Positions 1 to 64,000 of a stretch of DNA of 64,000 nt are shown in pieces; the stretch's first letter is position 1, and each line of letters starts with the position of its first letter. The stretch lies in IMG/VR virus record IMGVR_UViG_3300031998_000056, positions 9,919-73,918 of that record. One strand, written 5' to 3'. The translations under genes and the position numbers were made by a program. This stretch comes from a virus. Lineage: Duplodnaviria; Caudoviricetes. The notes beneath the pieces are model-generated. The model saw only the letters and a program-made list of their open reading frames with translations, searched no databases and was not told the origin of the DNA.

Positions 1-85
1 CAACAAACTTGGGAAATCCACGCTTGGGATAGCGGAGCTGGCCGATGAAGCGGTTGTCGAGCATGATGTCTAATAGGATACTCAT
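1..85 (-). CDS. hypothetical phage protein, truncated by window edge
   Basis: ATG at 85 overlaps the NinG stop (ATGA); reads MSILLDIMLDNRFIGQLRYPK... to the window edge. Confidence 0.6.
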   Translation of the reverse strand, partial: MSILLDIMLDNRFIGQLRYPKRGFPKFV

Positions 86-522
86 CGTATTTGGTATTTG
101 AATTTCTTCGTTTCTGCTCTGTAGTGCTTGGCTATAAACTCAAGGTCGGATGCTGAGAGCTTGTTGGGCGTATGCTTTAAAGCCTCAAGTAGTTCTACAC
201 GCTGTTGCCCTATCTTCTCTATCAGTCCTTTCCTGTAACCCGAAGTGTTCCCTTCGTCAAAACGATTACAGGAGATACATTGTGCGTTACAATTAAGTTC
301 TGAATAGCGTAGTGACATGTGCTGCCTGTTAACGTAATGACCGCAGTCGGCTTTCTCTATCGGTAAGACCTTACCACAGGAGATACACCGAAAGGCTCGT
401 CCTTCGTATTGCTGCGCATCGCGTGTACGTATAAATAATGAGAACGCTTCGTCTGCCTTTCTCATGGAGGAGGCCCTTGACGGGTTCTTGGATTTACTTA
501 TTGTCTTTTTCTTCTTCCACAT
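82..522 (-). CDS. ninG: NinG/Rap-like recombination endonuclease
   Basis: CISCG...DCGHY...NCNAQCISCN pattern typical of NinG-family HNH-like nucleases. Confidence 0.85.
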   Translation of the reverse strand: MWKKKKTISKSKNPSRASSMRKADEAFSLFIRTRDAQQYEGRAFRCISCGKVLPIEKADCGHYVNRQHMSLRYSELNCNAQCISCNRFDEGNTSGYRKGLIEKIGQQRVELLEALKHTPNKLSASDLEFIAKHYRAETKKFKYQIR

Positions 523-1270
523 CTGTTGCGATATTAAATAAGTGTCGTTCTGCTTCTTTCGCGTACTTGCTCATCATAGGGTTTAACCTCAAAGCTTCGC
601 CAGCAGAATCATTTAAGAAGTCGTGATTAGTAAAGCGGTTGATGATAATCTTCATGGCCAGCTCACATTGTGGGTCGGTGTTGAGGTTTATATCAACCTC
701 GCGTTTACCTGTGTATTCCATGAACTTGGAAATGTACGCCCAGGCACGTTGTGCTTTTATCAGTCGGGCATGACGAAAGTCGCAGTCTATCTTCCATAGG
801 GTTTGCTTTTGGAACGCACCTACAAGATGGTCGTAAGAACTTACAGCGGTTTGGATCAACGCATCTGCTGTGAATACATCTGCACGAAGTCCGCTTCGGT
901 CGATATTATTCTTATCCAAAACACTCTTGATAGAATACTTTAGTTTCAGCACATCGGGTTCGATGGAATCCGCAGCGAGGCGTGTCATGTCTTGCCAAAG
1001 GTAGTTTCTATCTCCCAGCATACGGCAATGCTTCTTCTTGTAATGTGAGAAGTCCTCATATACCTTATTGATGTACATCTTAATGGCAAAGTTGTTCAGC
1101 CCTGCCTCGATGATGGCATCTACGGCTGTGTCGATGGCATTTTCCGCTATCTGATTGATTGTGCCGATAGTGACAGAGAAAGTCTTTCCAAGCCCTTCGA
1201 TAAGGTGGTCGGCATAGTCGCCCGATAGCTGGGGTAGGAGATTAGTTGTCAAAGATTTCTTCTGGTTCAT
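494..1270 (-). CDS. hypothetical protein
   Basis: 258-aa ORF tightly coupled to neighbours in the leftward operon. Confidence 0.75.
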   Translation of the reverse strand: MNQKKSLTTNLLPQLSGDYADHLIEGLGKTFSVTIGTINQIAENAIDTAVDAIIEAGLNNFAIKMYINKVYEDFSHYKKKHCRMLGDRNYLWQDMTRLAADSIEPDVLKLKYSIKSVLDKNNIDRSGLRADVFTADALIQTAVSSYDHLVGAFQKQTLWKIDCDFRHARLIKAQRAWAYISKFMEYTGKREVDINLNTDPQCELAMKIIINRFTNHDFLNDSAGEALRLNPMMSKYAKEAERHLFNIATDVEEEKDNK

Positions 1271-1433
1271 GGTCGCGCTTGAAGTAGGAACGTAATTTGA
1301 AATTTATCATGTGAATCCGCCTCATGATACTCTCCACTTGGTGTACGGAGGCATGTTGGATGATAGAATCAAGGTGCGCTCTCAGTTCATCGCGCCGTTG
1401 CTCGAGACGTCTACGGGTGGGTAGTATTATCAT
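1242..1433 (-). CDS. small hypothetical protein
   Basis: 63-aa ORF in operon orientation. Confidence 0.6.
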   Translation of the reverse strand: MIILPTRRRLEQRRDELRAHLDSIIQHASVHQVESIMRRIHMINFKLRSYFKRDHEPEEIFDN

Positions 1434-1612
1434 AGCGTTTTTAATTTAGTCCGGCCTCTGCATTTATTTTACATATCGGAATTCCGATGTTTAAAATCAA
1501 CACGGCTTGGCGACGTGCTTTGGCTGCATTACGGATAGGGGCGGCAAGCGTTACCTTGCTCTCTCATAAATGATAGTGCCATACACACCCCCAATTGGTC
1601 TCGCTTTGTTTC

Positions 1613-1628
1613 AAGTTGTCAAAGAACG
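1613..1628 (-). promoter_or_regulatory. boxA-like antitermination element
   Basis: Minus strand CGTTCTTTGACAACTT resembles rrn/lambda boxA (TGCTCTTTAACAA); a second copy GATTCTTTGACAG lies at about 13282-13294. Confidence 0.55.
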
Positions 1629-1635
1629 ATTGTTG

Positions 1636-1713
1636 TGGACGCAAGGGGATTCGAACCCCTTCTTTTCATCTTGTAACATGCCCTTTTCCCTGCTGGCGGC
1701 GTGACCTGCGTCC
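1636..1713 (-). other. tRNA-like element (acceptor stem + T-arm only)
   Basis: GGACGCA/TGCGTCC 7-bp stem, AGGGG-TTCGAAT-CCCCT T-arm, then A; no convincing D or anticodon arm. Confidence 0.6.
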
Positions 1714-1892
1714 TCTCTAAAACCAGCGGCCTGTCACAGGAGGCTGGTGGATTCCAAATTTAAGATTGTTTTCCTGTCTACTTTCACAAGCAGATTAAAA
1801 AGATAATGAGTTTCCCCACGCTTGGGGCGAATAGTAATTAACAATAACTAAATAACCTAAAACTACAAAACAGCGAATATATGATAGAAAAC

Positions 1893-2135
1893 CTAAGCAT
1901 TCAGATAATCTTCGAAGAGAGTGGATTCTAAAAAGAACACCCTTGCCTTCTTGCTGCCTCCCTTCCTGTGGGTGAGAGAGTTCTTGAGGTGGTACACTCT
2001 TGATGTACTTATCCCCAACCTGTCGGCTGCTTCTTTCGGGGTGAGCCAAACCTCATTCCTGTTCTTTATCATTGTTAAATGGTTTTGGAAAACCAGCGGC
2101 TTTCGCAAGAGGCTGGGAAAATGAATTACTAACAC
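1893..2135 (-). CDS. HTH DNA-binding protein (excisionase-like); likely start at MIKNRNE
   Basis: WLTPKEAADRLGISTSRVY is a MerR/Xis-type HTH signature. Confidence 0.75.
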   Translation of the reverse strand: MLVIHFPSLLRKPLVFQNHLTMIKNRNEVWLTPKEAADRLGISTSRVYHLKNSLTHRKGGSKKARVFFLESTLFEDYLNA

Positions 2136-2269
2136 AAAAACAATAAAATTGTAAATTTCACAAATACTAAAAAATGAACATGAGAACCGCCTCTCGGCGT
2201 GGCCACTCGCCTGTGACCGAAAAATCCGTCAATTGAAAATGAATTACACATATAGACATTAAGAGAGTA

Positions 2270-2386
2270 TTACGTTGCTCCAAATAACCAGCCCACGAAT
2301 CCTAACAGGAGTATGTAGGCGACAGGGTAGACAATGCCGTACTTGACAATCTCCCTACGTGTGATGGGTTTATAGTTGTTTGTCAT
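2270..2386 (-). CDS. small membrane protein (38 aa)
   Basis: MTNNYKPITRREIVKYGIVYPVAYILLLGFVGWLFGAT; ATG immediately after KilA-N stop. Confidence 0.55.
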   Translation of the reverse strand: MTNNYKPITRREIVKYGIVYPVAYILLLGFVGWLFGAT

Positions 2387-2387
2387 A

Positions 2388-3062
2388 TCAGTTAAAGACT
2401 TTAGGGTTATACTTGTTGTTGTAACGCTTGCGGAGGAAGCGGATGACATCATCGTAAGTGCGGATAAGACCATCGTTGATGTTCTCGGCCACCCTGCGCT
2501 CAAGTTCGAACAGCTCTCTCATGGATTCCTCGCTGCCGTTCTTGTTACGCAACATCTTTTCGTGCTGATTGAACACCACCCAATTCAAAGCCTCGCCTAT
2601 CTTTCTCATGGCCTGTGGCATAAAAGTCGAAGATACGATGGTGTTCACAGAAGAAGAGAGTTCCTTGTAGGCATCGCCAGCATCGTTGCGGTACTTAATC
2701 ATCTGGTCGTAGACGAACTTGATGACCTTGACCTTAAATGCTGGGTTGAGCCACATGGCAAAGTCGATGAACATAATCGGGTGCATCCAAGTACCGCCTC
2801 CTCTGTCTGCTCTGGCCTTGGATTTTACATATACGGAATTCCGACATGTAAAACCTTCCTCTGCCATAAGAGCGTTCATAAACTCCTCTGTAGCAGAGTT
2901 TTCAAAGTAATGAGCTATTGTTTTCTGTTTTACATCCCCAGAATTTTGGGTTTGTAGATTCCACTGCTTTAGAAGGTCGGTCGCATTAAAGAAACCATCC
3001 TTCGTGCGCTGCTCTACGTGGAAGTGGCCCATCGGGCGCGTCATGATTTGGTTAGTTTTCAT
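2388..3062 (-). CDS. KilA-N domain protein (antirepressor-like)
   Basis: QRTKDGFFNATDLLKQWN...GGTWMHP...FAMWLNP KilA-N motifs. Confidence 0.85.
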   Translation of the reverse strand: MKTNQIMTRPMGHFHVEQRTKDGFFNATDLLKQWNLQTQNSGDVKQKTIAHYFENSATEEFMNALMAEEGFTCRNSVYVKSKARADRGGGTWMHPIMFIDFAMWLNPAFKVKVIKFVYDQMIKYRNDAGDAYKELSSSVNTIVSSTFMPQAMRKIGEALNWVVFNQHEKMLRNKNGSEESMRELFELERRVAENINDGLIRTYDDVIRFLRKRYNNKYNPKVFN

Positions 3063-3068
3063 AGTTGT

Positions 3069-3275
3069 TCACTTTGAGATGGCTTGGATCGTTAGGATGC
3101 TCCCGTTAATGGAGGTTTGGTAATCTTCAACGTCAGCTGGCATGAGGTCTCGGCAAAACTTCTTCACATAAGACACTTGGCTCTGACCAGAACGCGCCTG
3201 CTTGGGTGTGTCGCAAGCGAAAGACTTGGCTTTCCCTGCTCTAATCTGCGTGATGTCGGTTACTGATACTTTCAT
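3069..3275 (-). CDS. small protein in Cro position
   Basis: First gene of the leftward operon, divergent from the repressor. Confidence 0.65.
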   Translation of the reverse strand: MKVSVTDITQIRAGKAKSFACDTPKQARSGQSQVSYVKKFCRDLMPADVEDYQTSINGSILTIQAISK

Positions 3276-3423
3276 TACGTTTGTTTATTTGAGTTAAACT
3301 TTCTAAACAAAAGAAGCAGGTTTGAAATAAATTGCCTATATTTGCAACGACCAAATTGAAATAAGTGCGTTTTAAATCGCACCTGCTCTTTATGTGCTTG
3401 CGTGTATGTACTGAAACACGCTA

Positions 3424-3455
3424 CAAAGGTAAGGCAAATGTATTGTATATGCAAA
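3424..3455 (-). promoter_or_regulatory. Bacteroidetes sigma-A promoter for the leftward early operon
   Basis: TTTG-N20-TACCTTTG on the minus strand. Confidence 0.7.
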
Positions 3456-3495
3456 CATTTTGTCATTTTTTTAGGTTTATTAAAAAATTTTTGTA

Positions 3496-4404
3496 ATGAT
3501 GAATAGGAAAGAACGTCTTAACGAGGCCGTCAATTACCTTAAATTTAAAGGAATTGTCAAGACACATGAAGACATCGCCAACAAAATGGGCGCATCAAGA
3601 CCTAATGTGTCGAGTGCGTTGTCAGGTAAGGAAGGTGTACTTACCGACAACTTTATTTCAAGATTCTGTGCTGCGTTCCCGGGCATCTCATACTCATGGT
3701 TACTCTTGGGTGTAGGAGATATGCTGTCGAACAAGGAGAAATCCGTAGACGACAGAATAAGGGATATATTGAAGATGGAATCCGTATCGCTCCAAACTTT
3801 ATCAGATAAGACAGGTAATGACTTTCAAGACCTTCAAAGCTGTCTTGATGACGACATGACACCATCCGATGAGGTTTTAGAGAAGTTCTCGTCTGCTCTT
3901 CACATCAACGAGGATTGGCTAAAGACAGGCGATGGAGAGATTTATGACAGCGACCAGCGCCTTGTAAACTCTGCTGCCTTGAAGAAGCACATGTCAATGC
4001 TCCCAACGAAGCCACGCTTGCCTAAATTCATGTCAGAGCCACACATCGAGCAATACTATGGCGGTGGAAAGAAGAGAATGCTTTGTCAAGAGAAGCCTGT
4101 AATCGCACAATTCTCTGACTACGACTTTTCTTTAATCATTAAGAACAACAGAATGTCGCCTAAATACGATAGAGGGGATGAGGTGTTTTTCAAGCTGGCT
4201 AAATTTCCCGAATGGGGTAATGATTTCCTGTTAGACACAGATGATGGGCCTAAACTGAAACGAATCTACCCAGCCAAAGATAAAGACGGAGATGACTGCG
4301 TTAGATGCGTGTCATATAACAAAGAGGAGTTCCCAGACTTCACAATCAAGGAGAAATACATTCATGGATATTACAGGGTGGTCGGAGTTTTGAGAATATT
4401 ATAA
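3496..4404 (+). CDS. CI-like repressor: two XRE HTH domains + S24-like C-terminus
   Basis: HEDIANKMGASRPNVSSAL and SLQTLSDKTG...INEDWLKTGDG HTH units; C-terminal RMSPKYDRGD...KLKRIY. Confidence 0.8.
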   Translation: MMNRKERLNEAVNYLKFKGIVKTHEDIANKMGASRPNVSSALSGKEGVLTDNFISRFCAAFPGISYSWLLLGVGDMLSNKEKSVDDRIRDILKMESVSLQTLSDKTGNDFQDLQSCLDDDMTPSDEVLEKFSSALHINEDWLKTGDGEIYDSDQRLVNSAALKKHMSMLPTKPRLPKFMSEPHIEQYYGGGKKRMLCQEKPVIAQFSDYDFSLIIKNNRMSPKYDRGDEVFFKLAKFPEWGNDFLLDTDDGPKLKRIYPAKDKDGDDCVRCVSYNKEEFPDFTIKEKYIHGYYRVVGVLRIL

Positions 4405-4408
4405 GGCT

Positions 4409-4615
4409 ATGGAAGAAGAGAAAGATAAAATCGGTATCAGAATACTAAAGTATGTGGGCATGTTTGTTGTCGCAGCCTTGATTATATGGGCTGGCAGACA
4501 CATATTGTTCACATCGGTAGACGAGCAGAACGAGTTGGCGAATCAACCAGCATGGATGCAACACCTTCCTGATTGGGTTAGATTCATGATTTTGGATGTT
4601 CAGAGGTTATTTTAA
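4409..4615 (+). CDS. small membrane protein downstream of repressor
   Basis: One hydrophobic helix YVGMFVVAALIIWAG. Confidence 0.6.
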   Translation: MEEEKDKIGIRILKYVGMFVVAALIIWAGRHILFTSVDEQNELANQPAWMQHLPDWVRFMILDVQRLF

Positions 4616-4726
4616 CGCATCTTTGTCGAACAAATAGACCAAATCTTGCCAACTTTCGGGGTTTTTCTTCTTAATGAAGTCAAGTACCTTCTTAAAGTCT
4701 GTAACCTCAACTTGAATCTTACTCAT
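4607..4726 (-). CDS. 39-aa hypothetical protein (not in ORF track)
   Basis: MSKIQVEVTDFKKVLDFIKKKNPESWQDLVYLFDKDALK with an AT-rich upstream region. Confidence 0.45.
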   Translation of the reverse strand: MSKIQVEVTDFKKVLDFIKKKNPESWQDLVYLFDKDALK

Positions 4727-4749
4727 ACATTATTATATTATATATATTG

Positions 4750-5020
4750 TGTACAACCATATACTACTGGAAGAGCCTTCGGGTGAGTGCATAGTTCCTC
4801 CTTATAGCGGAGGAACATTGCTTGAGCATACTGACCGTTTTCGCCTTGGTATGATTCAGCAGCCTTGCGTCAGTCCAACAACGTGTCGGCTATCGGGTAT
4901 TTCAGAGTTGGCTCTGCTTCGCTGGCATCCCGAATTGTTCCTGCCATTGCCCATGTGCGTTACCCCCTTGGGCTGACTTTGAGTGCGGGGTGGTCGGTGT
5001 GCGTCTCTTACTCAAACGTG
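4750..5020 (-). ncRNA. candidate structured RNA or long leader
   Basis: Downstream of TATCTTTG box (5023-5030); several stems, e.g. GTTCCTCC/GGAGGAAC, CAGAG/CTCTG, TTTGAGT/ACTCAAA. Confidence 0.4.
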
Positions 5021-5119
5021 TGCAAAGATAATACAAAACAAAATAAAGTGCAATAGCCGTTAAGTTTCATTAAAACAGGAAAGGAGAGGATATGTAAAGA
5101 AAACGAAAAAATGGGGCTG

Positions 5120-5440
5120 TGTTACCATTTTGTTACCAGCCATGCAAATCGAACCTAATGAGAGAATACTAACGAACTGAATTACACCAAGATAATAGTG
5201 AAAAGGTTTTGATACCAACGGAATCACAAGGTGGTCAAAGAGAGGAGCAAATCTAAACTCCTCTCGACCACAACAAAAAATAGAATTTCGATTGAAATTC
5301 AGCAAGTTAGAACTTCTCTAATAAAAAAAATCCCTGTTGCTAAAGTTGGTTAAGTATAGCTATCATTTGCTATTATTTGCCAAATTTATGTTACCATTTT
5401 GTTACCACCTGCTTGTAAGTTTTGTTACCAATTTGTTAAA
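5120..5440. mobile_element. putative attP (arm-type repeats flanking a tRNA-3'-like core)
   Basis: TGTTACCATTTTGTTACCA at 5120-5138 and 5389-5407, further TTTGTTACCA at 5421-5430; core CCAACGGAATCAC at 5215-5227 followed by a hairpin at 5231-5271; directly upstream of the integrase. Confidence 0.7.
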
Positions 5441-5469
5441 GTAGTATAATTAAACATTTTTAAGTACCT

Positions 5470-6618
5470 ATGATACCGAAAGTTAGCTTCATTTTCGACA
5501 GGAAAGGAAAAGCAAGTAAAAATAGAGCGTCCGTAATCGAGTTATTGATATACTACGGAGGCCAGCGAAAGTACATATCCACAGGGGTTTCCGTACTCCC
5601 AAGTGAATGGAAGAACGGCTCTGTGGTGAGTAGGAAAGATTGGCGAGAGTTGAACGAGCAATTGCAAATCATGAAGCAGAAATGCTCGGACATCGTTTCT
5701 AACATGATGCGTGAGGGTAGCCTAAACATCAAGGCCATCCCCAGCTTGCTCAATGGGAGCATGGTACAGGAGAAAACATTCCTGGACTATGCAAAAGAGT
5801 TGGCTGAATTAAGATACAAGACGATTAGGAAAGGCACAAAGGCGCACTACAAAACCTTCTTCACGTTCATGGATGAGTGGAAAGGTATCGTGATGTTCGC
5901 TGATTGTACGGAGATGAACGTGCGTAGGTTCGATGACGAACTGACGGAAAGAGGTCTGATGGTGTCTACAAGGTGGAACTACCACAAGATTTTGAAGCAA
6001 TTCATACTCCAAGCGATAGATGATGGGTTGGTCAAACAGAATCCGTATTCCAGACTGAACATAAAGAGAGGGTCAGAAGATGGTTTAAAGCGGTTTCTGA
6101 CGCCTTCCGAGTTCAAGATGGTAGAGAAGTCCAAGATGCCATCAGAATGTCTTCAGAAGGTCAGAGATTTATTTGTATTTCAAACGTACACCTTGTTAAG
6201 TTATTCCGACTTGGCTCTGTTTGATTACAAACGCTGTGAGAAGATGGGGAAGGAGATAGTCTACAAGGCTAAAAGGGTAAAGACAGGACAGGAGTTTGTC
6301 GTAGTCCTATTAAAGCCAGCTTTGGAAATCTTAAAACGATACCAATACCGGCTACCAATCATTTCTAATGTTAAGTATAACTTGTATCTGAAAGCTGTGG
6401 CTCAACACGCAAAGGTAGACAAGCCATTGACCACACACTTCGCCAGACATACGGGAGCCACGCTGCTTCTAAATGAGGGAAAGCTACCCATGCACATAGT
6501 CCAGCACATACTTGGTCACGCATCTATTAGGGAAACCGAAAAGACCTACGCAAAAGTGATGGACGAAACGATAGTCGGTGCAATGGCAGGGTACAAAACA
6601 AAAAAGGGGAAGCATTAA
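5470..6618 (+). CDS. int: tyrosine integrase (Bacteroidetes type)
   Basis: N-terminal arm-binding region; RDLFVF...SYSDL, HFARH, LGH, TYAK catalytic motifs. Confidence 0.95.
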   Translation: MIPKVSFIFDRKGKASKNRASVIELLIYYGGQRKYISTGVSVLPSEWKNGSVVSRKDWRELNEQLQIMKQKCSDIVSNMMREGSLNIKAIPSLLNGSMVQEKTFLDYAKELAELRYKTIRKGTKAHYKTFFTFMDEWKGIVMFADCTEMNVRRFDDELTERGLMVSTRWNYHKILKQFILQAIDDGLVKQNPYSRLNIKRGSEDGLKRFLTPSEFKMVEKSKMPSECLQKVRDLFVFQTYTLLSYSDLALFDYKRCEKMGKEIVYKAKRVKTGQEFVVVLLKPALEILKRYQYRLPIISNVKYNLYLKAVAQHAKVDKPLTTHFARHTGATLLLNEGKLPMHIVQHILGHASIRETEKTYAKVMDETIVGAMAGYKTKKGKH

Positions 6619-6628
6619 GCCTCCCCTT
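6604..6628. terminator. bidirectional intrinsic terminator
   Basis: AAGGGGA...TCCCCTT stem between convergent units. Confidence 0.55.
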
Positions 6629-6764
6629 CTATATATCAAAACCCTTGACTATCTTCACAGACCGCCAAGGGGGAAAGAGGAGGAAAATTTATCAAAAACC
6701 TCCTCTTATCCGAATAGTCCGATAAGGAACATAATGATAAAGATGATTGTATAGATAAGTCGTT

Positions 6765-7969
6765 TCATACTGCAATCTTGATTTTGTTGGTTTTCTTACG
6801 TGATGTATAGTACTCTCTGATAATATCCATATCCCTCTTTACAAGGTCTACGATACGTTGGTGGTGCATGGTGAGTTGGTCATGTCTGCCAAAGGATTGT
6901 CTAATCGTGAACGAGGTCAAATCAACCTCTATGGTTTCTATCCTCTTGCCTCCAATGGTTGCCGACATAATCAGCGAGTAAGGCTTCTTGTAATACTCGT
7001 TGGTATAGACGCAATGTTTCATCTCCTCTGCCTCTGCTCTGAATGCTGCGACATCGGGTAGTACTCGGCACTCTATCAGTCCATCGGTTAGAACCATATC
7101 GTAAAAACGTTTCCTCCGCTTGATGTACGCATCGTTGGTGCGCTTCTCTTGCATCAGCTTCTTGTCGGTTGCGGACATCTTCAAGGCTATTGCTGCTGCC
7201 CTGCGCTCTTGCTCTTGCTTTCGTTCCCATCTGCGCACGAACAAATCGTGTGTGGATTGTAGGTCTTTCGGTGCGACATACACAGGGTTGCGGAAATCCG
7301 CATTTACACGAACCATTGCACGAACCATATCGAACCAAACGCTTGAATTTCCTTGTGTGAACGTGAACCCATGCCTCTTGGCAATAGTGATAGCCCTGCA
7401 TATTTGCTTGCTGTAAGTCTGATACATCAGATGAACGAACAATGGGCTGCGCTCTTTGTAAAGGTTCTCGGCTACGGGATTGTCCTTTATGATGCGGCCT
7501 AACTCCTTCGGGTCTATGCGGTCGCAAGGAACACGCTTTCCTCTGCTCTGCGGATGCTCTCCCCATGATATATCGAACAAGTCGGCAATACAATTGCCAG
7601 CATAGTTGCGATAGTTCTGTCTTAACTCCATATCAGAGCCATAGAGAAAGCAATCGAAATAACACCCCATCGTCTTTTGCTTGCCGAAATAGAGCGCGTT
7701 GCATCCATCCTCTGAAAACTCTCGCATTATCTCCACGAAGAAATAGTGTTCGTAGTGCTTATCGGGGAACTTATAGCCACGATACAGGCGTTTCACTTGG
7801 AACTCTGCCACTTGAGTAGTGAGCGTGAAATAGAACGTTGTGTTCTTTCCGTATTCGTGGTGTCCGTAGTCCTGTTTCTTACCCATTCAATATCACGAAG
7901 GGCAATATCTTCTTTGAGGGTAGCGTTCAGTTCCGCCACCCTCTGTTCGTACTTGTTTCTCGGTTTCAT
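6765..7969 (-). CDS. PcfJ-like protein, apparently split by a frameshift near 7800-7885
   Basis: C-terminal EAEEMKHCV...RIETIEVDL...RQSFG PcfJ motif in 6765..7886; expected N-terminus MKPRNKYEQRVAELN starts at 7969 in another frame. Confidence 0.7.
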
Positions 7970-8097
7970 AATTCTTTCTCTTTAAAATCTTCATCACAAT
8001 GGTCTGTTGTACGGATAACGTCATGATAAAGTCTACAACTTGAATACGTATATCCGTCTTTTTGCCAATACTGGCAATTCTTACACATCTTTTCCAT
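7966..8097 (-). CDS. 43-aa Cys-containing protein (not in ORF track)
   Basis: MEKMCKNCQYW...CRLYH...HCDE; overlaps neighbours by start/stop coupling. Confidence 0.55.
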   Translation of the reverse strand: MEKMCKNCQYWQKDGYTYSSCRLYHDVIRTTDHCDEDFKEKEL

Positions 8098-8098
8098 A

Positions 8099-8461
8099 TT
8101 AGAATCCTCCAAATAAATCAAGTTCAACGCATTTGTTCTTGTTCTTCCTGTCTTTCACAATAGCCTTGATGGGCTTTATATCGGCCTTTGGTGTTTCCGC
8201 CTTTGGTGTAACGACCTTGACCTTCTCCTTTACAGGGTTGGCCTTTACCTTGTCCTCCATGTAGTAGTGTACAGCCCAGCCATACACTACCGCATCCTCG
8301 ATTGCAGCACAATTACCACTCTTTTCCTTTTGAGCCTGTGAAATGATGTACTTAACGCAATCGTCAATGTTCTTTGTCTTTAACTTGTATCGCTCTGCGA
8401 AAGCAAAGTCCTGTGAAGCCATCTTGTCGAGATGGGCTTTGATGATGTCCTTGAAATCCAT
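8099..8461 (-). CDS. PcfK-like / AcrIIA9-family protein
   Basis: IKAHLDKMASQD..FAERY...KNIDDCVKYI...VYGWAVHYYMED pattern; adjacent to PcfJ. Confidence 0.75.
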   Translation of the reverse strand: MDFKDIIKAHLDKMASQDFAFAERYKLKTKNIDDCVKYIISQAQKEKSGNCAAIEDAVVYGWAVHYYMEDKVKANPVKEKVKVVTPKAETPKADIKPIKAIVKDRKNKNKCVELDLFGGF

Positions 8462-8465
8462 AATC

Positions 8466-8732
8466 TTATAAGTTAATGTATTTGTCGAAATGTAGGTTTG
8501 TTTTCTCTCCGCTCATCCGTTTCAGTACATCAAGTACCATTTTCTCGATTGTATCTTCCTCATCAGAGTTGGTTTCTTCCTTTCCATGTGCTGAAAGAAC
8601 GAGCGTGGCCATAGTAAACGCATCAATGATGGTCAATATGGATTCGACAGGGGCTTTGTCGAAAGGTTCTAAAAGTTGCTTGCAAATCTTTGCAGATGCT
8701 TCCCTGTCTAACTTAATCGTAATCTGTTCCAT
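8466..8732 (-). CDS. hypothetical protein
   Basis: 88-aa ORF coupled in operon. Confidence 0.6.
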   Translation of the reverse strand: MEQITIKLDREASAKICKQLLEPFDKAPVESILTIIDAFTMATLVLSAHGKEETNSDEEDTIEKMVLDVLKRMSGEKTNLHFDKYINL

Positions 8733-8734
8733 GA

Positions 8735-9064
8735 TTAAAAGTCTTGAAATAGTTTGAACTCTTTTGAATAAAACGTAGCTGTGAGCATAGTGTTGTCATC
8801 ATTGATGTCGCACTTGACCATGATAGAGTTGGTCTTGTTGTAGTGGTTGCGCTCAAGGAAACCCATAAGCATCGCAATAGGGCCATTGAACGGAAGGGCG
8901 AAGAGAATCTGATTCCCGTCTACCTTTGCAGCCAGCATCTGACCTTGAAAGAATCCCATCTTGGCGGTGTCTGTGCCGTAACTCTTACCGCCATCGAAAA
9001 TCTTCTTGAAAACATGGGTGACTTCATCCATGTTCTCTACGGGTTGAAATTGTGAATAATCCAT
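8735..9064 (-). CDS. hypothetical protein
   Basis: 109-aa ORF preceded by the AAATTTATC-N-ATT-ATG motif. Confidence 0.7.
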   Translation of the reverse strand: MDYSQFQPVENMDEVTHVFKKIFDGGKSYGTDTAKMGFFQGQMLAAKVDGNQILFALPFNGPIAMLMGFLERNHYNKTNSIMVKCDINDDNTMLTATFYSKEFKLFQDF

Positions 9065-9099
9065 AATTTGATAAATTTTAATGAAACAATAAATACTTG

Positions 9100-9142
9100 T
9101 ACCCTGCCTGTGAATCGAACACAGGCAAGCACCATGCAGGGT
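9100..9142 (-). other. tRNA-like minihelix
   Basis: ACCCTGC/GCAGGGT 7-bp stem stacked on CTGTG-TTCGATT-CACAG, then A. Confidence 0.65.
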
Positions 9143-9294
9143 TATCTAACGTGAATGTAATAACAATCGAACAGGCCGTTTGAATGATAGGTATTGCAAA
9201 CGTTATAGTTCGGGTCGTTCAGATAAGGCAAAGCCTCCTCATAATCAGAGGAGGTTGCCCATAGTTGGTTGTGGAGTTGTTCTTTGATGGTCAT
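9142..9294 (-). CDS. small hypothetical protein
   Basis: MTIKEQLHNQLW... 50 aa, operon orientation. Confidence 0.5.
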   Translation of the reverse strand: MTIKEQLHNQLWATSSDYEEALPYLNDPNYNVCNTYHSNGLFDCYYIHVR

Positions 9295-9305
9295 AACGTG
9301 ATAGT

Positions 9306-9515
9306 TTAAAATTCCACATCGTAAACACAATCGTTATCCGTAACCATCCAAGACGAACTATCGGGGTTAATCCCAAACTCGTCTGAATACATGAAGATGA
9401 AATCGTATGCGTCACACTTCCGTCCCAACATCTGTTTCAATTCCTCTTCCCTCTCTTTCGAAAGGTTTACCTTCGTCACGCAGCCGTTGCCGCAATCCAA
9501 AAACCAAATAGTCAT
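9306..9515 (-). CDS. small hypothetical protein
   Basis: 69-aa ORF in operon. Confidence 0.6.
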   Translation of the reverse strand: MTIWFLDCGNGCVTKVNLSKEREEELKQMLGRKCDAYDFIFMYSDEFGINPDSSSWMVTDNDCVYDVEF

Positions 9516-9535
9516 AATTGTAAGTGTTTAATGTG

Positions 9536-9727
9536 TTAATCTTCGTTTGCCATTCCCTCATCGAAGGCTTCCCAAATGTAACCAAAGATGGTTTCGGTCA
9601 AAACCTCCCACTCTTTGCTCATCTGCTCATCTTCGGAGATGTCGGTGGTCAAATCGAAATCGGGATACTTAATTCTCATTACCTCACAAGCCAATTCGTT
9701 GGCAAGTTCATTTAGTTTCTCTTCCAT
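9536..9727 (-). CDS. small acidic hypothetical protein
   Basis: 63-aa ORF in operon. Confidence 0.6.
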   Translation of the reverse strand: MEEKLNELANELACEVMRIKYPDFDLTTDISEDEQMSKEWEVLTETIFGYIWEAFDEGMANED

Positions 9728-9758
9728 ATTGTTTTTTAGTTTTAAGGGTTAGTACTTC

Positions 9759-9968
9759 TTACCGGATATACCAAATACTTTCGTGGTCTGCTGTTTCCAC
9801 TTTTAGAAGCCTTACACCATCCTCAATGCTTATTGAAGGGTTTATGGTCATACAGGCTGCGGTCGTGTCTACAAAACTTTGGCAAAAGTAATGTGGGTGT
9901 TCATCGTCATACTCATAGGTAATCTCGATGGTTTCTGTAATTGTTCTTTTGTGTTTCATAGCATCCAA
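9759..9968 (-). CDS. small hypothetical protein
   Basis: 69-aa ORF in operon. Confidence 0.55.
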   Translation of the reverse strand: MDAMKHKRTITETIEITYEYDDEHPHYFCQSFVDTTAACMTINPSISIEDGVRLLKVETADHESIWYIR

Positions 9969-10192
9969 AATATATCTTCTGCATCACCTTCTTCTAACCA
10001 CCATCCTTCGGGAAGGTCGTTTTCTTCTCCGAACTCCTCTAACAAGTCACAGATACCTTGTTCTATCTGTTCCCCGTCATGTGTCATGCTCAAAGGGCAT
10101 CTCATGCGGTCAATCTCATACAATGCCCTCGTTTCCTGTTCATCAGTCCACGTTCTATTGTCGCGGATGTAGTCTAATACTTCTTCGTTCAT
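9956..10192 (-). CDS. small acidic hypothetical protein
   Basis: 78-aa ORF preceded by the start-associated motif. Confidence 0.65.
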   Translation of the reverse strand: MNEEVLDYIRDNRTWTDEQETRALYEIDRMRCPLSMTHDGEQIEQGICDLLEEFGEENDLPEGWWLEEGDAEDIFWML

Positions 10193-10401
10193 AATGTGAT
10201 AAATTTATTAGGGTTAAACAAAAATTGTAGGCAGGGGTGCATCGAACACCCCTTGCGAGCCTTGGAACACTCAGTTACCTTAATACTTGATGTGTGTGTG
10301 CTTAATCATCATGTATACTGAAAAAACAAGGAATAAGCAATCAAGAATCATTAAAAGCCACAGCAGGGCTTTGATGTAGGTCGGTTGTTGGTCGTAGGTT
10401 T

Positions 10402-10656
10402 TCATGTCAATTCGGTTTTATATAACTCACTCCATGCGTAAATCGTTCTTGGGAACTTCTCATACGCCCACTCCGAAAATGGTTTGGCGTATTTATCTCT
10501 GTTCCATACAAAAAGGGAAATGTTCGATGTATAGATGTCGGAAATCCTGTACGCTGATTGCAACAGGCTACCTTCATAATCTCGGTTAGGTATGTATTCG
10601 GGATAACACCTTCGTATCCTTTCCATCTGCTTGATAATGTCTATAAACGATTTCAT
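10402..10656 (-). CDS. hypothetical protein
   Basis: ORF; likely start MKSFIDII. Confidence 0.6.
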   Translation of the reverse strand: MKSFIDIIKQMERIRRCYPEYIPNRDYEGSLLQSAYRISDIYTSNISLFVWNRDKYAKPFSEWAYEKFPRTIYAWSELYKTELT

Positions 10657-10658
10657 AA

Positions 10659-11027
10659 TCAATCCTCCTTGTTGATTTGATACCATGCTTCGTTAATCAT
10701 TTGAGCGAGATTTAACCACGCTCCAAATATATCCTCATCATCTGTGGGAAAAGGCTTGTACAGGGTTTCACTCACGCCTGTTTCGTAGTCATTAGAAACG
10801 CTTACCGAACCATACAGGCAATTGCGCACCTTGATACGATAACCTTTGTACGAATCCTCCACAAATGGGTTAATACGCAATACCTTTGAAAGGTACATCA
10901 CATAATTTGCGAAATCAAATGCAGTAATGTTCTCGCCATCAATGATGTCTAAACAATCATCCTGTAAGATTTCCGCTAACTCGGCCTCCATGCAGATGCC
11001 ACATTGGTTCATAACTTCTGTACTCAT
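10659..11027 (-). CDS. hypothetical protein
   Basis: ORF; likely start MSTEVMNQ. Confidence 0.6.
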   Translation of the reverse strand: MSTEVMNQCGICMEAELAEILQDDCLDIIDGENITAFDFANYVMYLSKVLRINPFVEDSYKGYRIKVRNCLYGSVSVSNDYETGVSETLYKPFPTDDEDIFGAWLNLAQMINEAWYQINKED

Positions 11028-11031
11028 AATC

Positions 11032-11295
11032 TTACTCAAAATAATAGATAAACACTTCATTCTCTTCCGAATCCCATACCTTTGCATTGTGTTTCCATCC
11101 GTCTAACTCTTCGTGCGAGAGAAGCGCATGGTGTGGCATCGGGAATTGGTAACTCTTGTTAAAGTCAAGCACAGAACACAAGTTCCAGCCTTTGTACACA
11201 ACTTTCAAGCCATCATTCTCGGCAAGAGCCGCAATAGCCCACATTTTGTCATACACGCATTGTGCAAGTTCATCTGAACAAAAATCATTTCTCAT
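11032..11295 (-). CDS. hypothetical protein
   Basis: Likely start MRNDFCSD, preceded by the start-associated motif. Confidence 0.65.
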   Translation of the reverse strand: MRNDFCSDELAQCVYDKMWAIAALAENDGLKVVYKGWNLCSVLDFNKSYQFPMPHHALLSHEELDGWKHNAKVWDSEENEVFIYYFE

Positions 11296-11440
11296 AATAG
11301 ATAAATTTTTAAGTGAAACAATAAATGTGTGGGCAGGGTGTACCTTGAAGCACCCTGTACCGCCAAATCGGATTTGCCCTACAAAAGAAAGCAGCCACCC
11401 CGTAAGGTGACTGCAATCAAATAGCATAAATGTGCGCGTG

Positions 11441-11686
11441 TTAGTGTTCGGCTGAATATCTCATACACCAACTCTCAAAAGATGAGATGTTCTTGAAACG
11501 CGGGTGTTTTGAAATAGTTTCTCCGTTGAGGGTTAATTTGCCAACAGATTCCCCGATAAACACATACTCATAAATGGTTGTATTGTTTGGTTTCCACAGG
11601 CCAACAACATCACCATTCTCTTTCCTGTCTAATTGCGCGTGTTTCATCCGAAAGATTGTGCCACGCGAATGTTTGTGTATGCCCAT
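11441..11686 (-). CDS. hypothetical protein with its own promoter
   Basis: MGIHKHSRG... 81 aa; TTTG-N19-TACCTTTG at 11705-11735. Confidence 0.6.
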   Translation of the reverse strand: MGIHKHSRGTIFRMKHAQLDRKENGDVVGLWKPNNTTIYEYVFIGESVGKLTLNGETISKHPRFKNISSFESWCMRYSAEH

Positions 11687-11757
11687 AACAGATAAATTTG
11701 GATGCAAAGGTACAAAATATAAATGAAATGCCAAATAATTGGTATTATTTAACTCTG

Positions 11758-12088
11758 TTACTTTAGAACCTTCTTGCTGTCGCAGTGATAAGAATCCCCC
11801 GTTCCTGTTTCGGTGGTTCTGAAAACCTCATATACGTACTTCATAACCTATCTCTTAATCTAAACCATACATAACAAGCATCGCAATCGGGATTGATAGC
11901 TTTGTAACGGCAATCGCTACAAGTGCATTTCTGTTCTTTAATCATAGCCTTTAGAAAATTATGTGTAACACTCTTAATACTTCTCTATCTGACGGGATGA
12001 ACTTAACTCGCCCCATCCTGTAAAGTTTGTAACCAGCAGAGCGCAGGGTAATCTCCCCACGCTCCACCATGCGTTTAAGTTCGTTCAT
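11758..12088 (-). CDS. three tiny coupled ORFs (11951-12088, 11841-11945, 11758-11844)
   Basis: 45, 34 and 28 aa, closely spaced or overlapping; the middle one is Cys-rich (CTCSDC...CDAC). Confidence 0.4.
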
Positions 12089-12091
12089 AAC

Positions 12092-12367
12092 TCATCTGTC
12101 TATGTACAACAGGATTCTAACCAAATGGCCGTTTGTAAATTGGCTCTCTCCTTTGGATTCTCTGCGTAATAGTTTCGCGTAGTCGTAATAACGCCAACTT
12201 TCATAGATGGCCGTTATACCATTGCTATATGTCACGTTCAGCCTGTGAAAATCCTTTGGAGGGCGAATAGAAGCGAACTCCCTGCCGTCCATAGTCCTAA
12301 CTACGTGTTCCGTCTGCCCTTGTTCGAAATACTCGATAGCCCTTTTAATTGATGTAATGCGCTTCAT
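12092..12367 (-). CDS. hypothetical protein
   Basis: 91-aa ORF in operon. Confidence 0.6.
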   Translation of the reverse strand: MKRITSIKRAIEYFEQGQTEHVVRTMDGREFASIRPPKDFHRLNVTYSNGITAIYESWRYYDYAKLLRRESKGESQFTNGHLVRILLYIDR

Positions 12368-12370
12368 AAC

Positions 12371-12463
12371 TCAAACCTCCTTAATAAAGTGATACAAACC
12401 CTTGAAATAATAGATTGTGCCGATTATAACCAGCACAACCTCAAATGTAGTCAAACGTTCCAT
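12371..12463 (-). CDS. 30-aa hydrophobic peptide
   Basis: MERLTTFEVVLVIIGTIYYFKGLYHFIKEV fills the gap between coupled genes. Confidence 0.45.
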   Translation of the reverse strand: MERLTTFEVVLVIIGTIYYFKGLYHFIKEV

Positions 12464-12464
12464 G

Positions 12465-12803
12465 TTATTTCTCCTCTCCTAAATTACGCTGTGCAGTTTC
12501 TAAATTCGTGTACCAATTAACGTAATCCCATGCAGTTCCGTAGTGGTCTACGCAAAGGATATACAAATCCAGCATATCGGAGTAAGAGAATTTCAGTTCG
12601 AAATGTTCCTCCAAGAACTCCACATCACTCTGTGAGCAATCTGTTAAGTACCATTGATAGATTTCTGTGTAACTATCGCTCACCTCATCATAGAGGTTAA
12701 AACGACAATTTTCGTAAACACTTGAATCTTTCTCCACGATGTCATTGCAGAGAATCAACGAATTGTTCAGCCAATTGACGGCTACCTTGTAATTTGTGTA
12801 CAT
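12465..12803 (-). CDS. acidic hypothetical protein
   Basis: 112-aa ORF preceded by the start-associated motif. Confidence 0.7.
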   Translation of the reverse strand: MYTNYKVAVNWLNNSLILCNDIVEKDSSVYENCRFNLYDEVSDSYTEIYQWYLTDCSQSDVEFLEEHFELKFSYSDMLDLYILCVDHYGTAWDYVNWYTNLETAQRNLGEEK

Positions 12804-12954
12804 AATGATAAATTTTTGATGGTTAATAAATAAATGTGTTCCCCCATCCCAATTCGATTGCAGTCACTAAATGACAGATGGGGGAGAAATGATAAATATT
12901 GGTGGTTCTATACCTGCTATCTTCACAGACCACAGGCTGCGGTGTTACCAAATG

Positions 12955-13107
12955 TTATTTGTCCCTTTCGTATGTGTCAATGTAGCCGTTTATAACGTTC
13001 ACGAAATCAACGCCACATCGTTCATCGCGTAACATGATGAATAATGTATCTAACTCAGTCCTGTTTACGTTTAGGGAAATAATGTTCCCGTTCTTTGTGA
13101 TTGTCAT
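12955..13107 (-). CDS. small hypothetical protein, first gene of operon
   Basis: MTITKNGNIISL... 50 aa. Confidence 0.55.
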   Translation of the reverse strand: MTITKNGNIISLNVNRTELDTLFIMLRDERCGVDFVNVINGYIDTYERDK

Positions 13108-13383
13108 ATTAAAACCTCCTATAATTAAGTGAAACAAAATAGCAGGTTCGCCCAATTCGATTGTAGCACCCTTATATATAATAATGTGCAGCGAACCTTG
13201 TAAACTATGTGTAGAGCCTAACAACGCTTTCGCCTCTCTCTACTACGTTGCCTCTCTCTTTCCATCTCTCTTGTGTCAGCCTGTCAAAGAATCGCTCTTA
13301 GAGCCTCACGAAAACCTTTCACTTCCGTTCCCCTCGTTTAGCAATCCATTCAGCGGTGTATCCTTCGGGTGGGTTTCCGTTGG

Positions 13384-13415
13384 CAAAATTATAGATTTTA
13401 TTCTATACCTCCAAA
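13384..13415 (-). promoter_or_regulatory. promoter of the second leftward operon
   Basis: TTTG-N20-TAATTTTG. Confidence 0.7.
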
Positions 13416-13510
13416 TATTTTGATAGAATTTATTCGATATTTAATATTATTTCACAAATATAGAGCAAGTTTTAAATAATGCTAACAAAAATAGAATAGT
13501 TTCTATAAAA

Positions 13511-13542
13511 TTTGGTGGTTTGTGGAATTGTTCTTACCTTTG
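13511..13542 (+). promoter_or_regulatory. promoter of the HTH gene
   Basis: TTTG-N20-TACCTTTG. Confidence 0.7.
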
Positions 13543-13562
13543 CGCCATAAAACCAAATCTAT

Positions 13563-13820
13563 ATGGATTTAAAGAAAACAATAAAAGCAAAGGGGTGGAC
13601 TTACGCTGAGTTAGCGGAGAAGATGGGAATCACGCAGCCCTCTTTAACATCCCTTGTTAATGGAAACCCTACGTTGGCTAAATTAAAGTCAATGGCGGAT
13701 GCGATGGGCATAACGTTATCGGAGTTACTCGCGGATGATGGAGAGGCGATAATAACTTGCCCACATTGCGGAAAAGAGATACCTATAAAGGTAACTCCTG
13801 TATCAAATGAGGAAGGGTGA
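13563..13820 (+). CDS. XRE-family HTH regulator with C-terminal CPHCG Zn ribbon
   Basis: WTYAELAEKMGITQPSLTSLVNGNPTL...ITCPHCGKEI. Confidence 0.9.
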   Translation: MDLKKTIKAKGWTYAELAEKMGITQPSLTSLVNGNPTLAKLKSMADAMGITLSELLADDGEAIITCPHCGKEIPIKVTPVSNEEG

Positions 13821-13902
13821 ATTAAAATTTCTCCCTTCTTTTTTTGTCTATTCAGATTATATTCGTAAATTTGCAGCCTGTAAAAACCTAAAACTAAATG
13901 AC

Positions 13903-14076
13903 ATGAAGAAACTAACGTTTAAAAGAATTTACGCAATTATCCTCCTAATTGTGTTCATCGTCTATGGATGGCTGTATCTAAAGGAAAACCGATACAAACA
14001 AATAAATGACAGTTATGCCATGTTTGATACCTGGACTTCAACATTTCAATCGGCAGAAAATTTCTTAGAAGAATAA
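13903..14076 (+). CDS. small membrane protein
   Basis: MKKLTFKRIYAIILLIVFIVYGWLYL; TAAATTTG box at 13866-13873. Confidence 0.6.
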   Translation: MKKLTFKRIYAIILLIVFIVYGWLYLKENRYKQINDSYAMFDTWTSTFQSAENFLEE

Positions 14077-14080
14077 CCAA

Positions 14081-14680
14081 ATGGCGTACAAAGAAAATAA
14101 TCGGAGCTGTCTGTGGACATTTTTGTTGATGGCAGTTGTTGTTGCTGGTTGCGTGTTCCTCAATTTACAATGTGAAAAATGGGGTAAAGAGTACCTTGTT
14201 ATAGAAACAGGGTTTATACATTCAACAGGCAATAAAGACAAATGCAGATTCATCGCTCAGGCAAAAGAGAAAGGCTACGTAATTGGCCGTATAGATAAGA
14301 GCGAGGCAGCATCGCAGGGCATGAAAATATGTCAATGGTGTTATACGGCTGAAGAGGTAGAAAAGTATAACGAAGATGTGTTCAAGAGGAAAATGAGGAA
14401 AATGCACTTAGATGATTGGTTAGAGTGGTTCCACTTTGCGCGTGATAAGAATCTGAAGGAACACGAATTATATGTATATTTAGAAGAATCAGGAAAGATG
14501 CATATAGATGGGAGTTGCTATCACATGAAAGGCAGCCCAACAAGAGTGCGATTTGATAATGTTACACAGATGGAAACAGCCTGTGAGTATTGTGTGAGCA
14601 GAAGGTATGTTGATTTCATATACAAAGCCGTCTATGAAGGAATACTCGACCCAGCACAGATAAAAGAAGAGGACTACTAA
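14081..14680 (+). CDS. membrane-anchored protein with two H..C..CxxC motifs
   Basis: N-terminal TM; HSTGNKDKC...CQWC and HIDGSC...CEYC. Confidence 0.75.
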   Translation: MAYKENNRSCLWTFLLMAVVVAGCVFLNLQCEKWGKEYLVIETGFIHSTGNKDKCRFIAQAKEKGYVIGRIDKSEAASQGMKICQWCYTAEEVEKYNEDVFKRKMRKMHLDDWLEWFHFARDKNLKEHELYVYLEESGKMHIDGSCYHMKGSPTRVRFDNVTQMETACEYCVSRRYVDFIYKAVYEGILDPAQIKEEDY

Positions 14681-15329
14681 AGAGAAAATAATTCTACTGA
14701 ACAGGAGGATGGCAGAACGTTATCCTCTTTTTTGTACATATATGTAGATAATCATACTAAATTCATCGACTTTTTTACAAATCTTCACAAATTAGCCCCA
14801 AACAGGCCGAAAAACACACCCAAAATAGCCCCAAATGAAAAATCCCGACAAAATGACTTTATACGCCCTAACGGACAAATGAAACTAAAAGATTGATAAT
14901 TAAAGGCTTCCGAAATATTGACAAAAGTAAAAGAATAGGACAAGAGGAAAGACGATAAAGGAGAAATAGAACATAAGGGGAGAAATGGAACATTTTTGGC
15001 CATCTCGCACCTCAAAGGGGCGTTAAAGTTTGTTAAGCGCTCCGACACAAGGAAAAAGCATTTCAAAACGCCCTTATCTTTGTGCGCAAATAAAGGCGGC
15101 AAGAGGCGAAATAAAGGCCGTAGGGCGCGATACAGGATGCAAGCTGATTAGTTGCCCGATGAAGCCAAAAAAGCCCGTCAAAACGCCTGTGAATGAAACT
15201 TAATGGAAGGTGTATGATTGTCAAAAGTTTTCTGAAAATATGCAGATTTAACGTTTCGGGCGTATAAATATGCAAGAAGGCGTGATTGTACAGCTATTAT
15301 GATAAATAGAAGGTTAAAATGTCAAATAT

Positions 15330-16076
15330 ATGGAAAAGTTCTTTAACATTCACGATTTAGGTCTTGGGCGAGGTACAGGAAGCCCAAGGGAGTTACTTGG
15401 TGCAGGGTTGATTTCAGAGCCAAAGGGATGGCTAAATTACGCTCTCGCTGGTGTCGGCTTGGCATCATCCATCATTGGAGGGATAAAGGCTTCAGAGGCA
15501 GCGAAAAAGGCCGAGAGGAGGCAAAGACAGAGAGAAGCCGAAGAGAATGCGTGGTACACTCGCAGATACAATGAAGATTACATCGACACCGCAGCAGGGC
15601 AGAACCTTGTTAGACGGGCAAAAGAGTTCGCCAAGAGCAATTGGAAGAAGGCACAGGGCGCACAGGCCGTTGCAGGGGGCACAGATGCGGCCACAGCGAT
15701 GGCAAAGGATGCAGGGAACAAGATGGTTGGCGAAACCTTGGCAAATGTAGCCGCAACCGACCAAAGCCGCAAAGCCCAAGTGGACGCGATGCACCGCCAA
15801 GCACAGGAGCAGTACGCACAGATGGATATGAACAGGGAAGTACAGAGGGCTAACGCTATTACACAGGCCGCACAGGGAGCATCTAACGCTATGATGACGG
15901 GTGCTGTGCTGTTGGATGATGGTTCTAACCTCGTTGGTGGGAGTAATAAAGGTACGGAAACGACCACAACAGCCTCCACGACAGGCAATCCTAACGCCAC
16001 GACAACGCCCGTTGGTGCGCCAGCGTACTATCGAGCAGACGGAACGCCTGTGTTCACGAACAGGGGAACGACTTGA
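15330..16076 (+). CDS. DNA ejection/pilot protein (P22 gp7-like)
   Basis: AGVGLASSIIGGIKASEAAKK hydrophobic Gly/Ala segment followed by an Ala/Gln coiled coil. Confidence 0.6.
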   Translation: MEKFFNIHDLGLGRGTGSPRELLGAGLISEPKGWLNYALAGVGLASSIIGGIKASEAAKKAERRQRQREAEENAWYTRRYNEDYIDTAAGQNLVRRAKEFAKSNWKKAQGAQAVAGGTDAATAMAKDAGNKMVGETLANVAATDQSRKAQVDAMHRQAQEQYAQMDMNREVQRANAITQAAQGASNAMMTGAVLLDDGSNLVGGSNKGTETTTTASTTGNPNATTTPVGAPAYYRADGTPVFTNRGTT

Positions 16077-16228
16077 TGGGTGCGTGTGGGGTGTGTCCGA
16101 GGGGGTGGGGGTATTTACCACCCGAACAAGGTACAGCAGAAAAGGACACAGATAGATTTCTCGACCCCCCGGGGCTATAGTTACCCTCTTAGTAACATGG
16201 GTTAAGTATATGAAAAAGTTTTTCAGTT

Positions 16229-16717
16229 ATGTTAGAGCAGATTAAGAACGTGATTGTAGGTATAATTTTGAGTGTTATCGCCTACTTAAAGCCGATTGAG
16301 GGGGAGTTATGGAGTTTATTCTTGATATTCTTCCTAAATTTCCTGTTTGGTTACTTATCAGGTATGATTGCCAATGGTGAGGAGTGGAACAACAGAAAAG
16401 CTTTAAGGTGTGTGGGTGAGGCCACGGTGTTTTTCGTGTTGTGTACTGCCATTTATGCTATAGGTAAGTTGAAGGGCCAGATGGGAGGTGCGGTTCAGTG
16501 TGTGAGTTTTGTGACTTACGTAGTTATTTATTTTTATGGGATAAATATACTCAGGAACTGCAAGAAGATTTTCAAGGAGCAGACGGCTCCCTGGCATGTA
16601 GTCAGTTGGTTGTATTATGTTTTGAGGTTCAAGTTCATTGAGAAGATACCTTTCTTGAGTGATTATTTGAACTTGAAGCAAAGTGACGAAAAGGTTTCAG
16701 CAAAGGAAGAAGAGTAG
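16229..16717 (+). CDS. holin
   Basis: Multiple TM helices, immediately upstream of the amidase. Confidence 0.75.
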   Translation: MLEQIKNVIVGIILSVIAYLKPIEGELWSLFLIFFLNFLFGYLSGMIANGEEWNNRKALRCVGEATVFFVLCTAIYAIGKLKGQMGGAVQCVSFVTYVVIYFYGINILRNCKKIFKEQTAPWHVVSWLYYVLRFKFIEKIPFLSDYLNLKQSDEKVSAKEEE

Positions 16718-16843
16718 TATGGTTTTCTTTTCATATAGTTTTTTGGTTAATAGTAAGTTTATTGGATCATGCGCCCGTTGTGGCTGTGAAGTTATGACGG
16801 GCCGTTTCTAAATGTAAAAATGTAGAAATGTAAGAATGTAAAA

Positions 16844-17488
16844 ATGGATAGGAGGGATAAATTAGTTATCTTAGGTACTGCTCACAGGTTAAGGGAATCT
16901 GGGAAGCAGAGTCCTGATGGTCTTTTAAGGGAGTGTGTGTACTCAAGGGAGATAATCTCTGAGTTGAAACCTAAACTTGAGAGTTATGGGCTTGAGGTTT
17001 TAATTGATTTGGAGGATTTGGACTTGCCGAAGAGTATGCAGACGCCGAGTGCTAAGTTAGAGAGACAGAGGGAGCTTGGTTTGAGAGTTAACGTAGTGAA
17101 TAGTCTATGTAAGGACTATGGTAAGGATAACTGTTTATACGTTTCTATTCATTGTAACGCCTCTTCTGGGGATGGGAACTGGCACAACCCACATGGCTGG
17201 GGGGTGTATGTCTCTCCTCAAGCAGGGAGGAAGAGTAGGATATTAGCCAATTGTTTAGCTGAAGAAGCTTATAAGCATAACTTATATGTCAGACAACCTT
17301 TGAGAGAACAACTTTATTGGGAGCAGTCTATTTATGTTTTAAATAGAACGTATTGTCCGGCTGTTTTGACTGAGAATCTTTTTCAAGATAATAAGAAAGA
17401 CGTTGAGTATCTTTTAAGTGATGAGGGGAGGCACAATATTACTCGACTTCACGTAGAAGGGATACTTCGATATGTCGAGGGACTTTAA
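16844..17488 (+). CDS. N-acetylmuramoyl-L-alanine amidase (Amidase_3 endolysin)
   Basis: GTAH...E, VSIHCNA, PAVLTENLF motifs. Confidence 0.9.
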   Translation: MDRRDKLVILGTAHRLRESGKQSPDGLLRECVYSREIISELKPKLESYGLEVLIDLEDLDLPKSMQTPSAKLERQRELGLRVNVVNSLCKDYGKDNCLYVSIHCNASSGDGNWHNPHGWGVYVSPQAGRKSRILANCLAEEAYKHNLYVRQPLREQLYWEQSIYVLNRTYCPAVLTENLFQDNKKDVEYLLSDEGRHNITRLHVEGILRYVEGL

Positions 17489-17514
17489 ACTTTAACCTTT
17501 GAACTTTGAACTTT

Positions 17515-17715
17515 ATGAAGAAAGACGAAGAACTGATCGAGCATTGGATGTTACTTGCGAGTGCGGTTTTTACCGCAGAGGACAGGTTAAGGGAAGAGTG
17601 GAGACCGAAACTCTTGGCCGCTGTAGATGGTGGAGAGGAGTTAAAGACCTTCACCGCACAAGCTTATTTAAGGGCAATAGCAAAAGAAATAATATCTATT
17701 GGAGATGGAAAATGA
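17515..17715 (+). CDS. small hypothetical protein
   Basis: ATG at 17515 after heptamer repeats. Confidence 0.6.
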   Translation: MKKDEELIEHWMLLASAVFTAEDRLREEWRPKLLAAVDGGEELKTFTAQAYLRAIAKEIISIGDGK

Positions 17716-18157
17716 AGAGATATTTGAGCGGAGCTTCGACAGGCTTCTCTATGTAGGGATAGCGGTAGTTATCGGGATTGTCTTTTGTATCTTATTGAGT
17801 TCGTGTAAGACCCAATACGTACCCGTAGAGACGATTAAAACCGAGTATATCACTAATACCGTTCATGATTCAGTCTACTTTGAGACGATAAAGAACGATT
17901 CCATAGTCATTAGGGAAAAGGGAGATACCATCTTTGTAGATAGGTGGCACACTTTATATCAAGACCGATGGAGGGAGAGATTAGTGACCGATACTCTGAT
18001 TAAGGTAGATTCCATACAGGTTCCCTATCCTGTGGAGAAGAAATTATCCTTTTGGGAGAAAGCGAGATATACATCATTAGGGATGGTGTGTTCTGTGATT
18101 CTTTTAGGGATTGTAGGAATAGCTTTATGGATTAGACGAAGATATAAGAGACTATGA
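17699..18157 (+). CDS. spanin-like lipoprotein
   Basis: N-terminal hydrophobic segment ending LLSSC and a C-terminal TM; located in the lysis cassette. Confidence 0.6.
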   Translation: MEMENEEIFERSFDRLLYVGIAVVIGIVFCILLSSCKTQYVPVETIKTEYITNTVHDSVYFETIKNDSIVIREKGDTIFVDRWHTLYQDRWRERLVTDTLIKVDSIQVPYPVEKKLSFWEKARYTSLGMVCSVILLGIVGIALWIRRRYKRL

Positions 18158-18555
18158 GAGACGCCGGAAGAGATATAAGAAGGAACTCCCGTCAGGCTGT
18201 AGCTTTGGCTGACGTGGCTAAGAGAGGGTTCTTAGATGGTTGGTTATTAGACAACCAGACCAACTTCATTGAGACGATGGACTTGGTTAGGGATGGCGCA
18301 CCCGTTCAGTGGGCCAAACTCTATTTAGAGGCGTATAAGATGGGGTTGGTGAAGGAGCAGAATATCAATATCAATATAAACAGACAGCAAGACAGAGAGA
18401 ATCTACAGGCTCTTGTTCATGCACGGATCACTCCACAATTGGAAGCCTATACACCTTTTGAGGAAGTTACACCAACTCCTGTCTTAGACGATGGAGAGTT
18501 AGCGAAGGAAGAGGATTTGAAGAAACGAACCTTAGAGATATTAAAGAAGAAATGA
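18154..18555 (+). CDS. hypothetical protein (possible small terminase-like)
   Basis: 133-aa coupled ORF; function guessed only from size and helical character. Confidence 0.4.
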   Translation: MRDAGRDIRRNSRQAVALADVAKRGFLDGWLLDNQTNFIETMDLVRDGAPVQWAKLYLEAYKMGLVKEQNINININRQQDRENLQALVHARITPQLEAYTPFEEVTPTPVLDDGELAKEEDLKKRTLEILKKK

Positions 18556-21275
18556 AGCAGCAGCAGTTGACCTTTGAAAAGGGAATAACGAATATCCCGA
18601 GTGACCTTATCTGTTCCGACCATTGCTTGGAGAAGTCCGAAGGGATGATATACAGAGATGGGGAGCATCATGTGGTGCAGAAGCCGAAAGTTACTACTAT
18701 TCCAAATGGGAAGAAACTTATATTCGTCCACAAGACGGCTGATGGCGAAAAGTATATCTATGAAACAACGGCAAGTAATGTGACGACCATATCATATTAT
18801 AATGGCAGCGGTTATGTGACAATAGGTAGCGGAAGTGCATACGAAACAATAAATAGCATCGTAGCCATAGGTAATACTCTTATTGTGTCATTTGGCAGCA
18901 CAATCAAATACTACCTATATTCGCCGACGCTTGTCAACAACAGCAACTACACAGACCTTGGGGATATTCCAGAACCTAAAGTAAAGTTCCGCATGGGAAT
19001 GGAGCAGGGTATGGATGATGACGCTAACAGGTATAAACGTGGTTATTCATTAGTGAAAAGCACCGGAGACCCAAATGATATCATTGGATATCAAGGAGAT
19101 AACCCAGCTACAGCGCAATACTATTACATAAAGACTGATAATGAAGGGGCGCAAACAAAGTACGACAACCTCGTTGTAGGTCTTTATGCAAAGAATCAGA
19201 AAAGCATTAAACAGAAGAAAGGCTTCTGCGAACCGTTCTGCGCGAGGGTTGCTTTGGAGATGTATGACGGAAGTTATACCAAGATAACAAACCCTGTTGT
19301 CCTTCTCCCGACCATCAGAAGAAGCTCCCACGCATACAATACACATGGGGAGTTTTCCTTGCGCACACGCTACAGCTTCCTGTACTGCCATCTTGATTCA
19401 AGTGTTGATTATACAAAGTGGAGTGATATAGTAAAAGATGTGGTAGTCTTTATATCAGACGGTGTGAATATATATGATACGGCCGTAGAGCAGCCGTATA
19501 ATATGGACAATAACATAAAGAAGCTGATAGAAGCGGCGTTTTATTCGACACCGACAGCTTCCGACCCAGACTTTCTGACAGACGGAGTAGCATACAATAC
19601 GGAAACATCTGGAGACCAAAGGAACAAGCTGTATAAGACTTGGGTAGATAGTTCGGCATCAGGGGATAGACGTTGGTTTGTTTTACAGGAGCGTCCTGAG
19701 AACAAGATTCAAGAGGATATTGCCAGCCTTTCGATATATTACAGGCTGTGTTCTTTGGGAAGGATAGGCACAAGTGGCTTTGTTGGGTTATCTGAAAAGA
19801 TAGACACTCACACATTAGAGAATCTTACTACTCAAGAGACGCTTCCGAATGACGACTATTATTCCCACTGCAAGCTGAAAGCCTCTTTCTTGAATACGTA
19901 CAACTCCCGTCTGAACATGGCTGGGGTTGAACGAGGATTCTTTGAGGGGTTTGAGGACTTCCTTCCTTACGACAACGCATCACCAGCCTTGCAGTACACG
20001 TCTTATGTAACCATAAAGACACCATCGGGAGATAAGATAATCAGCCATACATATACAACACAACAAAAACAGGAGCTGTATTTCTATTATCCAGACCCAA
20101 GGGCTACGCACGTAACCATTATGCAAGGCACAACATGTATGATGGACTTACCATTAAAGGAGCATCAGGGCTTGAATGGGGCATACGCACTTCGATACCT
20201 ACCCGGAGGACTTTTGGATGACCCACAATACCGCCCGTCAGCATCTGCTCCTTCAACCACCAACAACAACGACACGGAGAAGCTTGGCAACTACTTATTA
20301 AATTCTGAGGTGAACAACCCGTTTGTGTTCCAAAAAAGCGGTTATCACAAGGTGGGAGACGGGAAGATAGTCGGTATGGCCTCGCAGACACAGGCATTGA
20401 GCCAAGGTCAGTTCGGTCAATACCCGTTGATGGTGTTCACGACAGAGGGAATATGGGCATTGAGCCTTGACAACACAGGTCAGTTCGTGGCTATACACCC
20501 CATGAGCCGAGAGGTGGCGCTTGAGAACAATCCTTGCATCCTTCCTGTGGATGGTGCGGTGTTCTTCGTGTCGAAGAAAGGACTGATGGTAGTAAGTGGA
20601 AGCACGGTTAAGTGTGTGAGTGAGCAGTTAAGCGGAAAGACTAATGGAACGATGGGTAACTTCTGCGACTATCTTGCGAGTGCTTTCATGGCGTATGACT
20701 ACAGGGATTCGCTGATATGGATATTTGACGGGAGAAGCACAACGAGTGGAGGAACGACAACGTTTGGCAGCAGATATTGTTATATCTATAGCATCAAGAG
20801 TGGCACGTTTGGTTCGTATGACTTTGGCCAAGTATCAAGCCAAGATGTTATCATCGAGAATGCGGTCAACAACTATCCCGACTATCTGATTCAGAGGAAT
20901 ACCACCTCCAGCACGAAGCCTATCTTTACCTTACTTGGCAGGGATGACATCAACGTGGAGGCGGCTGCCGTTACTCCTGTGACATACAGCCCGAAGCTCA
21001 TTACCCGTCCTTTGAAGTTAGAGAACGGCTTGGCTTTGAAGAGTTTGGTTCAGATTAAACACATCTGTTCATTGACAAGTGCGGCCACGCAGCCTCTAAC
21101 GTTAGTGATAAAGGCTTCTAACGATGCAAAGTCGTGGGTAACTCTGAGTTCGTTAAGAGGCTTGCCTTGGAAATACTACAAGTTTGAATACACGTTCACG
21201 AGAATTAGGTCGGTAGACACCTTTGCCGGAACGATCGTGGTGACGGAAGAGAGAAGGACGAACAAATTGAGATAA
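18552..21275 (+). CDS. tail protein (P22 gp10-like stabilisation/nozzle)
   Basis: 907 aa, beta-rich; SQGQFGQYPLMVFTTEGIWAL motif seen in Bacteroidales podovirus tail proteins. Confidence 0.65.
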   Translation: MKQQQLTFEKGITNIPSDLICSDHCLEKSEGMIYRDGEHHVVQKPKVTTIPNGKKLIFVHKTADGEKYIYETTASNVTTISYYNGSGYVTIGSGSAYETINSIVAIGNTLIVSFGSTIKYYLYSPTLVNNSNYTDLGDIPEPKVKFRMGMEQGMDDDANRYKRGYSLVKSTGDPNDIIGYQGDNPATAQYYYIKTDNEGAQTKYDNLVVGLYAKNQKSIKQKKGFCEPFCARVALEMYDGSYTKITNPVVLLPTIRRSSHAYNTHGEFSLRTRYSFLYCHLDSSVDYTKWSDIVKDVVVFISDGVNIYDTAVEQPYNMDNNIKKLIEAAFYSTPTASDPDFLTDGVAYNTETSGDQRNKLYKTWVDSSASGDRRWFVLQERPENKIQEDIASLSIYYRLCSLGRIGTSGFVGLSEKIDTHTLENLTTQETLPNDDYYSHCKLKASFLNTYNSRLNMAGVERGFFEGFEDFLPYDNASPALQYTSYVTIKTPSGDKIISHTYTTQQKQELYFYYPDPRATHVTIMQGTTCMMDLPLKEHQGLNGAYALRYLPGGLLDDPQYRPSASAPSTTNNNDTEKLGNYLLNSEVNNPFVFQKSGYHKVGDGKIVGMASQTQALSQGQFGQYPLMVFTTEGIWALSLDNTGQFVAIHPMSREVALENNPCILPVDGAVFFVSKKGLMVVSGSTVKCVSEQLSGKTNGTMGNFCDYLASAFMAYDYRDSLIWIFDGRSTTSGGTTTFGSRYCYIYSIKSGTFGSYDFGQVSSQDVIIENAVNNYPDYLIQRNTTSSTKPIFTLLGRDDINVEAAAVTPVTYSPKLITRPLKLENGLALKSLVQIKHICSLTSAATQPLTLVIKASNDAKSWVTLSSLRGLPWKYYKFEYTFTRIRSVDTFAGTIVVTEERRTNKLR

Positions 21276-21309
21276 GCCCATCCCCATCCCTTCCCCAAGG
21301 GAGGGGGGA

Positions 21310-21846
21310 TTAAACGCCCGCCTGTTCTTCTTTCTGTTGTCGTTTAAGAGCCTGCAATTCTTTGCGGGCTTTTATCTTTGCGCGTTTCGCTTTCAGCCTT
21401 TCGTAGTTGCGGATGGTGCGTTTGGTGGGAATAGTCCTTCCGTCATCATCAATGAGATGTCGTTTGATTCCCATTCGCGTGTCTGCGAGTATTCGTGGAG
21501 TGACGAAGAACTCTGGGGCTGGACGAAGGACTGCGAAGCGGAGGATATAATACAGCTTCTTCCCAGCGAACTCCCTCTTTTCCGACATCTCAAGGACTTG
21601 GTTATAGAGAGAGTAGTACATACGTTTTCTATAAGGGAGCATCTTGTTTACATGGGTAAAGTCTCCTTTTACCATTGGGGATATTACTTGCAAGGCTTGC
21701 TTTGGTGTGATGTAATAACGTGGTGCAGGGAGAAGGATGGCTTTCCTGTAGGCTTGCTGTTGAGACCAGCACTTGTCGGCGACCTGCGAGTAAGCTTTGA
21801 TGAGGTCGTCCTGTCGTTGTTTGGTGATGTCGTAATCTACTTTCAT
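21310..21846 (-). CDS. putative transcriptional regulator (PAPRxY repeats)
   Basis: Likely start MKVDYD at 21846; own TATATTTG box at 21890-21897; PAPRYYITP/PAPEFFVTP duplicated motif. Confidence 0.6.
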   Translation of the reverse strand: MKVDYDITKQRQDDLIKAYSQVADKCWSQQQAYRKAILLPAPRYYITPKQALQVISPMVKGDFTHVNKMLPYRKRMYYSLYNQVLEMSEKREFAGKKLYYILRFAVLRPAPEFFVTPRILADTRMGIKRHLIDDDGRTIPTKRTIRNYERLKAKRAKIKARKELQALKRQQKEEQAGV

Positions 21847-22054
21847 TGCCTTTGAACTTTGAACTTTGAACATTGAACTTTAGGTGTTGCAAATATAAAT
21901 CATTTCCTTGTTCTGTGCAACGTTTTTGTTGCGCGTAGCAAATGATAACAAATGTTTGGTGGGTGTGTTAAGAAATTATAACATTTATAACTCAAAACAA
22001 GGAAAGACGAATGTCTTTATCTCCTATTTTTGTGCGCAGAAATATTGTAAACTT

Positions 22055-23218
22055 ATGGCAAATTTATTCGCAAAGAAACCCCTTGACTTTGGCGTGAAGC
22101 CATTGGAACAGCCCGTTCCTGTGTACAGACCACAAGAACCAGGGAGTATTGCTGCGGCATATAAAGCAGCAGAGGAGAATGGTACGTGGAAGCCTACGGT
22201 TCAGCCACAGACTGTAAAGGCCATGCCAGCCGTCAATCCAAACAGCGACACAAGCGGTATGGATGCTCTTTTGTCTATGTACACCAGCCCCGAGGATGAG
22301 CTGAAGATGAAACGTGCAAGCATGAACAACCAACGGATATTGGCTGTTGCAGATGCTTTACGGCACATCGGGAACATCTATAACACCACGAACTACGCTC
22401 CAGCCCAGCAGTTCAACAACCCTGTGTTAGAGGCACGTCAGCGTTACCAGCAAGACAAAGCTTTACGTGATGCGGCCAATGCAAGATACATGACCTATCA
22501 ACAGGCAAAGGCAGCGCAAGACCAGAAACAGAGACAATGGGAGGCCACGTTTAACTATAACTTGGCGAAGGACGCAGCAGACTATGAGTTGAAGAAACAG
22601 CAAGCAGACGCTAATGTAGCCCGTCAGAATGCACTTGCAGAGCTTGACAAGGCAAGACAAGAGGGTGTGATTTCCGAGAACGAGTACAAGAGGATACGCA
22701 ACGAATGGTATCCCAAACAACAGGAGGCCGCGCTTGAGAAAACAAAGGCGCAAACGCAGTCTGCAAAGACAACCGCATGGAACAGCACCCGATGGACGAA
22801 TGAGCGCATCAGGAAGTCACAAGAAGGTGGTGGCGGTGGAGGCGGAAGCAAGAGTTTCGGAGACCCGTTGGAAACTCCCAATGGAAAGATACGGCCTATC
22901 AGCAGAAACTACCCAGACCAAATCCGACAGATGTATGATTATGCGAAAGAGAACAACATGATACAATCTGAATCTGGCAATGATGCTTTGTCGAGAATCC
23001 AAGCGAGATTTCGTAACACCAAAGAACCGACTGACGCACAGAAACGACAGGTAGTTATGGGCTTGCTTCGTAACAATCCAGCAATGGCCAATTACGCCCA
23101 TGAGATGTTTGGCTGGGAATATGTGAACGGTGGTACTACAAGCGGAAGAGGCACTATGCCCGGCGTTCAAGTTAGTGGGAATGATAATAGCAGAGGTACA
23201 ATGCCCGGTGTTCAATAA
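22055..23218 (+). CDS. ejection/internal virion protein
   Basis: Likely start MANLFAKK after TATTTTTG box (22025-22032); Ala/Gln coiled coil; precedes the giant protein. Confidence 0.65.
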   Translation: MANLFAKKPLDFGVKPLEQPVPVYRPQEPGSIAAAYKAAEENGTWKPTVQPQTVKAMPAVNPNSDTSGMDALLSMYTSPEDELKMKRASMNNQRILAVADALRHIGNIYNTTNYAPAQQFNNPVLEARQRYQQDKALRDAANARYMTYQQAKAAQDQKQRQWEATFNYNLAKDAADYELKKQQADANVARQNALAELDKARQEGVISENEYKRIRNEWYPKQQEAALEKTKAQTQSAKTTAWNSTRWTNERIRKSQEGGGGGGGSKSFGDPLETPNGKIRPISRNYPDQIRQMYDYAKENNMIQSESGNDALSRIQARFRNTKEPTDAQKRQVVMGLLRNNPAMANYAHEMFGWEYVNGGTTSGRGTMPGVQVSGNDNSRGTMPGVQ

Positions 23219-23223
23219 ATAAA

Positions 23224-26200
23224 TTGATATTTATGAAAAACGAAAGCAGAGAGTGGTTGTACAAAACCCTTAGTGGGAACGGATATAACGTAGGTAAAGA
23301 CTATGCTCAGTTCGATTCTTTGATGACGAACAACGCCGATAGCCGCAAGTGGGTGTATGAAACCATGCGCAGCAACGGATATAATGTTGGTAAGGACTAT
23401 AACGAGTTTGAAGGTCTTGTCAATCCCGTACAAGCTACAGAGCAACCAACGGGTGTTGTAAATCGCTTCAAGGATAAGGTAAGCGCCATTAAGGACAAAG
23501 CCGAACAGGTAGCCAACCAGCCTACGGTACATGTAGGCGGTGACGGGATGACCTTTACTGAATCCCAGCTTGATTCCATAGATAATGGTGCGAAGCCTGT
23601 TTATGTAGGAAACCAACCCGTTCAGCAACCTAAACAGGCCGTTCAGCAGACTGAACCACGTAGAACACTCAGAACTCCACAAGAGTTGAAAGAGGAACTG
23701 CGTCAGATTAACCCTGATGTGGCAGACAAGGCAGAGGCATTGGAGCGCACAGAACGTGAGACACGCGCCTTTGCTCCTACACATCTTGTAGAGGATTACA
23801 ACCGCACAGCCGAAGAAACAAACAAGGAACTGACGGAAGCATTTAAGCGTGGCGCATTCAGACGGCCTACACTTGATGACGAGTTGGAGGCAGCGTACAG
23901 AGACAAAGCACGTTTAGAGGAAGAGATTTCTGCAAATGCTGGCCCTGGTGGAGCATCAAAGGGGTGGGCTACAAAGATGTCACAGGCAAGTAACGGCTCA
24001 CCTATTGATGTAAACACAGCAGACGAGGACAGACGCGCAGCACTCAGACAGGTTGAAAACAGGATACAAACCCTTGAGGATGAGAAGAACAATGCAGGTT
24101 TCTGGAGAGGATTGAGCGGCGATCTGTTCAAACCACAGAATTGGAGCTTCGGAATCGTAGACTTGGCCGATGCCACAAGGTTGCGTAATGCTGTTGGTGC
24201 TGGAGACAAAGTGACAGACACCCAGAAGGAGTTGTTGCGTAACACGCTTTTGGCTAATGATGCAGAATCAAGATACGGTCGTAATCGCAACGCTTGGTAC
24301 AGAGCAGGTAAGATGGGCGCACTCAGCATTCAGATGATGCCCGACTTTATGCTTGGTATGGGTGGCATGAAATCCGCAGCAAGAACGGGTATAAACCTTG
24401 CAACGAAAGCTGGCGTTAAGGCTCTTGGCGAGAAAGCCATGCAGAAGGGGCTTATCAAGTACACCACGAAAGCTCTTGGCTTGGCTGGCGGTTCACTTGC
24501 TGGCGGTGCGAGAATGGTCAATACCATACAGCTTCCGCGTTTAGGCGCAGAGGCCATGAAGAACTATAACGGCAACCTCGTTCAAGACGAGAACGGAAAG
24601 TATAAGTTCGAAGATGGAGAAGAAAACTTCTTGGATGCCGTATTAAAGGCCGAACAGACACTTATCCCCGAAGCCGCAAGCGAGGTTGGTGGTGAGTTTA
24701 CGCCCGGCGTAGGAAGAATCCTTGGCGGTTTAGGCATGAAGAAGATAGCTAAGGGCCTTTCTGCGGTGCAAGGTACAAAATTGTACAAGAACGTAAGCAA
24801 GGCCTTGGCAAAGACAGGATTCAACGGCGCACCAAGTGAAGCATTTGAAGAATATGCCAATGATGTGTATTCAATGATGCTTGGCGATAAGAGTGGTATC
24901 TTTGGTGAGAACGGACAAGGCGGATGGGGAGAAGGCCAAAAGCATTTGGATATTTGGCTTGGCACAGGAACGCTTGGTGCTTTGCTTCACGCCCCCACGA
25001 TAGCAGGTACTGGCTTTGGTGCTGCTCAATATTATAGATATAAGCACAAGACGAACACAGCCGACAAGAATGCGAAAGAGCTTCTTGGTGCGATGACGTG
25101 GGATAATATCAAGAAAAGCATTGATAATTCCACAAACGACAACATTTCCGATGTTGTAACAGCAATCTTTAAAGCAGGCGGTCTTGACAGAGAAGGAAAG
25201 AAAGCTGTCATCGACTACGCAGGTAACTTGCAGAAACAACGTGGTTTCAGCCTTGGACTGACCGCTGCAAAGAATGAAGAGGGAAGAGGCAAGGAAGGTG
25301 CTACTGCCGATGTACTCGACAACAGTTATGGTGCAGGTTATGAAGCAGAAGGAAGGGAGCAGAAGGAAGGTATAAAAGCCACCTTTGACGCTGCCACGCA
25401 GAACCTTGATGCTATGGGCGAGGATATTGCCTCGATGGTGAAGGATGAAGAGAATCCTCCAATGGCTGTACTCAGTTATATGATGGGCCACAGGGATTCC
25501 TATAGCGATGAGCAGATTTCAGCCGCAGCCGACTACTATCAGGCAAAGATGCAGCTTCAAGGTATGGAGCAAGCAGAAGCAGACAATGCCGAGATAGAAG
25601 GTGAGCAGACACCGAAACCATTATATACTACCGTAGAGCAGAGCGATGGCAAGTTCAACGTGAGTTCGTTTGACAAGAACGGCAACCTATTAGGACAGCA
25701 GAGCTTCGACACAGAGGACGAAGCCAATGCCTATCGTGGAGAGGTGAAGATGCAGAAAGAGCATCAAGACCTACAGGACTATATTGGTAGGATGGGGGCG
25801 CAAGGTGCTAATACCATCGCTCAGTTTGAACAGGAGAACGGCTGGGAACCAGGTACTATACAAAAGCTGACCGAAGCAGACCCGATGCAGATGAGTGACG
25901 AGGAGTTGCAGATGGCCGACCAAGCAAGAGCATTCCTCCAAGAACAGGCTTATCCTCCTACGGAAGTTCACATCGGACATAGCGAGGAGCAGGGTGCAGA
26001 GGCAGCAGACGATGCAGACATCGACACCGACACGCCAAATGCAGAGGTGGTTGCGTCTGTTGTCGTTCCTTATGTGGAGTCAAGAGACAAACTTTCCGAC
26101 CTATTCAAGCGTAATGAAGAATTAGCCGAAGAGGTGCAGCTTTATGAGCAGATGGGCAAGAGCGAACAGGAGATTGTGTCTATGCTCGACACCTTTAAGC

Positions 26201-29200
26201 CAGAAGATGTGCAGACCGTCATCGACTACTATAACGCCCAAGCCCGTCTCGATGGTTTCATGAACCGCAGTAAAGAGAAGATTGAGGAGCGCGTGAGGCT
26301 TGAGAGAGGACGCAGAACGTTCAAGGGTGTGATTAACGGACAGCCAGACGTGCGTGATTTGGTGGAGATTACAGACGGGGAGAATACCTATACGCTTGTA
26401 AACGGGAACATCCGCACCAATGAGCAAGGACAGGTGACGGGTTCTGACGGTGTTATTATCGCACTCGACCAGAACGGGAACTTTGTGAGCCTTGGCGGAA
26501 ACAGCACATTAAGCGTACTGCCAAGTGAGACTACCCTTGACAATTGGGAGGAAGCGTATCGTAACCAAGTACAGGAGAACGCAACCGCATCTATTGACCC
26601 GAATGGGGTATTACAAGAGACAACCGACAACGGACAACCGACAACGGAAGAGCCGATAGAGAATGGAGAGCAAGCCGGTGGTGAGGCAGGTCAAACGACG
26701 ACCGGAGCAAACGAGCCATCGGCGCCTCCAGCTCCACAGGAGAATCAGCCTATTACCATTGAGAGCGTAACAGGCGAGGATGGTGTGAAGCGTTATGAGC
26801 AGGGAGTAGATGTTGATACGGCCATAAAGGACATGGAGGCTGACGGCTTGGACGTGAACGAGTGGTCAGACCTTGCCATCAACGAGGCACAGGAAGAGCT
26901 GAACAAGATGAAAGCTCCCAAGACCCGTGCGGAGTATGTGAAGAACGCCCAGCGTAAGAATGAGCTGCAAGCCACTATAGATTATTATAATAATGTTAAG
27001 AACCGCTATACTGAGTTGCATCCCGTCTATGCCGATGCAGCACCGTTTGTAGAACGACTTAACAAGGCTACAAGCAAGAAGAACGCAGACGACATACTGA
27101 ACGAAGCTTTACAGGCTGGCGTGAATCCTTCCGAGATACAGGCTGCACACACGCAGAAGGTTTCTGATATTATCACGAAGGAAGAGGAAGCACGACAGAG
27201 AGCAGAGGAAATTACTGATACTGACAAGAAGAATATTGCTCAATACGGAGGAACGCCCGAGGGCAGGGCTTCGCTACTCGACAAGAAACGTGGCAGCGCA
27301 GAGAAACGCCGCAAGCTTGCAAAGGAGATTTACGGAGAGTACTTTGATGACGACTTTGAGGCCATCAGAGACCTCCGAGAACTTATCTCCTCATGGTTAG
27401 GAAAGGGTAGGGCATTAGACCCCGACACCTTCGGACAGGAGCTTGGCTGGGATATGGGCGTAGGCAAGGATGCCGCGAAAGTATCCACTATGTTCACGAA
27501 ACGTAGGGAGAACGGTGGTGACGGCATGACGTTCAATGACTTCGTACACATGGTGTGGGAAGCCAGCGGAGGCAGGTTTGACACCGATGAGATACGGAAC
27601 GAGCTTTTAGACATGTTCCAAGGCGCACAGGACAAGACCGACCTCACGGAGTATCAGTTGCAGTCGAGAATTGCCGAGGCCGAGATGAGGATGCAAGGCG
27701 AGCTGGAGAGAGCAGAACAGGCAGCACAAGAGGGAGAGACCGAGCAAGCGCCAATTGGTGACGGTATGTTGCCGTTTGCACCGATGGAAGGCGAAGAAGC
27801 TCCTGTCGCACCGTCCGAACAGTTGAAGCCTACAGACTTGAGGGATAATGTAAAACCCGAATCAGCAAAGATTGGCGAAAGCAAGAAGGAACTACAAGAA
27901 AAAATAAAAGGTTGGCTGACAGACGAAAACGTAGAATGGGCCGAGGGGAAAGACCTTAACGAAGTCATTGAGCGTTTCGGAAACGAACCAGAACCCATTG
28001 CTGTCATGCCAGAGATTGTGAGGAAGAATATTCCTTCACTCGACACAGATTACCTTTACTGCGGAAAGGCTTACTTTATTGACCACCATGCGAATCATCA
28101 TCCCGAACTCGACATTGATGAGTACGACAACATTCAAGAAATACTTGATTCTTATGATGACATAAAAGACCTTTCGGATGGAGGAAATCTCAGAATAGCC
28201 TTTGTTAAAAAATTAGACAAGGGATATGCCGTAGTAGCTGAATTGTCAAAGGAGAATGATAAGATTGTTCTTCACAAGACGTTCTTCTATCGAGACGCCG
28301 CAGGTAAGCGCATACCTTATAAGAACAAGCCGAGTATTTTAGAAAAGTGGTCTGTGGACGGTAGTACCACAATCAGTCCTGTTGAAAGCCAACAGCCGGC
28401 AGACACCGAGAATATTTCTGCTCTTGACCAATCTTCTGAGGGCAAAGATACAAATGAATCGGAAGAAAAGCAAGAAAAAGTCGAAAAATCTTCAAGTAAA
28501 CAAGATTATTTAACATCTCACCCCCTTACTGAGGAGCAGATCATGGCCGATGCAGAATCCACAGAGGATGAAAAGCTTGCGGCTGTGGACTATCTGAAAG
28601 GTGAGGACGACAGCGCCATCTCGCAGTTCTACTATGATGAGATTTACAGAAGGGCTACCCAGACAGAAGAACAGAAGGACAAAGAAGTTGAGGATAAATC
28701 CGAGCGAACAGGAAAGACGTTTAACCTCGATGATGTAGAAGCCCTAAAGAGCGCTCCAAGCGGAGTAAGAGGTGCGATAAAGGACTATGCTGTTTCGGCA
28801 TACAATAGTGCATACCTCAAAGTTCCATCGTTCCAATTCGGCATTCCCGAAGAACAGCAGGAGAACATGACGTATGAGAAGTTCTTGGACGAGTTCAAGG
28901 AACAGGCTGGTGTGCTTGCAAGAGGATGCGAGAAATATCTCCCAGCAGTCTATGAATACATAGAAAGCAAGCTTGACAAACGGGGATTGAATCATCAGAA
29001 ATATGCGCAGCCTATTGAAACGGAAAATCCGACAGAGGCCATTGAACAGGCTGCAAAGAGCTTCCGCCAACAGCAGAAGGCACAGGATAGAGCCGACATT
29101 GATGCCGCATTGAAGGAGTTCAACGACTTCTTGGATGGTGCGAAAGGAAACACGCTTCTTGGCAAGCTGATGTATAAAGGTCTTGAAGGCAACGACAAGG

Positions 29201-32200
29201 CAAAACTTGACCTTACCGTGCTGAATGCCGCACAACGTGCGTTCATGAAAGACCTGCTGAGACTGGCTTCAAAGGTGGGTTACGCTTATATCAAGAGTGG
29301 CGTTCACAACGTACAGGCATGGAGCAAGCAGATGTCGGAGAGCATTGGCAAGAAGCTAAAGGAAGTGCTTGGCTGGGATGAGGCTACCATTGACGACTTT
29401 ATCGGAGAGGTTTGGGAACAGAAATACACGGTCGATGGGGAGCGAATGAAGCTCCGCGAACACGCTGAAAAGTTAAATAAAAATAAGGAGGCCGACCAGA
29501 CTGTTAACGTTAACAAACAGAAGAACAATGGTACGGAAAATGTTGTATCTTTGCAGCAAGAAGCCGAGGCAGAGCCTCAGCCTGCGGAGAAGGGTTTGCA
29601 GGTAGACTTTGATGAGATAGAGTCTTTGAAGAAAGCTCCGTTCTCTGTGCGTGAGACCATTAAGGATAATGCAATTTGGGCTTATCAGGATGCTGTAATA
29701 AGCAATTTGGGAAGCATCTTCGGTTTTACACACGAGGAAAGAGAGGAGAAGAAGTACAACAGCTTCGTTGAGAACTTCAATAGAAGAGCTGGCGACTTGT
29801 TATCCAAAGGCTGCGAGCCATATCTTCGCGATGTGTACGACTATATCTCCAAGAAGATTGGAGAGCAATTAGAGCGGAGGAAGGCTGAGAAGGAGGCTGA
29901 GGTTGCGACTGAGTCGCAACAGACGGGAAAGCTGGAGGGTGACTCAGCGGAGTTCGCCAAGGAACAAAAGAAGAAGAGTGAGCTTGGTGTTGCGATTTTT
30001 TCTGCATTGAGAGCCGCCGTATTCGATGGCGATGTTCAGTTAAAGACGATGCAGAACGTTAAGGCACTCGCAAAGGAATACGGGCTTGAGAACCTGAGTT
30101 CCACCGACCTTCAAGAGATGGTTGAGGCAGAAGTGGTACAACTCGCCCGTAGGATTGCAGAACATAAGAAGTGGACGCCAGAACAGAAGTATGAGAACAT
30201 TGTACGCCTGTATCAGACGCAGCCGAGCTTGAACGCGAGAGACAACGACAGGATTAACCTCCAGCAATACTCAACGCCAGCTCCTATGGCTTATCTCATG
30301 GGAAGGTTTGTAGACCCGAATGATGAGGCACAGAGCGGACTTGAGCCGAGCGCTGGAAACGGTATGCTTACGATAGGGTTGCCGAAGGACATCATGCACG
30401 TCAACGATATTGACGAGATGCGTCTCTCCAACCTTGCCAAGCAGGGCTTCAAGGAGGTGACAAGTCAAGACGGAACGCTGCCGTTTGGAGATAAGAAGTA
30501 CGATGTAATCGTGACCAATCCTCCGTTTGGCAGCACAGAGCCGAAGGTGTACGACCTATACTCTATCAGTGGATTGGAGCATCAGATGGCTATCAACGCC
30601 TTGGATGCGATGAAGGACGATGGCAGGGCCGCGATTATCATTGGAGGCAACACCGAGTACACCAATACGGGTGTCATCAAGGGAAAGGACAGGTCGTTCT
30701 TGAACTACCTCTATTCGCACTACAATGTGGTAGATGTGATTAACATGGATGGCAAGAGCCTGTATTCAAGACAGGGAACGGGCTTCCCTGTAAGGATGAT
30801 TCTTATCAACGGAAGAAAGGAGTTCGAACCTAACACCTTCGCCCCCGTACAGAGCAAGGCAAGAGCCGAGCAGATAAAGACATACGATGAATTATATAAA
30901 CGAGTAAACGATGACATACTATCTGACAACAACAAGCCCGCTGGTGTTCACGACACAGAAAGCGGAGAGGGTGGAAGAGTGGATGATACCAGACATGCTG
31001 GAGCTTCTGCTCAAACGGGAGTACGAAATGTACGAACCGAAGGAGGCGAAGGCCAACCTTCAGTACGTGCTGAACTCAGACCAAGTGTTCAGGGAGGTGA
31101 TAACGCCACCGAGCGAACTGACGCCGCAGAGCAGCAAGAAGTGGATAGGGGACTTCCTGATGTCGGAGGCAGGTCGGGAGCTAATGAGCCAAGTGGGTCA
31201 GCCCCTGCACCAGCAAACGGAGAAGGAGGAAACGTTTCTGAACGAGGAAACGACACTGAGCGACCTGCTGCCGAGTCTGGCGAACCCAGCGGAGGCGGAC
31301 GTAGCCCAAGGGTGGACGACACACACCGTGTATTAGGAGCGGAGAAAGTTCCCTATAGACCACAAAGTAACAACCCATATTCTTTGCAGTCGCAGATGCC
31401 TGCAGAACAGGCTGACGTTGTAAAGAAAGCACTTGAAGATTTGGGCGATGTTGACGAGTTCTTGGTTAGAGAACTTGGTTATTCTTCCGTTGAAGATTTG
31501 TATCATGGCTCACAATCTCCCGAAAAACACGGAGGCTTGGCAGCAGAGCAGATTGATTCTGTCGCAATGGCCATCCACCAAATGAACCAAGGAAATGCCT
31601 TTATCATTGGCGACCAAACGGGTATCGGTAAAGGCAGACAGGCAGCAGCACTCATACGCTACGGAGTTAAAAAGGGAGGATTCCCCGTATTTATCACGGT
31701 GAAGAAAGCCCTGTTCTCTGATATGTACCGCGACCTTTGCGACATCGGAAGCCCGAAGCTGAAGCCGTTCATTTGGAGTGCAGATGATAGCGAGCATTCG
31801 GGTAATGTTACCGACAAGGACGGTAAGGTTATTTATGAGATGCCGAGCAAGAGCGAACAGAAGCGTGTCGTAGACTACATCAATAAATATGGCAAGCTTC
31901 CAAAAGAATACGACTACGTTCTCACCACCTATGACGCATTCAAGAGTGGTACGATGGACTATGAGAACGGGCAGAAGAAAGCACGTAAGTTCGCAAAAGG
32001 CAAAACGGCTGGCCCCGTTCATATAAACGGACAGGCCAAACGCGATGCTCTGGAGAGGTTGGCAGAGAACAGCTACGTGATTATGGACGAGAGCCATAAC
32101 GCAGGTGGCGAGGGAAGTAACATCAGCAATTACTTGCAGTATATCACTACAAGGGCAAAGGGCATCACATTCCTGTCGGCTACGTTTGCTAAGCGTCCGG

Positions 32201-35200
32201 GCAACATGCCTATCTATTCGCTAAAGACCGCTATCGCTAAAGCTGGAGTTGAGGTTGCCGACCTTATTGATGCCGTTAAGCGAGGCGGTGCTACCTTCCA
32301 AGAGATTATGTCGAAAGCTCTCACCGAGGCAGGTCAGATGATCCGCCGCGAGAGAGACATGACGGGTGTTACTATCGACTGGCGAGGCATAGAAGATGAG
32401 CAGGTCATTGAGAAACAGCGCCAGCAGTACGATGAGATAATCGGTCTTTTTAACGATATTATAGATTTCCAGCGTACTTACGTAGACCCCATCATCGACA
32501 AATTGAATGATGATGCGGCAGATGCGCAGGGGGCAGTAGACCACACGCCCGGTACGCGCGACATGGGCATCAACAACACGCCGTTTGCTTCACGTACCTA
32601 TAATATGGTACAACAGGTACTCCTTTCACTGAAAGCCGAGGAAGCCGCCAAGCGTGCTATTGAACATTTGAAAGAAGAACGCAAGGCTGTTATTACCGTT
32701 GCCAACACCAACGAGGGAGCAGCCGATGAGGTTTCTGCGGCCAATGGTGAGTCGATGGAGATGCCTGACTTGAGCGTGAACTTGAAGAAAGGATTGCGCG
32801 GAACGCTTCGTATCACAAGAAAAGACGGGTACGGAGATTCTAAAAACAGCGAGATACCTTTCGGTAGTCTCAGCCCAGAAGGACAAGCAAGGTATCAAGA
32901 GATAATGGATGCCATTGACAATGCTTCTACGGGATTAAGCCTCAGTCCTATTGATGTCATCAAGAACGAATTGAAGAAAGCTGGCTATAAGGTTGGAGAG
33001 CTGACAGGCCGAAAAGCCGAGTTCGTCTATAACGAGGACGGAAGCGTGAAGCGAGTAAACCGCAAGGACACCGACAAGAAGAAGGTCGCAGCAGACTTTA
33101 ATAATGGTAAGCTTGATGCTCTTATATTGAATAAGAGTGCAGGTACGGGTATATCGCTACACGCCTCTACCACATTCAAAGACCAGCACCAGCGCATCAT
33201 GATTGTCGCACAGGCACAGGGTGACGTGAACGATGAGGTGCAGATTCGTGGTCGTATCGACAGAACGGGGCAAGTGCAACGTGGTGCTTATGAATACGTT
33301 GTCTCTCAGATTCCGTCAGAGCAAAGGCTGTTGATGATGCTGAAAGCAAAATTGCGTTCGCTGGATGCCAACACCACAAGCTCGCAGAAGTCGAAGTTCA
33401 ATGAGATGCAAGTACAGGACATCATCAATAAGTATGGTGACCAGATAGTCATTCAGTATCTCGCAGAGCATGTAGACCTTGCCGAGAAGATGCAGAATCC
33501 TCTCAAATGGGATGGAGATTGGCAGACAAATACGCCAGAGCAGCTTGTGAACACCGCATCAAAAGCAGATACCGATGGCGGAACGGCCAGCAAGGTTCTT
33601 GGACGAATGGCGCTCTTGAAAGTGAAGGAACAGGAGCAGATGCTCGATGACATATCTTCACTTTACCAAGCCGAGATTGACCGTCTGAACGATATGGGCG
33701 AGAACGACTTGGAGATTACCGAGATGCCGTTGAAAGCCAAGACACTCAGCAAACAAGTATGGGAGCAGGGTATTGAACCAGGAGGAAAGAATCCGTTTGC
33801 CGACAACAGTTATGTTGAGAAGGTGAACATGGACGTTCTCAGAAAGCCCATGAAGGGTAGTGAGGTCAAGGCCGCACAAGAAAGATTACTTGGCGGAAAG
33901 ACGTGGGACGAATACAAGCAGTCTGTACTTGACAAGCTTGACAAGTGGGCTGAGGACAAGAAATCCGACACCACAGAGACCATCACTGCAAGGGCCGAGA
34001 AGAAAGCCGAGGCAGAGAAGGAGAAGTATATTAAGGGTGCGAAGAAAGCACAGGAGAAGAACGGCATGACAGATGCCGAGATAGAGAAGAACGGCCAGCT
34101 TCAATATGACACCTTCTACAAACAGGAGATGGAGAAGCTGAACAACGCTCTTGCAGCTATCGAGAAACAGAAGGATGTGTTCGTTGATGCCTTGGAGACC
34201 TTCACAACTGACGGAGTATATGCTTTGCCGAGCAACATCTACGACCTTGGAAGGATGACCTTTGAGCCGGGCTTCGGTAAGCTGATAGATATGAAGATTG
34301 CCGATAACTTCTCCACGTCTGCCAGCACCATCAGCTTCGCAACCCTTGACGGACGAAGGAAGATTACCATCCCCATCAGTGGCATGGTGAAGCAGCAGAA
34401 CAACGAGAAGCGAGGGATATTCCCCATCATCAATACTCTGACGGCACAGACGAGGCATGGTATGTTCGGACAGAATATGTCGAACACCTTGAAAGTGTTA
34501 GGACAGAACCTTGACAATTGGGATAAGCTCACATCCACCGCAGCCCGTAAGGATGGATATATCATCACAGGAAACCTTCTGAAAGCCCTTGTATCCACGC
34601 GAGAGCAGCATGTAGGAGGAAAGCTGATTTCCTATACTGCCGACACAGGCGAGGTGCGCCAAGGCATTCTGATGCCCGACAACTTCGAACCTGCCGGACT
34701 GACAAGCAAGACACCCATCTCTGCAAAGAAAGACGAGTTGAGGTATTCAAGAGACAAGGTGGAGAGTGCCGATGGTGATGTGAGCATCCGCGTGACGAAT
34801 GATTACGATTGGCGTGAACACGCTTATAACACTTTAGAGCTGACAGTACCCAAGTCAGTGAAGAAGGGTGCGAAGTATTTCAACGACCAAACCTTGTTAG
34901 ACCTTATGCAAGGTCAGTTCGAAGGCTCAAGCAGAATGAAGGCCGAGTTCAAACGTGAGAACCTCGATGCCGTGATGAAGCGTTTGGATGAGCTGGGCGT
35001 GACCGTACAGGAGCAGAATAACAACGACACCGACAGAAGGTTTGATGAGGATATAGAAGATGCTTACACAGCAGAAGAGCAGTCCATCATTGACGAAGCC
35101 AAGAAGAACGGCACGTACATGAAGGCTCCAAACGGGAAGAAGAGTAATCTTACACCGAAGCAGTGGGTCAGAGTCCGTACCAAGGCATTCAAAGATTGGT

Positions 35201-38200
35201 TTGGAGATTGGCTAAAAGGCGCTCAGGCTGTGACTGTTGTCAATACCTCATTAGAACACGGATTCAAGAACTTCGCAGATGCACGTCAGTGGGCAAAGAA
35301 AAATATTGCAAGGGTTTATACAAACGAAGAAACTGGCGGAAAAGGCGAGATTCGTATAAGTGGAAATGCGATAGAGAAATTTACATCAGAGGATGCAGTA
35401 AAGAAGAGCGACAACAAAGATGTCCACATGGCCGTTCTCAAAGTATTGCCATCAGTTATTAAAGAAGGCGTTGATGCTGATACTCACCCAGACTACATCA
35501 AGATAGACGGCGTGCGTAAACCCGAAAACGGAGTAAACCCGGGCGTTACCATACATCGCGTATATGGTGGAGTTGAAATAGATGGAAAGATTTATCGTGT
35601 TAAAGTAACTCTTAAAGAAGATAGAACGCAAGAAATTAAGAAGAGGGCATACAGCTACGAGGCAACAAAAATAGAGTTGATGGACGGTCAAAGTGCAACC
35701 CCCGTAGGAGTTCCCCGCAATTCCAACAACTCTATTCTGCTTGCAAATTTACTAAAAAATATTGATAAGTCGTATACAAACGGTGAAAAAATTATAGATT
35801 CTTCACAAATCATAGATGAAAATGGTGAACCGAAGGTGGTTTATCATGGAAGTAGAAGCAACAACATTAGTGTTTTTGATAATTCCAAAGCTGAGGCAAG
35901 ACATTCTGGTTCAACTTTATCAAAGCATTCTGATAGGACTCATTTCTTTACAGACTCAGAAGATGCAGCAGACGCCTCCTATGCAAAAGGCATAACCGGA
36001 ACGGTGTATCCAGTTTTCCTAAATATTCGAAACCCAAAAGTTGTCGACAATAAAGGGGCAAGATGGGATGGCACAGGCTACGTTTTACAAAAGAAATCAA
36101 GGATTACTAATGGATGGAGAAGAGTTTATCCAAAGAACGGGAATCTCGACTATTTTACTAATGGTGACCATATAAACAAGGATGGCCATACAAACTATAG
36201 GGACGATTCTGAATACAAATACGAACTTGTTAATGTCACAGAACCAACAGATGTTATAGTAGAAAAAGCTATCTTAGATGAACAGCAGTATGATGGTGTC
36301 ATAATAAAGAATGTGGTAGACGCATCTTCAAATTATGATGAACCTGTTATCGCCGACGATTTTGTTACATTTGTGTCTCCCAACCAAATCAAGTCCGCCA
36401 CCGAGAACAACGGAGATTATTCTAACGAGAATCCCGGCATTCGTTTCGACCAAGGCGTTGCCGAGGCACGACAGCAGAGCGACAGCAAGCAGCGTATCGC
36501 CCAGCACATTGACAGCTTAGTCAAGAAGCTTGGCACGAAAGCAAAGACCACCGTCTATCACTCTTTAAGTGAGCTGCCAGCAGATGCGCGTAGGCATGTT
36601 GAGGATGCTCACAAGAGAGGTAGGAAGGTACGTGGATGGTATGAGAACGGGCGCGTGTACCTGTTCCTTCCCGACATTGATTCCACCTATCAGGCAGAAA
36701 AGACCATTTGGCATGAGACCGTAGCCCATCACGGACTGCGTGAGCTTATTGGCGCAAAGAACTACAACGAGCTATTGAAGCGGTTGTGGCTTGAGCATAA
36801 GGATGGCGACATGGGCGAGTGGGTGACGAAACGAATGGAGCAGAACGGCTGGAGCCTTGCAGAGGCCATTGACGAATACTTAGCAAGGGAAGCAGAGAAA
36901 GAGCCGTTCAAAGAGCCGAGCCTGTGGAAGCGTCTGCAATGGATGCTCACCGAGATTCTGCACAAGATGGGCTTCACTTCCGACCCGACCATCACGGACA
37001 TTCAGTATTTGTTCTGGGTAAGTCAGAACCAGATACGCGAGAACGACCCGATGACGAAGATGAAACAGGCAGCGTTCCTGTTCAGACTTGAAAGGGAAGT
37101 TCCCGATACGCCGTATGTGAACATGATGGCGAGGAAGGTGGAGGATATTTACAACCCCGAGGCTCTTGATGCTTATGACGATGGCAGACGTCACTCAGAA
37201 GAGACAGACGAAGAAGTTATCGAGAGGCTGGAGAAAGAGCCGAAAGTGAAAGCCTATCGCGCCATGCAGTTGATAGACGGAAAGCTGTATCCTCCGATGG
37301 CCGCAAAGCAAGGTGGAAAGCTGGTAGCTCCTATCGAGTTGGGAAAGTGGGAGAGAGCAGATGAGCATCCCGAGATGGCTGACGAGAACGGAAAGTTCAA
37401 GTTGGATAAGGGTAACGGCAAGACCTTGAAAGCTGCGTATAATCCTTATATCCACACTTCCACAACCATGCTGAACGACCAATTCAGCGAGGCACAAAGC
37501 CGTCCTAATCTTGTAGTTGTTGAGGTTGAGGTTCCCGAAAGCGAACTGACATCGGGCTACAAGGCAGAGAAAGCGAAAGATTCTGTCGGAAAGGTAGATT
37601 GGAAAGCTGGCGTCATACAAGGTCAGTTAAGTGGAACGCGAGAGGTAATTCTTAGTCGTTGGGATAAGCCCGTAAGAATTGTTCCTGTTGAGGAAGTTGC
37701 CAAACACATTGCTGATATGGTAAAAGACAGGGTGGAGGTTATGCCTACCAATGTCGTAACACCTCAGCAGCGAGAAGAGATGGAGAAGCTTGGCGTTAAG
37801 TTCGTAGAGACCGACAACCGGGGAATGCTCGTTGACGGTGAGAACAAGGGCAAGAGCTATTCTTCTGTGTACGGCAAGAAAGCAGAGCGCAGGTACGATG
37901 AGGACATTGACGACCCGATGGAGGAGAGCGTGAAGGACATGTACAACGAGCGCACAGACACCGCGCAGTTCGTGATGACCGAGGCTTACCAAGATTCGAT
38001 GCTGGCATTAAAGACCGCACAGAACGCCATCGTGAAGGACGGGGATATTCCCGATTCGCAAAATGCTTACCAAGCCGAGAACCTGATGCACGGCAAGAGC
38101 AAGAACGAACAGGACTTGTTCAACGTGAACTTCCGCGACCCGTTGGTAAAGACCACGAACAAGATTCTGAACAAGATGGGCTGGACGATGCGTAGGATGA

Positions 38201-41200
38201 ATCAGTATCTTATCACGAAGAGTGGTCTTGAGAGAAACAGGGAGCTGTTTGTGAGGGATTGGCTGGAGAAGGAGCGCAAGCGTAGAGTAACTAAAGAAGA
38301 AAACCTCAATGACGCAGAGCATGCAATCTACGAGCGTATCGTACGGGCTATCGAAGACGACTTTGAGGATGGAAATATCACAGAAGAGCAGAAGAACGCC
38401 AGACTTGCATCAGCCGTCAACGATGCACACCTTGAACACATAGAAAATGTGGAGATTGGCTGGCAAGCGATGAAGAGCAGATGGAACAATCCTAATTACA
38501 CCTTCGCCGAGTACATGAATGACCTCACTCAGTATATCCAAGGCACTATTGACGAGGATTACGACCCATCGAAGAATGACTATTCTGGCTTGACGGAGAT
38601 TTATGGCGGTCAGTTTGATGACGTAGAGGCCACCAACGATGTGATGAACGATGAGACCGCTATGGAGGCGGACGCAGAAATGCTCTGGCGTCAGATTAAC
38701 GAAGCTAACAAGTACGGCTTGGAGCGCTACAGGGAGGCTGGCATGAGAAGCGATGAGGAGATAGACAGGATAGAACGCATGTTCCATTGGTACGTTCCAT
38801 TGAGAGGATTCGACAAGGAAACCGCCGAGGACGTGTATCAGTATTTCACCTCCAAACAAAAGGCCAATAGTTACGTAGGCGGTCTGATTAAACGTGCAAA
38901 GGGTCGTAAGAGCCAAGCCAAGTCGCCCATGGCCACGATGTTCGCTATGGCTTACAAGGCTATCGGAGACTGCAATCAGAACCTTGTGAACCAGCATCTC
39001 TACAGATTGTGCCAGGCACACCCGAATGACTTGGTAATTATCAGCGATGCTTGGGCAAGACTGAACCAGACCACAGGCATGTGGGAAGAATCTTATCCGA
39101 CCATTCCCGATAACGCCACCGATGAAGAGATTCGCCAGATCACCCTCGCATGGGAGCAAGAGAACAAGCGTCTTGAACTCCAAGGTGAGGCAAGGAGGAT
39201 TAACGGCAAGGGTAAGTTCGACTATAAGTTTGCTGACAAGAAGAGCCGTGACGAGCATATCGTGGAGGTGATGATAAACGGCAAGAAGAAGCTGATGACC
39301 GTAGTTGGTAATCCTCGCATGGCACAGGCTTTGAACGGACAGACACGATTCTCCAATGCAAAGAACTTCTTGAGTAGTTGGAACAGCAGAATCAAGCACA
39401 TGATGTCGAGCGCATACACCTCATATAACCCGACCTTCGCTATGAGAAACCTCATGCGCGACTGGACGCACTTCAGAATGATGCTTGGTGTGAGAGAAGG
39501 ACAGGGATATGCCCGTGCCGCGAATAAGTATTACAGAGAGACCTTCCCACGTCCTATCCACACAAGAGGCAAGGAAGGAATGAAAACCCTGTTCAAAAAA
39601 TATCGCGATGGAACGTTGGATATGAACAAGGAGGTCGAGAAGGACTTCAAGGACTTCATGGATAACGGAGGTATCACAGGTTTCGTTCAGATGCAGAAGC
39701 TTGAGGACATCGAGAAGCACATGAACAATCTGAACAAGCAGTTGAAGGCTGGCAAGACCATCAAGCTCAACAACAAGATTTGGGATATGACGCTTGGTGT
39801 GGTAGAGGCATACAACGAGGCTATTGAGAACAACGCCCGTTTTGCCACGTACAGAGCCTCAAGACACTATGCTGGCAGGACGAAAGCCCGTAGTGCTTAC
39901 GATGCCAAAGAGGTTACCGTGAACTTCAACAGAAAGGGAGCGGGCGCAAAGACGGCTGGATTCAAGAGCAAGCGCGACAGGGTGACACATGCCGCACAGG
40001 TGGCAGGTGTGACAAGTCAGGTGCTTGGCGAAGGAAGAATCTTCAACAACGCCACCATACAGGCTATTGCCACCACGTTCAAGAACTTCCAGAACCCCGA
40101 TGGTAGCATCAACAAGGGTTATGTAGCAAGATGGGCAAAGGGCTATGCCATTCCTCCATTCGTTTTGGGCTTTGTGATGCCTTATATAAATGGAGCATTG
40201 TTTGCGATGCTCGGAGGTAGTGGCGATGACGACCCGTATGCAAACCTTCCCGATTGGGTGAGAAGAAAGAATCTATGTTTCTATCTCGGTTTCGACAGCT
40301 TCCTCACAACGCCTGTGGCACAGGAGCTTGCGGCATTCCTTACTTTGGGAGACATCGCAGCAGGCGTAACCTACGCTCCAGAGCTGAAGCCTATCGACAG
40401 AGGATGGGAAGAGGAGCTGGCCGATGTGCTGAATACCTTCTCTCCTGTGGATATTGACAAGAAGATAACCAATGGCGGTCTGTTCTCAAAGGATTGGATG
40501 CTTGAAATCATGGGCAAGACCTTCTCCGTACTGACACCAGCTATCTCCGTAGCAGAGAACAGGAGTTGGACGGGAAGGCCAATATTCCGCGAGGACAGAT
40601 ATGAAAATGACATCTATACGCCAGAGTATCAGATGGTGTACAGAGATACGAACCCCATCTTGGTTGAGGCTTCAAAGTGGCTGAATGATATTTCGGGAGG
40701 AGACGAGGATAAACGTGGATGGATACAGGTAAACCCGGCTATTGTTCAGTATCTATTTGAGCAGTTCACGGGCGGCCCGGGTAAGACACTCTCTAATTTC
40801 ATCTCTATTGGACGAGACATCAAAGACCTCCTCAAGGAGGGCAGTGCAGGTGACTTCAATGCGAGAAAGGTGGAAGGACTGAAAGCATTCGTTCAACAGG
40901 GAGACGACAGAACTCAATACTACAGGACTTTGGCAAAGTATCGCAAGTATGGCGAGGATGCGAAGGAACTGAAGGACGAGGTGTCGCGTAAGATGAAACG
41001 TGCAGAGGATGGTGACGTGGATGCCCTGCTGAAACTGCAAGAGATTGACAAGTCTGTGGAGGCTGAGCGGATGCGGATATACTACGACTACGAAAAGGAT
41101 TTGAGGAAGCTTTATAGCATGATGCTCTCCACCGAGGACAAGGCTTTGAAGAAGGAGCTTCAAAAGGATTACAACGAAGCCGTGAAGGAAGTAGTAGACC

Positions 41201-41229
41201 TGCTGGACGATGTGAAAGCAATGGAATAA
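23224..41229 (+). CDS. 6001-aa polyvalent ejection protein (DarB-like N6-MTase + SF2 helicase, nuclease-like, ART-like, zincin, LPD38-like)
   Basis: LEPSAGNG and NPPF MTase motifs; GDQTGIGKG and MDESH helicase motifs; VVYHGS...FFTD...VFLNIRNP ART-like; HETVAHHG zincin; LPD38-like C-terminus. Confidence 0.9.
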   Translation: MIFMKNESREWLYKTLSGNGYNVGKDYAQFDSLMTNNADSRKWVYETMRSNGYNVGKDYNEFEGLVNPVQATEQPTGVVNRFKDKVSAIKDKAEQVANQPTVHVGGDGMTFTESQLDSIDNGAKPVYVGNQPVQQPKQAVQQTEPRRTLRTPQELKEELRQINPDVADKAEALERTERETRAFAPTHLVEDYNRTAEETNKELTEAFKRGAFRRPTLDDELEAAYRDKARLEEEISANAGPGGASKGWATKMSQASNGSPIDVNTADEDRRAALRQVENRIQTLEDEKNNAGFWRGLSGDLFKPQNWSFGIVDLADATRLRNAVGAGDKVTDTQKELLRNTLLANDAESRYGRNRNAWYRAGKMGALSIQMMPDFMLGMGGMKSAARTGINLATKAGVKALGEKAMQKGLIKYTTKALGLAGGSLAGGARMVNTIQLPRLGAEAMKNYNGNLVQDENGKYKFEDGEENFLDAVLKAEQTLIPEAASEVGGEFTPGVGRILGGLGMKKIAKGLSAVQGTKLYKNVSKALAKTGFNGAPSEAFEEYANDVYSMMLGDKSGIFGENGQGGWGEGQKHLDIWLGTGTLGALLHAPTIAGTGFGAAQYYRYKHKTNTADKNAKELLGAMTWDNIKKSIDNSTNDNISDVVTAIFKAGGLDREGKKAVIDYAGNLQKQRGFSLGLTAAKNEEGRGKEGATADVLDNSYGAGYEAEGREQKEGIKATFDAATQNLDAMGEDIASMVKDEENPPMAVLSYMMGHRDSYSDEQISAAADYYQAKMQLQGMEQAEADNAEIEGEQTPKPLYTTVEQSDGKFNVSSFDKNGNLLGQQSFDTEDEANAYRGEVKMQKEHQDLQDYIGRMGAQGANTIAQFEQENGWEPGTIQKLTEADPMQMSDEELQMADQARAFLQEQAYPPTEVHIGHSEEQGAEAADDADIDTDTPNAEVVASVVVPYVESRDKLSDLFKRNEELAEEVQLYEQMGKSEQEIVSMLDTFKPEDVQTVIDYYNAQARLDGFMNRSKEKIEERVRLERGRRTFKGVINGQPDVRDLVEITDGENTYTLVNGNIRTNEQGQVTGSDGVIIALDQNGNFVSLGGNSTLSVLPSETTLDNWEEAYRNQVQENATASIDPNGVLQETTDNGQPTTEEPIENGEQAGGEAGQTTTGANEPSAPPAPQENQPITIESVTGEDGVKRYEQGVDVDTAIKDMEADGLDVNEWSDLAINEAQEELNKMKAPKTRAEYVKNAQRKNELQATIDYYNNVKNRYTELHPVYADAAPFVERLNKATSKKNADDILNEALQAGVNPSEIQAAHTQKVSDIITKEEEARQRAEEITDTDKKNIAQYGGTPEGRASLLDKKRGSAEKRRKLAKEIYGEYFDDDFEAIRDLRELISSWLGKGRALDPDTFGQELGWDMGVGKDAAKVSTMFTKRRENGGDGMTFNDFVHMVWEASGGRFDTDEIRNELLDMFQGAQDKTDLTEYQLQSRIAEAEMRMQGELERAEQAAQEGETEQAPIGDGMLPFAPMEGEEAPVAPSEQLKPTDLRDNVKPESAKIGESKKELQEKIKGWLTDENVEWAEGKDLNEVIERFGNEPEPIAVMPEIVRKNIPSLDTDYLYCGKAYFIDHHANHHPELDIDEYDNIQEILDSYDDIKDLSDGGNLRIAFVKKLDKGYAVVAELSKENDKIVLHKTFFYRDAAGKRIPYKNKPSILEKWSVDGSTTISPVESQQPADTENISALDQSSEGKDTNESEEKQEKVEKSSSKQDYLTSHPLTEEQIMADAESTEDEKLAAVDYLKGEDDSAISQFYYDEIYRRATQTEEQKDKEVEDKSERTGKTFNLDDVEALKSAPSGVRGAIKDYAVSAYNSAYLKVPSFQFGIPEEQQENMTYEKFLDEFKEQAGVLARGCEKYLPAVYEYIESKLDKRGLNHQKYAQPIETENPTEAIEQAAKSFRQQQKAQDRADIDAALKEFNDFLDGAKGNTLLGKLMYKGLEGNDKAKLDLTVLNAAQRAFMKDLLRLASKVGYAYIKSGVHNVQAWSKQMSESIGKKLKEVLGWDEATIDDFIGEVWEQKYTVDGERMKLREHAEKLNKNKEADQTVNVNKQKNNGTENVVSLQQEAEAEPQPAEKGLQVDFDEIESLKKAPFSVRETIKDNAIWAYQDAVISNLGSIFGFTHEEREEKKYNSFVENFNRRAGDLLSKGCEPYLRDVYDYISKKIGEQLERRKAEKEAEVATESQQTGKLEGDSAEFAKEQKKKSELGVAIFSALRAAVFDGDVQLKTMQNVKALAKEYGLENLSSTDLQEMVEAEVVQLARRIAEHKKWTPEQKYENIVRLYQTQPSLNARDNDRINLQQYSTPAPMAYLMGRFVDPNDEAQSGLEPSAGNGMLTIGLPKDIMHVNDIDEMRLSNLAKQGFKEVTSQDGTLPFGDKKYDVIVTNPPFGSTEPKVYDLYSISGLEHQMAINALDAMKDDGRAAIIIGGNTEYTNTGVIKGKDRSFLNYLYSHYNVVDVINMDGKSLYSRQGTGFPVRMILINGRKEFEPNTFAPVQSKARAEQIKTYDELYKRVNDDILSDNNKPAGVHDTESGEGGRVDDTRHAGASAQTGVRNVRTEGGEGQPSVRAELRPSVQGGDNATERTDAAEQQEVDRGLPDVGGRSGANEPSGSAPAPANGEGGNVSERGNDTERPAAESGEPSGGGRSPRVDDTHRVLGAEKVPYRPQSNNPYSLQSQMPAEQADVVKKALEDLGDVDEFLVRELGYSSVEDLYHGSQSPEKHGGLAAEQIDSVAMAIHQMNQGNAFIIGDQTGIGKGRQAAALIRYGVKKGGFPVFITVKKALFSDMYRDLCDIGSPKLKPFIWSADDSEHSGNVTDKDGKVIYEMPSKSEQKRVVDYINKYGKLPKEYDYVLTTYDAFKSGTMDYENGQKKARKFAKGKTAGPVHINGQAKRDALERLAENSYVIMDESHNAGGEGSNISNYLQYITTRAKGITFLSATFAKRPGNMPIYSLKTAIAKAGVEVADLIDAVKRGGATFQEIMSKALTEAGQMIRRERDMTGVTIDWRGIEDEQVIEKQRQQYDEIIGLFNDIIDFQRTYVDPIIDKLNDDAADAQGAVDHTPGTRDMGINNTPFASRTYNMVQQVLLSLKAEEAAKRAIEHLKEERKAVITVANTNEGAADEVSAANGESMEMPDLSVNLKKGLRGTLRITRKDGYGDSKNSEIPFGSLSPEGQARYQEIMDAIDNASTGLSLSPIDVIKNELKKAGYKVGELTGRKAEFVYNEDGSVKRVNRKDTDKKKVAADFNNGKLDALILNKSAGTGISLHASTTFKDQHQRIMIVAQAQGDVNDEVQIRGRIDRTGQVQRGAYEYVVSQIPSEQRLLMMLKAKLRSLDANTTSSQKSKFNEMQVQDIINKYGDQIVIQYLAEHVDLAEKMQNPLKWDGDWQTNTPEQLVNTASKADTDGGTASKVLGRMALLKVKEQEQMLDDISSLYQAEIDRLNDMGENDLEITEMPLKAKTLSKQVWEQGIEPGGKNPFADNSYVEKVNMDVLRKPMKGSEVKAAQERLLGGKTWDEYKQSVLDKLDKWAEDKKSDTTETITARAEKKAEAEKEKYIKGAKKAQEKNGMTDAEIEKNGQLQYDTFYKQEMEKLNNALAAIEKQKDVFVDALETFTTDGVYALPSNIYDLGRMTFEPGFGKLIDMKIADNFSTSASTISFATLDGRRKITIPISGMVKQQNNEKRGIFPIINTLTAQTRHGMFGQNMSNTLKVLGQNLDNWDKLTSTAARKDGYIITGNLLKALVSTREQHVGGKLISYTADTGEVRQGILMPDNFEPAGLTSKTPISAKKDELRYSRDKVESADGDVSIRVTNDYDWREHAYNTLELTVPKSVKKGAKYFNDQTLLDLMQGQFEGSSRMKAEFKRENLDAVMKRLDELGVTVQEQNNNDTDRRFDEDIEDAYTAEEQSIIDEAKKNGTYMKAPNGKKSNLTPKQWVRVRTKAFKDWFGDWLKGAQAVTVVNTSLEHGFKNFADARQWAKKNIARVYTNEETGGKGEIRISGNAIEKFTSEDAVKKSDNKDVHMAVLKVLPSVIKEGVDADTHPDYIKIDGVRKPENGVNPGVTIHRVYGGVEIDGKIYRVKVTLKEDRTQEIKKRAYSYEATKIELMDGQSATPVGVPRNSNNSILLANLLKNIDKSYTNGEKIIDSSQIIDENGEPKVVYHGSRSNNISVFDNSKAEARHSGSTLSKHSDRTHFFTDSEDAADASYAKGITGTVYPVFLNIRNPKVVDNKGARWDGTGYVLQKKSRITNGWRRVYPKNGNLDYFTNGDHINKDGHTNYRDDSEYKYELVNVTEPTDVIVEKAILDEQQYDGVIIKNVVDASSNYDEPVIADDFVTFVSPNQIKSATENNGDYSNENPGIRFDQGVAEARQQSDSKQRIAQHIDSLVKKLGTKAKTTVYHSLSELPADARRHVEDAHKRGRKVRGWYENGRVYLFLPDIDSTYQAEKTIWHETVAHHGLRELIGAKNYNELLKRLWLEHKDGDMGEWVTKRMEQNGWSLAEAIDEYLAREAEKEPFKEPSLWKRLQWMLTEILHKMGFTSDPTITDIQYLFWVSQNQIRENDPMTKMKQAAFLFRLEREVPDTPYVNMMARKVEDIYNPEALDAYDDGRRHSEETDEEVIERLEKEPKVKAYRAMQLIDGKLYPPMAAKQGGKLVAPIELGKWERADEHPEMADENGKFKLDKGNGKTLKAAYNPYIHTSTTMLNDQFSEAQSRPNLVVVEVEVPESELTSGYKAEKAKDSVGKVDWKAGVIQGQLSGTREVILSRWDKPVRIVPVEEVAKHIADMVKDRVEVMPTNVVTPQQREEMEKLGVKFVETDNRGMLVDGENKGKSYSSVYGKKAERRYDEDIDDPMEESVKDMYNERTDTAQFVMTEAYQDSMLALKTAQNAIVKDGDIPDSQNAYQAENLMHGKSKNEQDLFNVNFRDPLVKTTNKILNKMGWTMRRMNQYLITKSGLERNRELFVRDWLEKERKRRVTKEENLNDAEHAIYERIVRAIEDDFEDGNITEEQKNARLASAVNDAHLEHIENVEIGWQAMKSRWNNPNYTFAEYMNDLTQYIQGTIDEDYDPSKNDYSGLTEIYGGQFDDVEATNDVMNDETAMEADAEMLWRQINEANKYGLERYREAGMRSDEEIDRIERMFHWYVPLRGFDKETAEDVYQYFTSKQKANSYVGGLIKRAKGRKSQAKSPMATMFAMAYKAIGDCNQNLVNQHLYRLCQAHPNDLVIISDAWARLNQTTGMWEESYPTIPDNATDEEIRQITLAWEQENKRLELQGEARRINGKGKFDYKFADKKSRDEHIVEVMINGKKKLMTVVGNPRMAQALNGQTRFSNAKNFLSSWNSRIKHMMSSAYTSYNPTFAMRNLMRDWTHFRMMLGVREGQGYARAANKYYRETFPRPIHTRGKEGMKTLFKKYRDGTLDMNKEVEKDFKDFMDNGGITGFVQMQKLEDIEKHMNNLNKQLKAGKTIKLNNKIWDMTLGVVEAYNEAIENNARFATYRASRHYAGRTKARSAYDAKEVTVNFNRKGAGAKTAGFKSKRDRVTHAAQVAGVTSQVLGEGRIFNNATIQAIATTFKNFQNPDGSINKGYVARWAKGYAIPPFVLGFVMPYINGALFAMLGGSGDDDPYANLPDWVRRKNLCFYLGFDSFLTTPVAQELAAFLTLGDIAAGVTYAPELKPIDRGWEEELADVLNTFSPVDIDKKITNGGLFSKDWMLEIMGKTFSVLTPAISVAENRSWTGRPIFREDRYENDIYTPEYQMVYRDTNPILVEASKWLNDISGGDEDKRGWIQVNPAIVQYLFEQFTGGPGKTLSNFISIGRDIKDLLKEGSAGDFNARKVEGLKAFVQQGDDRTQYYRTLAKYRKYGEDAKELKDEVSRKMKRAEDGDVDALLKLQEIDKSVEAERMRIYYDYEKDLRKLYSMMLSTEDKALKKELQKDYNEAVKEVVDLLDDVKAME

Positions 41230-41242
41230 CACCTCCTACCAA

Positions 41243-41278
41243 AAGAACCACCCCACCATCTCGGCGGGGTGATTTCTT
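41243..41278. terminator. bidirectional terminator
   Basis: CACCCC...GGGGTG stem between convergent genes. Confidence 0.6.
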
Positions 41279-41346
41279 GTCAATAACTAAATAACCTAAA
41301 ACTATGAAATTGTTATAACCGTAAAATGTATCAGCTTGAAGAATTA

Positions 41347-43023
41347 TCACACCTCGCTGCCAGCGGTAAAGCTGCCCGTGCCAGAGTTTCCGATAAATGT
41401 ATCTCCAACCAAGTCATACAGGCCAATGGCAGAGTCGGAGTCTCTCTTGGCTGGTATCAAATCCATCTCTTTCGTGTCGTCATCCCATATCTCGCATCTG
41501 AAAATCTTGCCTTTTATCTTTTGATAGCTTGTGTCTGCCACGCCTCCGTTGTTTCTTGTACACAAAAAGATTGGGTATAGTGCAGTCCAAGTAGACGAAG
41601 GTAATGTGGTTACAACACTTCCGTTTATTGACACGACATTCTTGTTGAAATACACCTCATATTCTGTATCAGCGGCATTATGTCCAGAAACAATCGCAAG
41701 CGTGCCGTTGCCGTCACCGAATCCGACCTTTTCTGTCGTACCTGCCACTCTTACCAATCCGCTTTTCGCATCATTTGCATTTCCAGCAGACGTGCAACCG
41801 AAAACAAAATATTGTTTTGAAATGTCCGTCAGAGAATATTTTACACGTATCTTCGTGTCTTGGTCGGGCGTGAAGCCTGTGTTGATATATTGACTGCCAG
41901 TCGCCTCTATGTATGATAGTTCTGTATATCCTGCTGGCAATCGTCTTGAGTCTTCTTCATAGATGAGGTTACTGCCGACATAGACCTTCTTCACTTTCTG
42001 GGCAACACCGCTACCGTCTGTGATGTATCTGGAAACCATTGCGGAATCCATGTCAATATCGTATTCAATAGGAGTAGCAAGCTCATATATCAGTTTTGTT
42101 CCTGTATTCGCTGTTGTAAATGCAGGGGCTGTCGAATAGTCACTATCTTTACAATATATGTATGTATTATTTGCCAGCGCAATGCTTTTTTCTTCAAGAG
42201 AAGCATAAGCCACTACTATATATTTTGAGCATTTGGCATCTAAAGCGTTAGTGGCAGAGTATTGTACTGCATCTGATGGAAGAGATGCGTAGAAAGACGC
42301 AGTTAATTTCGTCCAACTTAATGAGCCGAAATCTACTACGCCAAGTCTTTTTATGGCTTTTCCTAATGAAAAATCTATCTCGTCTCTTACGTCCCCCCTA
42401 CACAACATTCCATCTGGGAAAATTGTTTCTTTTGTACTTGAACCGCTTTCTGTGCCTTTGATAGTTGTAACATTAAGCAATATCTCTGAAATTATAGCAT
42501 TACTGCTGCTTCTTGTCTTTATACCTGTCATCTTGCAAAACTTCGCGCTTCCAGCATCGTAAGGCAAATACGACAGGTTTTCACCGAACCATTTGTAGTA
42601 GTCTGCTTCAAATGCTTCAACCGTTGAAGGCTCAGCACCCTTCCCGTAGATAAGAGTAAGGTCAATGCAGTTTCTTTCCGTGCTGTCCTGCGTGAATGTA
42701 ATAGTCGAAGATATGGACTTTGCTATTGTGCTGCCATTTTTTTCTCTGATGAAGTATTTATGATTAGTCAAAGCTGTTGGCTCTGTACTATCATAAAGCT
42801 GATTCATCATTACGACATTCCCTTTTACATCAGTTATGATGGCAGTTCCTTCGCCGCTAATAGAGCCTCCTCCTGTGTTCCTTTTGGTAAACTCTTGGCC
42901 TGTCTGTGCTGTACCATTGTAACTAATAGACAGAACGGGTGCGACACCCCCTGTAGATGATGTTACCTCTTCTGTCCCACCACCATCATATTGATACTTG
43001 TGTTTTATCGGATACTTTATCAT
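41347..43023 (-). CDS. tail fibre / receptor-binding protein
   Basis: C-terminal LPAGYTELSYIEATGSQYINTG...GLYDLVG...GNSGTGSF lectin-like module common in gut-phage fibres. Confidence 0.75.
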   Translation of the reverse strand: MIKYPIKHKYQYDGGGTEEVTSSTGGVAPVLSISYNGTAQTGQEFTKRNTGGGSISGEGTAIITDVKGNVVMMNQLYDSTEPTALTNHKYFIREKNGSTIAKSISSTITFTQDSTERNCIDLTLIYGKGAEPSTVEAFEADYYKWFGENLSYLPYDAGSAKFCKMTGIKTRSSSNAIISEILLNVTTIKGTESGSSTKETIFPDGMLCRGDVRDEIDFSLGKAIKRLGVVDFGSLSWTKLTASFYASLPSDAVQYSATNALDAKCSKYIVVAYASLEEKSIALANNTYIYCKDSDYSTAPAFTTANTGTKLIYELATPIEYDIDMDSAMVSRYITDGSGVAQKVKKVYVGSNLIYEEDSRRLPAGYTELSYIEATGSQYINTGFTPDQDTKIRVKYSLTDISKQYFVFGCTSAGNANDAKSGLVRVAGTTEKVGFGDGNGTLAIVSGHNAADTEYEVYFNKNVVSINGSVVTTLPSSTWTALYPIFLCTRNNGGVADTSYQKIKGKIFRCEIWDDDTKEMDLIPAKRDSDSAIGLYDLVGDTFIGNSGTGSFTAGSEV

Positions 43024-45854
43024 GGCTCAATGATGTTATATTCAGTGTTAATATCTTTAGTAGTCAGTGCATCGTACTCTTGTTGTGTAAGTACGACCAC
43101 CGTTCTTACATCTGTAGATGCTATCATTCCGTTCCACGTTGCCTTTTCAGTGTCAGTGACAAGTCTGTGTGTGGAGTCATCCGAAAGTTCAGACAGGGCT
43201 GTAGGAACATTTGACGGGCTTACTGATTCCCATGTCACCGTACCATTGTTTGCAATGGCTGTGGCATATACAGGGCTGTTCAGTGTTGTATCAAAATACT
43301 CAAATCCTATGTCGTTGGTAGGATCAAGGACACCTCCCGTTGCACCCTTTCCCTTCGGTCTGTCAGTTGTCGAACCCTTGGTCGGTGCTTGGGCTGTGAA
43401 GCCGTTGTCGTCTACCCACTTGCTGCCGTTCCAACTGATAGTCTTATTCAAGTCGGTTGCAAAGTAGGTGTAGTCTGTAGTGATTCCCGTCAAGACAGGT
43501 GCATCTGCAAACGCCCCTCTCCCAGAGTGAGGATACATGTCGATGAAGTTGCATATCTTAGTATCGTTTTCACCGTCCACAACATGCACATATTCTACAT
43601 CGTAGTAGGAACCATCTGTCGGGTTAAGATTTTCAGAACCTGCTTGTGGAATAATCAAAACACAACCTCTTACTCCAGTTGTTTCAAAAGGCACACTTCC
43701 CTCAAGGACGAGAGCCGTTCCCTTAAATTCACTCGGACAAACCTGATAGCCATATGTACCTCTTGAAGCAAGGTAATAAAGACCGTCTAAGTTGGAAGAG
43801 ACATCTGCGTCATCCTTGAAGTTTATGCACAGATTCAACCCTGCCGATTTCTTGATTCTGTATCTGATAGAATACCTTCCAGGTTTCGGAACATGATAGG
43901 GTATTGCCAATCCGAAGAAGTTGGTTGTCGTTTTAGCCATTCTCACACAATAGCCACCCCTGTTATTTGATGTTTCCAAGCGAGTCATCTCACCTGCCTT
44001 GGTATAGCCAGCATAATAGGAGGTGTTCTGCATCGGAATACAGGGGTTGCAATAGCTTGTAATGTTTCCATTCAGCGTATAGGAAGGAACAGCCTCTATT
44101 TTTTCAATATTCGCGCTGTTTGCTATGTCACACGCAGCCAATCCATACGATCTGTCATCGCAGAACCTTACATTGTTGGTGGATAATTTTGCAGTCGAAC
44201 CCATAATAATAGACACTGCATTACTCTTCTGTCCGTTCACAGAATTTGATACGGTACAATCCGCCAATTCCAAATGACCAGATATGACATTAACCGTACA
44301 CCTTCTTGTGGTCTTGTCATCTGAACCATACGCTTGGGTGTAAGAGCCGCCGATTGCAGACGATGGGCTTGCAATCCTCAGTTTTGCATTGTTGAGAGTG
44401 ACGGCTTCCTTTCCTTCGTCTGCGAAATAAACGTTAAGGAAATCCATATAACTCTTTGCGTCCGCAGATGCGTCACAATAGACCTTATACTCATCTCCTT
44501 CAAGGAATCCCCCTCGCATGACTATTGATGAGAAATAGTCCGTCAGATAAACTCCGTAGGAACAGCCGTTAATCTTTGTGTTGATGATGTCAAGCGCACC
44601 TCTCCAGCCCGTTCCAGCAAGTTTAAATCCATAGTTGGCGTAATAGATATAACAATCACGAATATGATTGTAACATGCGCCGTTGCAATACTCTATGGCG
44701 ATATTGAAGTAATAGATGTTGAGGTTTATAAGGGAAATACCTTGCGCACGGCCATTCAAAGATATGGCTGTTTGTGTCTTTGAGCCAGATATGCCTTTGA
44801 GAACCACGCCGTCCAAAGTAATCTCAGATTCCGAAAGATTCAGTAATGCGCCAGATGACACGTTATAATCGGCACTACACTTCAAACCGTAATATCCATT
44901 ACCCTTGATAGTCTTTTTCCTTTGGGAACTTCCGATATTTACGTTGATACTTTTTGAGATGATTATCTCATTCTGAATGCCCTCCATTGAAAGGGTGTTA
45001 TCCTTGATGAAAGATACGGCCCTTTGGAAATTGTCCGAATCATCTGTTGTTCCGTCAGCAACCACGCCAAACCATTGCACCTGTATGACGGGAACATTCC
45101 AAGAACCGCTGAGAGTCACATCCTCGCCGAATATCTTTGTCAAAGGTGCGTCTATCTTCGTGTTCTGACCTGTGATCGTGCCATTATCAAAGCTACCTCC
45201 GTCAAACTCTAATACACAGCCTGTAGGGATGGTGATTGTCTCGCCATCCAAGTCATAATCATACTGGACTACAAAGACGGTATTGGTGTTTGGCACTCTT
45301 GAGCCTTCTTCGTCCTTGTATAGCATGTCTTGGGCGAGAATGTTCACGTTGCTTACCAAGTTCTTTCGCAGATACACACGACCAAGACCGCTATATACTG
45401 AAGGGACATAAGATTTGTCTTTGAGTTTAAGAACATCAGTACCACCGATATTTACAGATGTAAGGTCTTCCTCGTCTGGTGCGTTGTTAACATCTCCGAA
45501 TATCTGTATTGGCTGGTATTGGCTAACAATCGCATTGACATCGCTCTCGATCTGCTCTTTAAAATCTTCAAACACTGACATGACATCGTCTATTGCATGT
45601 TCAGCGATTTTATCTCTGGTTACTGCTTGATCAGCGATTTTTTCAGTCGTAACAGCACCGTCCGCAACCATCCTTTCTGTTACCATGAATGTCGGGTCGA
45701 GCTTGTCGAGTGTAATTGTCGCGTCTGCGATTTTTGTATCGGTAACTGCGCCATCTGATATTTTGTCGGTCGTAACAGCGCCTTTGAGTATGTCATCGCT
45801 TTCTACAAGAGGCACCTTGTGCCCAAGATGTAGGTCGTCTCTAAATGTAGGCAT
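43020..45854 (-). CDS. tailspike with beta-helix (pectate-lyase-like) domain
   Basis: Likely start MPTFRDDL at 45854; AVTTDKI repeats; WFGVVADGTTDDSDNFQRA beta-helix cap motif. Confidence 0.75.
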   Translation of the reverse strand: MPTFRDDLHLGHKVPLVESDDILKGAVTTDKISDGAVTDTKIADATITLDKLDPTFMVTERMVADGAVTTEKIADQAVTRDKIAEHAIDDVMSVFEDFKEQIESDVNAIVSQYQPIQIFGDVNNAPDEEDLTSVNIGGTDVLKLKDKSYVPSVYSGLGRVYLRKNLVSNVNILAQDMLYKDEEGSRVPNTNTVFVVQYDYDLDGETITIPTGCVLEFDGGSFDNGTITGQNTKIDAPLTKIFGEDVTLSGSWNVPVIQVQWFGVVADGTTDDSDNFQRAVSFIKDNTLSMEGIQNEIIISKSINVNIGSSQRKKTIKGNGYYGLKCSADYNVSSGALLNLSESEITLDGVVLKGISGSKTQTAISLNGRAQGISLINLNIYYFNIAIEYCNGACYNHIRDCYIYYANYGFKLAGTGWRGALDIINTKINGCSYGVYLTDYFSSIVMRGGFLEGDEYKVYCDASADAKSYMDFLNVYFADEGKEAVTLNNAKLRIASPSSAIGGSYTQAYGSDDKTTRRCTVNVISGHLELADCTVSNSVNGQKSNAVSIIMGSTAKLSTNNVRFCDDRSYGLAACDIANSANIEKIEAVPSYTLNGNITSYCNPCIPMQNTSYYAGYTKAGEMTRLETSNNRGGYCVRMAKTTTNFFGLAIPYHVPKPGRYSIRYRIKKSAGLNLCINFKDDADVSSNLDGLYYLASRGTYGYQVCPSEFKGTALVLEGSVPFETTGVRGCVLIIPQAGSENLNPTDGSYYDVEYVHVVDGENDTKICNFIDMYPHSGRGAFADAPVLTGITTDYTYFATDLNKTISWNGSKWVDDNGFTAQAPTKGSTTDRPKGKGATGGVLDPTNDIGFEYFDTTLNSPVYATAIANNGTVTWESVSPSNVPTALSELSDDSTHRLVTDTEKATWNGMIASTDVRTVVVLTQQEYDALTTKDINTEYNIIEP

Positions 45855-45891
45855 ATATTTAACTTTGTGATTGAGGTTTGTGATTTGAGGT

Positions 45892-46206
45892 TTATGCTGA
45901 CTCGGTAATACAATACAGGGTGTTGGCATCTTTGTCAGTCAATTGTTCGTAGTCAGATTCTGATATGACAACGATAGTAGTGACATCTTCCGATGTTATC
46001 ATCCCTGTTGTTTCAGTACCGACATAAGACTTGTCGGCGAGCTTGTTTGAGGAAGAAGCCTCTTCCGGGATTTTTCCTTCGATGGCAGAAACATCGTCTT
46101 GAAGTTCTTTTATCTCTCCATCTACGGGGTTCTCTGTAGTCTTTTTATGGTCTACCACGCTGACGGGGTAGATGAGTTGTCCGTTATGGTATCCTGATTG
46201 GCTCAT
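45892..46206 (-). CDS. small tail-fibre-associated protein
   Basis: C-terminus resembles the tailspike C-terminus (DVxTxVV...EYxxLTxKD.NT.Y.I). Confidence 0.6.
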   Translation of the reverse strand: MSQSGYHNGQLIYPVSVVDHKKTTENPVDGEIKELQDDVSAIEGKIPEEASSSNKLADKSYVGTETTGMITSEDVTTIVVISESDYEQLTDKDANTLYCITESA

Positions 46207-46242
46207 TGTTTACTTTGAACTTTTAACTTTGAACTTGAAACT

Positions 46243-46575
46243 TTATATACTCGATTTCTGTATAGAGGATGGGATGGAGGTGGTGCAGATTCTGACGAAG
46301 CGGCCTGTGTCGTATACTCCGTTTGTCTTTTCGCCTCCATCAACGTATGTGCCGTGATAGACACGTATTCTAAAGTCCGGGCCAGCCCACTTGGTTATTA
46401 GTGCCTTGGGGTAGGCTCCGTATTCTGTTTCGCTTTTCTTGATGACCACTCTTCCCTTGTCGGGTAGTGTGATTTCCAGCCAGCAATCGCCTGTAAGCTC
46501 AAGTGTGTCGCTTACCCATGCGTTGGCTTCGTTGCTCCACGCGCCTCGGATGTCAGTTATTTCTCCGTTTCTCAT
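46243..46575 (-). CDS. hypothetical virion protein
   Basis: 110-aa coupled ORF in the structural operon. Confidence 0.65.
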   Translation of the reverse strand: MRNGEITDIRGAWSNEANAWVSDTLELTGDCWLEITLPDKGRVVIKKSETEYGAYPKALITKWAGPDFRIRVYHGTYVDGGEKTNGVYDTGRFVRICTTSIPSSIQKSSI

Positions 46576-47300
46576 TTTCCTAAGTTTTGTTTGGCTATGT
46601 CGAGCATACGTTCTGCGCGTGGGTCGCCGTATGCTGAACAGAGCAGGTAGGCAAGGTAATAGATAAAAGATGTTCTTACGCGAGGGGGTAGGGCGTAGGC
46701 AACTACGGTTTCAGCTTGCGCACCCGTGCCATTGATTCCCTTTGGCTCTACGGAAGCGACATAAGTATAATTGACATGCTGTGTACTCGTCCAAGGCCAT
46801 ACTTCTATTTGTCGTACACTCTTTTCGATGAGTGCTGCCTGTGGCCTGTCGGCTGTGGCTGTTGCCCCGTTCTCGTCATAGAGTTGCAAGTATTCGTCCG
46901 AATCTTCAGTAATAGGAACTCTGACAGCCCTGTGCCATCCATCGACCCTTACTCTTGCAAGTTTTATGAAGTTTCCGTCTACGTTAAATCGGCCTGCTGT
47001 TTGGCCAGTAATTGTGGCAATCTTTGCAGTCTGACCCTCTTGGTTATAGAGGTCAACATCGACCATAATACCTGTATCAACAGGAGCTGTTGTGCCTCCA
47101 GATGTCTCTTCTTCGTCACTCCCTCCTAACAGGTCGGCAGGAGCATACAGGCACACCCATCTGAGTGCGTCTTTGATTTTGTCCTTGATGATGTTATCCA
47201 TCAAAGGAACATCGTCTGAAGCGCTGTTAAAAGAGGTACTGTTGGTAGCCTCTTCGTCGATGCACCAACGTACCCCCTTTATGATGTCTGCAATCTCCAT
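46572..47300 (-). CDS. putative head-tail adaptor
   Basis: 242 aa; helical N- and C-termini, in the head operon. Confidence 0.5.
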   Translation of the reverse strand: MEIADIIKGVRWCIDEEATNSTSFNSASDDVPLMDNIIKDKIKDALRWVCLYAPADLLGGSDEEETSGGTTAPVDTGIMVDVDLYNQEGQTAKIATITGQTAGRFNVDGNFIKLARVRVDGWHRAVRVPITEDSDEYLQLYDENGATATADRPQAALIEKSVRQIEVWPWTSTQHVNYTYVASVEPKGINGTGAQAETVVAYALPPRVRTSFIYYLAYLLCSAYGDPRAERMLDIAKQNLGK

Positions 47301-47304
47301 AAGA

Positions 47305-47532
47305 TTACACGATAGCTACGGCCTTCACCTCCTTCCAATCAGTAGAAGCAGAAGTCCCGATTGAAACATACATCTTCTGTGTAGAAGTGGCAAAGTAGAG
47401 CAGGTTCTTTGCTTTCGGAGCTGTACTCGGAGCGTTTGTACCCTGCGTTAAGAGACCTTCCAAAGCGGTGATGGCGGCATCCTGTGCGGCCTCATGGGTC
47501 TTTTCTTCAATATTATCTGCGTAACGTCCCAT
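47305..47532 (-). CDS. small virion protein
   Basis: 75-aa ORF in the head operon. Confidence 0.6.
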   Translation of the reverse strand: MGRYADNIEEKTHEAAQDAAITALEGLLTQGTNAPSTAPKAKNLLYFATSTQKMYVSIGTSASTDWKEVKAVAIV

Positions 47533-47551
47533 ATTTTTAAAAGTTAAGAGA

Positions 47552-47941
47552 TTAGAGATTTAAGTTGGGGAATGTGAAACCTTGCTTCTTGGCGAACTCC
47601 AATGCCGATTCTGGGCGGCGATAGGTCTTTTCAAGATTCGTTGCCACGAACTCAAGCAGTTGTTCGGGAGATGTAACATCCTCGATGACGTTGCTGGCAG
47701 GGGCTTTCCTTACTTTCTCACCACCTTCATCCTCCTTGACGAGGCGCACATATCCCTGCTTGAACATATCGCTATCCTCGAGCAAATCTTGGGAATACTG
47801 CGTTTTTAGTATGAGTGTGGCTGCCTTGCCCGTCAGCGGGTCGCCTCCAGCAAAGTTGTAACGCATGGCGTTACCCGTTTTTCCGCGAAGTACGAAACTG
47901 TTGTTGCGTAGCGGCTGGGTTAGTTTATAAGTCTTAATCAT
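47552..47941 (-). CDS. hypothetical protein downstream of capsid gene
   Basis: 129-aa ORF. Confidence 0.7.
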   Translation of the reverse strand: MIKTYKLTQPLRNNSFVLRGKTGNAMRYNFAGGDPLTGKAATLILKTQYSQDLLEDSDMFKQGYVRLVKEDEGGEKVRKAPASNVIEDVTSPEQLLEFVATNLEKTYRRPESALEFAKKQGFTFPNLNL

Positions 47942-48013
47942 GATTCAGTTCAGAGATTAGAGTTTAGAGTTGAGAGAAAGGTGGGGTGGAGAATTTCCAC
48001 CCCATACCTTCGT

Positions 48014-49687
48014 TTAGCCTGCGATGTCAGTACCAGTGTACTCTTCCCAAGAATCGCCGTCCCAAATGTAGACCTTGCCCTTTTCGAAGGTCTCATCGGG
48101 TGTCGGGGCTTCATGCTCAATCACGAAGTCGCTGGTCAAAGCAATCTTCATGTTGGTGGAAGGATTGGAAGGAAGCACGTTAGAGCTGACGATGTAGTTA
48201 ATCACGCCCTGATCCATGAGGTTGAAGATACCGCCCTCGGGGCCTACCATGATGGAGTTGTAACCCTTCAATGCCACAGCATCGGTGTCGTACTCCCAAT
48301 GTGTCTTGGCCAGACGGATATCGCCAGCGCCCTTCGACATGTCGTTGGTGCGGCTGCGGCCCTTCTCCTTGATGTAGTGAACGGCGTTATCCATGTCGAG
48401 GATGAACATGTAGTCGGCCATGCCCATGAAGTCGAGGGTCTGATCCCAGATGAAGTTGATTTCACCGAAGGTGTCCTTGAACTTCTTGAAGGTGAGGTCG
48501 TACTCGCTCTCAACGGTCATGTGAATCTGACGATTCGTGCCGGGGTTGATGTTCTCCAAGCGCTCGATAGCGTTCTTACCGCAGAATGCGAATGCGCGGT
48601 TAGAGGTAGCGAAGTCAGTGAACTGAAGCTTCGACAGGGCGATAAGGTCGGACAGGGTGTACTCGTTGCCGATAGCATAGTGGTTGGGAATCTGTGTCAT
48701 GATACCCTCTGAGTAGAACACATCCTCCACAGAGCCGTCATCGTTCATACGCTTACGCTTTGCCTTGACACCAAACCAATAGCCACGCTCAACACGCATG
48801 TCGTCCTTGATGGAAGCATCCTCCAAGAGGTTAGCCACCTTGACGGGGTACTTCTTCTTAGCCACCTCAAACTCCTCGGTGAAGGTAACGTTCCAGCCGT
48901 GCTTCTGGAGGTAGACCTCGCGCTCACGGGGCTGGAAGTTATCGGGAGTAACGAGAAGCTGCGATTCGCTCATGGCGTTCCACATACCAACGAGGTACGT
49001 ACCTACAGCAAGCTGAGGAACGGTCTGATAGTCGTATTCATCGCCCACCTGTGTAGAAACAGCAGCAGGGCCGTTGATGGCTACCAAGGTTGCACCAGTC
49101 TTGTCGCGCTCAATCACCTCAAGAACGAGGAAGTTACCATCGTGTTCGCTCTGGCTGCCGGGCTTGTAGCCACCCATCGAGGGAACAGCGAGGAGGTCGT
49201 ACTTGCGGAAAGCGAGGAGGTTGCCAGAGAAGTTGTCCTTCGTGAGCTTCACCTGTGCGCCAGCGCTGACCTGTGTAGTGATAGTTCCATCAAGAGTCTC
49301 ACCACCTACGCGAGCGTGCATGATAGAATAATTGGTAACACTCTGTGTCTTTGCCACACGGCTCAGAATGCGGAGGAACGGAACCTTGTAAGGACGAATC
49401 TGTGTGATTTTATCCTCACGCTCTTGGTCTTCCAAACCACCCTCACGAATCTGAGTGGCGCTGGCCTGTGTACCTGTTAGCACCTGACCTGCGTTGTCGC
49501 CACCAGGCATTACGCGGTCGTTAACGGTCGGGTCGACAGGCTCATGGTCGGCAGCAGGGTCGGCCTTCAACATGTCGTCCGTTCCGGGATTCTCAATAGT
49601 GCCGGGAGCCATGCAGCCACCGCCACTTACAACTGCGACAGCGGTGAGCATATAGCTCAGCAATCGCCAAAAGTTGACTTTTTTCAT
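48014..49687 (-). CDS. major capsid protein (probable)
   Basis: 557 aa, strongly biased C-ending codons suggesting high expression; follows a scaffold-like gene, divergent from portal. Confidence 0.7.
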   Translation of the reverse strand: MKKVNFWRLLSYMLTAVAVVSGGGCMAPGTIENPGTDDMLKADPAADHEPVDPTVNDRVMPGGDNAGQVLTGTQASATQIREGGLEDQEREDKITQIRPYKVPFLRILSRVAKTQSVTNYSIMHARVGGETLDGTITTQVSAGAQVKLTKDNFSGNLLAFRKYDLLAVPSMGGYKPGSQSEHDGNFLVLEVIERDKTGATLVAINGPAAVSTQVGDEYDYQTVPQLAVGTYLVGMWNAMSESQLLVTPDNFQPREREVYLQKHGWNVTFTEEFEVAKKKYPVKVANLLEDASIKDDMRVERGYWFGVKAKRKRMNDDGSVEDVFYSEGIMTQIPNHYAIGNEYTLSDLIALSKLQFTDFATSNRAFAFCGKNAIERLENINPGTNRQIHMTVESEYDLTFKKFKDTFGEINFIWDQTLDFMGMADYMFILDMDNAVHYIKEKGRSRTNDMSKGAGDIRLAKTHWEYDTDAVALKGYNSIMVGPEGGIFNLMDQGVINYIVSSNVLPSNPSTNMKIALTSDFVIEHEAPTPDETFEKGKVYIWDGDSWEEYTGTDIAG

Positions 49688-49720
49688 GTTACTTTGAATT
49701 AAAAATTTCGTTATTATGTT

Positions 49721-50488
49721 TTATTGAGTATACTTCCTTACGAAGTCCATCATAGATTCCTTCTTCTCGGCCTTGGGAAGGGCACGGCCACCACCTTGAC
49801 TGAACGAGGGAGGTACGCGACCTTCGTCAAAAGTCTTTACCTTGTTGGTGTGCTTTTCGTTTCGGGCTTGGATAGCAGCCTCTTCACGGGCGTTCTTGAT
49901 GTCGTTGTCGTAGTTCATCGCGTGTAATAGCGCAATCCACGTATCCTTTGCCACCTCACCTCGGAATGCAGGTGCGTAGACCTTATCCCAGAAATGCTCC
50001 CAAAGGCGGTCGAGCTGTTCGTCAGAAAGGCCGAACTCCTTCTGTACTCCGACCAATTCCTGTAGGCTCTTTTCAATGGCCTCGTCCTGTGCTTTCTGTG
50101 CGGCCTCACCTTCGGCTTGCTTCTGCTGCCACGAATTGAACGCATCTGTGACGCGGTTCATTACTTCGGGGTCGTCAAGTGCGGCCTTGATGTCGATTCC
50201 GTTCTTGCTCATCCAGACTAAAGGATTCTCTTCCTCGTCCATGAGCATTGCGCCAATCCAGCGGTGCTTGTCGAGAATACCAGAGAGCTTGCGTCCAGAG
50301 CTACGGAGGTTGCGATAGTTCTCGCGCTCCTCGGCCATACGCCCGTAACGTGCTTCCTTGTCCTCAAAGTCCACATCGGGATTGTCCTCTCCGAACATGG
50401 CGGCATACTTGTCTCTGTTCGGACGTGCAGGCATCTCGGCTGGCTGCTCTAATGCCTGTTCCTGTAGTAACTTTTCGTCTTTTGCCAT
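49721..50488 (-). CDS. capsid scaffolding protein (probable)
   Basis: Acidic, helical, 255 aa, directly upstream of the MCP. Confidence 0.6.
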   Translation of the reverse strand: MAKDEKLLQEQALEQPAEMPARPNRDKYAAMFGEDNPDVDFEDKEARYGRMAEERENYRNLRSSGRKLSGILDKHRWIGAMLMDEEENPLVWMSKNGIDIKAALDDPEVMNRVTDAFNSWQQKQAEGEAAQKAQDEAIEKSLQELVGVQKEFGLSDEQLDRLWEHFWDKVYAPAFRGEVAKDTWIALLHAMNYDNDIKNAREEAAIQARNEKHTNKVKTFDEGRVPPSFSQGGGRALPKAEKKESMMDFVRKYTQ

Positions 50489-50642
50489 AATAAATGAATT
50501 TACAAGCGCAAATATCCGAAAACTTCATTTTCTCTTTTCCTTGTTTCGGATTGAGTAAAAATTTGTGAAGTTAAATCTTGTTAAAGCGCCCTATGGGGAA
50601 ATGTTCGCCGCGAAACAAGGAAAAGCAAAATGTTGCTTCCGC

Positions 50643-50650
50643 TACTTTTG
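50643..50650 (+). promoter_or_regulatory. -7 box for the portal operon
   Basis: TACTTTTG 22 nt before the portal ATG. Confidence 0.5.
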
Positions 50651-50671
50651 CAGATATAAATAATTTTTTAA

Positions 50672-52630
50672 ATGGCAAAGATACGTACACGCTCACAGGT
50701 CGGCCTTCACGATTCGGTAAAGGCCCGAAAACGGAGCAGCGCATTGCCTATTCGCCGCAGCAGAAGGGAGGATAATGACCTAAAGATAAGGTGCGAACAG
50801 GCTTGGAACAACCTTGACGATGTACGACAGACCCGTGAGAGGGTGATGGAATACGTCTACGGAGACCAATGGGGCGACATCATCCGCTATAAGAACGGGT
50901 TCGTCACAGAGCGCGAATACATCCAGAGGAAGGGCAATGTTCCTTTGCAGAACAACATCATGATAAGCATTCTCCAATCTATCGTTGGTTTGTATGCCAA
51001 GCAGAGGGGAGAGCCTAATTGTTTTGCCGTAAGGAAAGACGGACAATGGCTGTCGGACATGATGAGCGCTACCATCCAATCGTGTTGGACTAAAACAAAG
51101 ATGCCTGATGTGTTGAAGGTGGCGTTTGAGGATTTCGCCCTTGGCGGTGTGGCCGTATCGAGGGAAACCTACGAAGAAAGAGACGGATGGAAGGACGCTT
51201 GGACTGACTTTATCAATCCAAATTATGTGTTCTGGGAGGCTGGCAACGATTCGCGCATGACCGACTTGAGAATGATTGGCGTGTTGCATGATGTTGCGCC
51301 CGGAGACCTTTACAATCGTTTCTGTACGAAAGAGTACGGATGGTCGGTGGAAGAACTTAATGAAGTGTTCCATATCGAGAACGATGAGACCTTGCGTGGC
51401 TATCGCAAAGAATCTGGCTTACAGCAGAACGAGAAGGACAGCCTCAGTTCCGTCAGCTTCGACAAGCCCTCGGACGAATCCCTTTGCAGACTGATAGAGG
51501 TTTGGACGAAGGAGACCAAGCCGAGATACCAATGTTACGACCCATTGGCACAGAGTGCCGATGAGGTGGAGTACAGGGTGGAGATAAACGACCTTTGGCA
51601 CGTTCAGCAAGAGAACGAGCTGAGGGTGAGACAATACCAAGAGGTGGGCGTTCCCGAAGAAGAGTGGGCGTTGATAGAGTACGAACTTGTGGAGGACAGG
51701 TATTGGTATTATACCTTCATGGCTCCCGATGGTACAGTCATCGCAGAAGGGGAGACGCCCTATGAATCGCATTCGCACCCGTTCACGATTAAGCTTTATC
51801 CTTACGTGAACAGCGAGATACATCCTTTTATGGGGAATATTATCGACCAGCAGAGGTATATCAACCGCTTGATTATCATGCACGATATGGCGGCACGTTC
51901 TGCGGCAAAGGGATTGACCATTTTCCCGATAGAGAATATTCCCGATGGAATGTCAAAGGCAGACGTGGCCGATGAGTTGACGGAGTATGACGGCCTGTTG
52001 TTCATTCAGACGAACAGGCTTAACCCGAACCTGCGGCCAGAGATTATCACTTCGAATGCCGTTCAGATCGGCACACAGGAGTTGTTGCAGATGGAGTTGA
52101 ACCTTGCGCGAGACATTACGAATGTGTCGGGCGCATTACAGGGCAAGACACCTTCGGCTGGCACATCGGCAGCGAGATACAACCAAGAGACGGAGAACGC
52201 CACGACCTCTCTGATGTCGATATTGCAAGACTTCACTTCGTTCATGGAGGATATTGCCACGAAGAAGTGCATGATGATTAAGCAATACTACAGGAAGGGC
52301 AGGTTGGTTACGAACAAGGACAAGACCTCGCTGATTGAGTATGATAACTTATCAGCAAGGGATGTATACTTTGAGACGACCATCAAGGAGAGTGCCAAGA
52401 CCGCCGCATTCCAGACGTATCTCAACGATACCGCACTACAACTTTTGCAGATGAACGCCATCAGCGTGAAGCAGTATCTTGAGGTTGTGAACCTTCCCTA
52501 TGCTGACGAGTTGTTGCAGATTATCCAGCGTGACGAGGCACAACAGCTTGCCATGCAGCAGCAGCTTGCACAGGAGGGTGTGAACCAAGAGCAAGTACAG
52601 AACGCACAGAAAATGTTACAAGCAGCATAA
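50672..52630 (+). CDS. portal protein (P22-like)
   Basis: 652 aa; YVYGDQW, IIDQQRYINRL, ELARDITNVSGALQG pattern of P22-type portals. Confidence 0.85.
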   Translation: MAKIRTRSQVGLHDSVKARKRSSALPIRRSRREDNDLKIRCEQAWNNLDDVRQTRERVMEYVYGDQWGDIIRYKNGFVTEREYIQRKGNVPLQNNIMISILQSIVGLYAKQRGEPNCFAVRKDGQWLSDMMSATIQSCWTKTKMPDVLKVAFEDFALGGVAVSRETYEERDGWKDAWTDFINPNYVFWEAGNDSRMTDLRMIGVLHDVAPGDLYNRFCTKEYGWSVEELNEVFHIENDETLRGYRKESGLQQNEKDSLSSVSFDKPSDESLCRLIEVWTKETKPRYQCYDPLAQSADEVEYRVEINDLWHVQQENELRVRQYQEVGVPEEEWALIEYELVEDRYWYYTFMAPDGTVIAEGETPYESHSHPFTIKLYPYVNSEIHPFMGNIIDQQRYINRLIIMHDMAARSAAKGLTIFPIENIPDGMSKADVADELTEYDGLLFIQTNRLNPNLRPEIITSNAVQIGTQELLQMELNLARDITNVSGALQGKTPSAGTSAARYNQETENATTSLMSILQDFTSFMEDIATKKCMMIKQYYRKGRLVTNKDKTSLIEYDNLSARDVYFETTIKESAKTAAFQTYLNDTALQLLQMNAISVKQYLEVVNLPYADELLQIIQRDEAQQLAMQQQLAQEGVNQEQVQNAQKMLQAA

Positions 52631-52632
52631 GT

Positions 52633-53502
52633 ATGGAAACGATAATATCGACAGCATACGTTCCAACGGCAGAAGAGGCAGACCCTACGGTTGTACTCAT
52701 AGGGTTTACCATCTCTTCTCTTTATCCAGACATCAAGAGACACCTGTCTGTCATCGGGAAGCGGACTGCCAACAAGAACGGGGAGAATGTGTTCTCCCAG
52801 ATAACCATTTCTTCTGCCGAAGAACCCATCTTCCTCCAATACATCCAACAGGCTTCACAGAATGTCGTTGCGGCCATCAATCAGTTCGTATCGAACTATG
52901 TTGATAATGGCTCGTTTATCTCGTTCAAGGTTACGAACACACGATGGAACGACCCGACAACTCCGAACTTCGTGGAAGCTTTCAGACCTGCGTTGAAGAA
53001 GTATCTTGTGATGTACACCGTAGCAGAATATCTCTCCATGAACTTCCCAGAACTTGCAAAGAAATACTTTGATGCAGTCCTTCAAGCCATGCAAGCCATC
53101 ATACAGCTTGTATTCTTCAAGGCTCCGCCTCCATCACAAGAGGTTGTCGTTTACCCGACTTACTCGCCTGTTCCGCTTGGAACGTCAAGCTATGAGTTCT
53201 ATGTTCCCACAAGGACTATCATCAATCTCGCAAATAAACTGCAAAGCATAGACATTACATTGACGCGAGGCGGTTCGGAGGCTTCGACATCTTCGATTGT
53301 CCTTAGACGAAGTGATGGAACGACAGGGTTGTTCACGAACTCAAGTTACAATTCCTTCACAGGCGACACAACAATCACCGCATACCAAGCGCGTGACCTG
53401 TCTACCAATCTGGCTGATATTGGAGAGTTTTCAAGATTCATGCCGGGCGCAGTTGATTCTATACATGATGGAGATATACTGACCATCACTCCAACTCCCT
53501 AA
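52633..53502 (+). CDS. ring/adaptor protein 1
   Basis: Downstream of portal; distant similarity to the following three genes. Confidence 0.5.
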   Translation: METIISTAYVPTAEEADPTVVLIGFTISSLYPDIKRHLSVIGKRTANKNGENVFSQITISSAEEPIFLQYIQQASQNVVAAINQFVSNYVDNGSFISFKVTNTRWNDPTTPNFVEAFRPALKKYLVMYTVAEYLSMNFPELAKKYFDAVLQAMQAIIQLVFFKAPPPSQEVVVYPTYSPVPLGTSSYEFYVPTRTIINLANKLQSIDITLTRGGSEASTSSIVLRRSDGTTGLFTNSSYNSFTGDTTITAYQARDLSTNLADIGEFSRFMPGAVDSIHDGDILTITPTP

Positions 53503-53532
53503 GTAAAATCATAAACGTAAAATAGTAAGATT

Positions 53533-54381
53533 ATGTCAAAGACACTAACCCTGAGCTTGAATAAGAAGCTCATTATTGAGGCCGTAAAAGCCGACACCTA
53601 CATCACCGGAGCTATTGACAAGAGCGCCGATGCAGTGAAAAACTCAGCCCTTGCTTATAACGAGCAGGCTGGTGATGATACCTACCATGAGCGAAAGCTT
53701 ACCCGTACACTTGCTGGCGCAGTAGGTTCTCTTGAGGCAAACTTCGCAGAGTTTATTGACACAAGCGTACTGAATGCTATTTCGGACACGCTGGCCGCTG
53801 CCGATTCAGACGGCAACTTCACGATTACGATTATCGTCAGCGACCGCTACAACAATGGTTTGGCTTATCCTATCGCCCAGCTCTCACAGGAGTACATCGT
53901 GAACAAGATGCTGTACTATTGGTGGCAGAGCATCCGTCCTACACTTGCCAAGGACTACCTTGCTTTCTCTGCTGAATCGCTGACAAACATCCGCCTGTGC
54001 TTGGCCAAGACAGCCCCTCTCGCCAACAGCGCATCGTATGAGGACGTTTCGGGTGATGTAAATGGTTCTTCTTCTGAGACCATCGTTGTCAAGACCACGA
54101 TTTCACAGGCCAACGACAAGTACACCATCGCACGCGCTACCTTCCTTGGTTACTACGATTCGTCAAGTAAGCTCATCGTTGAATGTAGCGACCCGACAGC
54201 AGGGTTCACGTTGAAGGCTGGAACGGCAGTCATCTGCAATATCGGTTCTACTCCGTATACCATTACCGCCAAGAACTTCGCAGACCTTTCAAGCTCAGAC
54301 GCAACCAACATCGAGTTTATTCCTACAGGCACTCTTGGCAGCTCCAACGTACTCATTGTCAAGACCGCTACGGCATCCTAA
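53533..54381 (+). CDS. ring/adaptor protein 2
   Basis: Clear paralog of 54394..55158 (LNKxLIIEAVK, AYxEQAGxD). Confidence 0.6.
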   Translation: MSKTLTLSLNKKLIIEAVKADTYITGAIDKSADAVKNSALAYNEQAGDDTYHERKLTRTLAGAVGSLEANFAEFIDTSVLNAISDTLAAADSDGNFTITIIVSDRYNNGLAYPIAQLSQEYIVNKMLYYWWQSIRPTLAKDYLAFSAESLTNIRLCLAKTAPLANSASYEDVSGDVNGSSSETIVVKTTISQANDKYTIARATFLGYYDSSSKLIVECSDPTAGFTLKAGTAVICNIGSTPYTITAKNFADLSSSDATNIEFIPTGTLGSSNVLIVKTATAS

Positions 54382-54393
54382 AGTGTTTCTATT

Positions 54394-55158
54394 ATGAACT
54401 TGACCATCACCCTTACTCTTAACAAGCCGCTGATTATTGAGGCGGTGAAGAACGAGACCTTCCTCACAGGACAGGTACAGAAGGGCGCGGACAAGAACCT
54501 TATCGTTGCTGCCTACCACGAACAGGCTGGCAATGATGTTTATCAGGAGCGACTATTGGAACGAGGGTTGTATGTTGCGTTGGAGGAGTTAAAGACCTAT
54601 TTCTCTGACTATCTCTCAACGACAGGCTTCACTACCGCAGACAACTCCGTAGATTCCTCTATGGATGGGGATAATATCCTCATCCAACTTGTCGTTTCGA
54701 ACAGGTTCAACAAAGGTTACACGCAGTCGCTTGCCCGTCTGTCCTCAAAGTACATTGAGGAGTCGATGCTGATTGATTGGTGGAAGCCCGTGAACGAGAA
54801 GCAGAGCTTGTTATATGCTCAGTTCTTGGAGCGCGACCTTGCCGCCATCAGACGTTGTTTCAACAAGACAGCCCCCGAAGTTCCTACCGTTCCTTATCCC
54901 ACTACGTTAAGTGTCACAGGCTCTGCTATAGACATCGGAGTAGACGAGGAATACACTATTACCTATACGCTCAACGATTGGGCGATAGATGATATTGAGA
55001 TACGGATAGCAGACCCTGTTATCTGTGCTGCTGGAAGAACGGAGGAAGGTTTTACGGTTATTGGAAAGCAACTTGGCCACACATACGCACAGCTCTATTC
55101 CCGTCACAATGAAGATTTGACGAGGACGATACACGTTTATGTGACAGACCAGACTTAG
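54394..55158 (+). CDS. ring/adaptor protein 3 with C-terminal Ig-like extension
   Basis: Paralog of 53533..54381. Confidence 0.6.
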   Translation: MNLTITLTLNKPLIIEAVKNETFLTGQVQKGADKNLIVAAYHEQAGNDVYQERLLERGLYVALEELKTYFSDYLSTTGFTTADNSVDSSMDGDNILIQLVVSNRFNKGYTQSLARLSSKYIEESMLIDWWKPVNEKQSLLYAQFLERDLAAIRRCFNKTAPEVPTVPYPTTLSVTGSAIDIGVDEEYTITYTLNDWAIDDIEIRIADPVICAAGRTEEGFTVIGKQLGHTYAQLYSRHNEDLTRTIHVYVTDQT

Positions 55159-55191
55159 TGCAGAGTTCATAGTGCAGAGTTCATAGTTTGT

Positions 55192-55821
55192 ATGACTGAA
55201 AGAGAATATCTACAAGGTTACAGGACGATGGGGTTGCCAAGACCTCAGCCAGACGACAATTGGCCGTACCACGACCATCCGAACAACGGGAACGACCCTC
55301 AGTATGGAGTGAAGAACCCGAAGTTCGAAAGGCATATCTTTATCCGTAGAGACCAAGTGTTCTACGATATAGATGCGCAGTTAGGGATGATTTCGGAAGG
55401 AAGGAAGAACCCAGACGGCACGGAGGACGAGACGATGACCAACGCCACGACCAAGTACCAGCAGTTGTTCTACCGATGGATTGATTCCCACATAGGCGAG
55501 GCCAAGACCACGATGTCGGCATTCGTGTTGGAGAAGTTCAAGACGAGTGCGATGAACTCCATCAAGGACAAGGACGAGGTGGATATCACCTTGTTAGTTC
55601 CCGAGTGGTATGACGACACTACCTTCCCACAGCTCACGGATGCCGTCCACAATTATGTGGTGAGCGCCACACTATATGATTACTTGCAGATGCGCCTCAC
55701 ATCGAAAGACCCGATAACGATAGACAAGCGCGACCAAAAGACCTTGGCTCTTGAGGAGGTGAGGAAACTTGTGAACGCTGCGAAGCCGGGGCGCATCAAA
55801 AAGATTCTGAAACCGTTTTGA
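55192..55821 (+). CDS. ring/adaptor protein 4
   Basis: QLTDAVHNYVVSATLYDYL motif shared with the other ring proteins. Confidence 0.5.
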   Translation: MTEREYLQGYRTMGLPRPQPDDNWPYHDHPNNGNDPQYGVKNPKFERHIFIRRDQVFYDIDAQLGMISEGRKNPDGTEDETMTNATTKYQQLFYRWIDSHIGEAKTTMSAFVLEKFKTSAMNSIKDKDEVDITLLVPEWYDDTTFPQLTDAVHNYVVSATLYDYLQMRLTSKDPITIDKRDQKTLALEEVRKLVNAAKPGRIKKILKPF

Positions 55822-56300
55822 TTGTAAGGTTAGTTGTAAGTGTTCTGTTGGTGGGGTCGTACTTTTTTCTACCGAAGTACGGCTTCACCTCTTTTAACTC
55901 TCCACTAACAGACCACCTTCTTTATTCTATTTCACATGCGAACATCTTCCACTTGGCAGCTAACGTACTTTGTTTGTGGTTGCTCAAGTGCCCTACATAT
56001 TTATATATAACGTATCCGATAGCCGTTCTTGCATCGTTTCTCCCTTCATTTACCATCTATACCTTATTAGGTTATGAAGCATCGGGCATGACGATGGGCT
56101 TTTCGGGTGTACTCTTTGCCATCGCAGCTATGGCTTGGGGAAGGATACACAGGTTCAAGAGGATGTTCACAAAGAACATTTGGTTTATCGTTATCCCCTT
56201 CTTCGTTCCGAACATCAATGCCATTCTTCATGTGTACTGCATGTTGATGGGATATTATTGCGGACAACTGACAACTGACTACAAACTACGGACGGCATGA
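55818..56300 (+). CDS. rhomboid-family intramembrane serine protease
   Basis: HANIFHLAAN (HxxxxHxxxN), GFSG (GxSG) and TM His in ILHVYC; very hydrophobic. Confidence 0.85.
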   Translation: MIVRLVVSVLLVGSYFFLPKYGFTSFNSPLTDHLLYSISHANIFHLAANVLCLWLLKCPTYLYITYPIAVLASFLPSFTIYTLLGYEASGMTMGFSGVLFAIAAMAWGRIHRFKRMFTKNIWFIVIPFFVPNINAILHVYCMLMGYYCGQLTTDYKLRTA

Positions 56301-58444
56301 TTCCAGAGGTAAAGGACTTAATTGCGGAGAACCACCTGCGCAGGCAGGAGATATATGGGCCTTACGACCCCCTAACAGGTGTGGGGTGCTACGGGTTTGT
56401 CAAAGGAATGAGAAAGCATATTACCATTCCCGATTGCATCATTCCCGAGATGTTCGTACCGAAGGAGACTTTAACTACTGCGATATTCCATGAGGTTTTA
56501 AGGTTCGGCTCTATCAAGGCGTATATAGAGAAGGGGATGAATCGTGACTACGATGCGGACTACCATCAGGACGTGGAGGAAGCTTTGTTCCAAGCGAGAT
56601 TCATTGACGACCCAGAGTTCGCGTTCTACATGACCGATAAGATTGTTGACAAGACAACGGGTAACCTTATTCCTTTTAGGTTGAGATACGCCCAAAGAAA
56701 GCTCCTTAATCTGATGGAGGACAGCCGCAGGGCAGGGAAGCCGATACTTATTGCTCTATTGAAAGCCCGTCAGTGGGGAGGCTCAACATTAACCCAGATG
56801 TACATGAAGTGGATGCAAGACTACCGTCATCCGAATGGATGGAACATGGCTATACTTGCACAGGTAGGCTCTACATCAAAGAAGATTAAGGCCATGTACA
56901 GAAAGGCTATCGAGAGCCAGCCCGGATGGACGTTGGGAATGCCTGGCACTAAGTTCAAGATGTCGCCTTATGAGCAGAGCGATTCAGACTTTATCATCAC
57001 AGACGGACGATTCGCGTTAAGACCTTCCACTTTAAGTGTGGCCTCGTTTGAGAACTTTGAGAAGCTTCGTGGTGATAACTTCAAGATGGTACACTACTCC
57101 GAGGTTGCTTTGTGGAAAAAGACACCCGAGCATGATCCAGAGGAAGTGATTTCTGCCGCAGAGGGAGGACTTATCGGACTACCCGATGAATTAGCCGTAT
57201 TTGAAAGTACGGGTATGGGTAATTCGGGCTTCTTCTACGACCTGTGTCAAGATGCCATGAAGGAAGATACCACATCTGCTTATAAGTTCCTGTTTATCCC
57301 GTTCTATATGATTGAGCATGACATGGAGCCGAAAGGGGAGAACGGGTTTACCCCCGAACAGGAGGAGGCGTTTGCAGAGTGGCTGTGGAACAACAGGAAC
57401 TACGACAAGTGCCCTGCTGGGTACAGAGAGCCGGGCAAGTTCTTTTGGAAGATGTGGAAACTTGGGGCGTGTTTCGAAGCTATCAATTGGTACAGGATAA
57501 ACCGAAATAAGCACAAGAACCACGCTTATATGGCTTCCGAGGCTCCCATTGACCCGACAGAAGCTTTCCGTAATAGTGGCAATGCCGTCTTTAATCCTTA
57601 TTCTATAGATGAGTTAAAGGAGGAATGCAAAGCTCCGAAAGCACCGCTTTACTATGCAGATGTCATCCTTGCTCCGTTTGAGAGAAGGTCGAGGTCGGTA
57701 TTCTTAAACTCAGAAGTAAGGTTTAGAAACGACAACCAAGGCGAGATGAAGATATGGTCTACTCCTAATAATCATATCTTCCGCATCAAGAACAGATACT
57801 TTGTATCAGTCGATATAGGTGGTAACTCTGCCACAGCGGACTATACGGTGATGACTGTCATTGATAACATGGGTTTGTGTCCGGGCGTGAACGGAAAGCC
57901 AAGGGTAGTGGCACGATGGAGAGGGCACGTAAGACATGACATCCTTGCATGGAAAGCCGCAGCTTTAGCCCATTACTATGACGATGCTCTCTTAATCATA
58001 GAATCGAACACCGCTGACCGAGAAAGAGACAACAATACCGAGGGCGACCACTTCGGAACGATTATTGAGGAGATTTCGGGATACTATACCAATCTCTATC
58101 AGAGGACGAAAGAACCCGAGGCCACTACGGAGGGAATCAAACCTATCTATGGTTTCCAGACGAATAAACTAACAAAGGGTTGGCTGATAGATAACCTCAT
58201 AGCCTGTGTGGATGACAAGCTGTGGGATGAACCCGATGAAGAGATGTACAGAGAACTTGGTTGGTACGAAAGACGAGAGGACGGCTCGATGGGTAACAAG
58301 CTTGGTTCTGGCAAGCATGATGACGTGCTGATGTCTACAGCCATTGCTTTATGGGTTGCGTTCAACTCTCCTTATAAACCAAGCTGGCCAACAGACAGGG
58401 CAACAACCCGTGACAGGCTGCTGCCCACAGAAGCAAGCTTCTGA
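56297..58444 (+). CDS. terL: terminase large subunit
   Basis: LKARQWGGST Walker A, VHYSE Walker B, VSVDIGG and HDDVLM nuclease motifs. Confidence 0.95.
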   Translation: MIPEVKDLIAENHLRRQEIYGPYDPLTGVGCYGFVKGMRKHITIPDCIIPEMFVPKETLTTAIFHEVLRFGSIKAYIEKGMNRDYDADYHQDVEEALFQARFIDDPEFAFYMTDKIVDKTTGNLIPFRLRYAQRKLLNLMEDSRRAGKPILIALLKARQWGGSTLTQMYMKWMQDYRHPNGWNMAILAQVGSTSKKIKAMYRKAIESQPGWTLGMPGTKFKMSPYEQSDSDFIITDGRFALRPSTLSVASFENFEKLRGDNFKMVHYSEVALWKKTPEHDPEEVISAAEGGLIGLPDELAVFESTGMGNSGFFYDLCQDAMKEDTTSAYKFLFIPFYMIEHDMEPKGENGFTPEQEEAFAEWLWNNRNYDKCPAGYREPGKFFWKMWKLGACFEAINWYRINRNKHKNHAYMASEAPIDPTEAFRNSGNAVFNPYSIDELKEECKAPKAPLYYADVILAPFERRSRSVFLNSEVRFRNDNQGEMKIWSTPNNHIFRIKNRYFVSVDIGGNSATADYTVMTVIDNMGLCPGVNGKPRVVARWRGHVRHDILAWKAAALAHYYDDALLIIESNTADRERDNNTEGDHFGTIIEEISGYYTNLYQRTKEPEATTEGIKPIYGFQTNKLTKGWLIDNLIACVDDKLWDEPDEEMYRELGWYERREDGSMGNKLGSGKHDDVLMSTAIALWVAFNSPYKPSWPTDRATTRDRLLPTEASF

Positions 58445-58459
58445 AAATAGAGCTGGGGA

Positions 58460-58592
58460 AGAAAAGGCCCCCGGCTTGACAAATAGAACCACCAATTTAT
58501 CATTATGACTGCCTGACAAGCAGAGCGCCGGGGGTTATACCCTGTAACTCTACTTGCCAAGCGGCCTGTGTCAATATGGTTGGTGGTTCGGG
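58460..58592 (-). ncRNA. candidate small structured RNA
   Basis: Perfect promoter TTTG-N19-TAACTTTG (58596-58626); three crossing complementary pairs; ends in GCCGGGGGCC-TTTTCTT. Confidence 0.5.
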
Positions 58593-58637
58593 GTGCAAAG
58601 TTAAAGAAAAATGTTCAACAGACAAAATTTTGTACCG

Positions 58638-58871
58638 ATGAAGGCTTACGAATTGTTGAAAATTAACACAAATCTCCTTGAAATGATGTCAAAGTTTGAC
58701 ATTAAGCGAGACGATTGTAAGTTTCTGAAACTTTATGAGGAATACCACGCCATGAAGGAGAAGGGCGAGAAGTATTGGTATATCATCACGAAGCTTGCAG
58801 AACGCTACGGAGTGAGTGCGAGTAGTGTGAAGAGGCTTGTCAAAAGGCTTTCCAGAGAGGTCATTTTCTGA
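58638..58871 (+). CDS. HTH regulator (Mor-like)
   Basis: Likely start MKAYELL; C-terminal LAERYGVSASSVKRLV. Confidence 0.75.
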   Translation: MKAYELLKINTNLLEMMSKFDIKRDDCKFLKLYEEYHAMKEKGEKYWYIITKLAERYGVSASSVKRLVKRLSREVIF

Positions 58872-58892
58872 ACCCAACGTTTGAATGAAAAG

Positions 58893-58924
58893 CTTGCAAG
58901 TAATGTTGCTTGTAGGTATTTTTG
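58893..58924 (+). promoter_or_regulatory. promoter of the accessory operon with overlapping palindrome
   Basis: CTTG-N20-TATTTTTG; palindrome CTTGCAAG covers the -33 box; TCATGTCT/AGACATGA hairpin just downstream. Confidence 0.6.
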
Positions 58925-58989
58925 TCATGTCTTAGCGCAGAGACATGAGATAGTTAAACGATTTATTCACATTCAAACAAAAGATTTCT

Positions 58990-59538
58990 ATGGAACTCAA
59001 AGATTTAGTGGAGATGAAAGCGCTGGAGAACAACGGCCTTTCCCCATTTGAGCAGTACAAGGTCGGGTACATGCAGCAAAAGAACCACACCAGCGGCATC
59101 GGTGTGACAGGTCTTGTGTTGGGTTGTGTTGGCACAGCCGCCGCCGTAGGTGCATGGATATTCGCTCCGTTGTATGGTAATGCCAAGGCCAGCCAAGCCA
59201 AGGAAGCCGCCTATGCAGCCAAGGAGATTGCATCCATCCAGAATGGTGCTACCCAGCGTCAGCTTGACCAGCTTACCAACCTTCTTGCCGCAGAGCGTAG
59301 TGAGCGTTTGCAGGGTGACATCACCTTGAACGCCACTATCAACGACACCGTTAGTGGTCAGCAAGCCGCCAGCCTTACCGCACAACAGGCCGCAGAGCTG
59401 TCGAGCGTGAACTCTGTGATGCAGCAGACCTATTCAGACTTCGTGACAGGCCGCGCCAGCTTGAATCCTACTCCCGTGAGCCTCTACAGCGCTCCCCAGC
59501 CCTGTAGCTGCCCCAACTCATGCGGATGTAACGGGTAA
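58990..59538 (+). CDS. membrane/coiled-coil protein with Cys-rich C-terminus
   Basis: Gly-rich TM GIGVTGLVLGCVGTAAAVGAWIF, coiled coil, ends PCSCPNSCGCNG. Confidence 0.85.
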   Translation: MELKDLVEMKALENNGLSPFEQYKVGYMQQKNHTSGIGVTGLVLGCVGTAAAVGAWIFAPLYGNAKASQAKEAAYAAKEIASIQNGATQRQLDQLTNLLAAERSERLQGDITLNATINDTVSGQQAASLTAQQAAELSSVNSVMQQTYSDFVTGRASLNPTPVSLYSAPQPCSCPNSCGCNG

Positions 59539-59602
59539 ACAACTGAACGGATATTCCGGATTAACCCGATAGTCTGGAATATCCCTTCTAAACACACGGC
59601 AA

Positions 59603-59938
59603 ATGAGATGGTTCAAAAAGAAACGATTAGAGATGGTACAGGCAATAAGACCGACAAGTAAGGCTACGCTAAAGATACAATGTCTGTTCGCGTGCAAGGG
59701 GGATATAACTGAGGCGATGAAGCTCTATGATTACTTCGCCAATGATATGCCCGAGTTGCCTGACTACGACCCTGTACAGCCTACATGGGTGGATAACACA
59801 AAGGATACCGTCAATGGCTTGGTGGGTTGGTTCAAAGAGAATCAAGACACGCTGGCACAGGGGTATGACTTTATCATGAATGTAGTTAAGAAAAGAGGAA
59901 CGGCTGTAGCTGCTGAGGCTCTGCCAAGCATCAATTAA
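59603..59938 (+). CDS. hypothetical protein
   Basis: 111-aa ORF in the accessory operon. Confidence 0.75.
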   Translation: MRWFKKKRLEMVQAIRPTSKATLKIQCLFACKGDITEAMKLYDYFANDMPELPDYDPVQPTWVDNTKDTVNGLVGWFKENQDTLAQGYDFIMNVVKKRGTAVAAEALPSIN

Positions 59939-59945
59939 ATAATGT

Positions 59946-60164
59946 ATGGAAAAGAGAGAACTGAAAGGATTCCCGATAGCATTTAACATCTATGCGGAGA
60001 ACGAGAGCGAGGCCGAGGAGTGCCGTATGGCTATTGTGGCTTTCATAGGGCTTCATGCCTCACAATGCAGGGCTGTGACCGCAAAGAAGGTGGCACAGGC
60101 GTTGTCGAATTGGGATAAGAATATGTTAGTGAAGAACAGGATTATTCAATACTTTAAAGACTGA
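59946..60164 (+). CDS. hypothetical protein
   Basis: 72-aa coupled ORF. Confidence 0.75.
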   Translation: MEKRELKGFPIAFNIYAENESEAEECRMAIVAFIGLHASQCRAVTAKKVAQALSNWDKNMLVKNRIIQYFKD

Positions 60165-60400
60165 TGGAAGGTAAATTTCTATGCTCTGGCGATTGCCTCA
60201 AATGTATGCCAGCGCAGAGGACATATTGTGCATCACAACACGCCTATTCGAACATGAAGGTGCTTGACCAACTCATGAGTGAGGTGCTTTCTATTAAGGA
60301 GAAGATTGAGGCGATGCAGAACAACGAGGCTATGGTGTTCGACCTTAAAGCGCAAGAGGGGGAAGCGGCGCAGACAATAGGCTCCCGAGATAGTTTTTAG
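60164..60400 (+). CDS. Cys-cluster + coiled-coil protein
   Basis: CSGDCLKC...YC N-terminus. Confidence 0.75.
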   Translation: MEGKFLCSGDCLKCMPAQRTYCASQHAYSNMKVLDQLMSEVLSIKEKIEAMQNNEAMVFDLKAQEGEAAQTIGSRDSF

Positions 60401-60421
60401 TTTAATTAAAATTTTTAGTTT

Positions 60422-60868
60422 ATGAACTGCAACAATGGAAAGACATTCGTGGTATCACTTACTACGGTGCCGGGCGGTACAGCCGCCAACGCCAATTATT
60501 TATTGGCACTCGACCACTACACTTGTGGTAACAGAAAGCTTTGTACGCAAGAGGTGTTCCCTGTGACAGCCGACCTCAAGGCAACGGCCATAGGAGCGCC
60601 TGTGAACGTGGGTAACGACACCTTCTGTCAAGAGGTGCTTATCAGTGGAACGTGTACATTCATGCCGTATGTGTGCGGATGTAATTGTAACGTATGCCCG
60701 AGGACGGACAATGTGTATTGCACGATTTGTGTGCCCTGCTCTGCCGCCACTACTCCGACCTTGACAATAGGGGATAGCGTGGCCACGCCCACTAACGTTC
60801 AGCCCTGCTGCAATGTTACCAATGCGATTGCCATCACTACGACACTTAATGTAACGACAGGAGCATGA
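60422..60868 (+). CDS. Cys/Thr-rich beta-strand protein
   Basis: 14 Cys in 148 aa. Confidence 0.8.
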   Translation: MNCNNGKTFVVSLTTVPGGTAANANYLLALDHYTCGNRKLCTQEVFPVTADLKATAIGAPVNVGNDTFCQEVLISGTCTFMPYVCGCNCNVCPRTDNVYCTICVPCSAATTPTLTIGDSVATPTNVQPCCNVTNAIAITTTLNVTTGA

Positions 60869-61233
60869 TTCCTTGGGGTGATATTGCTTGCATCGTGTTC
60901 GTCTGCGTGACGATGAACCACCTCGGACTTATGGGAAAAATCGAGGGGATAGTGGGATTTCGTATTCCCATCCTTAATTGCCCGAAGTGTGCAAGTTGTT
61001 GGTTAACACTCGCTTACCTTATGGGGAAAATGGGATTTTTAATAATCCCACAAATCCCATTGGTGCTTGCAATATCATTCCTTGCCAGCTACATTGCTTT
61101 GTGGCTGGAACTGCTTGAAGGATATATCGACACTTTATATTTGAAGCTTTATGGGAAGATTGTATCAAAATATAGTGACAACGAGGTTGCCGCAGATACC
61201 GACAAAGGTTATTCCGAAAGCGCCTTGCCCTAA
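60865..61233 (+). CDS. membrane protein with CPKC motif (DUF1360-like)
   Basis: ILNCPKCASCW between TM segments. Confidence 0.7.
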   Translation: MIPWGDIACIVFVCVTMNHLGLMGKIEGIVGFRIPILNCPKCASCWLTLAYLMGKMGFLIIPQIPLVLAISFLASYIALWLELLEGYIDTLYLKLYGKIVSKYSDNEVAADTDKGYSESALP

Positions 61234-61285
61234 TTGCCCGAAGGTGACAGAAACGAGTTTAAAAAGAAGAAAAAATAACGTGTGA
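61151..61285 (+). CDS. 44-aa overlapping protein with CPNC motif (not in ORF track)
   Basis: MGRLYQNIVTTRLPQIPTKVIPKAPCPNCPKVTETSLKRRKNNV. Confidence 0.5.
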   Translation: MGRLYQNIVTTRLPQIPTKVIPKAPCPNCPKVTETSLKRRKNNV

Positions 61286-61341
61286 TTTTCTAAGCAAAAA
61301 GGGAGCGCCTGATACACAGCACTTTACGTTCTTTTAGGAAA

Positions 61342-61845
61342 TTGCAAGAAAATAAAGAAGAAATGACACAGGAAGAATTAAGAAACGAGTTCCTTGCCTT
61401 GTATGAGATGATGGCGGACTCAAACAATGTGGCTTATATGCGCATCTTCGGAGATGTTCACAAGGAGATGATGGAATGGTTTATCCAGAACAAGCCCGAG
61501 CTTGCGCATGAGTGGGTGTATAAGCTTGAAACCATCCGTTGGAAGAACTACCTCACACCGAAAGAAGCGGAGACGATCGTCTCAAAGATGGAGCCGAAAG
61601 CCCCTTGGAACAGGGAGCAATGGAAGAGCGCGATGGAAGGTCATGGACTACCCTTGGAGAAAGAGCCTTTCTACAACAGGTGCGCTATGTATGTGACGAT
61701 GAACATGATTATGAGTGATTCGTCAGCCACGCTTGGGAAGTTCGTGGATGAGGAGAATATGTTCCACCTGGTACATGATTTGGCCGTAGATAAGCTGACG
61801 GATAAGGACGGCGTTTTCAACGTGAAACGCTACTTTGGGATGTAA
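61342..61845 (+). CDS. helical hypothetical protein, last gene of the accessory operon
   Basis: YLTPKEAETIVSKM...W...YVTMNMIMSD...LAVDKLTDKDG. Confidence 0.8.
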   Translation: MQENKEEMTQEELRNEFLALYEMMADSNNVAYMRIFGDVHKEMMEWFIQNKPELAHEWVYKLETIRWKNYLTPKEAETIVSKMEPKAPWNREQWKSAMEGHGLPLEKEPFYNRCAMYVTMNMIMSDSSATLGKFVDEENMFHLVHDLAVDKLTDKDGVFNVKRYFGM

Positions 61846-61864
61846 CCATGCTTGCCGTGTGGTC

Positions 61865-61888
61865 GGGAGGCGTCTTATGGCGCTTCCC
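61865..61888. terminator. terminator closing the accessory operon
   Basis: GGGAGGCGTC-TTAT-GGCGCTTCCC stem between convergent units. Confidence 0.6.
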
Positions 61889-61909
61889 ATATCAAAAAAA
61901 GGAGGGGCT

Positions 61910-62557
61910 TCATTGCTCCTCCTTCTTTAAATCAAACTTTTCAGAGAGACGTTTTATTATCTCTTCGGCGTGTTGCTCCTGTTCGGGCGTGAGTGGTGTG
62001 TGGCGCTCCTTCGATAGCTGTTCTATGCGCTTCTGTTGTTCTGCCCGTCCACGTTCTACTGATAGTTCATTCCAGAAAGGACGCAAACACATCAGAAATT
62101 CTTGTGGGTTCGGTCGGGAGGACTGATAAATCTTTCCGTAGTCACCACGTTTGAACTGCTTTAAGAACGACAGGAACTCATCGAGGTTCAGTTGTCCGAA
62201 GATTTCATTGTCGAGGATAAGCTCTGCCGTCTGCATGATTTGCCCTTTGGATGCTGTATCGAAGATTCCGAGGAAAGCAAACGTTTCTGCGATGTGAAAT
62301 CGAAGCCACATCAGCGTTGCCTCTCTTGAAAAGAAGTTCGTCACCTCAAAGAGGGTGGGGGCTTTACTTGCTGCCGCATCCCCGAGTGTTACAAGTGCTT
62401 TTGAGTGCGCGTTAAAGACAAGTGTCGTATAGTCCGGGCCGTACCGATTGACCGCAGCCATGAGCTTGTCTTTACTGACCGACAACGATGTCGGCCAGTT
62501 TAGCGATGCGCTGCTGTTCGATGGTAGGTTTTGTATTTCTGAAATAGATTTCATCAT
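61910..62557 (-). CDS. putative replication accessory/loader protein
   Basis: Follows the initiator-like gene; FLKQFKRGDYGKIY motif common in Bacteroidales phage replication modules. Confidence 0.5.
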   Translation of the reverse strand: MMKSISEIQNLPSNSSASLNWPTSLSVSKDKLMAAVNRYGPDYTTLVFNAHSKALVTLGDAAASKAPTLFEVTNFFSREATLMWLRFHIAETFAFLGIFDTASKGQIMQTAELILDNEIFGQLNLDEFLSFLKQFKRGDYGKIYQSSRPNPQEFLMCLRPFWNELSVERGRAEQQKRIEQLSKERHTPLTPEQEQHAEEIIKRLSEKFDLKKEEQ

Positions 62558-62903
62558 TCCACGATTTGTTGTTCAAATAGGTGTATGGGTCTTTTCTGAA
62601 ATTTACATCTGGAGTGGATGCAACGTAGGCAGGGGTGGCATTAAGACAAGCTTGCCTGTCTTTCTGGGAAAGCTTTTGCCACTTCTTCAAGCACTTGTCC
62701 TTGCCTCGTTTCTTCTGATAGAGTTCCCACCATTGGTCGAAGGATGAATCGGCATCTACGACCTCTATCCCATCTGCTAAAAGGATTCCTGTTTCGAAGA
62801 AGTCGCGGCAGAGGGCCTTTATCTGTTCGGGGTCTTGTGGAAGGTTCGCTCCTTTGATACGCCAACGACCTTCAAAGGCTTTGGTTATTTCCTGTTGTGT
62901 CAT
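62472..62903 (-). CDS. replication initiator-like protein
   Basis: FDQWWELYQKKRGK...RKDPYTYLNNKSWNDE initiator C-terminal motif. Confidence 0.6.
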   Translation of the reverse strand: MTQQEITKAFEGRWRIKGANLPQDPEQIKALCRDFFETGILLADGIEVVDADSSFDQWWELYQKKRGKDKCLKKWQKLSQKDRQACLNATPAYVASTPDVNFRKDPYTYLNNKSWNDEIYFRNTKPTIEQQRIAKLADIVVGQ

Positions 62904-62907
62904 CGTT

Positions 62908-63669
62908 CTACAGCTTCTTTAGTTCCTCTAAAAGTTCTTTAAGCAAGTCGACAGAAAATCCTTCACTACCATAATACTTGACAGCATCAGAAAGACATGC
63001 TAATTGTGTTTCACTCGGCTTCCAAGTATATCTGTATTTGAGGGATTTAAGCCAATGTTTTGTTTTTCTTTTCTCTTCAAATGACCATCCATCCTTTGTG
63101 GCAATAGCATTTATACACTCCGCCATATAACATTCATCCTCTTCACTCCAAGCAGGTTTATCATACAGTACTTCCTTTGCTTCTGCCGATATCATGCGTT
63201 GTGGCTTCTGCTCATCCTTGCAAGTTTTTGCAGAATTAGCAAGAATTTGCTCACCTTGCTTTTCAAGCATCAATTTATCTAACTCTGAGAGTTCTATATA
63301 ATCACACTCATAACCAAGACAGGAACTAAGACTATATGTATAACCATTCTTTACCAAATAAATCGGTTTACCTTCTCCATTTCCAGCAATACCATCTTTC
63401 CAATGTTTCCAAATTGATACTTTTTTTGGTGTGCCTTGCTTCTCAAGCCAAGCAAGTGCTTCTTCCTTGTGAACATTATAGTCAATCCATAACCCATCAC
63501 CAGTAGTATCATGCACCAGTTCAAGTAATGCTTTCCTTATCCTCTCGTCCTCACTCTCTTTGAGTTCGGGGAAATAATGCTCTGCATCATCTTTAGTAGC
63601 ACCATGCAAGCCTTCGTAAAGACTTTGCATCCAACCTAAAGCTTCCTTGTATTTCTTTTCGTAGTCCAT
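62908..63669 (-). CDS. hypothetical protein of a modular Prevotella-phage family
   Basis: FPELKESEDERIRK, AWLEKQG, WSEEDE, WKPSE modules. Confidence 0.75.
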   Translation of the reverse strand: MDYEKKYKEALGWMQSLYEGLHGATKDDAEHYFPELKESEDERIRKALLELVHDTTGDGLWIDYNVHKEEALAWLEKQGTPKKVSIWKHWKDGIAGNGEGKPIYLVKNGYTYSLSSCLGYECDYIELSELDKLMLEKQGEQILANSAKTCKDEQKPQRMISAEAKEVLYDKPAWSEEDECYMAECINAIATKDGWSFEEKRKTKHWLKSLKYRYTWKPSETQLACLSDAVKYYGSEGFSVDLLKELLEELKKL

Positions 63670-63671
63670 AA

Positions 63672-63890
63672 TTACTCCTTTCTATACTTTTTGACTGCTT
63701 CTTTGGCTTGATATTCAGCTATAACAAGCATTTTCTTGTCATTTTTATATATCGCCTTTGCTAAATCTATCATTGCTTCTTCCAAATGGTCGGCACAGTA
63801 GGGATAACTTGGTATGTCTGGGTCTATACATGGGTAGTATGCAACTGCCTGTTTGCCACAGATACAGCATCTGTCATCTTTTGCTTCCAT
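63672..63890 (-). CDS. small Zn-finger-like protein
   Basis: CCICG...PYCADH. Confidence 0.65.
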   Translation of the reverse strand: MEAKDDRCCICGKQAVAYYPCIDPDIPSYPYCADHLEEAMIDLAKAIYKNDKKMLVIAEYQAKEAVKKYRKE

Positions 63891-63893
63891 AGT

Positions 63894-64000
63894 TTACTTC
63901 GTTTGCTTTTCAAGTTCTCGCTTTGCATCTACAATGCCTTTAAGGTAGGCATCATCTATCTGTCTTTGAACTTTCTTCTGATTTTCAAGCCAAGCAATCC
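63894..64000 (-). CDS. 3' end of a gene truncated by window edge
   Basis: ...IAWLENQKKVQRQIDDAYLKG...KQTK stop; shares the AWLE.Q module with 62908..63669. Confidence 0.55.
   Translation of the reverse strand, partial: IAWLENQKKVQRQIDDAYLKGIVDAKRELEKQTK

Follow-up and report, generated by a model that had tools for sequence, protein, structure and literature searches.

Genomic setting of the locus

The window, the whole 64,000-nucleotide stretch of DNA analysed here, spanned positions 9919-73918 of a virus record 73,918 bp in length. Its source was a gut/rumen Bacteroidales phage, relatives of which had Prevotella, Bacteroidaceae, Cryptobacteroides and Alistipes as hosts. The phage is temperate, and the window encoded both an integrase and a CI-like repressor (Table 1). 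The isolation in 2025 of three cultured relatives, BKO1-TP3, BF1-TP2 and BS-TP4, is described in a paper that is silent on the gene considered here (PMC12694917). An ORF of 6001 aa occupied positions 23224..41229 of the window.

The gene under study encodes a predicted mini-rhomboid and lay between two ORFs on the same strand. Its TTG start shared the sequence TTGA with the stop of the upstream ORF (55192..55821), and its TGA stop shared ATGA with the ATG of the 715-aa ORF downstream, in agreement with the 4-bp overlaps on both sides reported in a first-pass annotation made from the sequence alone. The TTG was taken as genuine because the first helix, conserved among homologues in our alignments, needs it. 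The same annotation had named both neighbours. The downstream gene was terL as stated: in tblastn it matched annotated large terminases of Roseobacter phage CRP-7, Vibrio phages and an uncultured podovirus, and it matched a PHROG terminase family. It also matched a gene of three cultured Bacteroides phages that their records mislabel as 'tail spike' while citing structural matches to terminase. The upstream 'ring protein' could not be confirmed under that name, as the ORF belonged to phrog_19255, a family of unknown function, and the nearest named Atlas cluster, SU10_adaptor, serves as a lead only.

Table 1. Features of the window discussed in the text (positions in the window)
Feature	Position	Strand	Remarks
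CI-like repressor	3496..4404		
Integrase	5470..6618		
Lysis cassette	16229..18157		Holin-like gene, endolysin (phrog_435), spanin-like protein with lipobox and C-terminal TM
Major capsid protein (MCP)	48014..49687	-	557 aa; SU10-type HK97 fold from about residue 101
MCP leader coding region	49607..49687	-	Residues 1-27; MKK, hydrophobic stretch, SGGGCMA; candidate substrate segment
Scaffold-position gene (phrog_22323)	49721..50488	-	Conserved together with MCP
P22-type portal	50672..52630	+	Opens the plus-strand block that rhomboid and TerL close
Four genes between portal and rhomboid	52633..55821	+	52633..53502, then three phrog_19255 paralogues; resemblance to SU10 adaptor a lead only
Mini-rhomboid	55818..56300	+	160 aa, six TM helices
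Rhomboid TM2 residues H40-x4-H45-x3-N49	55935-55964	+	
Rhomboid catalytic Ser96 (predicted)	56103-56105	+	GxSG motif G94-F-S96-G97 at 56097-56108, start of TM4
Rhomboid catalytic His138 (predicted)	56229-56231	+	On TM6
Large terminase subunit (TerL)	56297..58444	+	715 aa

A minimal rhomboid in the head and packaging module

The first-pass annotation had described a compact rhomboid with intact motifs, and this description held. The ORF scored 25.1 bits against the Pfam Rhomboid family PF01694 (gathering cut-off 22.6, E 2.3e-5), a domain that was also present in most of its homologues. No PHROG family was matched by the ORF, and PDB sequence searches with the rhomboid and with TerL gave no match. 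In an alignment of 65 homologues with identity down to 35%, H40, A41, H45, L46, N49, G94, S96 and P131 were invariant, and N42, H138 and G145 were conserved in at least 90% of sequences, with H138 invariant in the other alignment. The His and Asn of the TM2 HxxxN motif serve to stabilise the oxyanion in rhomboids. An AlphaFold2 model built on the 65-homologue alignment had a pLDDT of 92.6 and a pTM of 0.87, and Foldseek returned GlpG (2nr9/2ic8) as its best PDB folds (probability 1.00, TM approximately 0.6), followed by iRhoms. The nearest viral proteins came from uncultured 'Podoviridae sp.' and were already labelled GlpG-like. Family means for Lys plus Arg were 8.1 in predicted cytoplasmic loops versus 1.0 in periplasmic loops, a bias that indicates the GlpG topology, with the Ser96-His138 active site facing the periplasm. 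A WR motif in the L1 loop is typical of many rhomboids, though membership of the family does not require it; here the L1 loop (PKYGFTSFNSPLTDHLLYSIS) was short, at approximately 20 residues, and lacked WR, the consensus for the family being LPKYGFT. The only NCBIfam match, to the rhombosortase model TIGR03902, was far below threshold (17.5 bits against a cut-off of 84), ruling out the phage protein as a rhombosortase.

By every testable feature the ORF is thus a member of the rhomboid family, with proteolytic activity predicted from its sequence and model, and these data are best explained by a minimal rhomboid that works as an intramembrane serine protease. The presence of iRhoms among the fold matches, together with translational coupling to TerL in most loci, would suit a non-catalytic role as an iRhom-like membrane anchor or chaperone for assembly of the portal or terminase. 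We regard this as highly improbable, since Ser96, His138, H45 and N49 were invariant or nearly so over hundreds of divergent clusters, the pattern of an active enzyme, and the catalytic Ser is a residue that iRhoms have lost.

Searching 1.8 billion representative sequences with a profile recovered 928 clusters (50% identity) at E<0.001, 307 of them at <1e-10, and nearly all of the 928 were 145-185 aa long. Atlas clusters around the rhomboid were 67-100% viral. Among 84 related loci that we compared, 70 were informative on the position of the gene. In 55 of these the rhomboid immediately preceded TerL in the same orientation, often with the ATGA overlap retained; 13 had the two genes convergent and 3 kb apart; and in the other 2 the order was portal, TerL, two head genes, rhomboid and an adaptor-like gene. 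In BKO1-type phages the rhomboid is preceded by a small phrog_27246 gene, the counterpart of which lies elsewhere in the window (21310..21873). Because the position of the rhomboid varied relative to TerL, the constant is the head/packaging module, which held the gene in 70/70 informative loci through several rearrangements, and not the terminase itself. Its early description as coupled to the terminase is an overstatement: the gene adjoins TerL in 55 loci and lies elsewhere in the head module in 15. Its assignment to the morphogenesis block stands: a strict Bacteroidetes promoter pattern had 10 matches in the window (1.2 expected) and none within the block from portal to TerL, and the window sequence contained no separate promoter or terminator for the rhomboid, which is translationally coupled inside a late head/packaging block.

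Four divergent genomes (G000, G001, G005 and BKO1-TP3) compared by BLASTP had 11 protein families common to three or four of them, and the rhomboid was among these. It is therefore one of approximately 11 core genes in a lineage of temperate Prevotella/Bacteroides podophages, and behaves as a core morphogenesis gene rather than cargo. This bears on the idea that the enzyme cuts a host envelope protein, for takeover, superinfection exclusion or lysis timing, in which case its association with the capsid leader described below would reflect shared ancestry. TatA and other membrane proteins of the host are indeed the known substrates of bacterial rhomboids (PMC2941825), the phage is temperate, and in other phages, such as Stenotrophomonas DLP3 and DLP5, the rhomboid is encoded outside the structural genes. 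We nevertheless consider a host target unlikely, given a gene with no promoter or terminator of its own that is coupled within the late block and, unlike accessory cargo, stays in the head module through rearrangements, with the lysis cassette 38 kb away. A role in lysis itself is likewise unlikely, as the holin-like, endolysin and spanin-like genes are distant and not syntenic with the rhomboid.

A signal-peptide-like leader on the major capsid protein

The MCP matched PF17236 (SU10_MCP; E 2e-10, 41.1 bits against a cut-off of 24.1), and Foldseek searches with its model were led by phage capsids (VP1 at 1.4e-22, then crAss001, SU10 and HK97). The protein began with MKKVNFWRLLSYMLTAVAVVSGGGCMA, followed by an acidic stretch rich in Pro and Gly. 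In the model, residues 4-22 formed a helix, confidence was very low over residues 22-73 and 87-100, and the folded domain started at about residue 101; residues 22-100 were disordered and acidic. The leader was built of basic residues, approximately 15 hydrophobic residues and GGG-A-M-A, and preceded an acidic disordered linker of 60-75 residues. Across 176 unique MCP N-termini, net charge averaged +3.1 in the n-region and -6.3 over the 40 residues after the uncharged run, a strong charge dipole that predicts an N-in/C-out orientation. The run itself was 20 residues long on average and had a GG-like motif near its end in 151/176. The predominant c-region was GGG-[AV]-[ML]-A, and A18, G22 and A27 were conserved in at least 90% of sequences, in contrast to the hypervariable linker. 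We ruled out that the Met of A-M-A is an internal start yielding a leaderless MCP, since 15 of 56 distinct sequences had CTC, CTT, ATC, ATT or ATA at this codon; GGN-rich codons upstream disfavour it further. Neither Pfam nor PHROGs recognised a prohead protease in the head module.

The leader fits the pattern of a Sec/signal peptidase I signal peptide, with its basic n-region, h-region and small residues at -3/-1 after a helix breaker. With GGG at -6 to -4 and A-x-A at -3/-1 it presents a textbook signal peptidase I site, so that the host enzyme could cut it. Host signal peptidase I might then remove the leader, or the leader might stay in place, and the rhomboid would have a secondary, leader-related job: like a signal-peptide peptidase, it could rid the membrane of a very large load of left-over leader peptides, or it could free capsid precursors stuck at the Sec/YidC insertion site. 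The classical n/h/c build and the fit to the -3/-1 rule speak for this account, as does polarity, since free signal peptides are N-in like the leader, and the association of rhomboid and leader would still be explained. We judge it doubtful all the same. Export of a capsid domain would be futile, and we know of no bacterial rhomboid that acts as a signal-peptide peptidase. A Gln start is common among signal peptidase I substrates of Bacteroidetes, whereas the first residue after the uncharged run, which may differ from the exact +1 position, was acidic (Asp or Glu) in 164/176 leaders and Gln in a single one. This Q-rule is cited in a study on Porphyromonas gingivalis phages (PMC10367356).

Co-occurrence of rhomboid and leader

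Across the four divergent genomes, the rhomboid and the MCP were the only shared families with a hydrophobic segment. The first-pass annotation had listed three candidate substrates: the MCP leader, a Gly-rich TM protein encoded at 58990..59538 and the ejection proteins. Neither of the last two gained from the comparison. The product of 58990..59538 does have a Gly-rich TM segment, and small membrane proteins evolve fast enough that BLASTP could miss homologues; yet neither it nor the products of its neighbours had a homologue in any of the 84 related loci, and we reject it as the substrate; no conserved TM-bearing ejection protein was found in the four divergent genomes. Cleavage of a phage membrane protein other than the MCP, whether this one, a holin or spanin, or an ejection protein, thus seems improbable. 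The MCP leader is the candidate that comparative genomics favours, as the only other conserved hydrophobic segment and by its co-occurrence with the rhomboid, though with a polarity that is unusual for a rhomboid substrate.

The leader was present in every rhomboid-bearing phage in which the MCP was visible, down to 22-30% MCP identity. In IMG/VR loci with a rhomboid it was kept at MCP identities down to 28%; both traits were present throughout the 10 IMG/VR virus records that were searched in full, of which nine were at least 90% complete, and the leader was also kept in whole records in which the rhomboid lay more than 10 kb from the MCP. Both occurred in BKO1-TP3, BF1-TP2 and BS-TP4, the only three of 50,697 phage records with this MCP family (3/3 with rhomboid), and in divergent prophages of Cryptobacteroides, Alistipes, other Bacteroidales MAGs and two oddly binned MAGs. 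A search for true phages that have a related MCP and lack the rhomboid gave only close relatives among the best 80 IMG/VR MCP loci; 5/5 sampled whole contigs were rhomboid-positive, and five fragmentary contigs were uninformative.

Bacteroidales chromosomes gave a more varied picture. Of 401 genomes sampled, 28 had relatives of the MCP. Five of these were prophage-like and had leader and rhomboid. About 19 had a leader-bearing MCP homologue and no mini-rhomboid anywhere in the genome, absences that are soft where they come from the genome sequence search, which missed one rhomboid that hmmsearch found. These rhomboid-less loci were chromosomal islands of approximately 7.5 kb beside the host fumarase gene, with a scaffold-like gene, an MCP-like gene, a gene for a 544-aa protein of unknown function and an endolysin-like gene, and without TerL or portal. 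In four, a leaderless MCP lay beside a truncated portal, flanked by ordinary host genes. One further locus, a probable prophage (L249), had a leaderless MCP and no rhomboid and was the only probable prophage found to lack both; with this exception, the rhomboid-less MCP relatives in the 401 genomes were small chromosomal islands and not prophages. Leaderless relatives began just past the point at which the leader of their sister proteins ends. In a quick maximum-likelihood tree, the clade containing the window type consisted entirely of members with leader and rhomboid; in the second clade, phages with both traits branched first and the islands were nested within it with 98% support.

Co-occurrence with leader-bearing capsid proteins had been put forward at the outset as a check. 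In genuine phages leader and rhomboid accompany one another, and only outside phages was a leader seen in the absence of a phage rhomboid. The link is suggestive, not decisive, because it involves few independent events and because of the islands, in which another enzyme can probably process such leaders, a point that also counts in favour of signal peptidase. Leader and rhomboid are both lineage-wide in true phages, and their co-occurrence could therefore be due to common descent.

A proposed route for leader removal

Tentatively, we favour a reading in which the rhomboid is the leader peptidase of the phage's own MCP. On the evidence of sequence and gene content, the rhomboid would be produced along with the late head and packaging proteins, while the MCP would be synthesised as a precursor whose signal-peptide-like leader brings it to the inner membrane. 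The rhomboid would then cut the leader at or near GGG-AMA, and the leaderless MCP, resembling its naturally leaderless relatives, would be released to assemble with scaffold and portal. The fuller version of this scheme is slightly more tentative again: the MCP may be made as a membrane-targeted precursor with the phage's own mini-rhomboid as leader peptidase, so that intramembrane proteolysis gates the supply of assembly-competent subunits.

The main difficulty is the polarity of the leader, since known bacterial rhomboid substrates are N-out (PMC2941825), and an N-in leader is unusual in this respect. An N-in/C-out leader would bring GGG-A-M-A to the periplasmic leaflet, level with the rhomboid active site; if it spanned the membrane, it would equally leave the capsid domain on the wrong side, unless insertion were partial or re-entrant. 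Two ways out are conceivable. The flexible cleavage region may loop back into the rhomboid active site, as proposed for the type II rhomboid substrate Star (PMC2941825). Alternatively, the hydrophobic stretch may form a re-entrant hairpin with GGG at its tip, in which case the capsid domain would stay cytoplasmic. A P4/P1/P2' rhomboid motif was not clearly present in the leader.

Maturation of tailed-phage heads is thought to use soluble prohead proteases, or none, and a membrane step would change this picture. Trimming of the capsid leader by the rhomboid, as proposed here, would be a step never described in phage assembly; in the literature searched, no paper tied a rhomboid to the building of phage particles, consistent with the same statement in the first-pass annotation. 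If the proposal is correct, tailed-phage morphogenesis would have its first intramembrane-protease step, and some abundant phages of gut and rumen would build their heads from membrane-tethered subunits. The purpose of tethering could be control of timing, concentration of subunits or hiding of capsid monomers from host sensors. Natural substrates are known for only a few bacterial rhomboids, and a compact 160-aa enzyme would gain an abundant, genetically linked candidate substrate of unusual polarity. The pair is directly testable, as it is carried by the cultured phages BKO1-TP3, BF1-TP2 and BS-TP4. Rhomboids had been annotated earlier in Stenotrophomonas phages DLP3 and DLP5 and in the three cultured Bacteroides phages, in no case with a proposed function.

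Comparison with known systems

With rhomboids of the GlpG/AarA type (PF01694, MEROPS S54), the phage protein shares the six-helix core, the GxSG Ser on TM4, the His on TM6, H-x4-H-x3-N on TM2, and both the fold and the membrane orientation of GlpG. It differs from them in being much smaller (160 aa), with no cytoplasmic domain, an L1 loop of approximately 20 residues and no WR, and in being encoded by a phage among its head and packaging genes; in place of an N-out TM helix, the substrate proposed for it is an N-terminal leader of N-in polarity.

The closest functional analogy to the putative pairing of rhomboid and leader is that of rhombosortase and GlyGly-CTERM, in which a rhomboid is dedicated to a tag that is Gly-rich with a TM segment and basic residues (PMC3237569, PMC6219818); like the phage pair, it came to notice through genomic co-occurrence. 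Both tags are tripartite, and in both the Gly motif would sit where the helix reaches the periplasm, with the basic residues on the cytoplasmic side. The phage tag is an N-terminal mirror image (basic, helix, GGG), occurs one-to-one with the enzyme and sits on a cytoplasmic capsid protein. GlyGly-CTERM proteins as substrates of the phage rhomboid were rejected, as the only conserved tag was N-terminal and of reversed order. If the proposal holds, the phage pair would be an N-terminal counterpart of reversed polarity to this system.

The prohead proteases of HK97 and T4 remove N-terminal delta or scaffold domains of capsid proteins, and T4 proheads leave the inner membrane upon maturation cleavage. 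The likeness is that here, too, a phage protease would remove an N-terminal part of an HK97-fold capsid protein. Those enzymes, however, are soluble, are enclosed within the prohead and do their work once the shell is complete, whereas the rhomboid would act on unassembled or membrane-tethered subunits. Signal peptides on capsid proteins of Bacteroidota phages have been noted once before: in P. gingivalis phages, Sec-type signal peptides were predicted on the capsid proteins and their cleavage was assigned to prohead proteases, with no mention of a rhomboid (PMC10367356). In the phages described here, by contrast, the head module held no recognisable prohead protease, and the rhomboid was conserved instead.

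Genes upstream of the rhomboid

The interval between portal and rhomboid includes three tandem phrog_19255 paralogues, for which the closest named Atlas cluster was SU10_adaptor, at a score that serves as a lead only. The first-pass annotation had called the gene directly upstream of the rhomboid a ring protein; this gene is one of the paralogues, and the name is unsupported. In the cultured Bacteroides phage BKO1-TP3 and the divergent comparison genome G005, the gene immediately upstream of the rhomboid is instead a homologue of a phrog_27246 gene found elsewhere in the window, which may encode a small terminase subunit relocated in this genome. Product labels in cultured relatives were misleading: the large terminase is called 'tail spike protein' in PQ571269 (L001), PQ571263 (L085) and PQ571277 (L086), and the BKO1-TP3 rhomboid 'glycoside hydrolase', contradicted by structure notes inside these GenBank records, which read terminase and rhomboid.

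Features of the window and of related chromosomal loci
Feature	Sequence	Coordinates	Strand
Promoter-pattern matches	Window	3424-15773 and 58596-58626	
Lysis cassette	Window	16229-18157	
phrog_27246 gene, 187 aa	Window	21310-21873	-
Single ORF, 6001 aa	Window	23224-41229	
Three tandem phrog_19255 paralogues	Window	53533-55821	
Fumarase-side island	L227	8330-15887	
Fumarase-side island	L228	8336-16266	
Portal and leaderless-MCP island	L242	4530-7764	
Portal and leaderless-MCP island	L248	7527-10780	

Promoters, giant ORF and lysis genes

The strict Bacteroidetes promoter pattern (TTTG-N17-21-TAnnTTTG) matched the window 10 times against 1.2 expected, with nine matches in the early region and none inside the late head block (portal to TerL). 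The giant ORF looks like a polyvalent protein; its counterparts in relatives (5400-5550 aa) carry ddrB-ParB, helicase and LPD38 domains, and that of BKO1-TP3 is annotated as DarB-like. The lysis cassette encodes a holin-like protein with three TMs, an endolysin assigned to phrog_435, and a protein of 152 aa that bears a lipobox (LLSSC) at its N-terminus and a TM at its C-terminus and looks like a unimolecular spanin.

Capsid genes in Bacteroidales chromosomes

About 19 of the 401 sampled Bacteroidales genomes contained an island of ~7.5 kb adjoining the host fumarase gene. In it, a scaffold-like phrog_22323 gene and an SU10-type MCP-like gene with a leader are accompanied by a 544-aa unknown and a gene resembling endolysins. 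TerL, portal and rhomboid were absent from these ~19 islands, which could be domesticated capsid modules or satellites. A sister set combines a truncated P22-type portal (~460 aa) with a leaderless MCP, flanked by host genes for SusC/SusD, GH2, peptidase U32 and endonuclease I.

Follow-up and report, generated by a model that had tools for sequence, protein, structure and literature searches.

Positions 58611 to 61925 of a 64,000-nucleotide stretch of phage DNA (hereafter, the window) hold an insulated and portable accessory unit of Bacteroidales phages. Its parts are a small helix-turn-helix (HTH) gene, a promoter box of the host type, eight ORFs in one orientation and a terminator made of two hairpins; it appears to be self-regulated and is designated here as the “type A” cassette. 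By sequence, it matches nothing characterised. We propose, at a probability of roughly one in three, that its products build an assembly at the inner membrane, bridged by metal ions, which acts late and is allied to lysis. Note that the anatomy, conservation and portability of the cassette are far more secure than this functional reading. In the human gut and the rumen, few viruses are as abundant as the phages that infect Bacteroides and Prevotella, and no role is known for the majority of their genes.

Anatomy and distribution of the cassette

The product of the head gene, HTH86 (58611–58871; all genes of the cassette lie on the plus strand), is small and basic, and its residues 59–83 probably form a helix-turn-helix. 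It matches PHROG 17790 (function unassigned) at E 1.5e-15, and about 15 HTH Pfam families match the same 22–25 residues, every one below its cut-off. A −7 box, TATTTTTG (58917–58924, plus strand), fits the Bacteroidota consensus TAnnTTTG and is kept in that form, at an equal distance from the p182 start, in four related loci. Abutting this box and spanning the expected −33 position is an inverted repeat (58892–58917, plus strand) with the perfect palindrome CTTGCAAG. The first-pass annotation had described a promoter with a palindrome over its −33 box. Both box and palindrome are present, but the repeat, which has an 11-pair stem (z −2.9) and was flagged as terminator-like with a T-rich tail, could be an operator or, equally well, terminate transcription of the HTH gene.

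The terminator described earlier is represented by two strong G+C-rich hairpins (61865–61925) that close the unit between p167 and a convergent, minus-strand gene of 215 amino acids, and this region is probably bidirectional. Its minimum free energy is −43 kcal/mol (z −6.5), and none of 200 shuffled sequences folded as well. The label “replication genes” for the genes downstream of the cassette was dropped; those genes have no family match.

Every ORF listed in the first-pass annotation was found in its place, and its description of a self-contained unit with an HTH gene at the head holds for promoter box, eight genes and terminator alike. From p182 to p167 the intergenic gaps are, in order, 64, 7, −1, 21, −4, −83 and 56 bases; the p78 start overlaps the p72 stop by one base, the p122 start overlaps the p148 stop by four, and the value of −83 is likewise an overlap. 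The eight ORFs are more than chance ORFs, since gene order is kept across loci and relatives of p148 and p167 are abundant (421 clusters at 90% identity for p148 and 491 for p167).

About 40 viral contigs share the order HTH-p182-p111-p72-p78-p148-p122-p44-p167. The check for joint conservation suggested with the first-pass annotation was run on 20 loci found via p182 and 22 found via p148, and the order was kept across both sets. A homologue of HTH86 (29–51% identity) heads the cassette in 18 of 22 loci. Among the contigs with this order are an 82-kb phage contig of the isolate Prevotella sp. tc2-28 and the cultured phage BS162P1 of Bacteroides salyersiae; together with the other loci, these bear out the expected recurrence in Bacteroidota phages, which extends over gut and rumen. 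BS162P1 and its host form a cultured pair, which opens the question of function to direct bench work.

Phages that share the cassette need not share other genes. In G003, p148 is 89% identical to that of the window, yet terL is only 35% and the capsid protein 29% identical, and neither terL nor the capsid protein of the window had a detectable homologue in G001, G004 or BS162P1. The cassette adjoins terL in none of the 14 closest terL relatives (70–77% identity), and the complete sibling genomes G005 and G006 lack all eight genes in searches in which the self-control matched. These comparisons show that the cassette is transferred as a whole among phages whose capsid and packaging genes are unrelated. 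A complete provirus, G411, keeps only HTH-p148-p122-p44-p167, and this half cassette adjoins the integrase; the four-gene right half (p148, p122, p44 and p167) can stand alone.

Products of the cassette

As had been noted earlier, no product belongs to a recognisable virion, lysis or defence family (Pfam, PHROG, NCBIfam and PADLOC searches). With PADLOC-DB 2.0, no product matched at E ≤ 0.1, save for a chance-level HTH match (E 0.027). The proposed check for a match to a characterised system was run and found none.

The most conserved gene is p148 (60422–60868). Its product contains 14 cysteines, of which C35, C41, C89 and C92 are nearly invariant, is low in charge and rich in Thr, Asn and Val, and has no export signal. 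AlphaFold2 predicts a beta sandwich of eight strands (pLDDT 91, pTM 0.82) that is new-looking. Foldseek gave nothing at E ≤ 0.001 against the PDB and BFVD, and the best VIA structure match was an Hsp20 domain (Z 5.8, rmsd 3.9 over 83 residues). Complex modelling covered p148 with itself only. Three-copy predictions gave ipSAE values of 0.87, 0.89 and 0.87, with the best control at 0.29; contacts agree by at least 95%, pLDDT is 86, and residue 15 of all copies lies at the axis. Of 30 solved one-chain pairs, 20 attained the ipSAE mark, as did 1 of 23 single chains; these counts serve only as a rough calibration, because we used our own alignment and three copies. p148 is predicted to form a closed homotrimer, and no similar solved complex was found.

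The first-pass annotation had compared the Cys-rich products with spore coat and exosporium proteins, and had raised a self-crosslinking protective coat or compartment, or a redox or oxygen-protection system, as possible functions. Such roles would suit the high cysteine content and the predicted self-association of p148, and we consider them very improbable. Bacillus endospore appendage subunits (DUF3992) and Cys-rich coat or exosporium proteins would be expected to form an open head-to-tail polymer linked via N-terminal cysteines, whereas the assembly predicted for p148 is a closed trimer; p148 has no Pfam match to DUF3992, spore-coat or exosporium families at E ≤ 1, and none of them is among the matches listed in fold searches. 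The hosts are non-sporulating. p148 resembles trimeric beta-sandwich heads on stalks (the C-terminal domain of BclA and C1q-TNF-like heads, and also the endospore appendage subunits) in being a small beta sandwich of low charge with cysteines near its N terminus and, by prediction, a closed trimer. It lacks a collagen-like repeat, however, and gave no Pfam hit at E ≤ 1; BclA, C1q-TNF-like and endospore appendage chains are missing from the top 50 rows of both VIA searches with p148 (pdb_via_wide and pdb_via), which are led by Hsp20-type domains (Z 5–6), although a weak or absent fold match leaves room for such a fold. Across the cassette, there is no spore-coat, exosporium, appendage, shell or redox match by sequence or among the best fold matches, nor a thioredoxin-like or other enzyme motif, and cytoplasmic disulfide crosslinking would be unlikely in anaerobic hosts. 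The spore analogy finds no support by sequence or fold, and we found no sign of a coat, of a compartment or of a redox or oxygen-protection role.

The first of the eight genes, p182 (58990–59538), encodes a short N-terminal part, a hydrophobic Gly-rich helix with a Gly zipper (residues 35–61), a Gln/Ala-rich helical region, a Pro-rich stretch and the tail CSCPNSCGCNG, a CxCxxxCxC motif. C172, C174, C178 and C180 as well as GAW.F are invariant among eight homologues. Relatives of p182 are viral hypothetical proteins only, and it has no PDB, Pfam or NCBIfam match; its Gly-rich helix weakly matches a “minor tail protein” PHROG. Judged by the flanking charges, its membrane orientation is ambiguous. 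If the tail were periplasmic, it would not meet cytoplasmic cassette proteins before the membrane is breached.

This weak tail-protein match is one of several features that might be read as those of accessory virion parts, either a trimeric fibre or decoration (p182 as rod and p148 as head) or ejection proteins with membrane-inserting helices. The composition of p148, its predicted closed trimer and its want of an export signal recall fibre knobs, and the lead protein of the alternative cassette described below is annotated as “spike protein” or “viral fiber” in crAss-like phages. These labels appear to be automatic, with no experimental basis found. We regard a virion role as distinctly unlikely, given that the cassette crosses between phages with unrelated capsids, portals and tails, is missing from complete siblings, and lies outside the structural operons with its own regulator, promoter and terminator. 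It also includes a three-helix membrane protein and zinc-knuckle-like peptides, and in G411 the proposed head is present without the rod.

Of the three small genes that follow p182, p111 (59603–59938) encodes a helical protein with the motif LPD.DPV, which is invariant in an alignment of seven homologues; Pfam, PHROG and NCBIfam profile searches gave it no family. The product of p72 (59946–60164) is small, and its identity to relatives falls into two classes, either about 80% or about 35–45%. The product of p78 (60164–60400) has an N-terminal Cys4 knuckle, C-x3-C-x2-C-x7-C (C7, C11, C14 and C22), all four residues of which are invariant in six homologues, followed by a coiled-coil-like helix; searches of the PDB and NCBIfam gave coiled-coil noise only.

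The membrane protein p122 (60865–61233) has three hydrophobic segments and an NCPKC motif; H19 and the loop C39-x-K-C42 are invariant. It had been described as DUF1360-like, a label that we have not retained: its score against Pfam DUF1360 (PF07098) is 17.7 bits, below the gathering cut-off of 21, over profile positions 56–100 of 102 only, and just one of eight homologues matches at E ≤ 0.05. Overlapping the 3′ end of p122 in the +1 frame, p44 (61151–61285) encodes a basic peptide with the motif CPNC. Of 9 loci examined, 8 retain the overlapping frame, the CPxC motif and the position of the p44 ATG within the conserved YGK codons of p122; BS162P1 and L006, with a p122 of just 29–37% identity, are among them. 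tblastn matches to p44 were found in 20 of 22 loci. It may be either a separate gene or a frameshift extension of p122.

The last product, p167 (61342–61845), is helical and belongs to Pfam DUF7841 (PF25223; 55.8 bits against a cut-off of 25.2, E 6.6e-15, profile positions 1–112 of 114), as do all of its relatives, at least 120, among the matches listed. The family has no assigned function or solved structure and is not named in the literature searched. Homologues of p167 are 155–161 amino acids long, and the start of nearly all of them aligns with Met 8 of p167; the true start is likely the ATG at 61363, which would give 160 residues. The AlphaFold2 model (pLDDT 86) has no fold match; p148 and p167 provide two confident predicted folds without a solved relative.

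Proposed role and relation to lysis genes

Export signals are absent from all products except p182 and p122, and the hosts are strict anaerobes, so that the cysteines, judged by their motifs, most likely bind metal; for the cassette as a whole, disulfide self-crosslinking would be the less likely of the two. Lysis-gene markers were found within about 2–4 kb of the cassette, upstream or downstream, in at least 9 of 22 loci. Because the cassette often lies beside holin, endolysin and spanin genes yet contains none of these, a late role allied to lysis seems most likely. In the proposed assembly, one complex at the inner membrane would have the p148 trimer as its core, produced together with p122 (the membrane protein with CxxC), p44 (the peptide with CPxC) and the DUF7841 member p167. 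From the left half of the cassette would come p182 as a membrane-anchored helical rod with its CxCxxxCxC tail, together with three small cytoplasmic proteins that include p78 and its Cys4 knuckle. The invariant cysteine groups would hold metal ions (zinc or iron-sulfur) that bridge subunits, and the whole would act as a late, envelope-directed accessory, for example by controlling the timing of lysis or membrane events as infection ends. The earlier suggestion of a membrane complex may be correct.

Closeness to lysis genes may, however, simply result from preferred insertion where late operons end. In the window, 41 kb separate the cassette from the lysis genes, which include a holin-like gene (16229–16717) adjoining Amidase_3 and a spanin-like gene (17699–18157) with the lipobox LLSSC and a C-terminal membrane helix. 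With holin-like, Amidase_3 and spanin-like genes in place, this phage has no visibly missing lysis step.

Among known lysis systems, p182 shares the outline of the i-spanin and of RI, namely a membrane helix near the N terminus and, after it, a helical domain that contains cysteines. Compared with spanins (lambda Rz/Rz1, T1 gp11) and T4 lysis inhibition (RI and RIII with the holin T), however, the cassette has no lipoprotein partner and no sequence match, and contains six or seven further genes and a regulator of its own. A two-component spanin would pair an inner-membrane protein bearing a periplasmic coiled coil with an outer-membrane lipoprotein from an adjacent or embedded gene; p182 supplies a membrane helix and a helical region, but no product of the cassette has a lipobox signal. 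Neither p122 nor p182 matches a holin model in Pfam or PHROGs, a result that leaves room for membership due to the diversity of holins.

A second cassette type at the same slot

In the siblings G005 and G006, homologues of HTH86 (43–48% identity) head a different set of genes, designated type B, including a DUF7841 protein (E 4.4e-19). In G006, this set converges on homologues of the genes downstream of the type A cassette in the window, which places both in the same genomic slot, and types A and B are mutually exclusive in six complete genomes. Type B comprises a lead protein (PHROG 16490; about 300 amino acids, Gly-rich, with membrane and coiled-coil regions), a beta protein (PHROG 31654), PHROG 28898, DUF7841 (PHROG 38431) and a PolyVal-like HExxH protein (PHROG 1365). 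It is found in crAss-like and other Bacteroidales phages and is uncharacterised.

A variable cargo slot behind a conserved regulator is also what might be expected of a superinfection-exclusion, defence or counter-defence module. In that case a membrane complex would keep the DNA of other phages out or would disturb a host system, and it would be traded between phages in an arms race. The membrane proteins, the alternative cassettes in siblings, the strong shuffling within the cassette (p182, p111 and p72 each split into two allele classes across loci), the half cassette beside an integrase in G411 and the temperate nature of the window phage, which has an integrase, are consistent with such a module. 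We nevertheless consider it unlikely. There is no PADLOC match, and DUF7841 was found in only 2 of 401 Bacteroidales bacterial genomes, which argues against a common prophage-borne trait; the cassette is also present in a cultured phage isolated from sewage. In addition, p148 is under strong purifying selection (71–89% identity nearly everywhere), which is atypical of arms-race genes, and eight coupled genes would be unusually complex. The type A cassette is a compact multi-gene unit that forms hundreds of sequence clusters in metagenomes and stays intact while moving between unrelated phages; at one regulated slot, another unit that is just as widespread can take its place. Intact transfer and swapping of this kind argue for an important, self-sufficient function that is missed by current annotation schemes.

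Both types have the same HTH family at the head and hold a DUF7841 gene, and their layouts are alike, in that a Gly-rich membrane helix with coiled coil and Cys motif is accompanied by a small beta protein and by a protein that bears CxxC; beyond DUF7841 and HTH, there is no significant sequence similarity. p182 has no match to PHROG 16490 and is not detectably homologous to either of two type B lead proteins (hhalign probability 0.2% and 11%). The beta proteins differ in cysteine content (14 in p148 against at most one in type B), and type A has p111, p72, p78, p122 and p44 where type B has PHROG 28898 and HExxH proteins. The best cross-matches, which are non-significant, pair positional counterparts (p148 with B2, E 0.018; p122 with B6, E 0.012). 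Tentatively, the two types could be interchangeable versions of one undescribed inner-membrane device carried by most Bacteroidales phages. Its parts would be a beta-sandwich trimer as the head, a rod anchored in the membrane and cysteine knuckles bridged by metal, and it might act at the envelope late in infection, for example in lysis timing or envelope sensing. Such a device, if real, would be a functional class without a characterised member. Both types often adjoin lysis genes, and type B lies directly after them in L048 and in the crAss-like phage cr116_1.

Gene order, cysteine motifs and family matches

Every ORF listed in the first-pass annotation was found in the window, and its cysteine motifs proved to be both as described and conserved. 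HTH86 (58611-58871), a small basic protein gene, is followed by an inverted repeat, a -7 box of the TAnnTTTG type (TATTTTTG, 58917-58924) and then p182-p111-p72-p78-p148-p122-p44-p167 (58990-61845, plus strand), with short or negative intergenic gaps. Two strong hairpins close the unit 3' of p167. Invariant Cys4, Cys2His and Cys2 groups are spread over five products: p182 ends in an invariant C-x-C-x3-C-x-C, p78 begins with an invariant C-x3-C-x2-C-x7-C, and p122, a membrane protein with three hydrophobic segments, keeps His19 and C39-x-K-C42. In p148, the 14-Cys beta protein that is tightly coupled to p122, C35, C41, C89 and C92 are nearly invariant and a CC pair is common. Judged by conservation, the small ORF p44 that overlaps p122 is a real coding sequence: even where p122 itself is only 29-37% identical, p44 keeps the +1 frame, the C-P-x-C motif and a start codon (ATG) that lies within the conserved YGK codons of p122.

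The sole family matches within this cassette (here termed type A) were p167, which belongs to DUF7841 (PF25223), and HTH86, which falls in a PHROG of unknown function; the other products matched no characterised family in Pfam, PHROGs, NCBIfam or PADLOC. Membership of p122 in DUF1360, a likeness noted earlier, was rejected. Searching the cassette products against NCBIfam gave no match. PADLOC likewise returned no known defence system, which speaks against an exclusion or defence module, a role that we consider unlikely. Megablast of positions 56000-64000 and tblastn of p148 and p182 returned no match among GenBank phages; p167 was the only cassette query to match any, and the only phage matched was BS162P1, a cultured Bacteroides salyersiae phage. 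PDB sequence-profile searches with p148, p167, p182, p122 and p78 yielded no match beyond coiled-coil noise. The ESM Atlas held no usable match for p148, and for p182 only viral hypothetical proteins.

Structures were also predicted for p148 and p167. The p148 model is an eight-stranded beta sandwich (pLDDT 91) for which Foldseek found nothing in PDB or BFVD at E ≤ 0.001. VIA matched it only to sandwiches of the Hsp20/CS type at Z 5-6, scores too low to indicate anything beyond a common arrangement (the best was an Hsp20 domain, Z 5.8, rmsd 3.9 over 83 residues). Modeled as three copies, p148 is predicted to form a closed homotrimer (ipSAE 0.87 versus 0.29 for the best control, contact agreement at least 95%, pLDDT 86). 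In calibration the mark used was met by 20 of 30 solved one-chain pairs and by 1 of 23 single chains, counts that are rough when applied to the p148 job. The score is unlikely to have been memorised, because there is no similar solved complex. The p167 model is helical (pLDDT 86); Foldseek against PDB gave nothing at E ≤ 0.001, and the best VIA match (Z 5.1) covered one helical hairpin only.

The cassette is far from any characterised system. The first-pass annotation was partly right: the feature is real, and no product matches a recognisable virion, lysis or defence family. The likeness that it drew to spore-coat and exosporium proteins found no support, as neither these nor appendage proteins were matched in Pfam, Foldseek or VIA searches, and we regard its proposals of a protective coat or a redox system as very improbable. 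Nor did the fold searches bear out a resemblance of p148 to the BclA fold. No paper was found that names DUF7841, BS162P1 or the Bacteroides uniformis phage C3_41T2LP.

Distribution across phage backbones

Viral loci were collected with p182 (20 loci) and p148 (22 loci) as queries. Nearly all of them preserve the order HTH-p182-p111-p72-p78-p148-p122-p44-p167, often with one extra small gene after it, so that the neighbourhood search proposed in the first-pass annotation finds the genes conserved together. Carriers include an 82-kb contig of the isolate Prevotella sp. tc2-28 and BS162P1, in which all of these genes are annotated as hypothetical. The flanks vary among loci. At nearly every locus p148 is 71-89% identical; p182, p111 and p72 are each split into a close and a distant allele class, and the combinations differ among loci, which points to recombination within the cassette. 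In a complete provirus (G411, locus L057, 7689-9348) only HTH-p148-p122-p44-p167 are present, beside an integrase, and therefore the right half can stand alone. Neither p182 nor the lead protein of the type B cassette (see below) was detected anywhere in that record, positive controls matching in both searches. An obligatory p182-p148 pair of “stalk and head” was rejected on the grounds that this provirus has p148 without p182.

The window covers bases 9919-73918 of a 73.9-kb virus record and includes genes for a P22-like portal (50672-52630), an SU10-like major capsid protein (48014-49687, minus strand) and the large terminase (56297-58444). Directly upstream of the last lies a gene for a rhomboid-domain membrane protein (55818-56300, plus strand; PF01694, 25.1 bits versus a cut-off of 22.6). 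The rhomboid-terminase pair recurs in 13 relatives and also in G003, a viral record that carries the cassette. A rhomboid acting on the Gly-rich helix as its substrate was considered and rejected, given that the rhomboid tracks the terminase lineage and not the cassette. Three consecutive paralogous genes (53533-55821, plus strand), located after the portal region and before the rhomboid gene, match PHROG 19255, whose function is unknown. A single ORF of 6001 amino acids occupies 23224-41229 (plus strand); the corresponding ORFs of the sibling phages (5178 and 5089 amino acids) are 69-75% identical to it over ∼1700 residues. The window also encodes a tyrosine integrase with Arm-DNA-binding and SAM-like domains (5470-6618, plus strand), and the phage is therefore probably temperate. 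The TAnnTTTG promoter boxes and related records point to Prevotella or Bacteroides as hosts.

Between G003 and the window the terminases are 35% and the capsid proteins 29% identical, versus 89% for p148. No homologue of the window terminase or capsid protein was found in BS162P1 or in two other viral records (G001 and G004). In the other direction, the terminase's 14 nearest relatives (70-77% identity) have the rhomboid-terminase pair and no cassette gene within 6 kb, and tblastn at E ≤ 1 detected none of the eight cassette genes in the complete siblings G005 (74.8 kb) and G006 (74.2 kb), the window's own genome matching as a control. Because it is absent from siblings and kept across unrelated backbones, the cassette is a mobile block separate from the backbone: an autonomous, portable unit. 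By these comparisons it is not tied to capsid or tail lineage, which argues against its products being an accessory part of the virion; we rate that role somewhat lower than exclusion or defence. DUF7841 occurs in only 2 of 401 Bacteroidales genomes searched, and common prophage cargo of bacterial chromosomes was rejected for this reason.

The type B cassette

Both siblings keep an HTH86 homologue (43-48% identity) with a different set of genes, the type B cassette, behind it in the same direction. These encode a lead protein of ∼300 amino acids (it has GGFG repeats, a single, very hydrophobic helix, a coiled coil rich in Gln and Asn, and a CCC motif), a beta-rich protein (112-115 amino acids) whose G006 copy starts with MNCNN, as p148 does, a 170-amino-acid protein, a DUF7841 protein (E 4.4e-19) and an HExxH protein with CxxC at its end. 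They correspond to PHROGs 16490, 31654, 28898, 38431 and 1365, all of unknown function. The two minus-strand genes on which the G006 unit converges are homologous to the pair facing the window cassette. Many crAss-like phages have the lead protein, annotated there as “spike protein/glycoprotein” or “viral fiber”, and so does the cultured phage C3_41T2LP. In one Bacteroidales genome (L048, 9035-9364) the type B cassette includes a 109-amino-acid protein of GYGER-like Gly/Tyr/Arg repeats.

What types A and B have in common is the HTH family, DUF7841 and the overall layout; no other similarity is significant. In an all-against-all profile comparison p167 and its type B DUF7841 counterpart scored best (probability 63%, E 7e-5). 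The pairs ranked after them were positional counterparts and not significant (p122 with the HExxH/CxxC protein, E 0.012; p148 with the beta-rich protein, E 0.018). The type B lead protein is absent from four complete type A genomes, and type A from two complete type B genomes. The two types thus replace each other at a single slot, and from these six genomes we infer that they are alternative versions of the same function.

Lysis neighbourhood and proposed function

Lysis markers lie within 2-4 kb of the cassette in at least 9 of 22 loci. In L001, a metagenomic viral contig, an Amidase_2 endolysin and a holin are directly upstream, and in L004 and L007 holin and endolysin homologues are directly downstream. 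Type B directly follows lysis genes in L048 and in the crAss-like phage cr116_1. Note that in L001 the endolysin adjoins a phage Peptidase_C10 domain fused to a dockerin (2614-3495).

Due to this neighbourhood, the unit would act late, at the envelope and allied with lysis. Its products would form one assembly at the inner membrane, in which the cysteine groups would bind metal and bridge subunits; metal binding is favored because the hosts are strictly anaerobic and the soluble products carry no export signal. We assign a probability of roughly one in three to such a late, envelope-directed, lysis-associated inner-membrane assembly. As evidence the neighbourhood is weak: the window cassette is far from the phage's own lysis genes (16229-18157), and insertions are common at the ends of late operons. 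The probability left over after the alternatives is given to something not yet thought of.

A core lysis cassette was rejected, since a set that looks complete is located elsewhere: a holin-like gene (16229-16717), Amidase_3 (16844-17488) and a spanin-like gene (17699-18157) for a 152-amino-acid protein with a lipobox (LLSSC) and a C-terminal membrane helix, the layout of a unimolecular spanin. All are on the plus strand, in a block (16229-18555) that also encodes an 85-amino-acid basic protein and a 133-amino-acid protein. In another locus (L016, 844-4395), QueC-like and radical-SAM (QueE-like) genes are just upstream of the cassette, and BS162P1 is arranged alike; these genes suggest 7-deazaguanine modification of the phage DNA.
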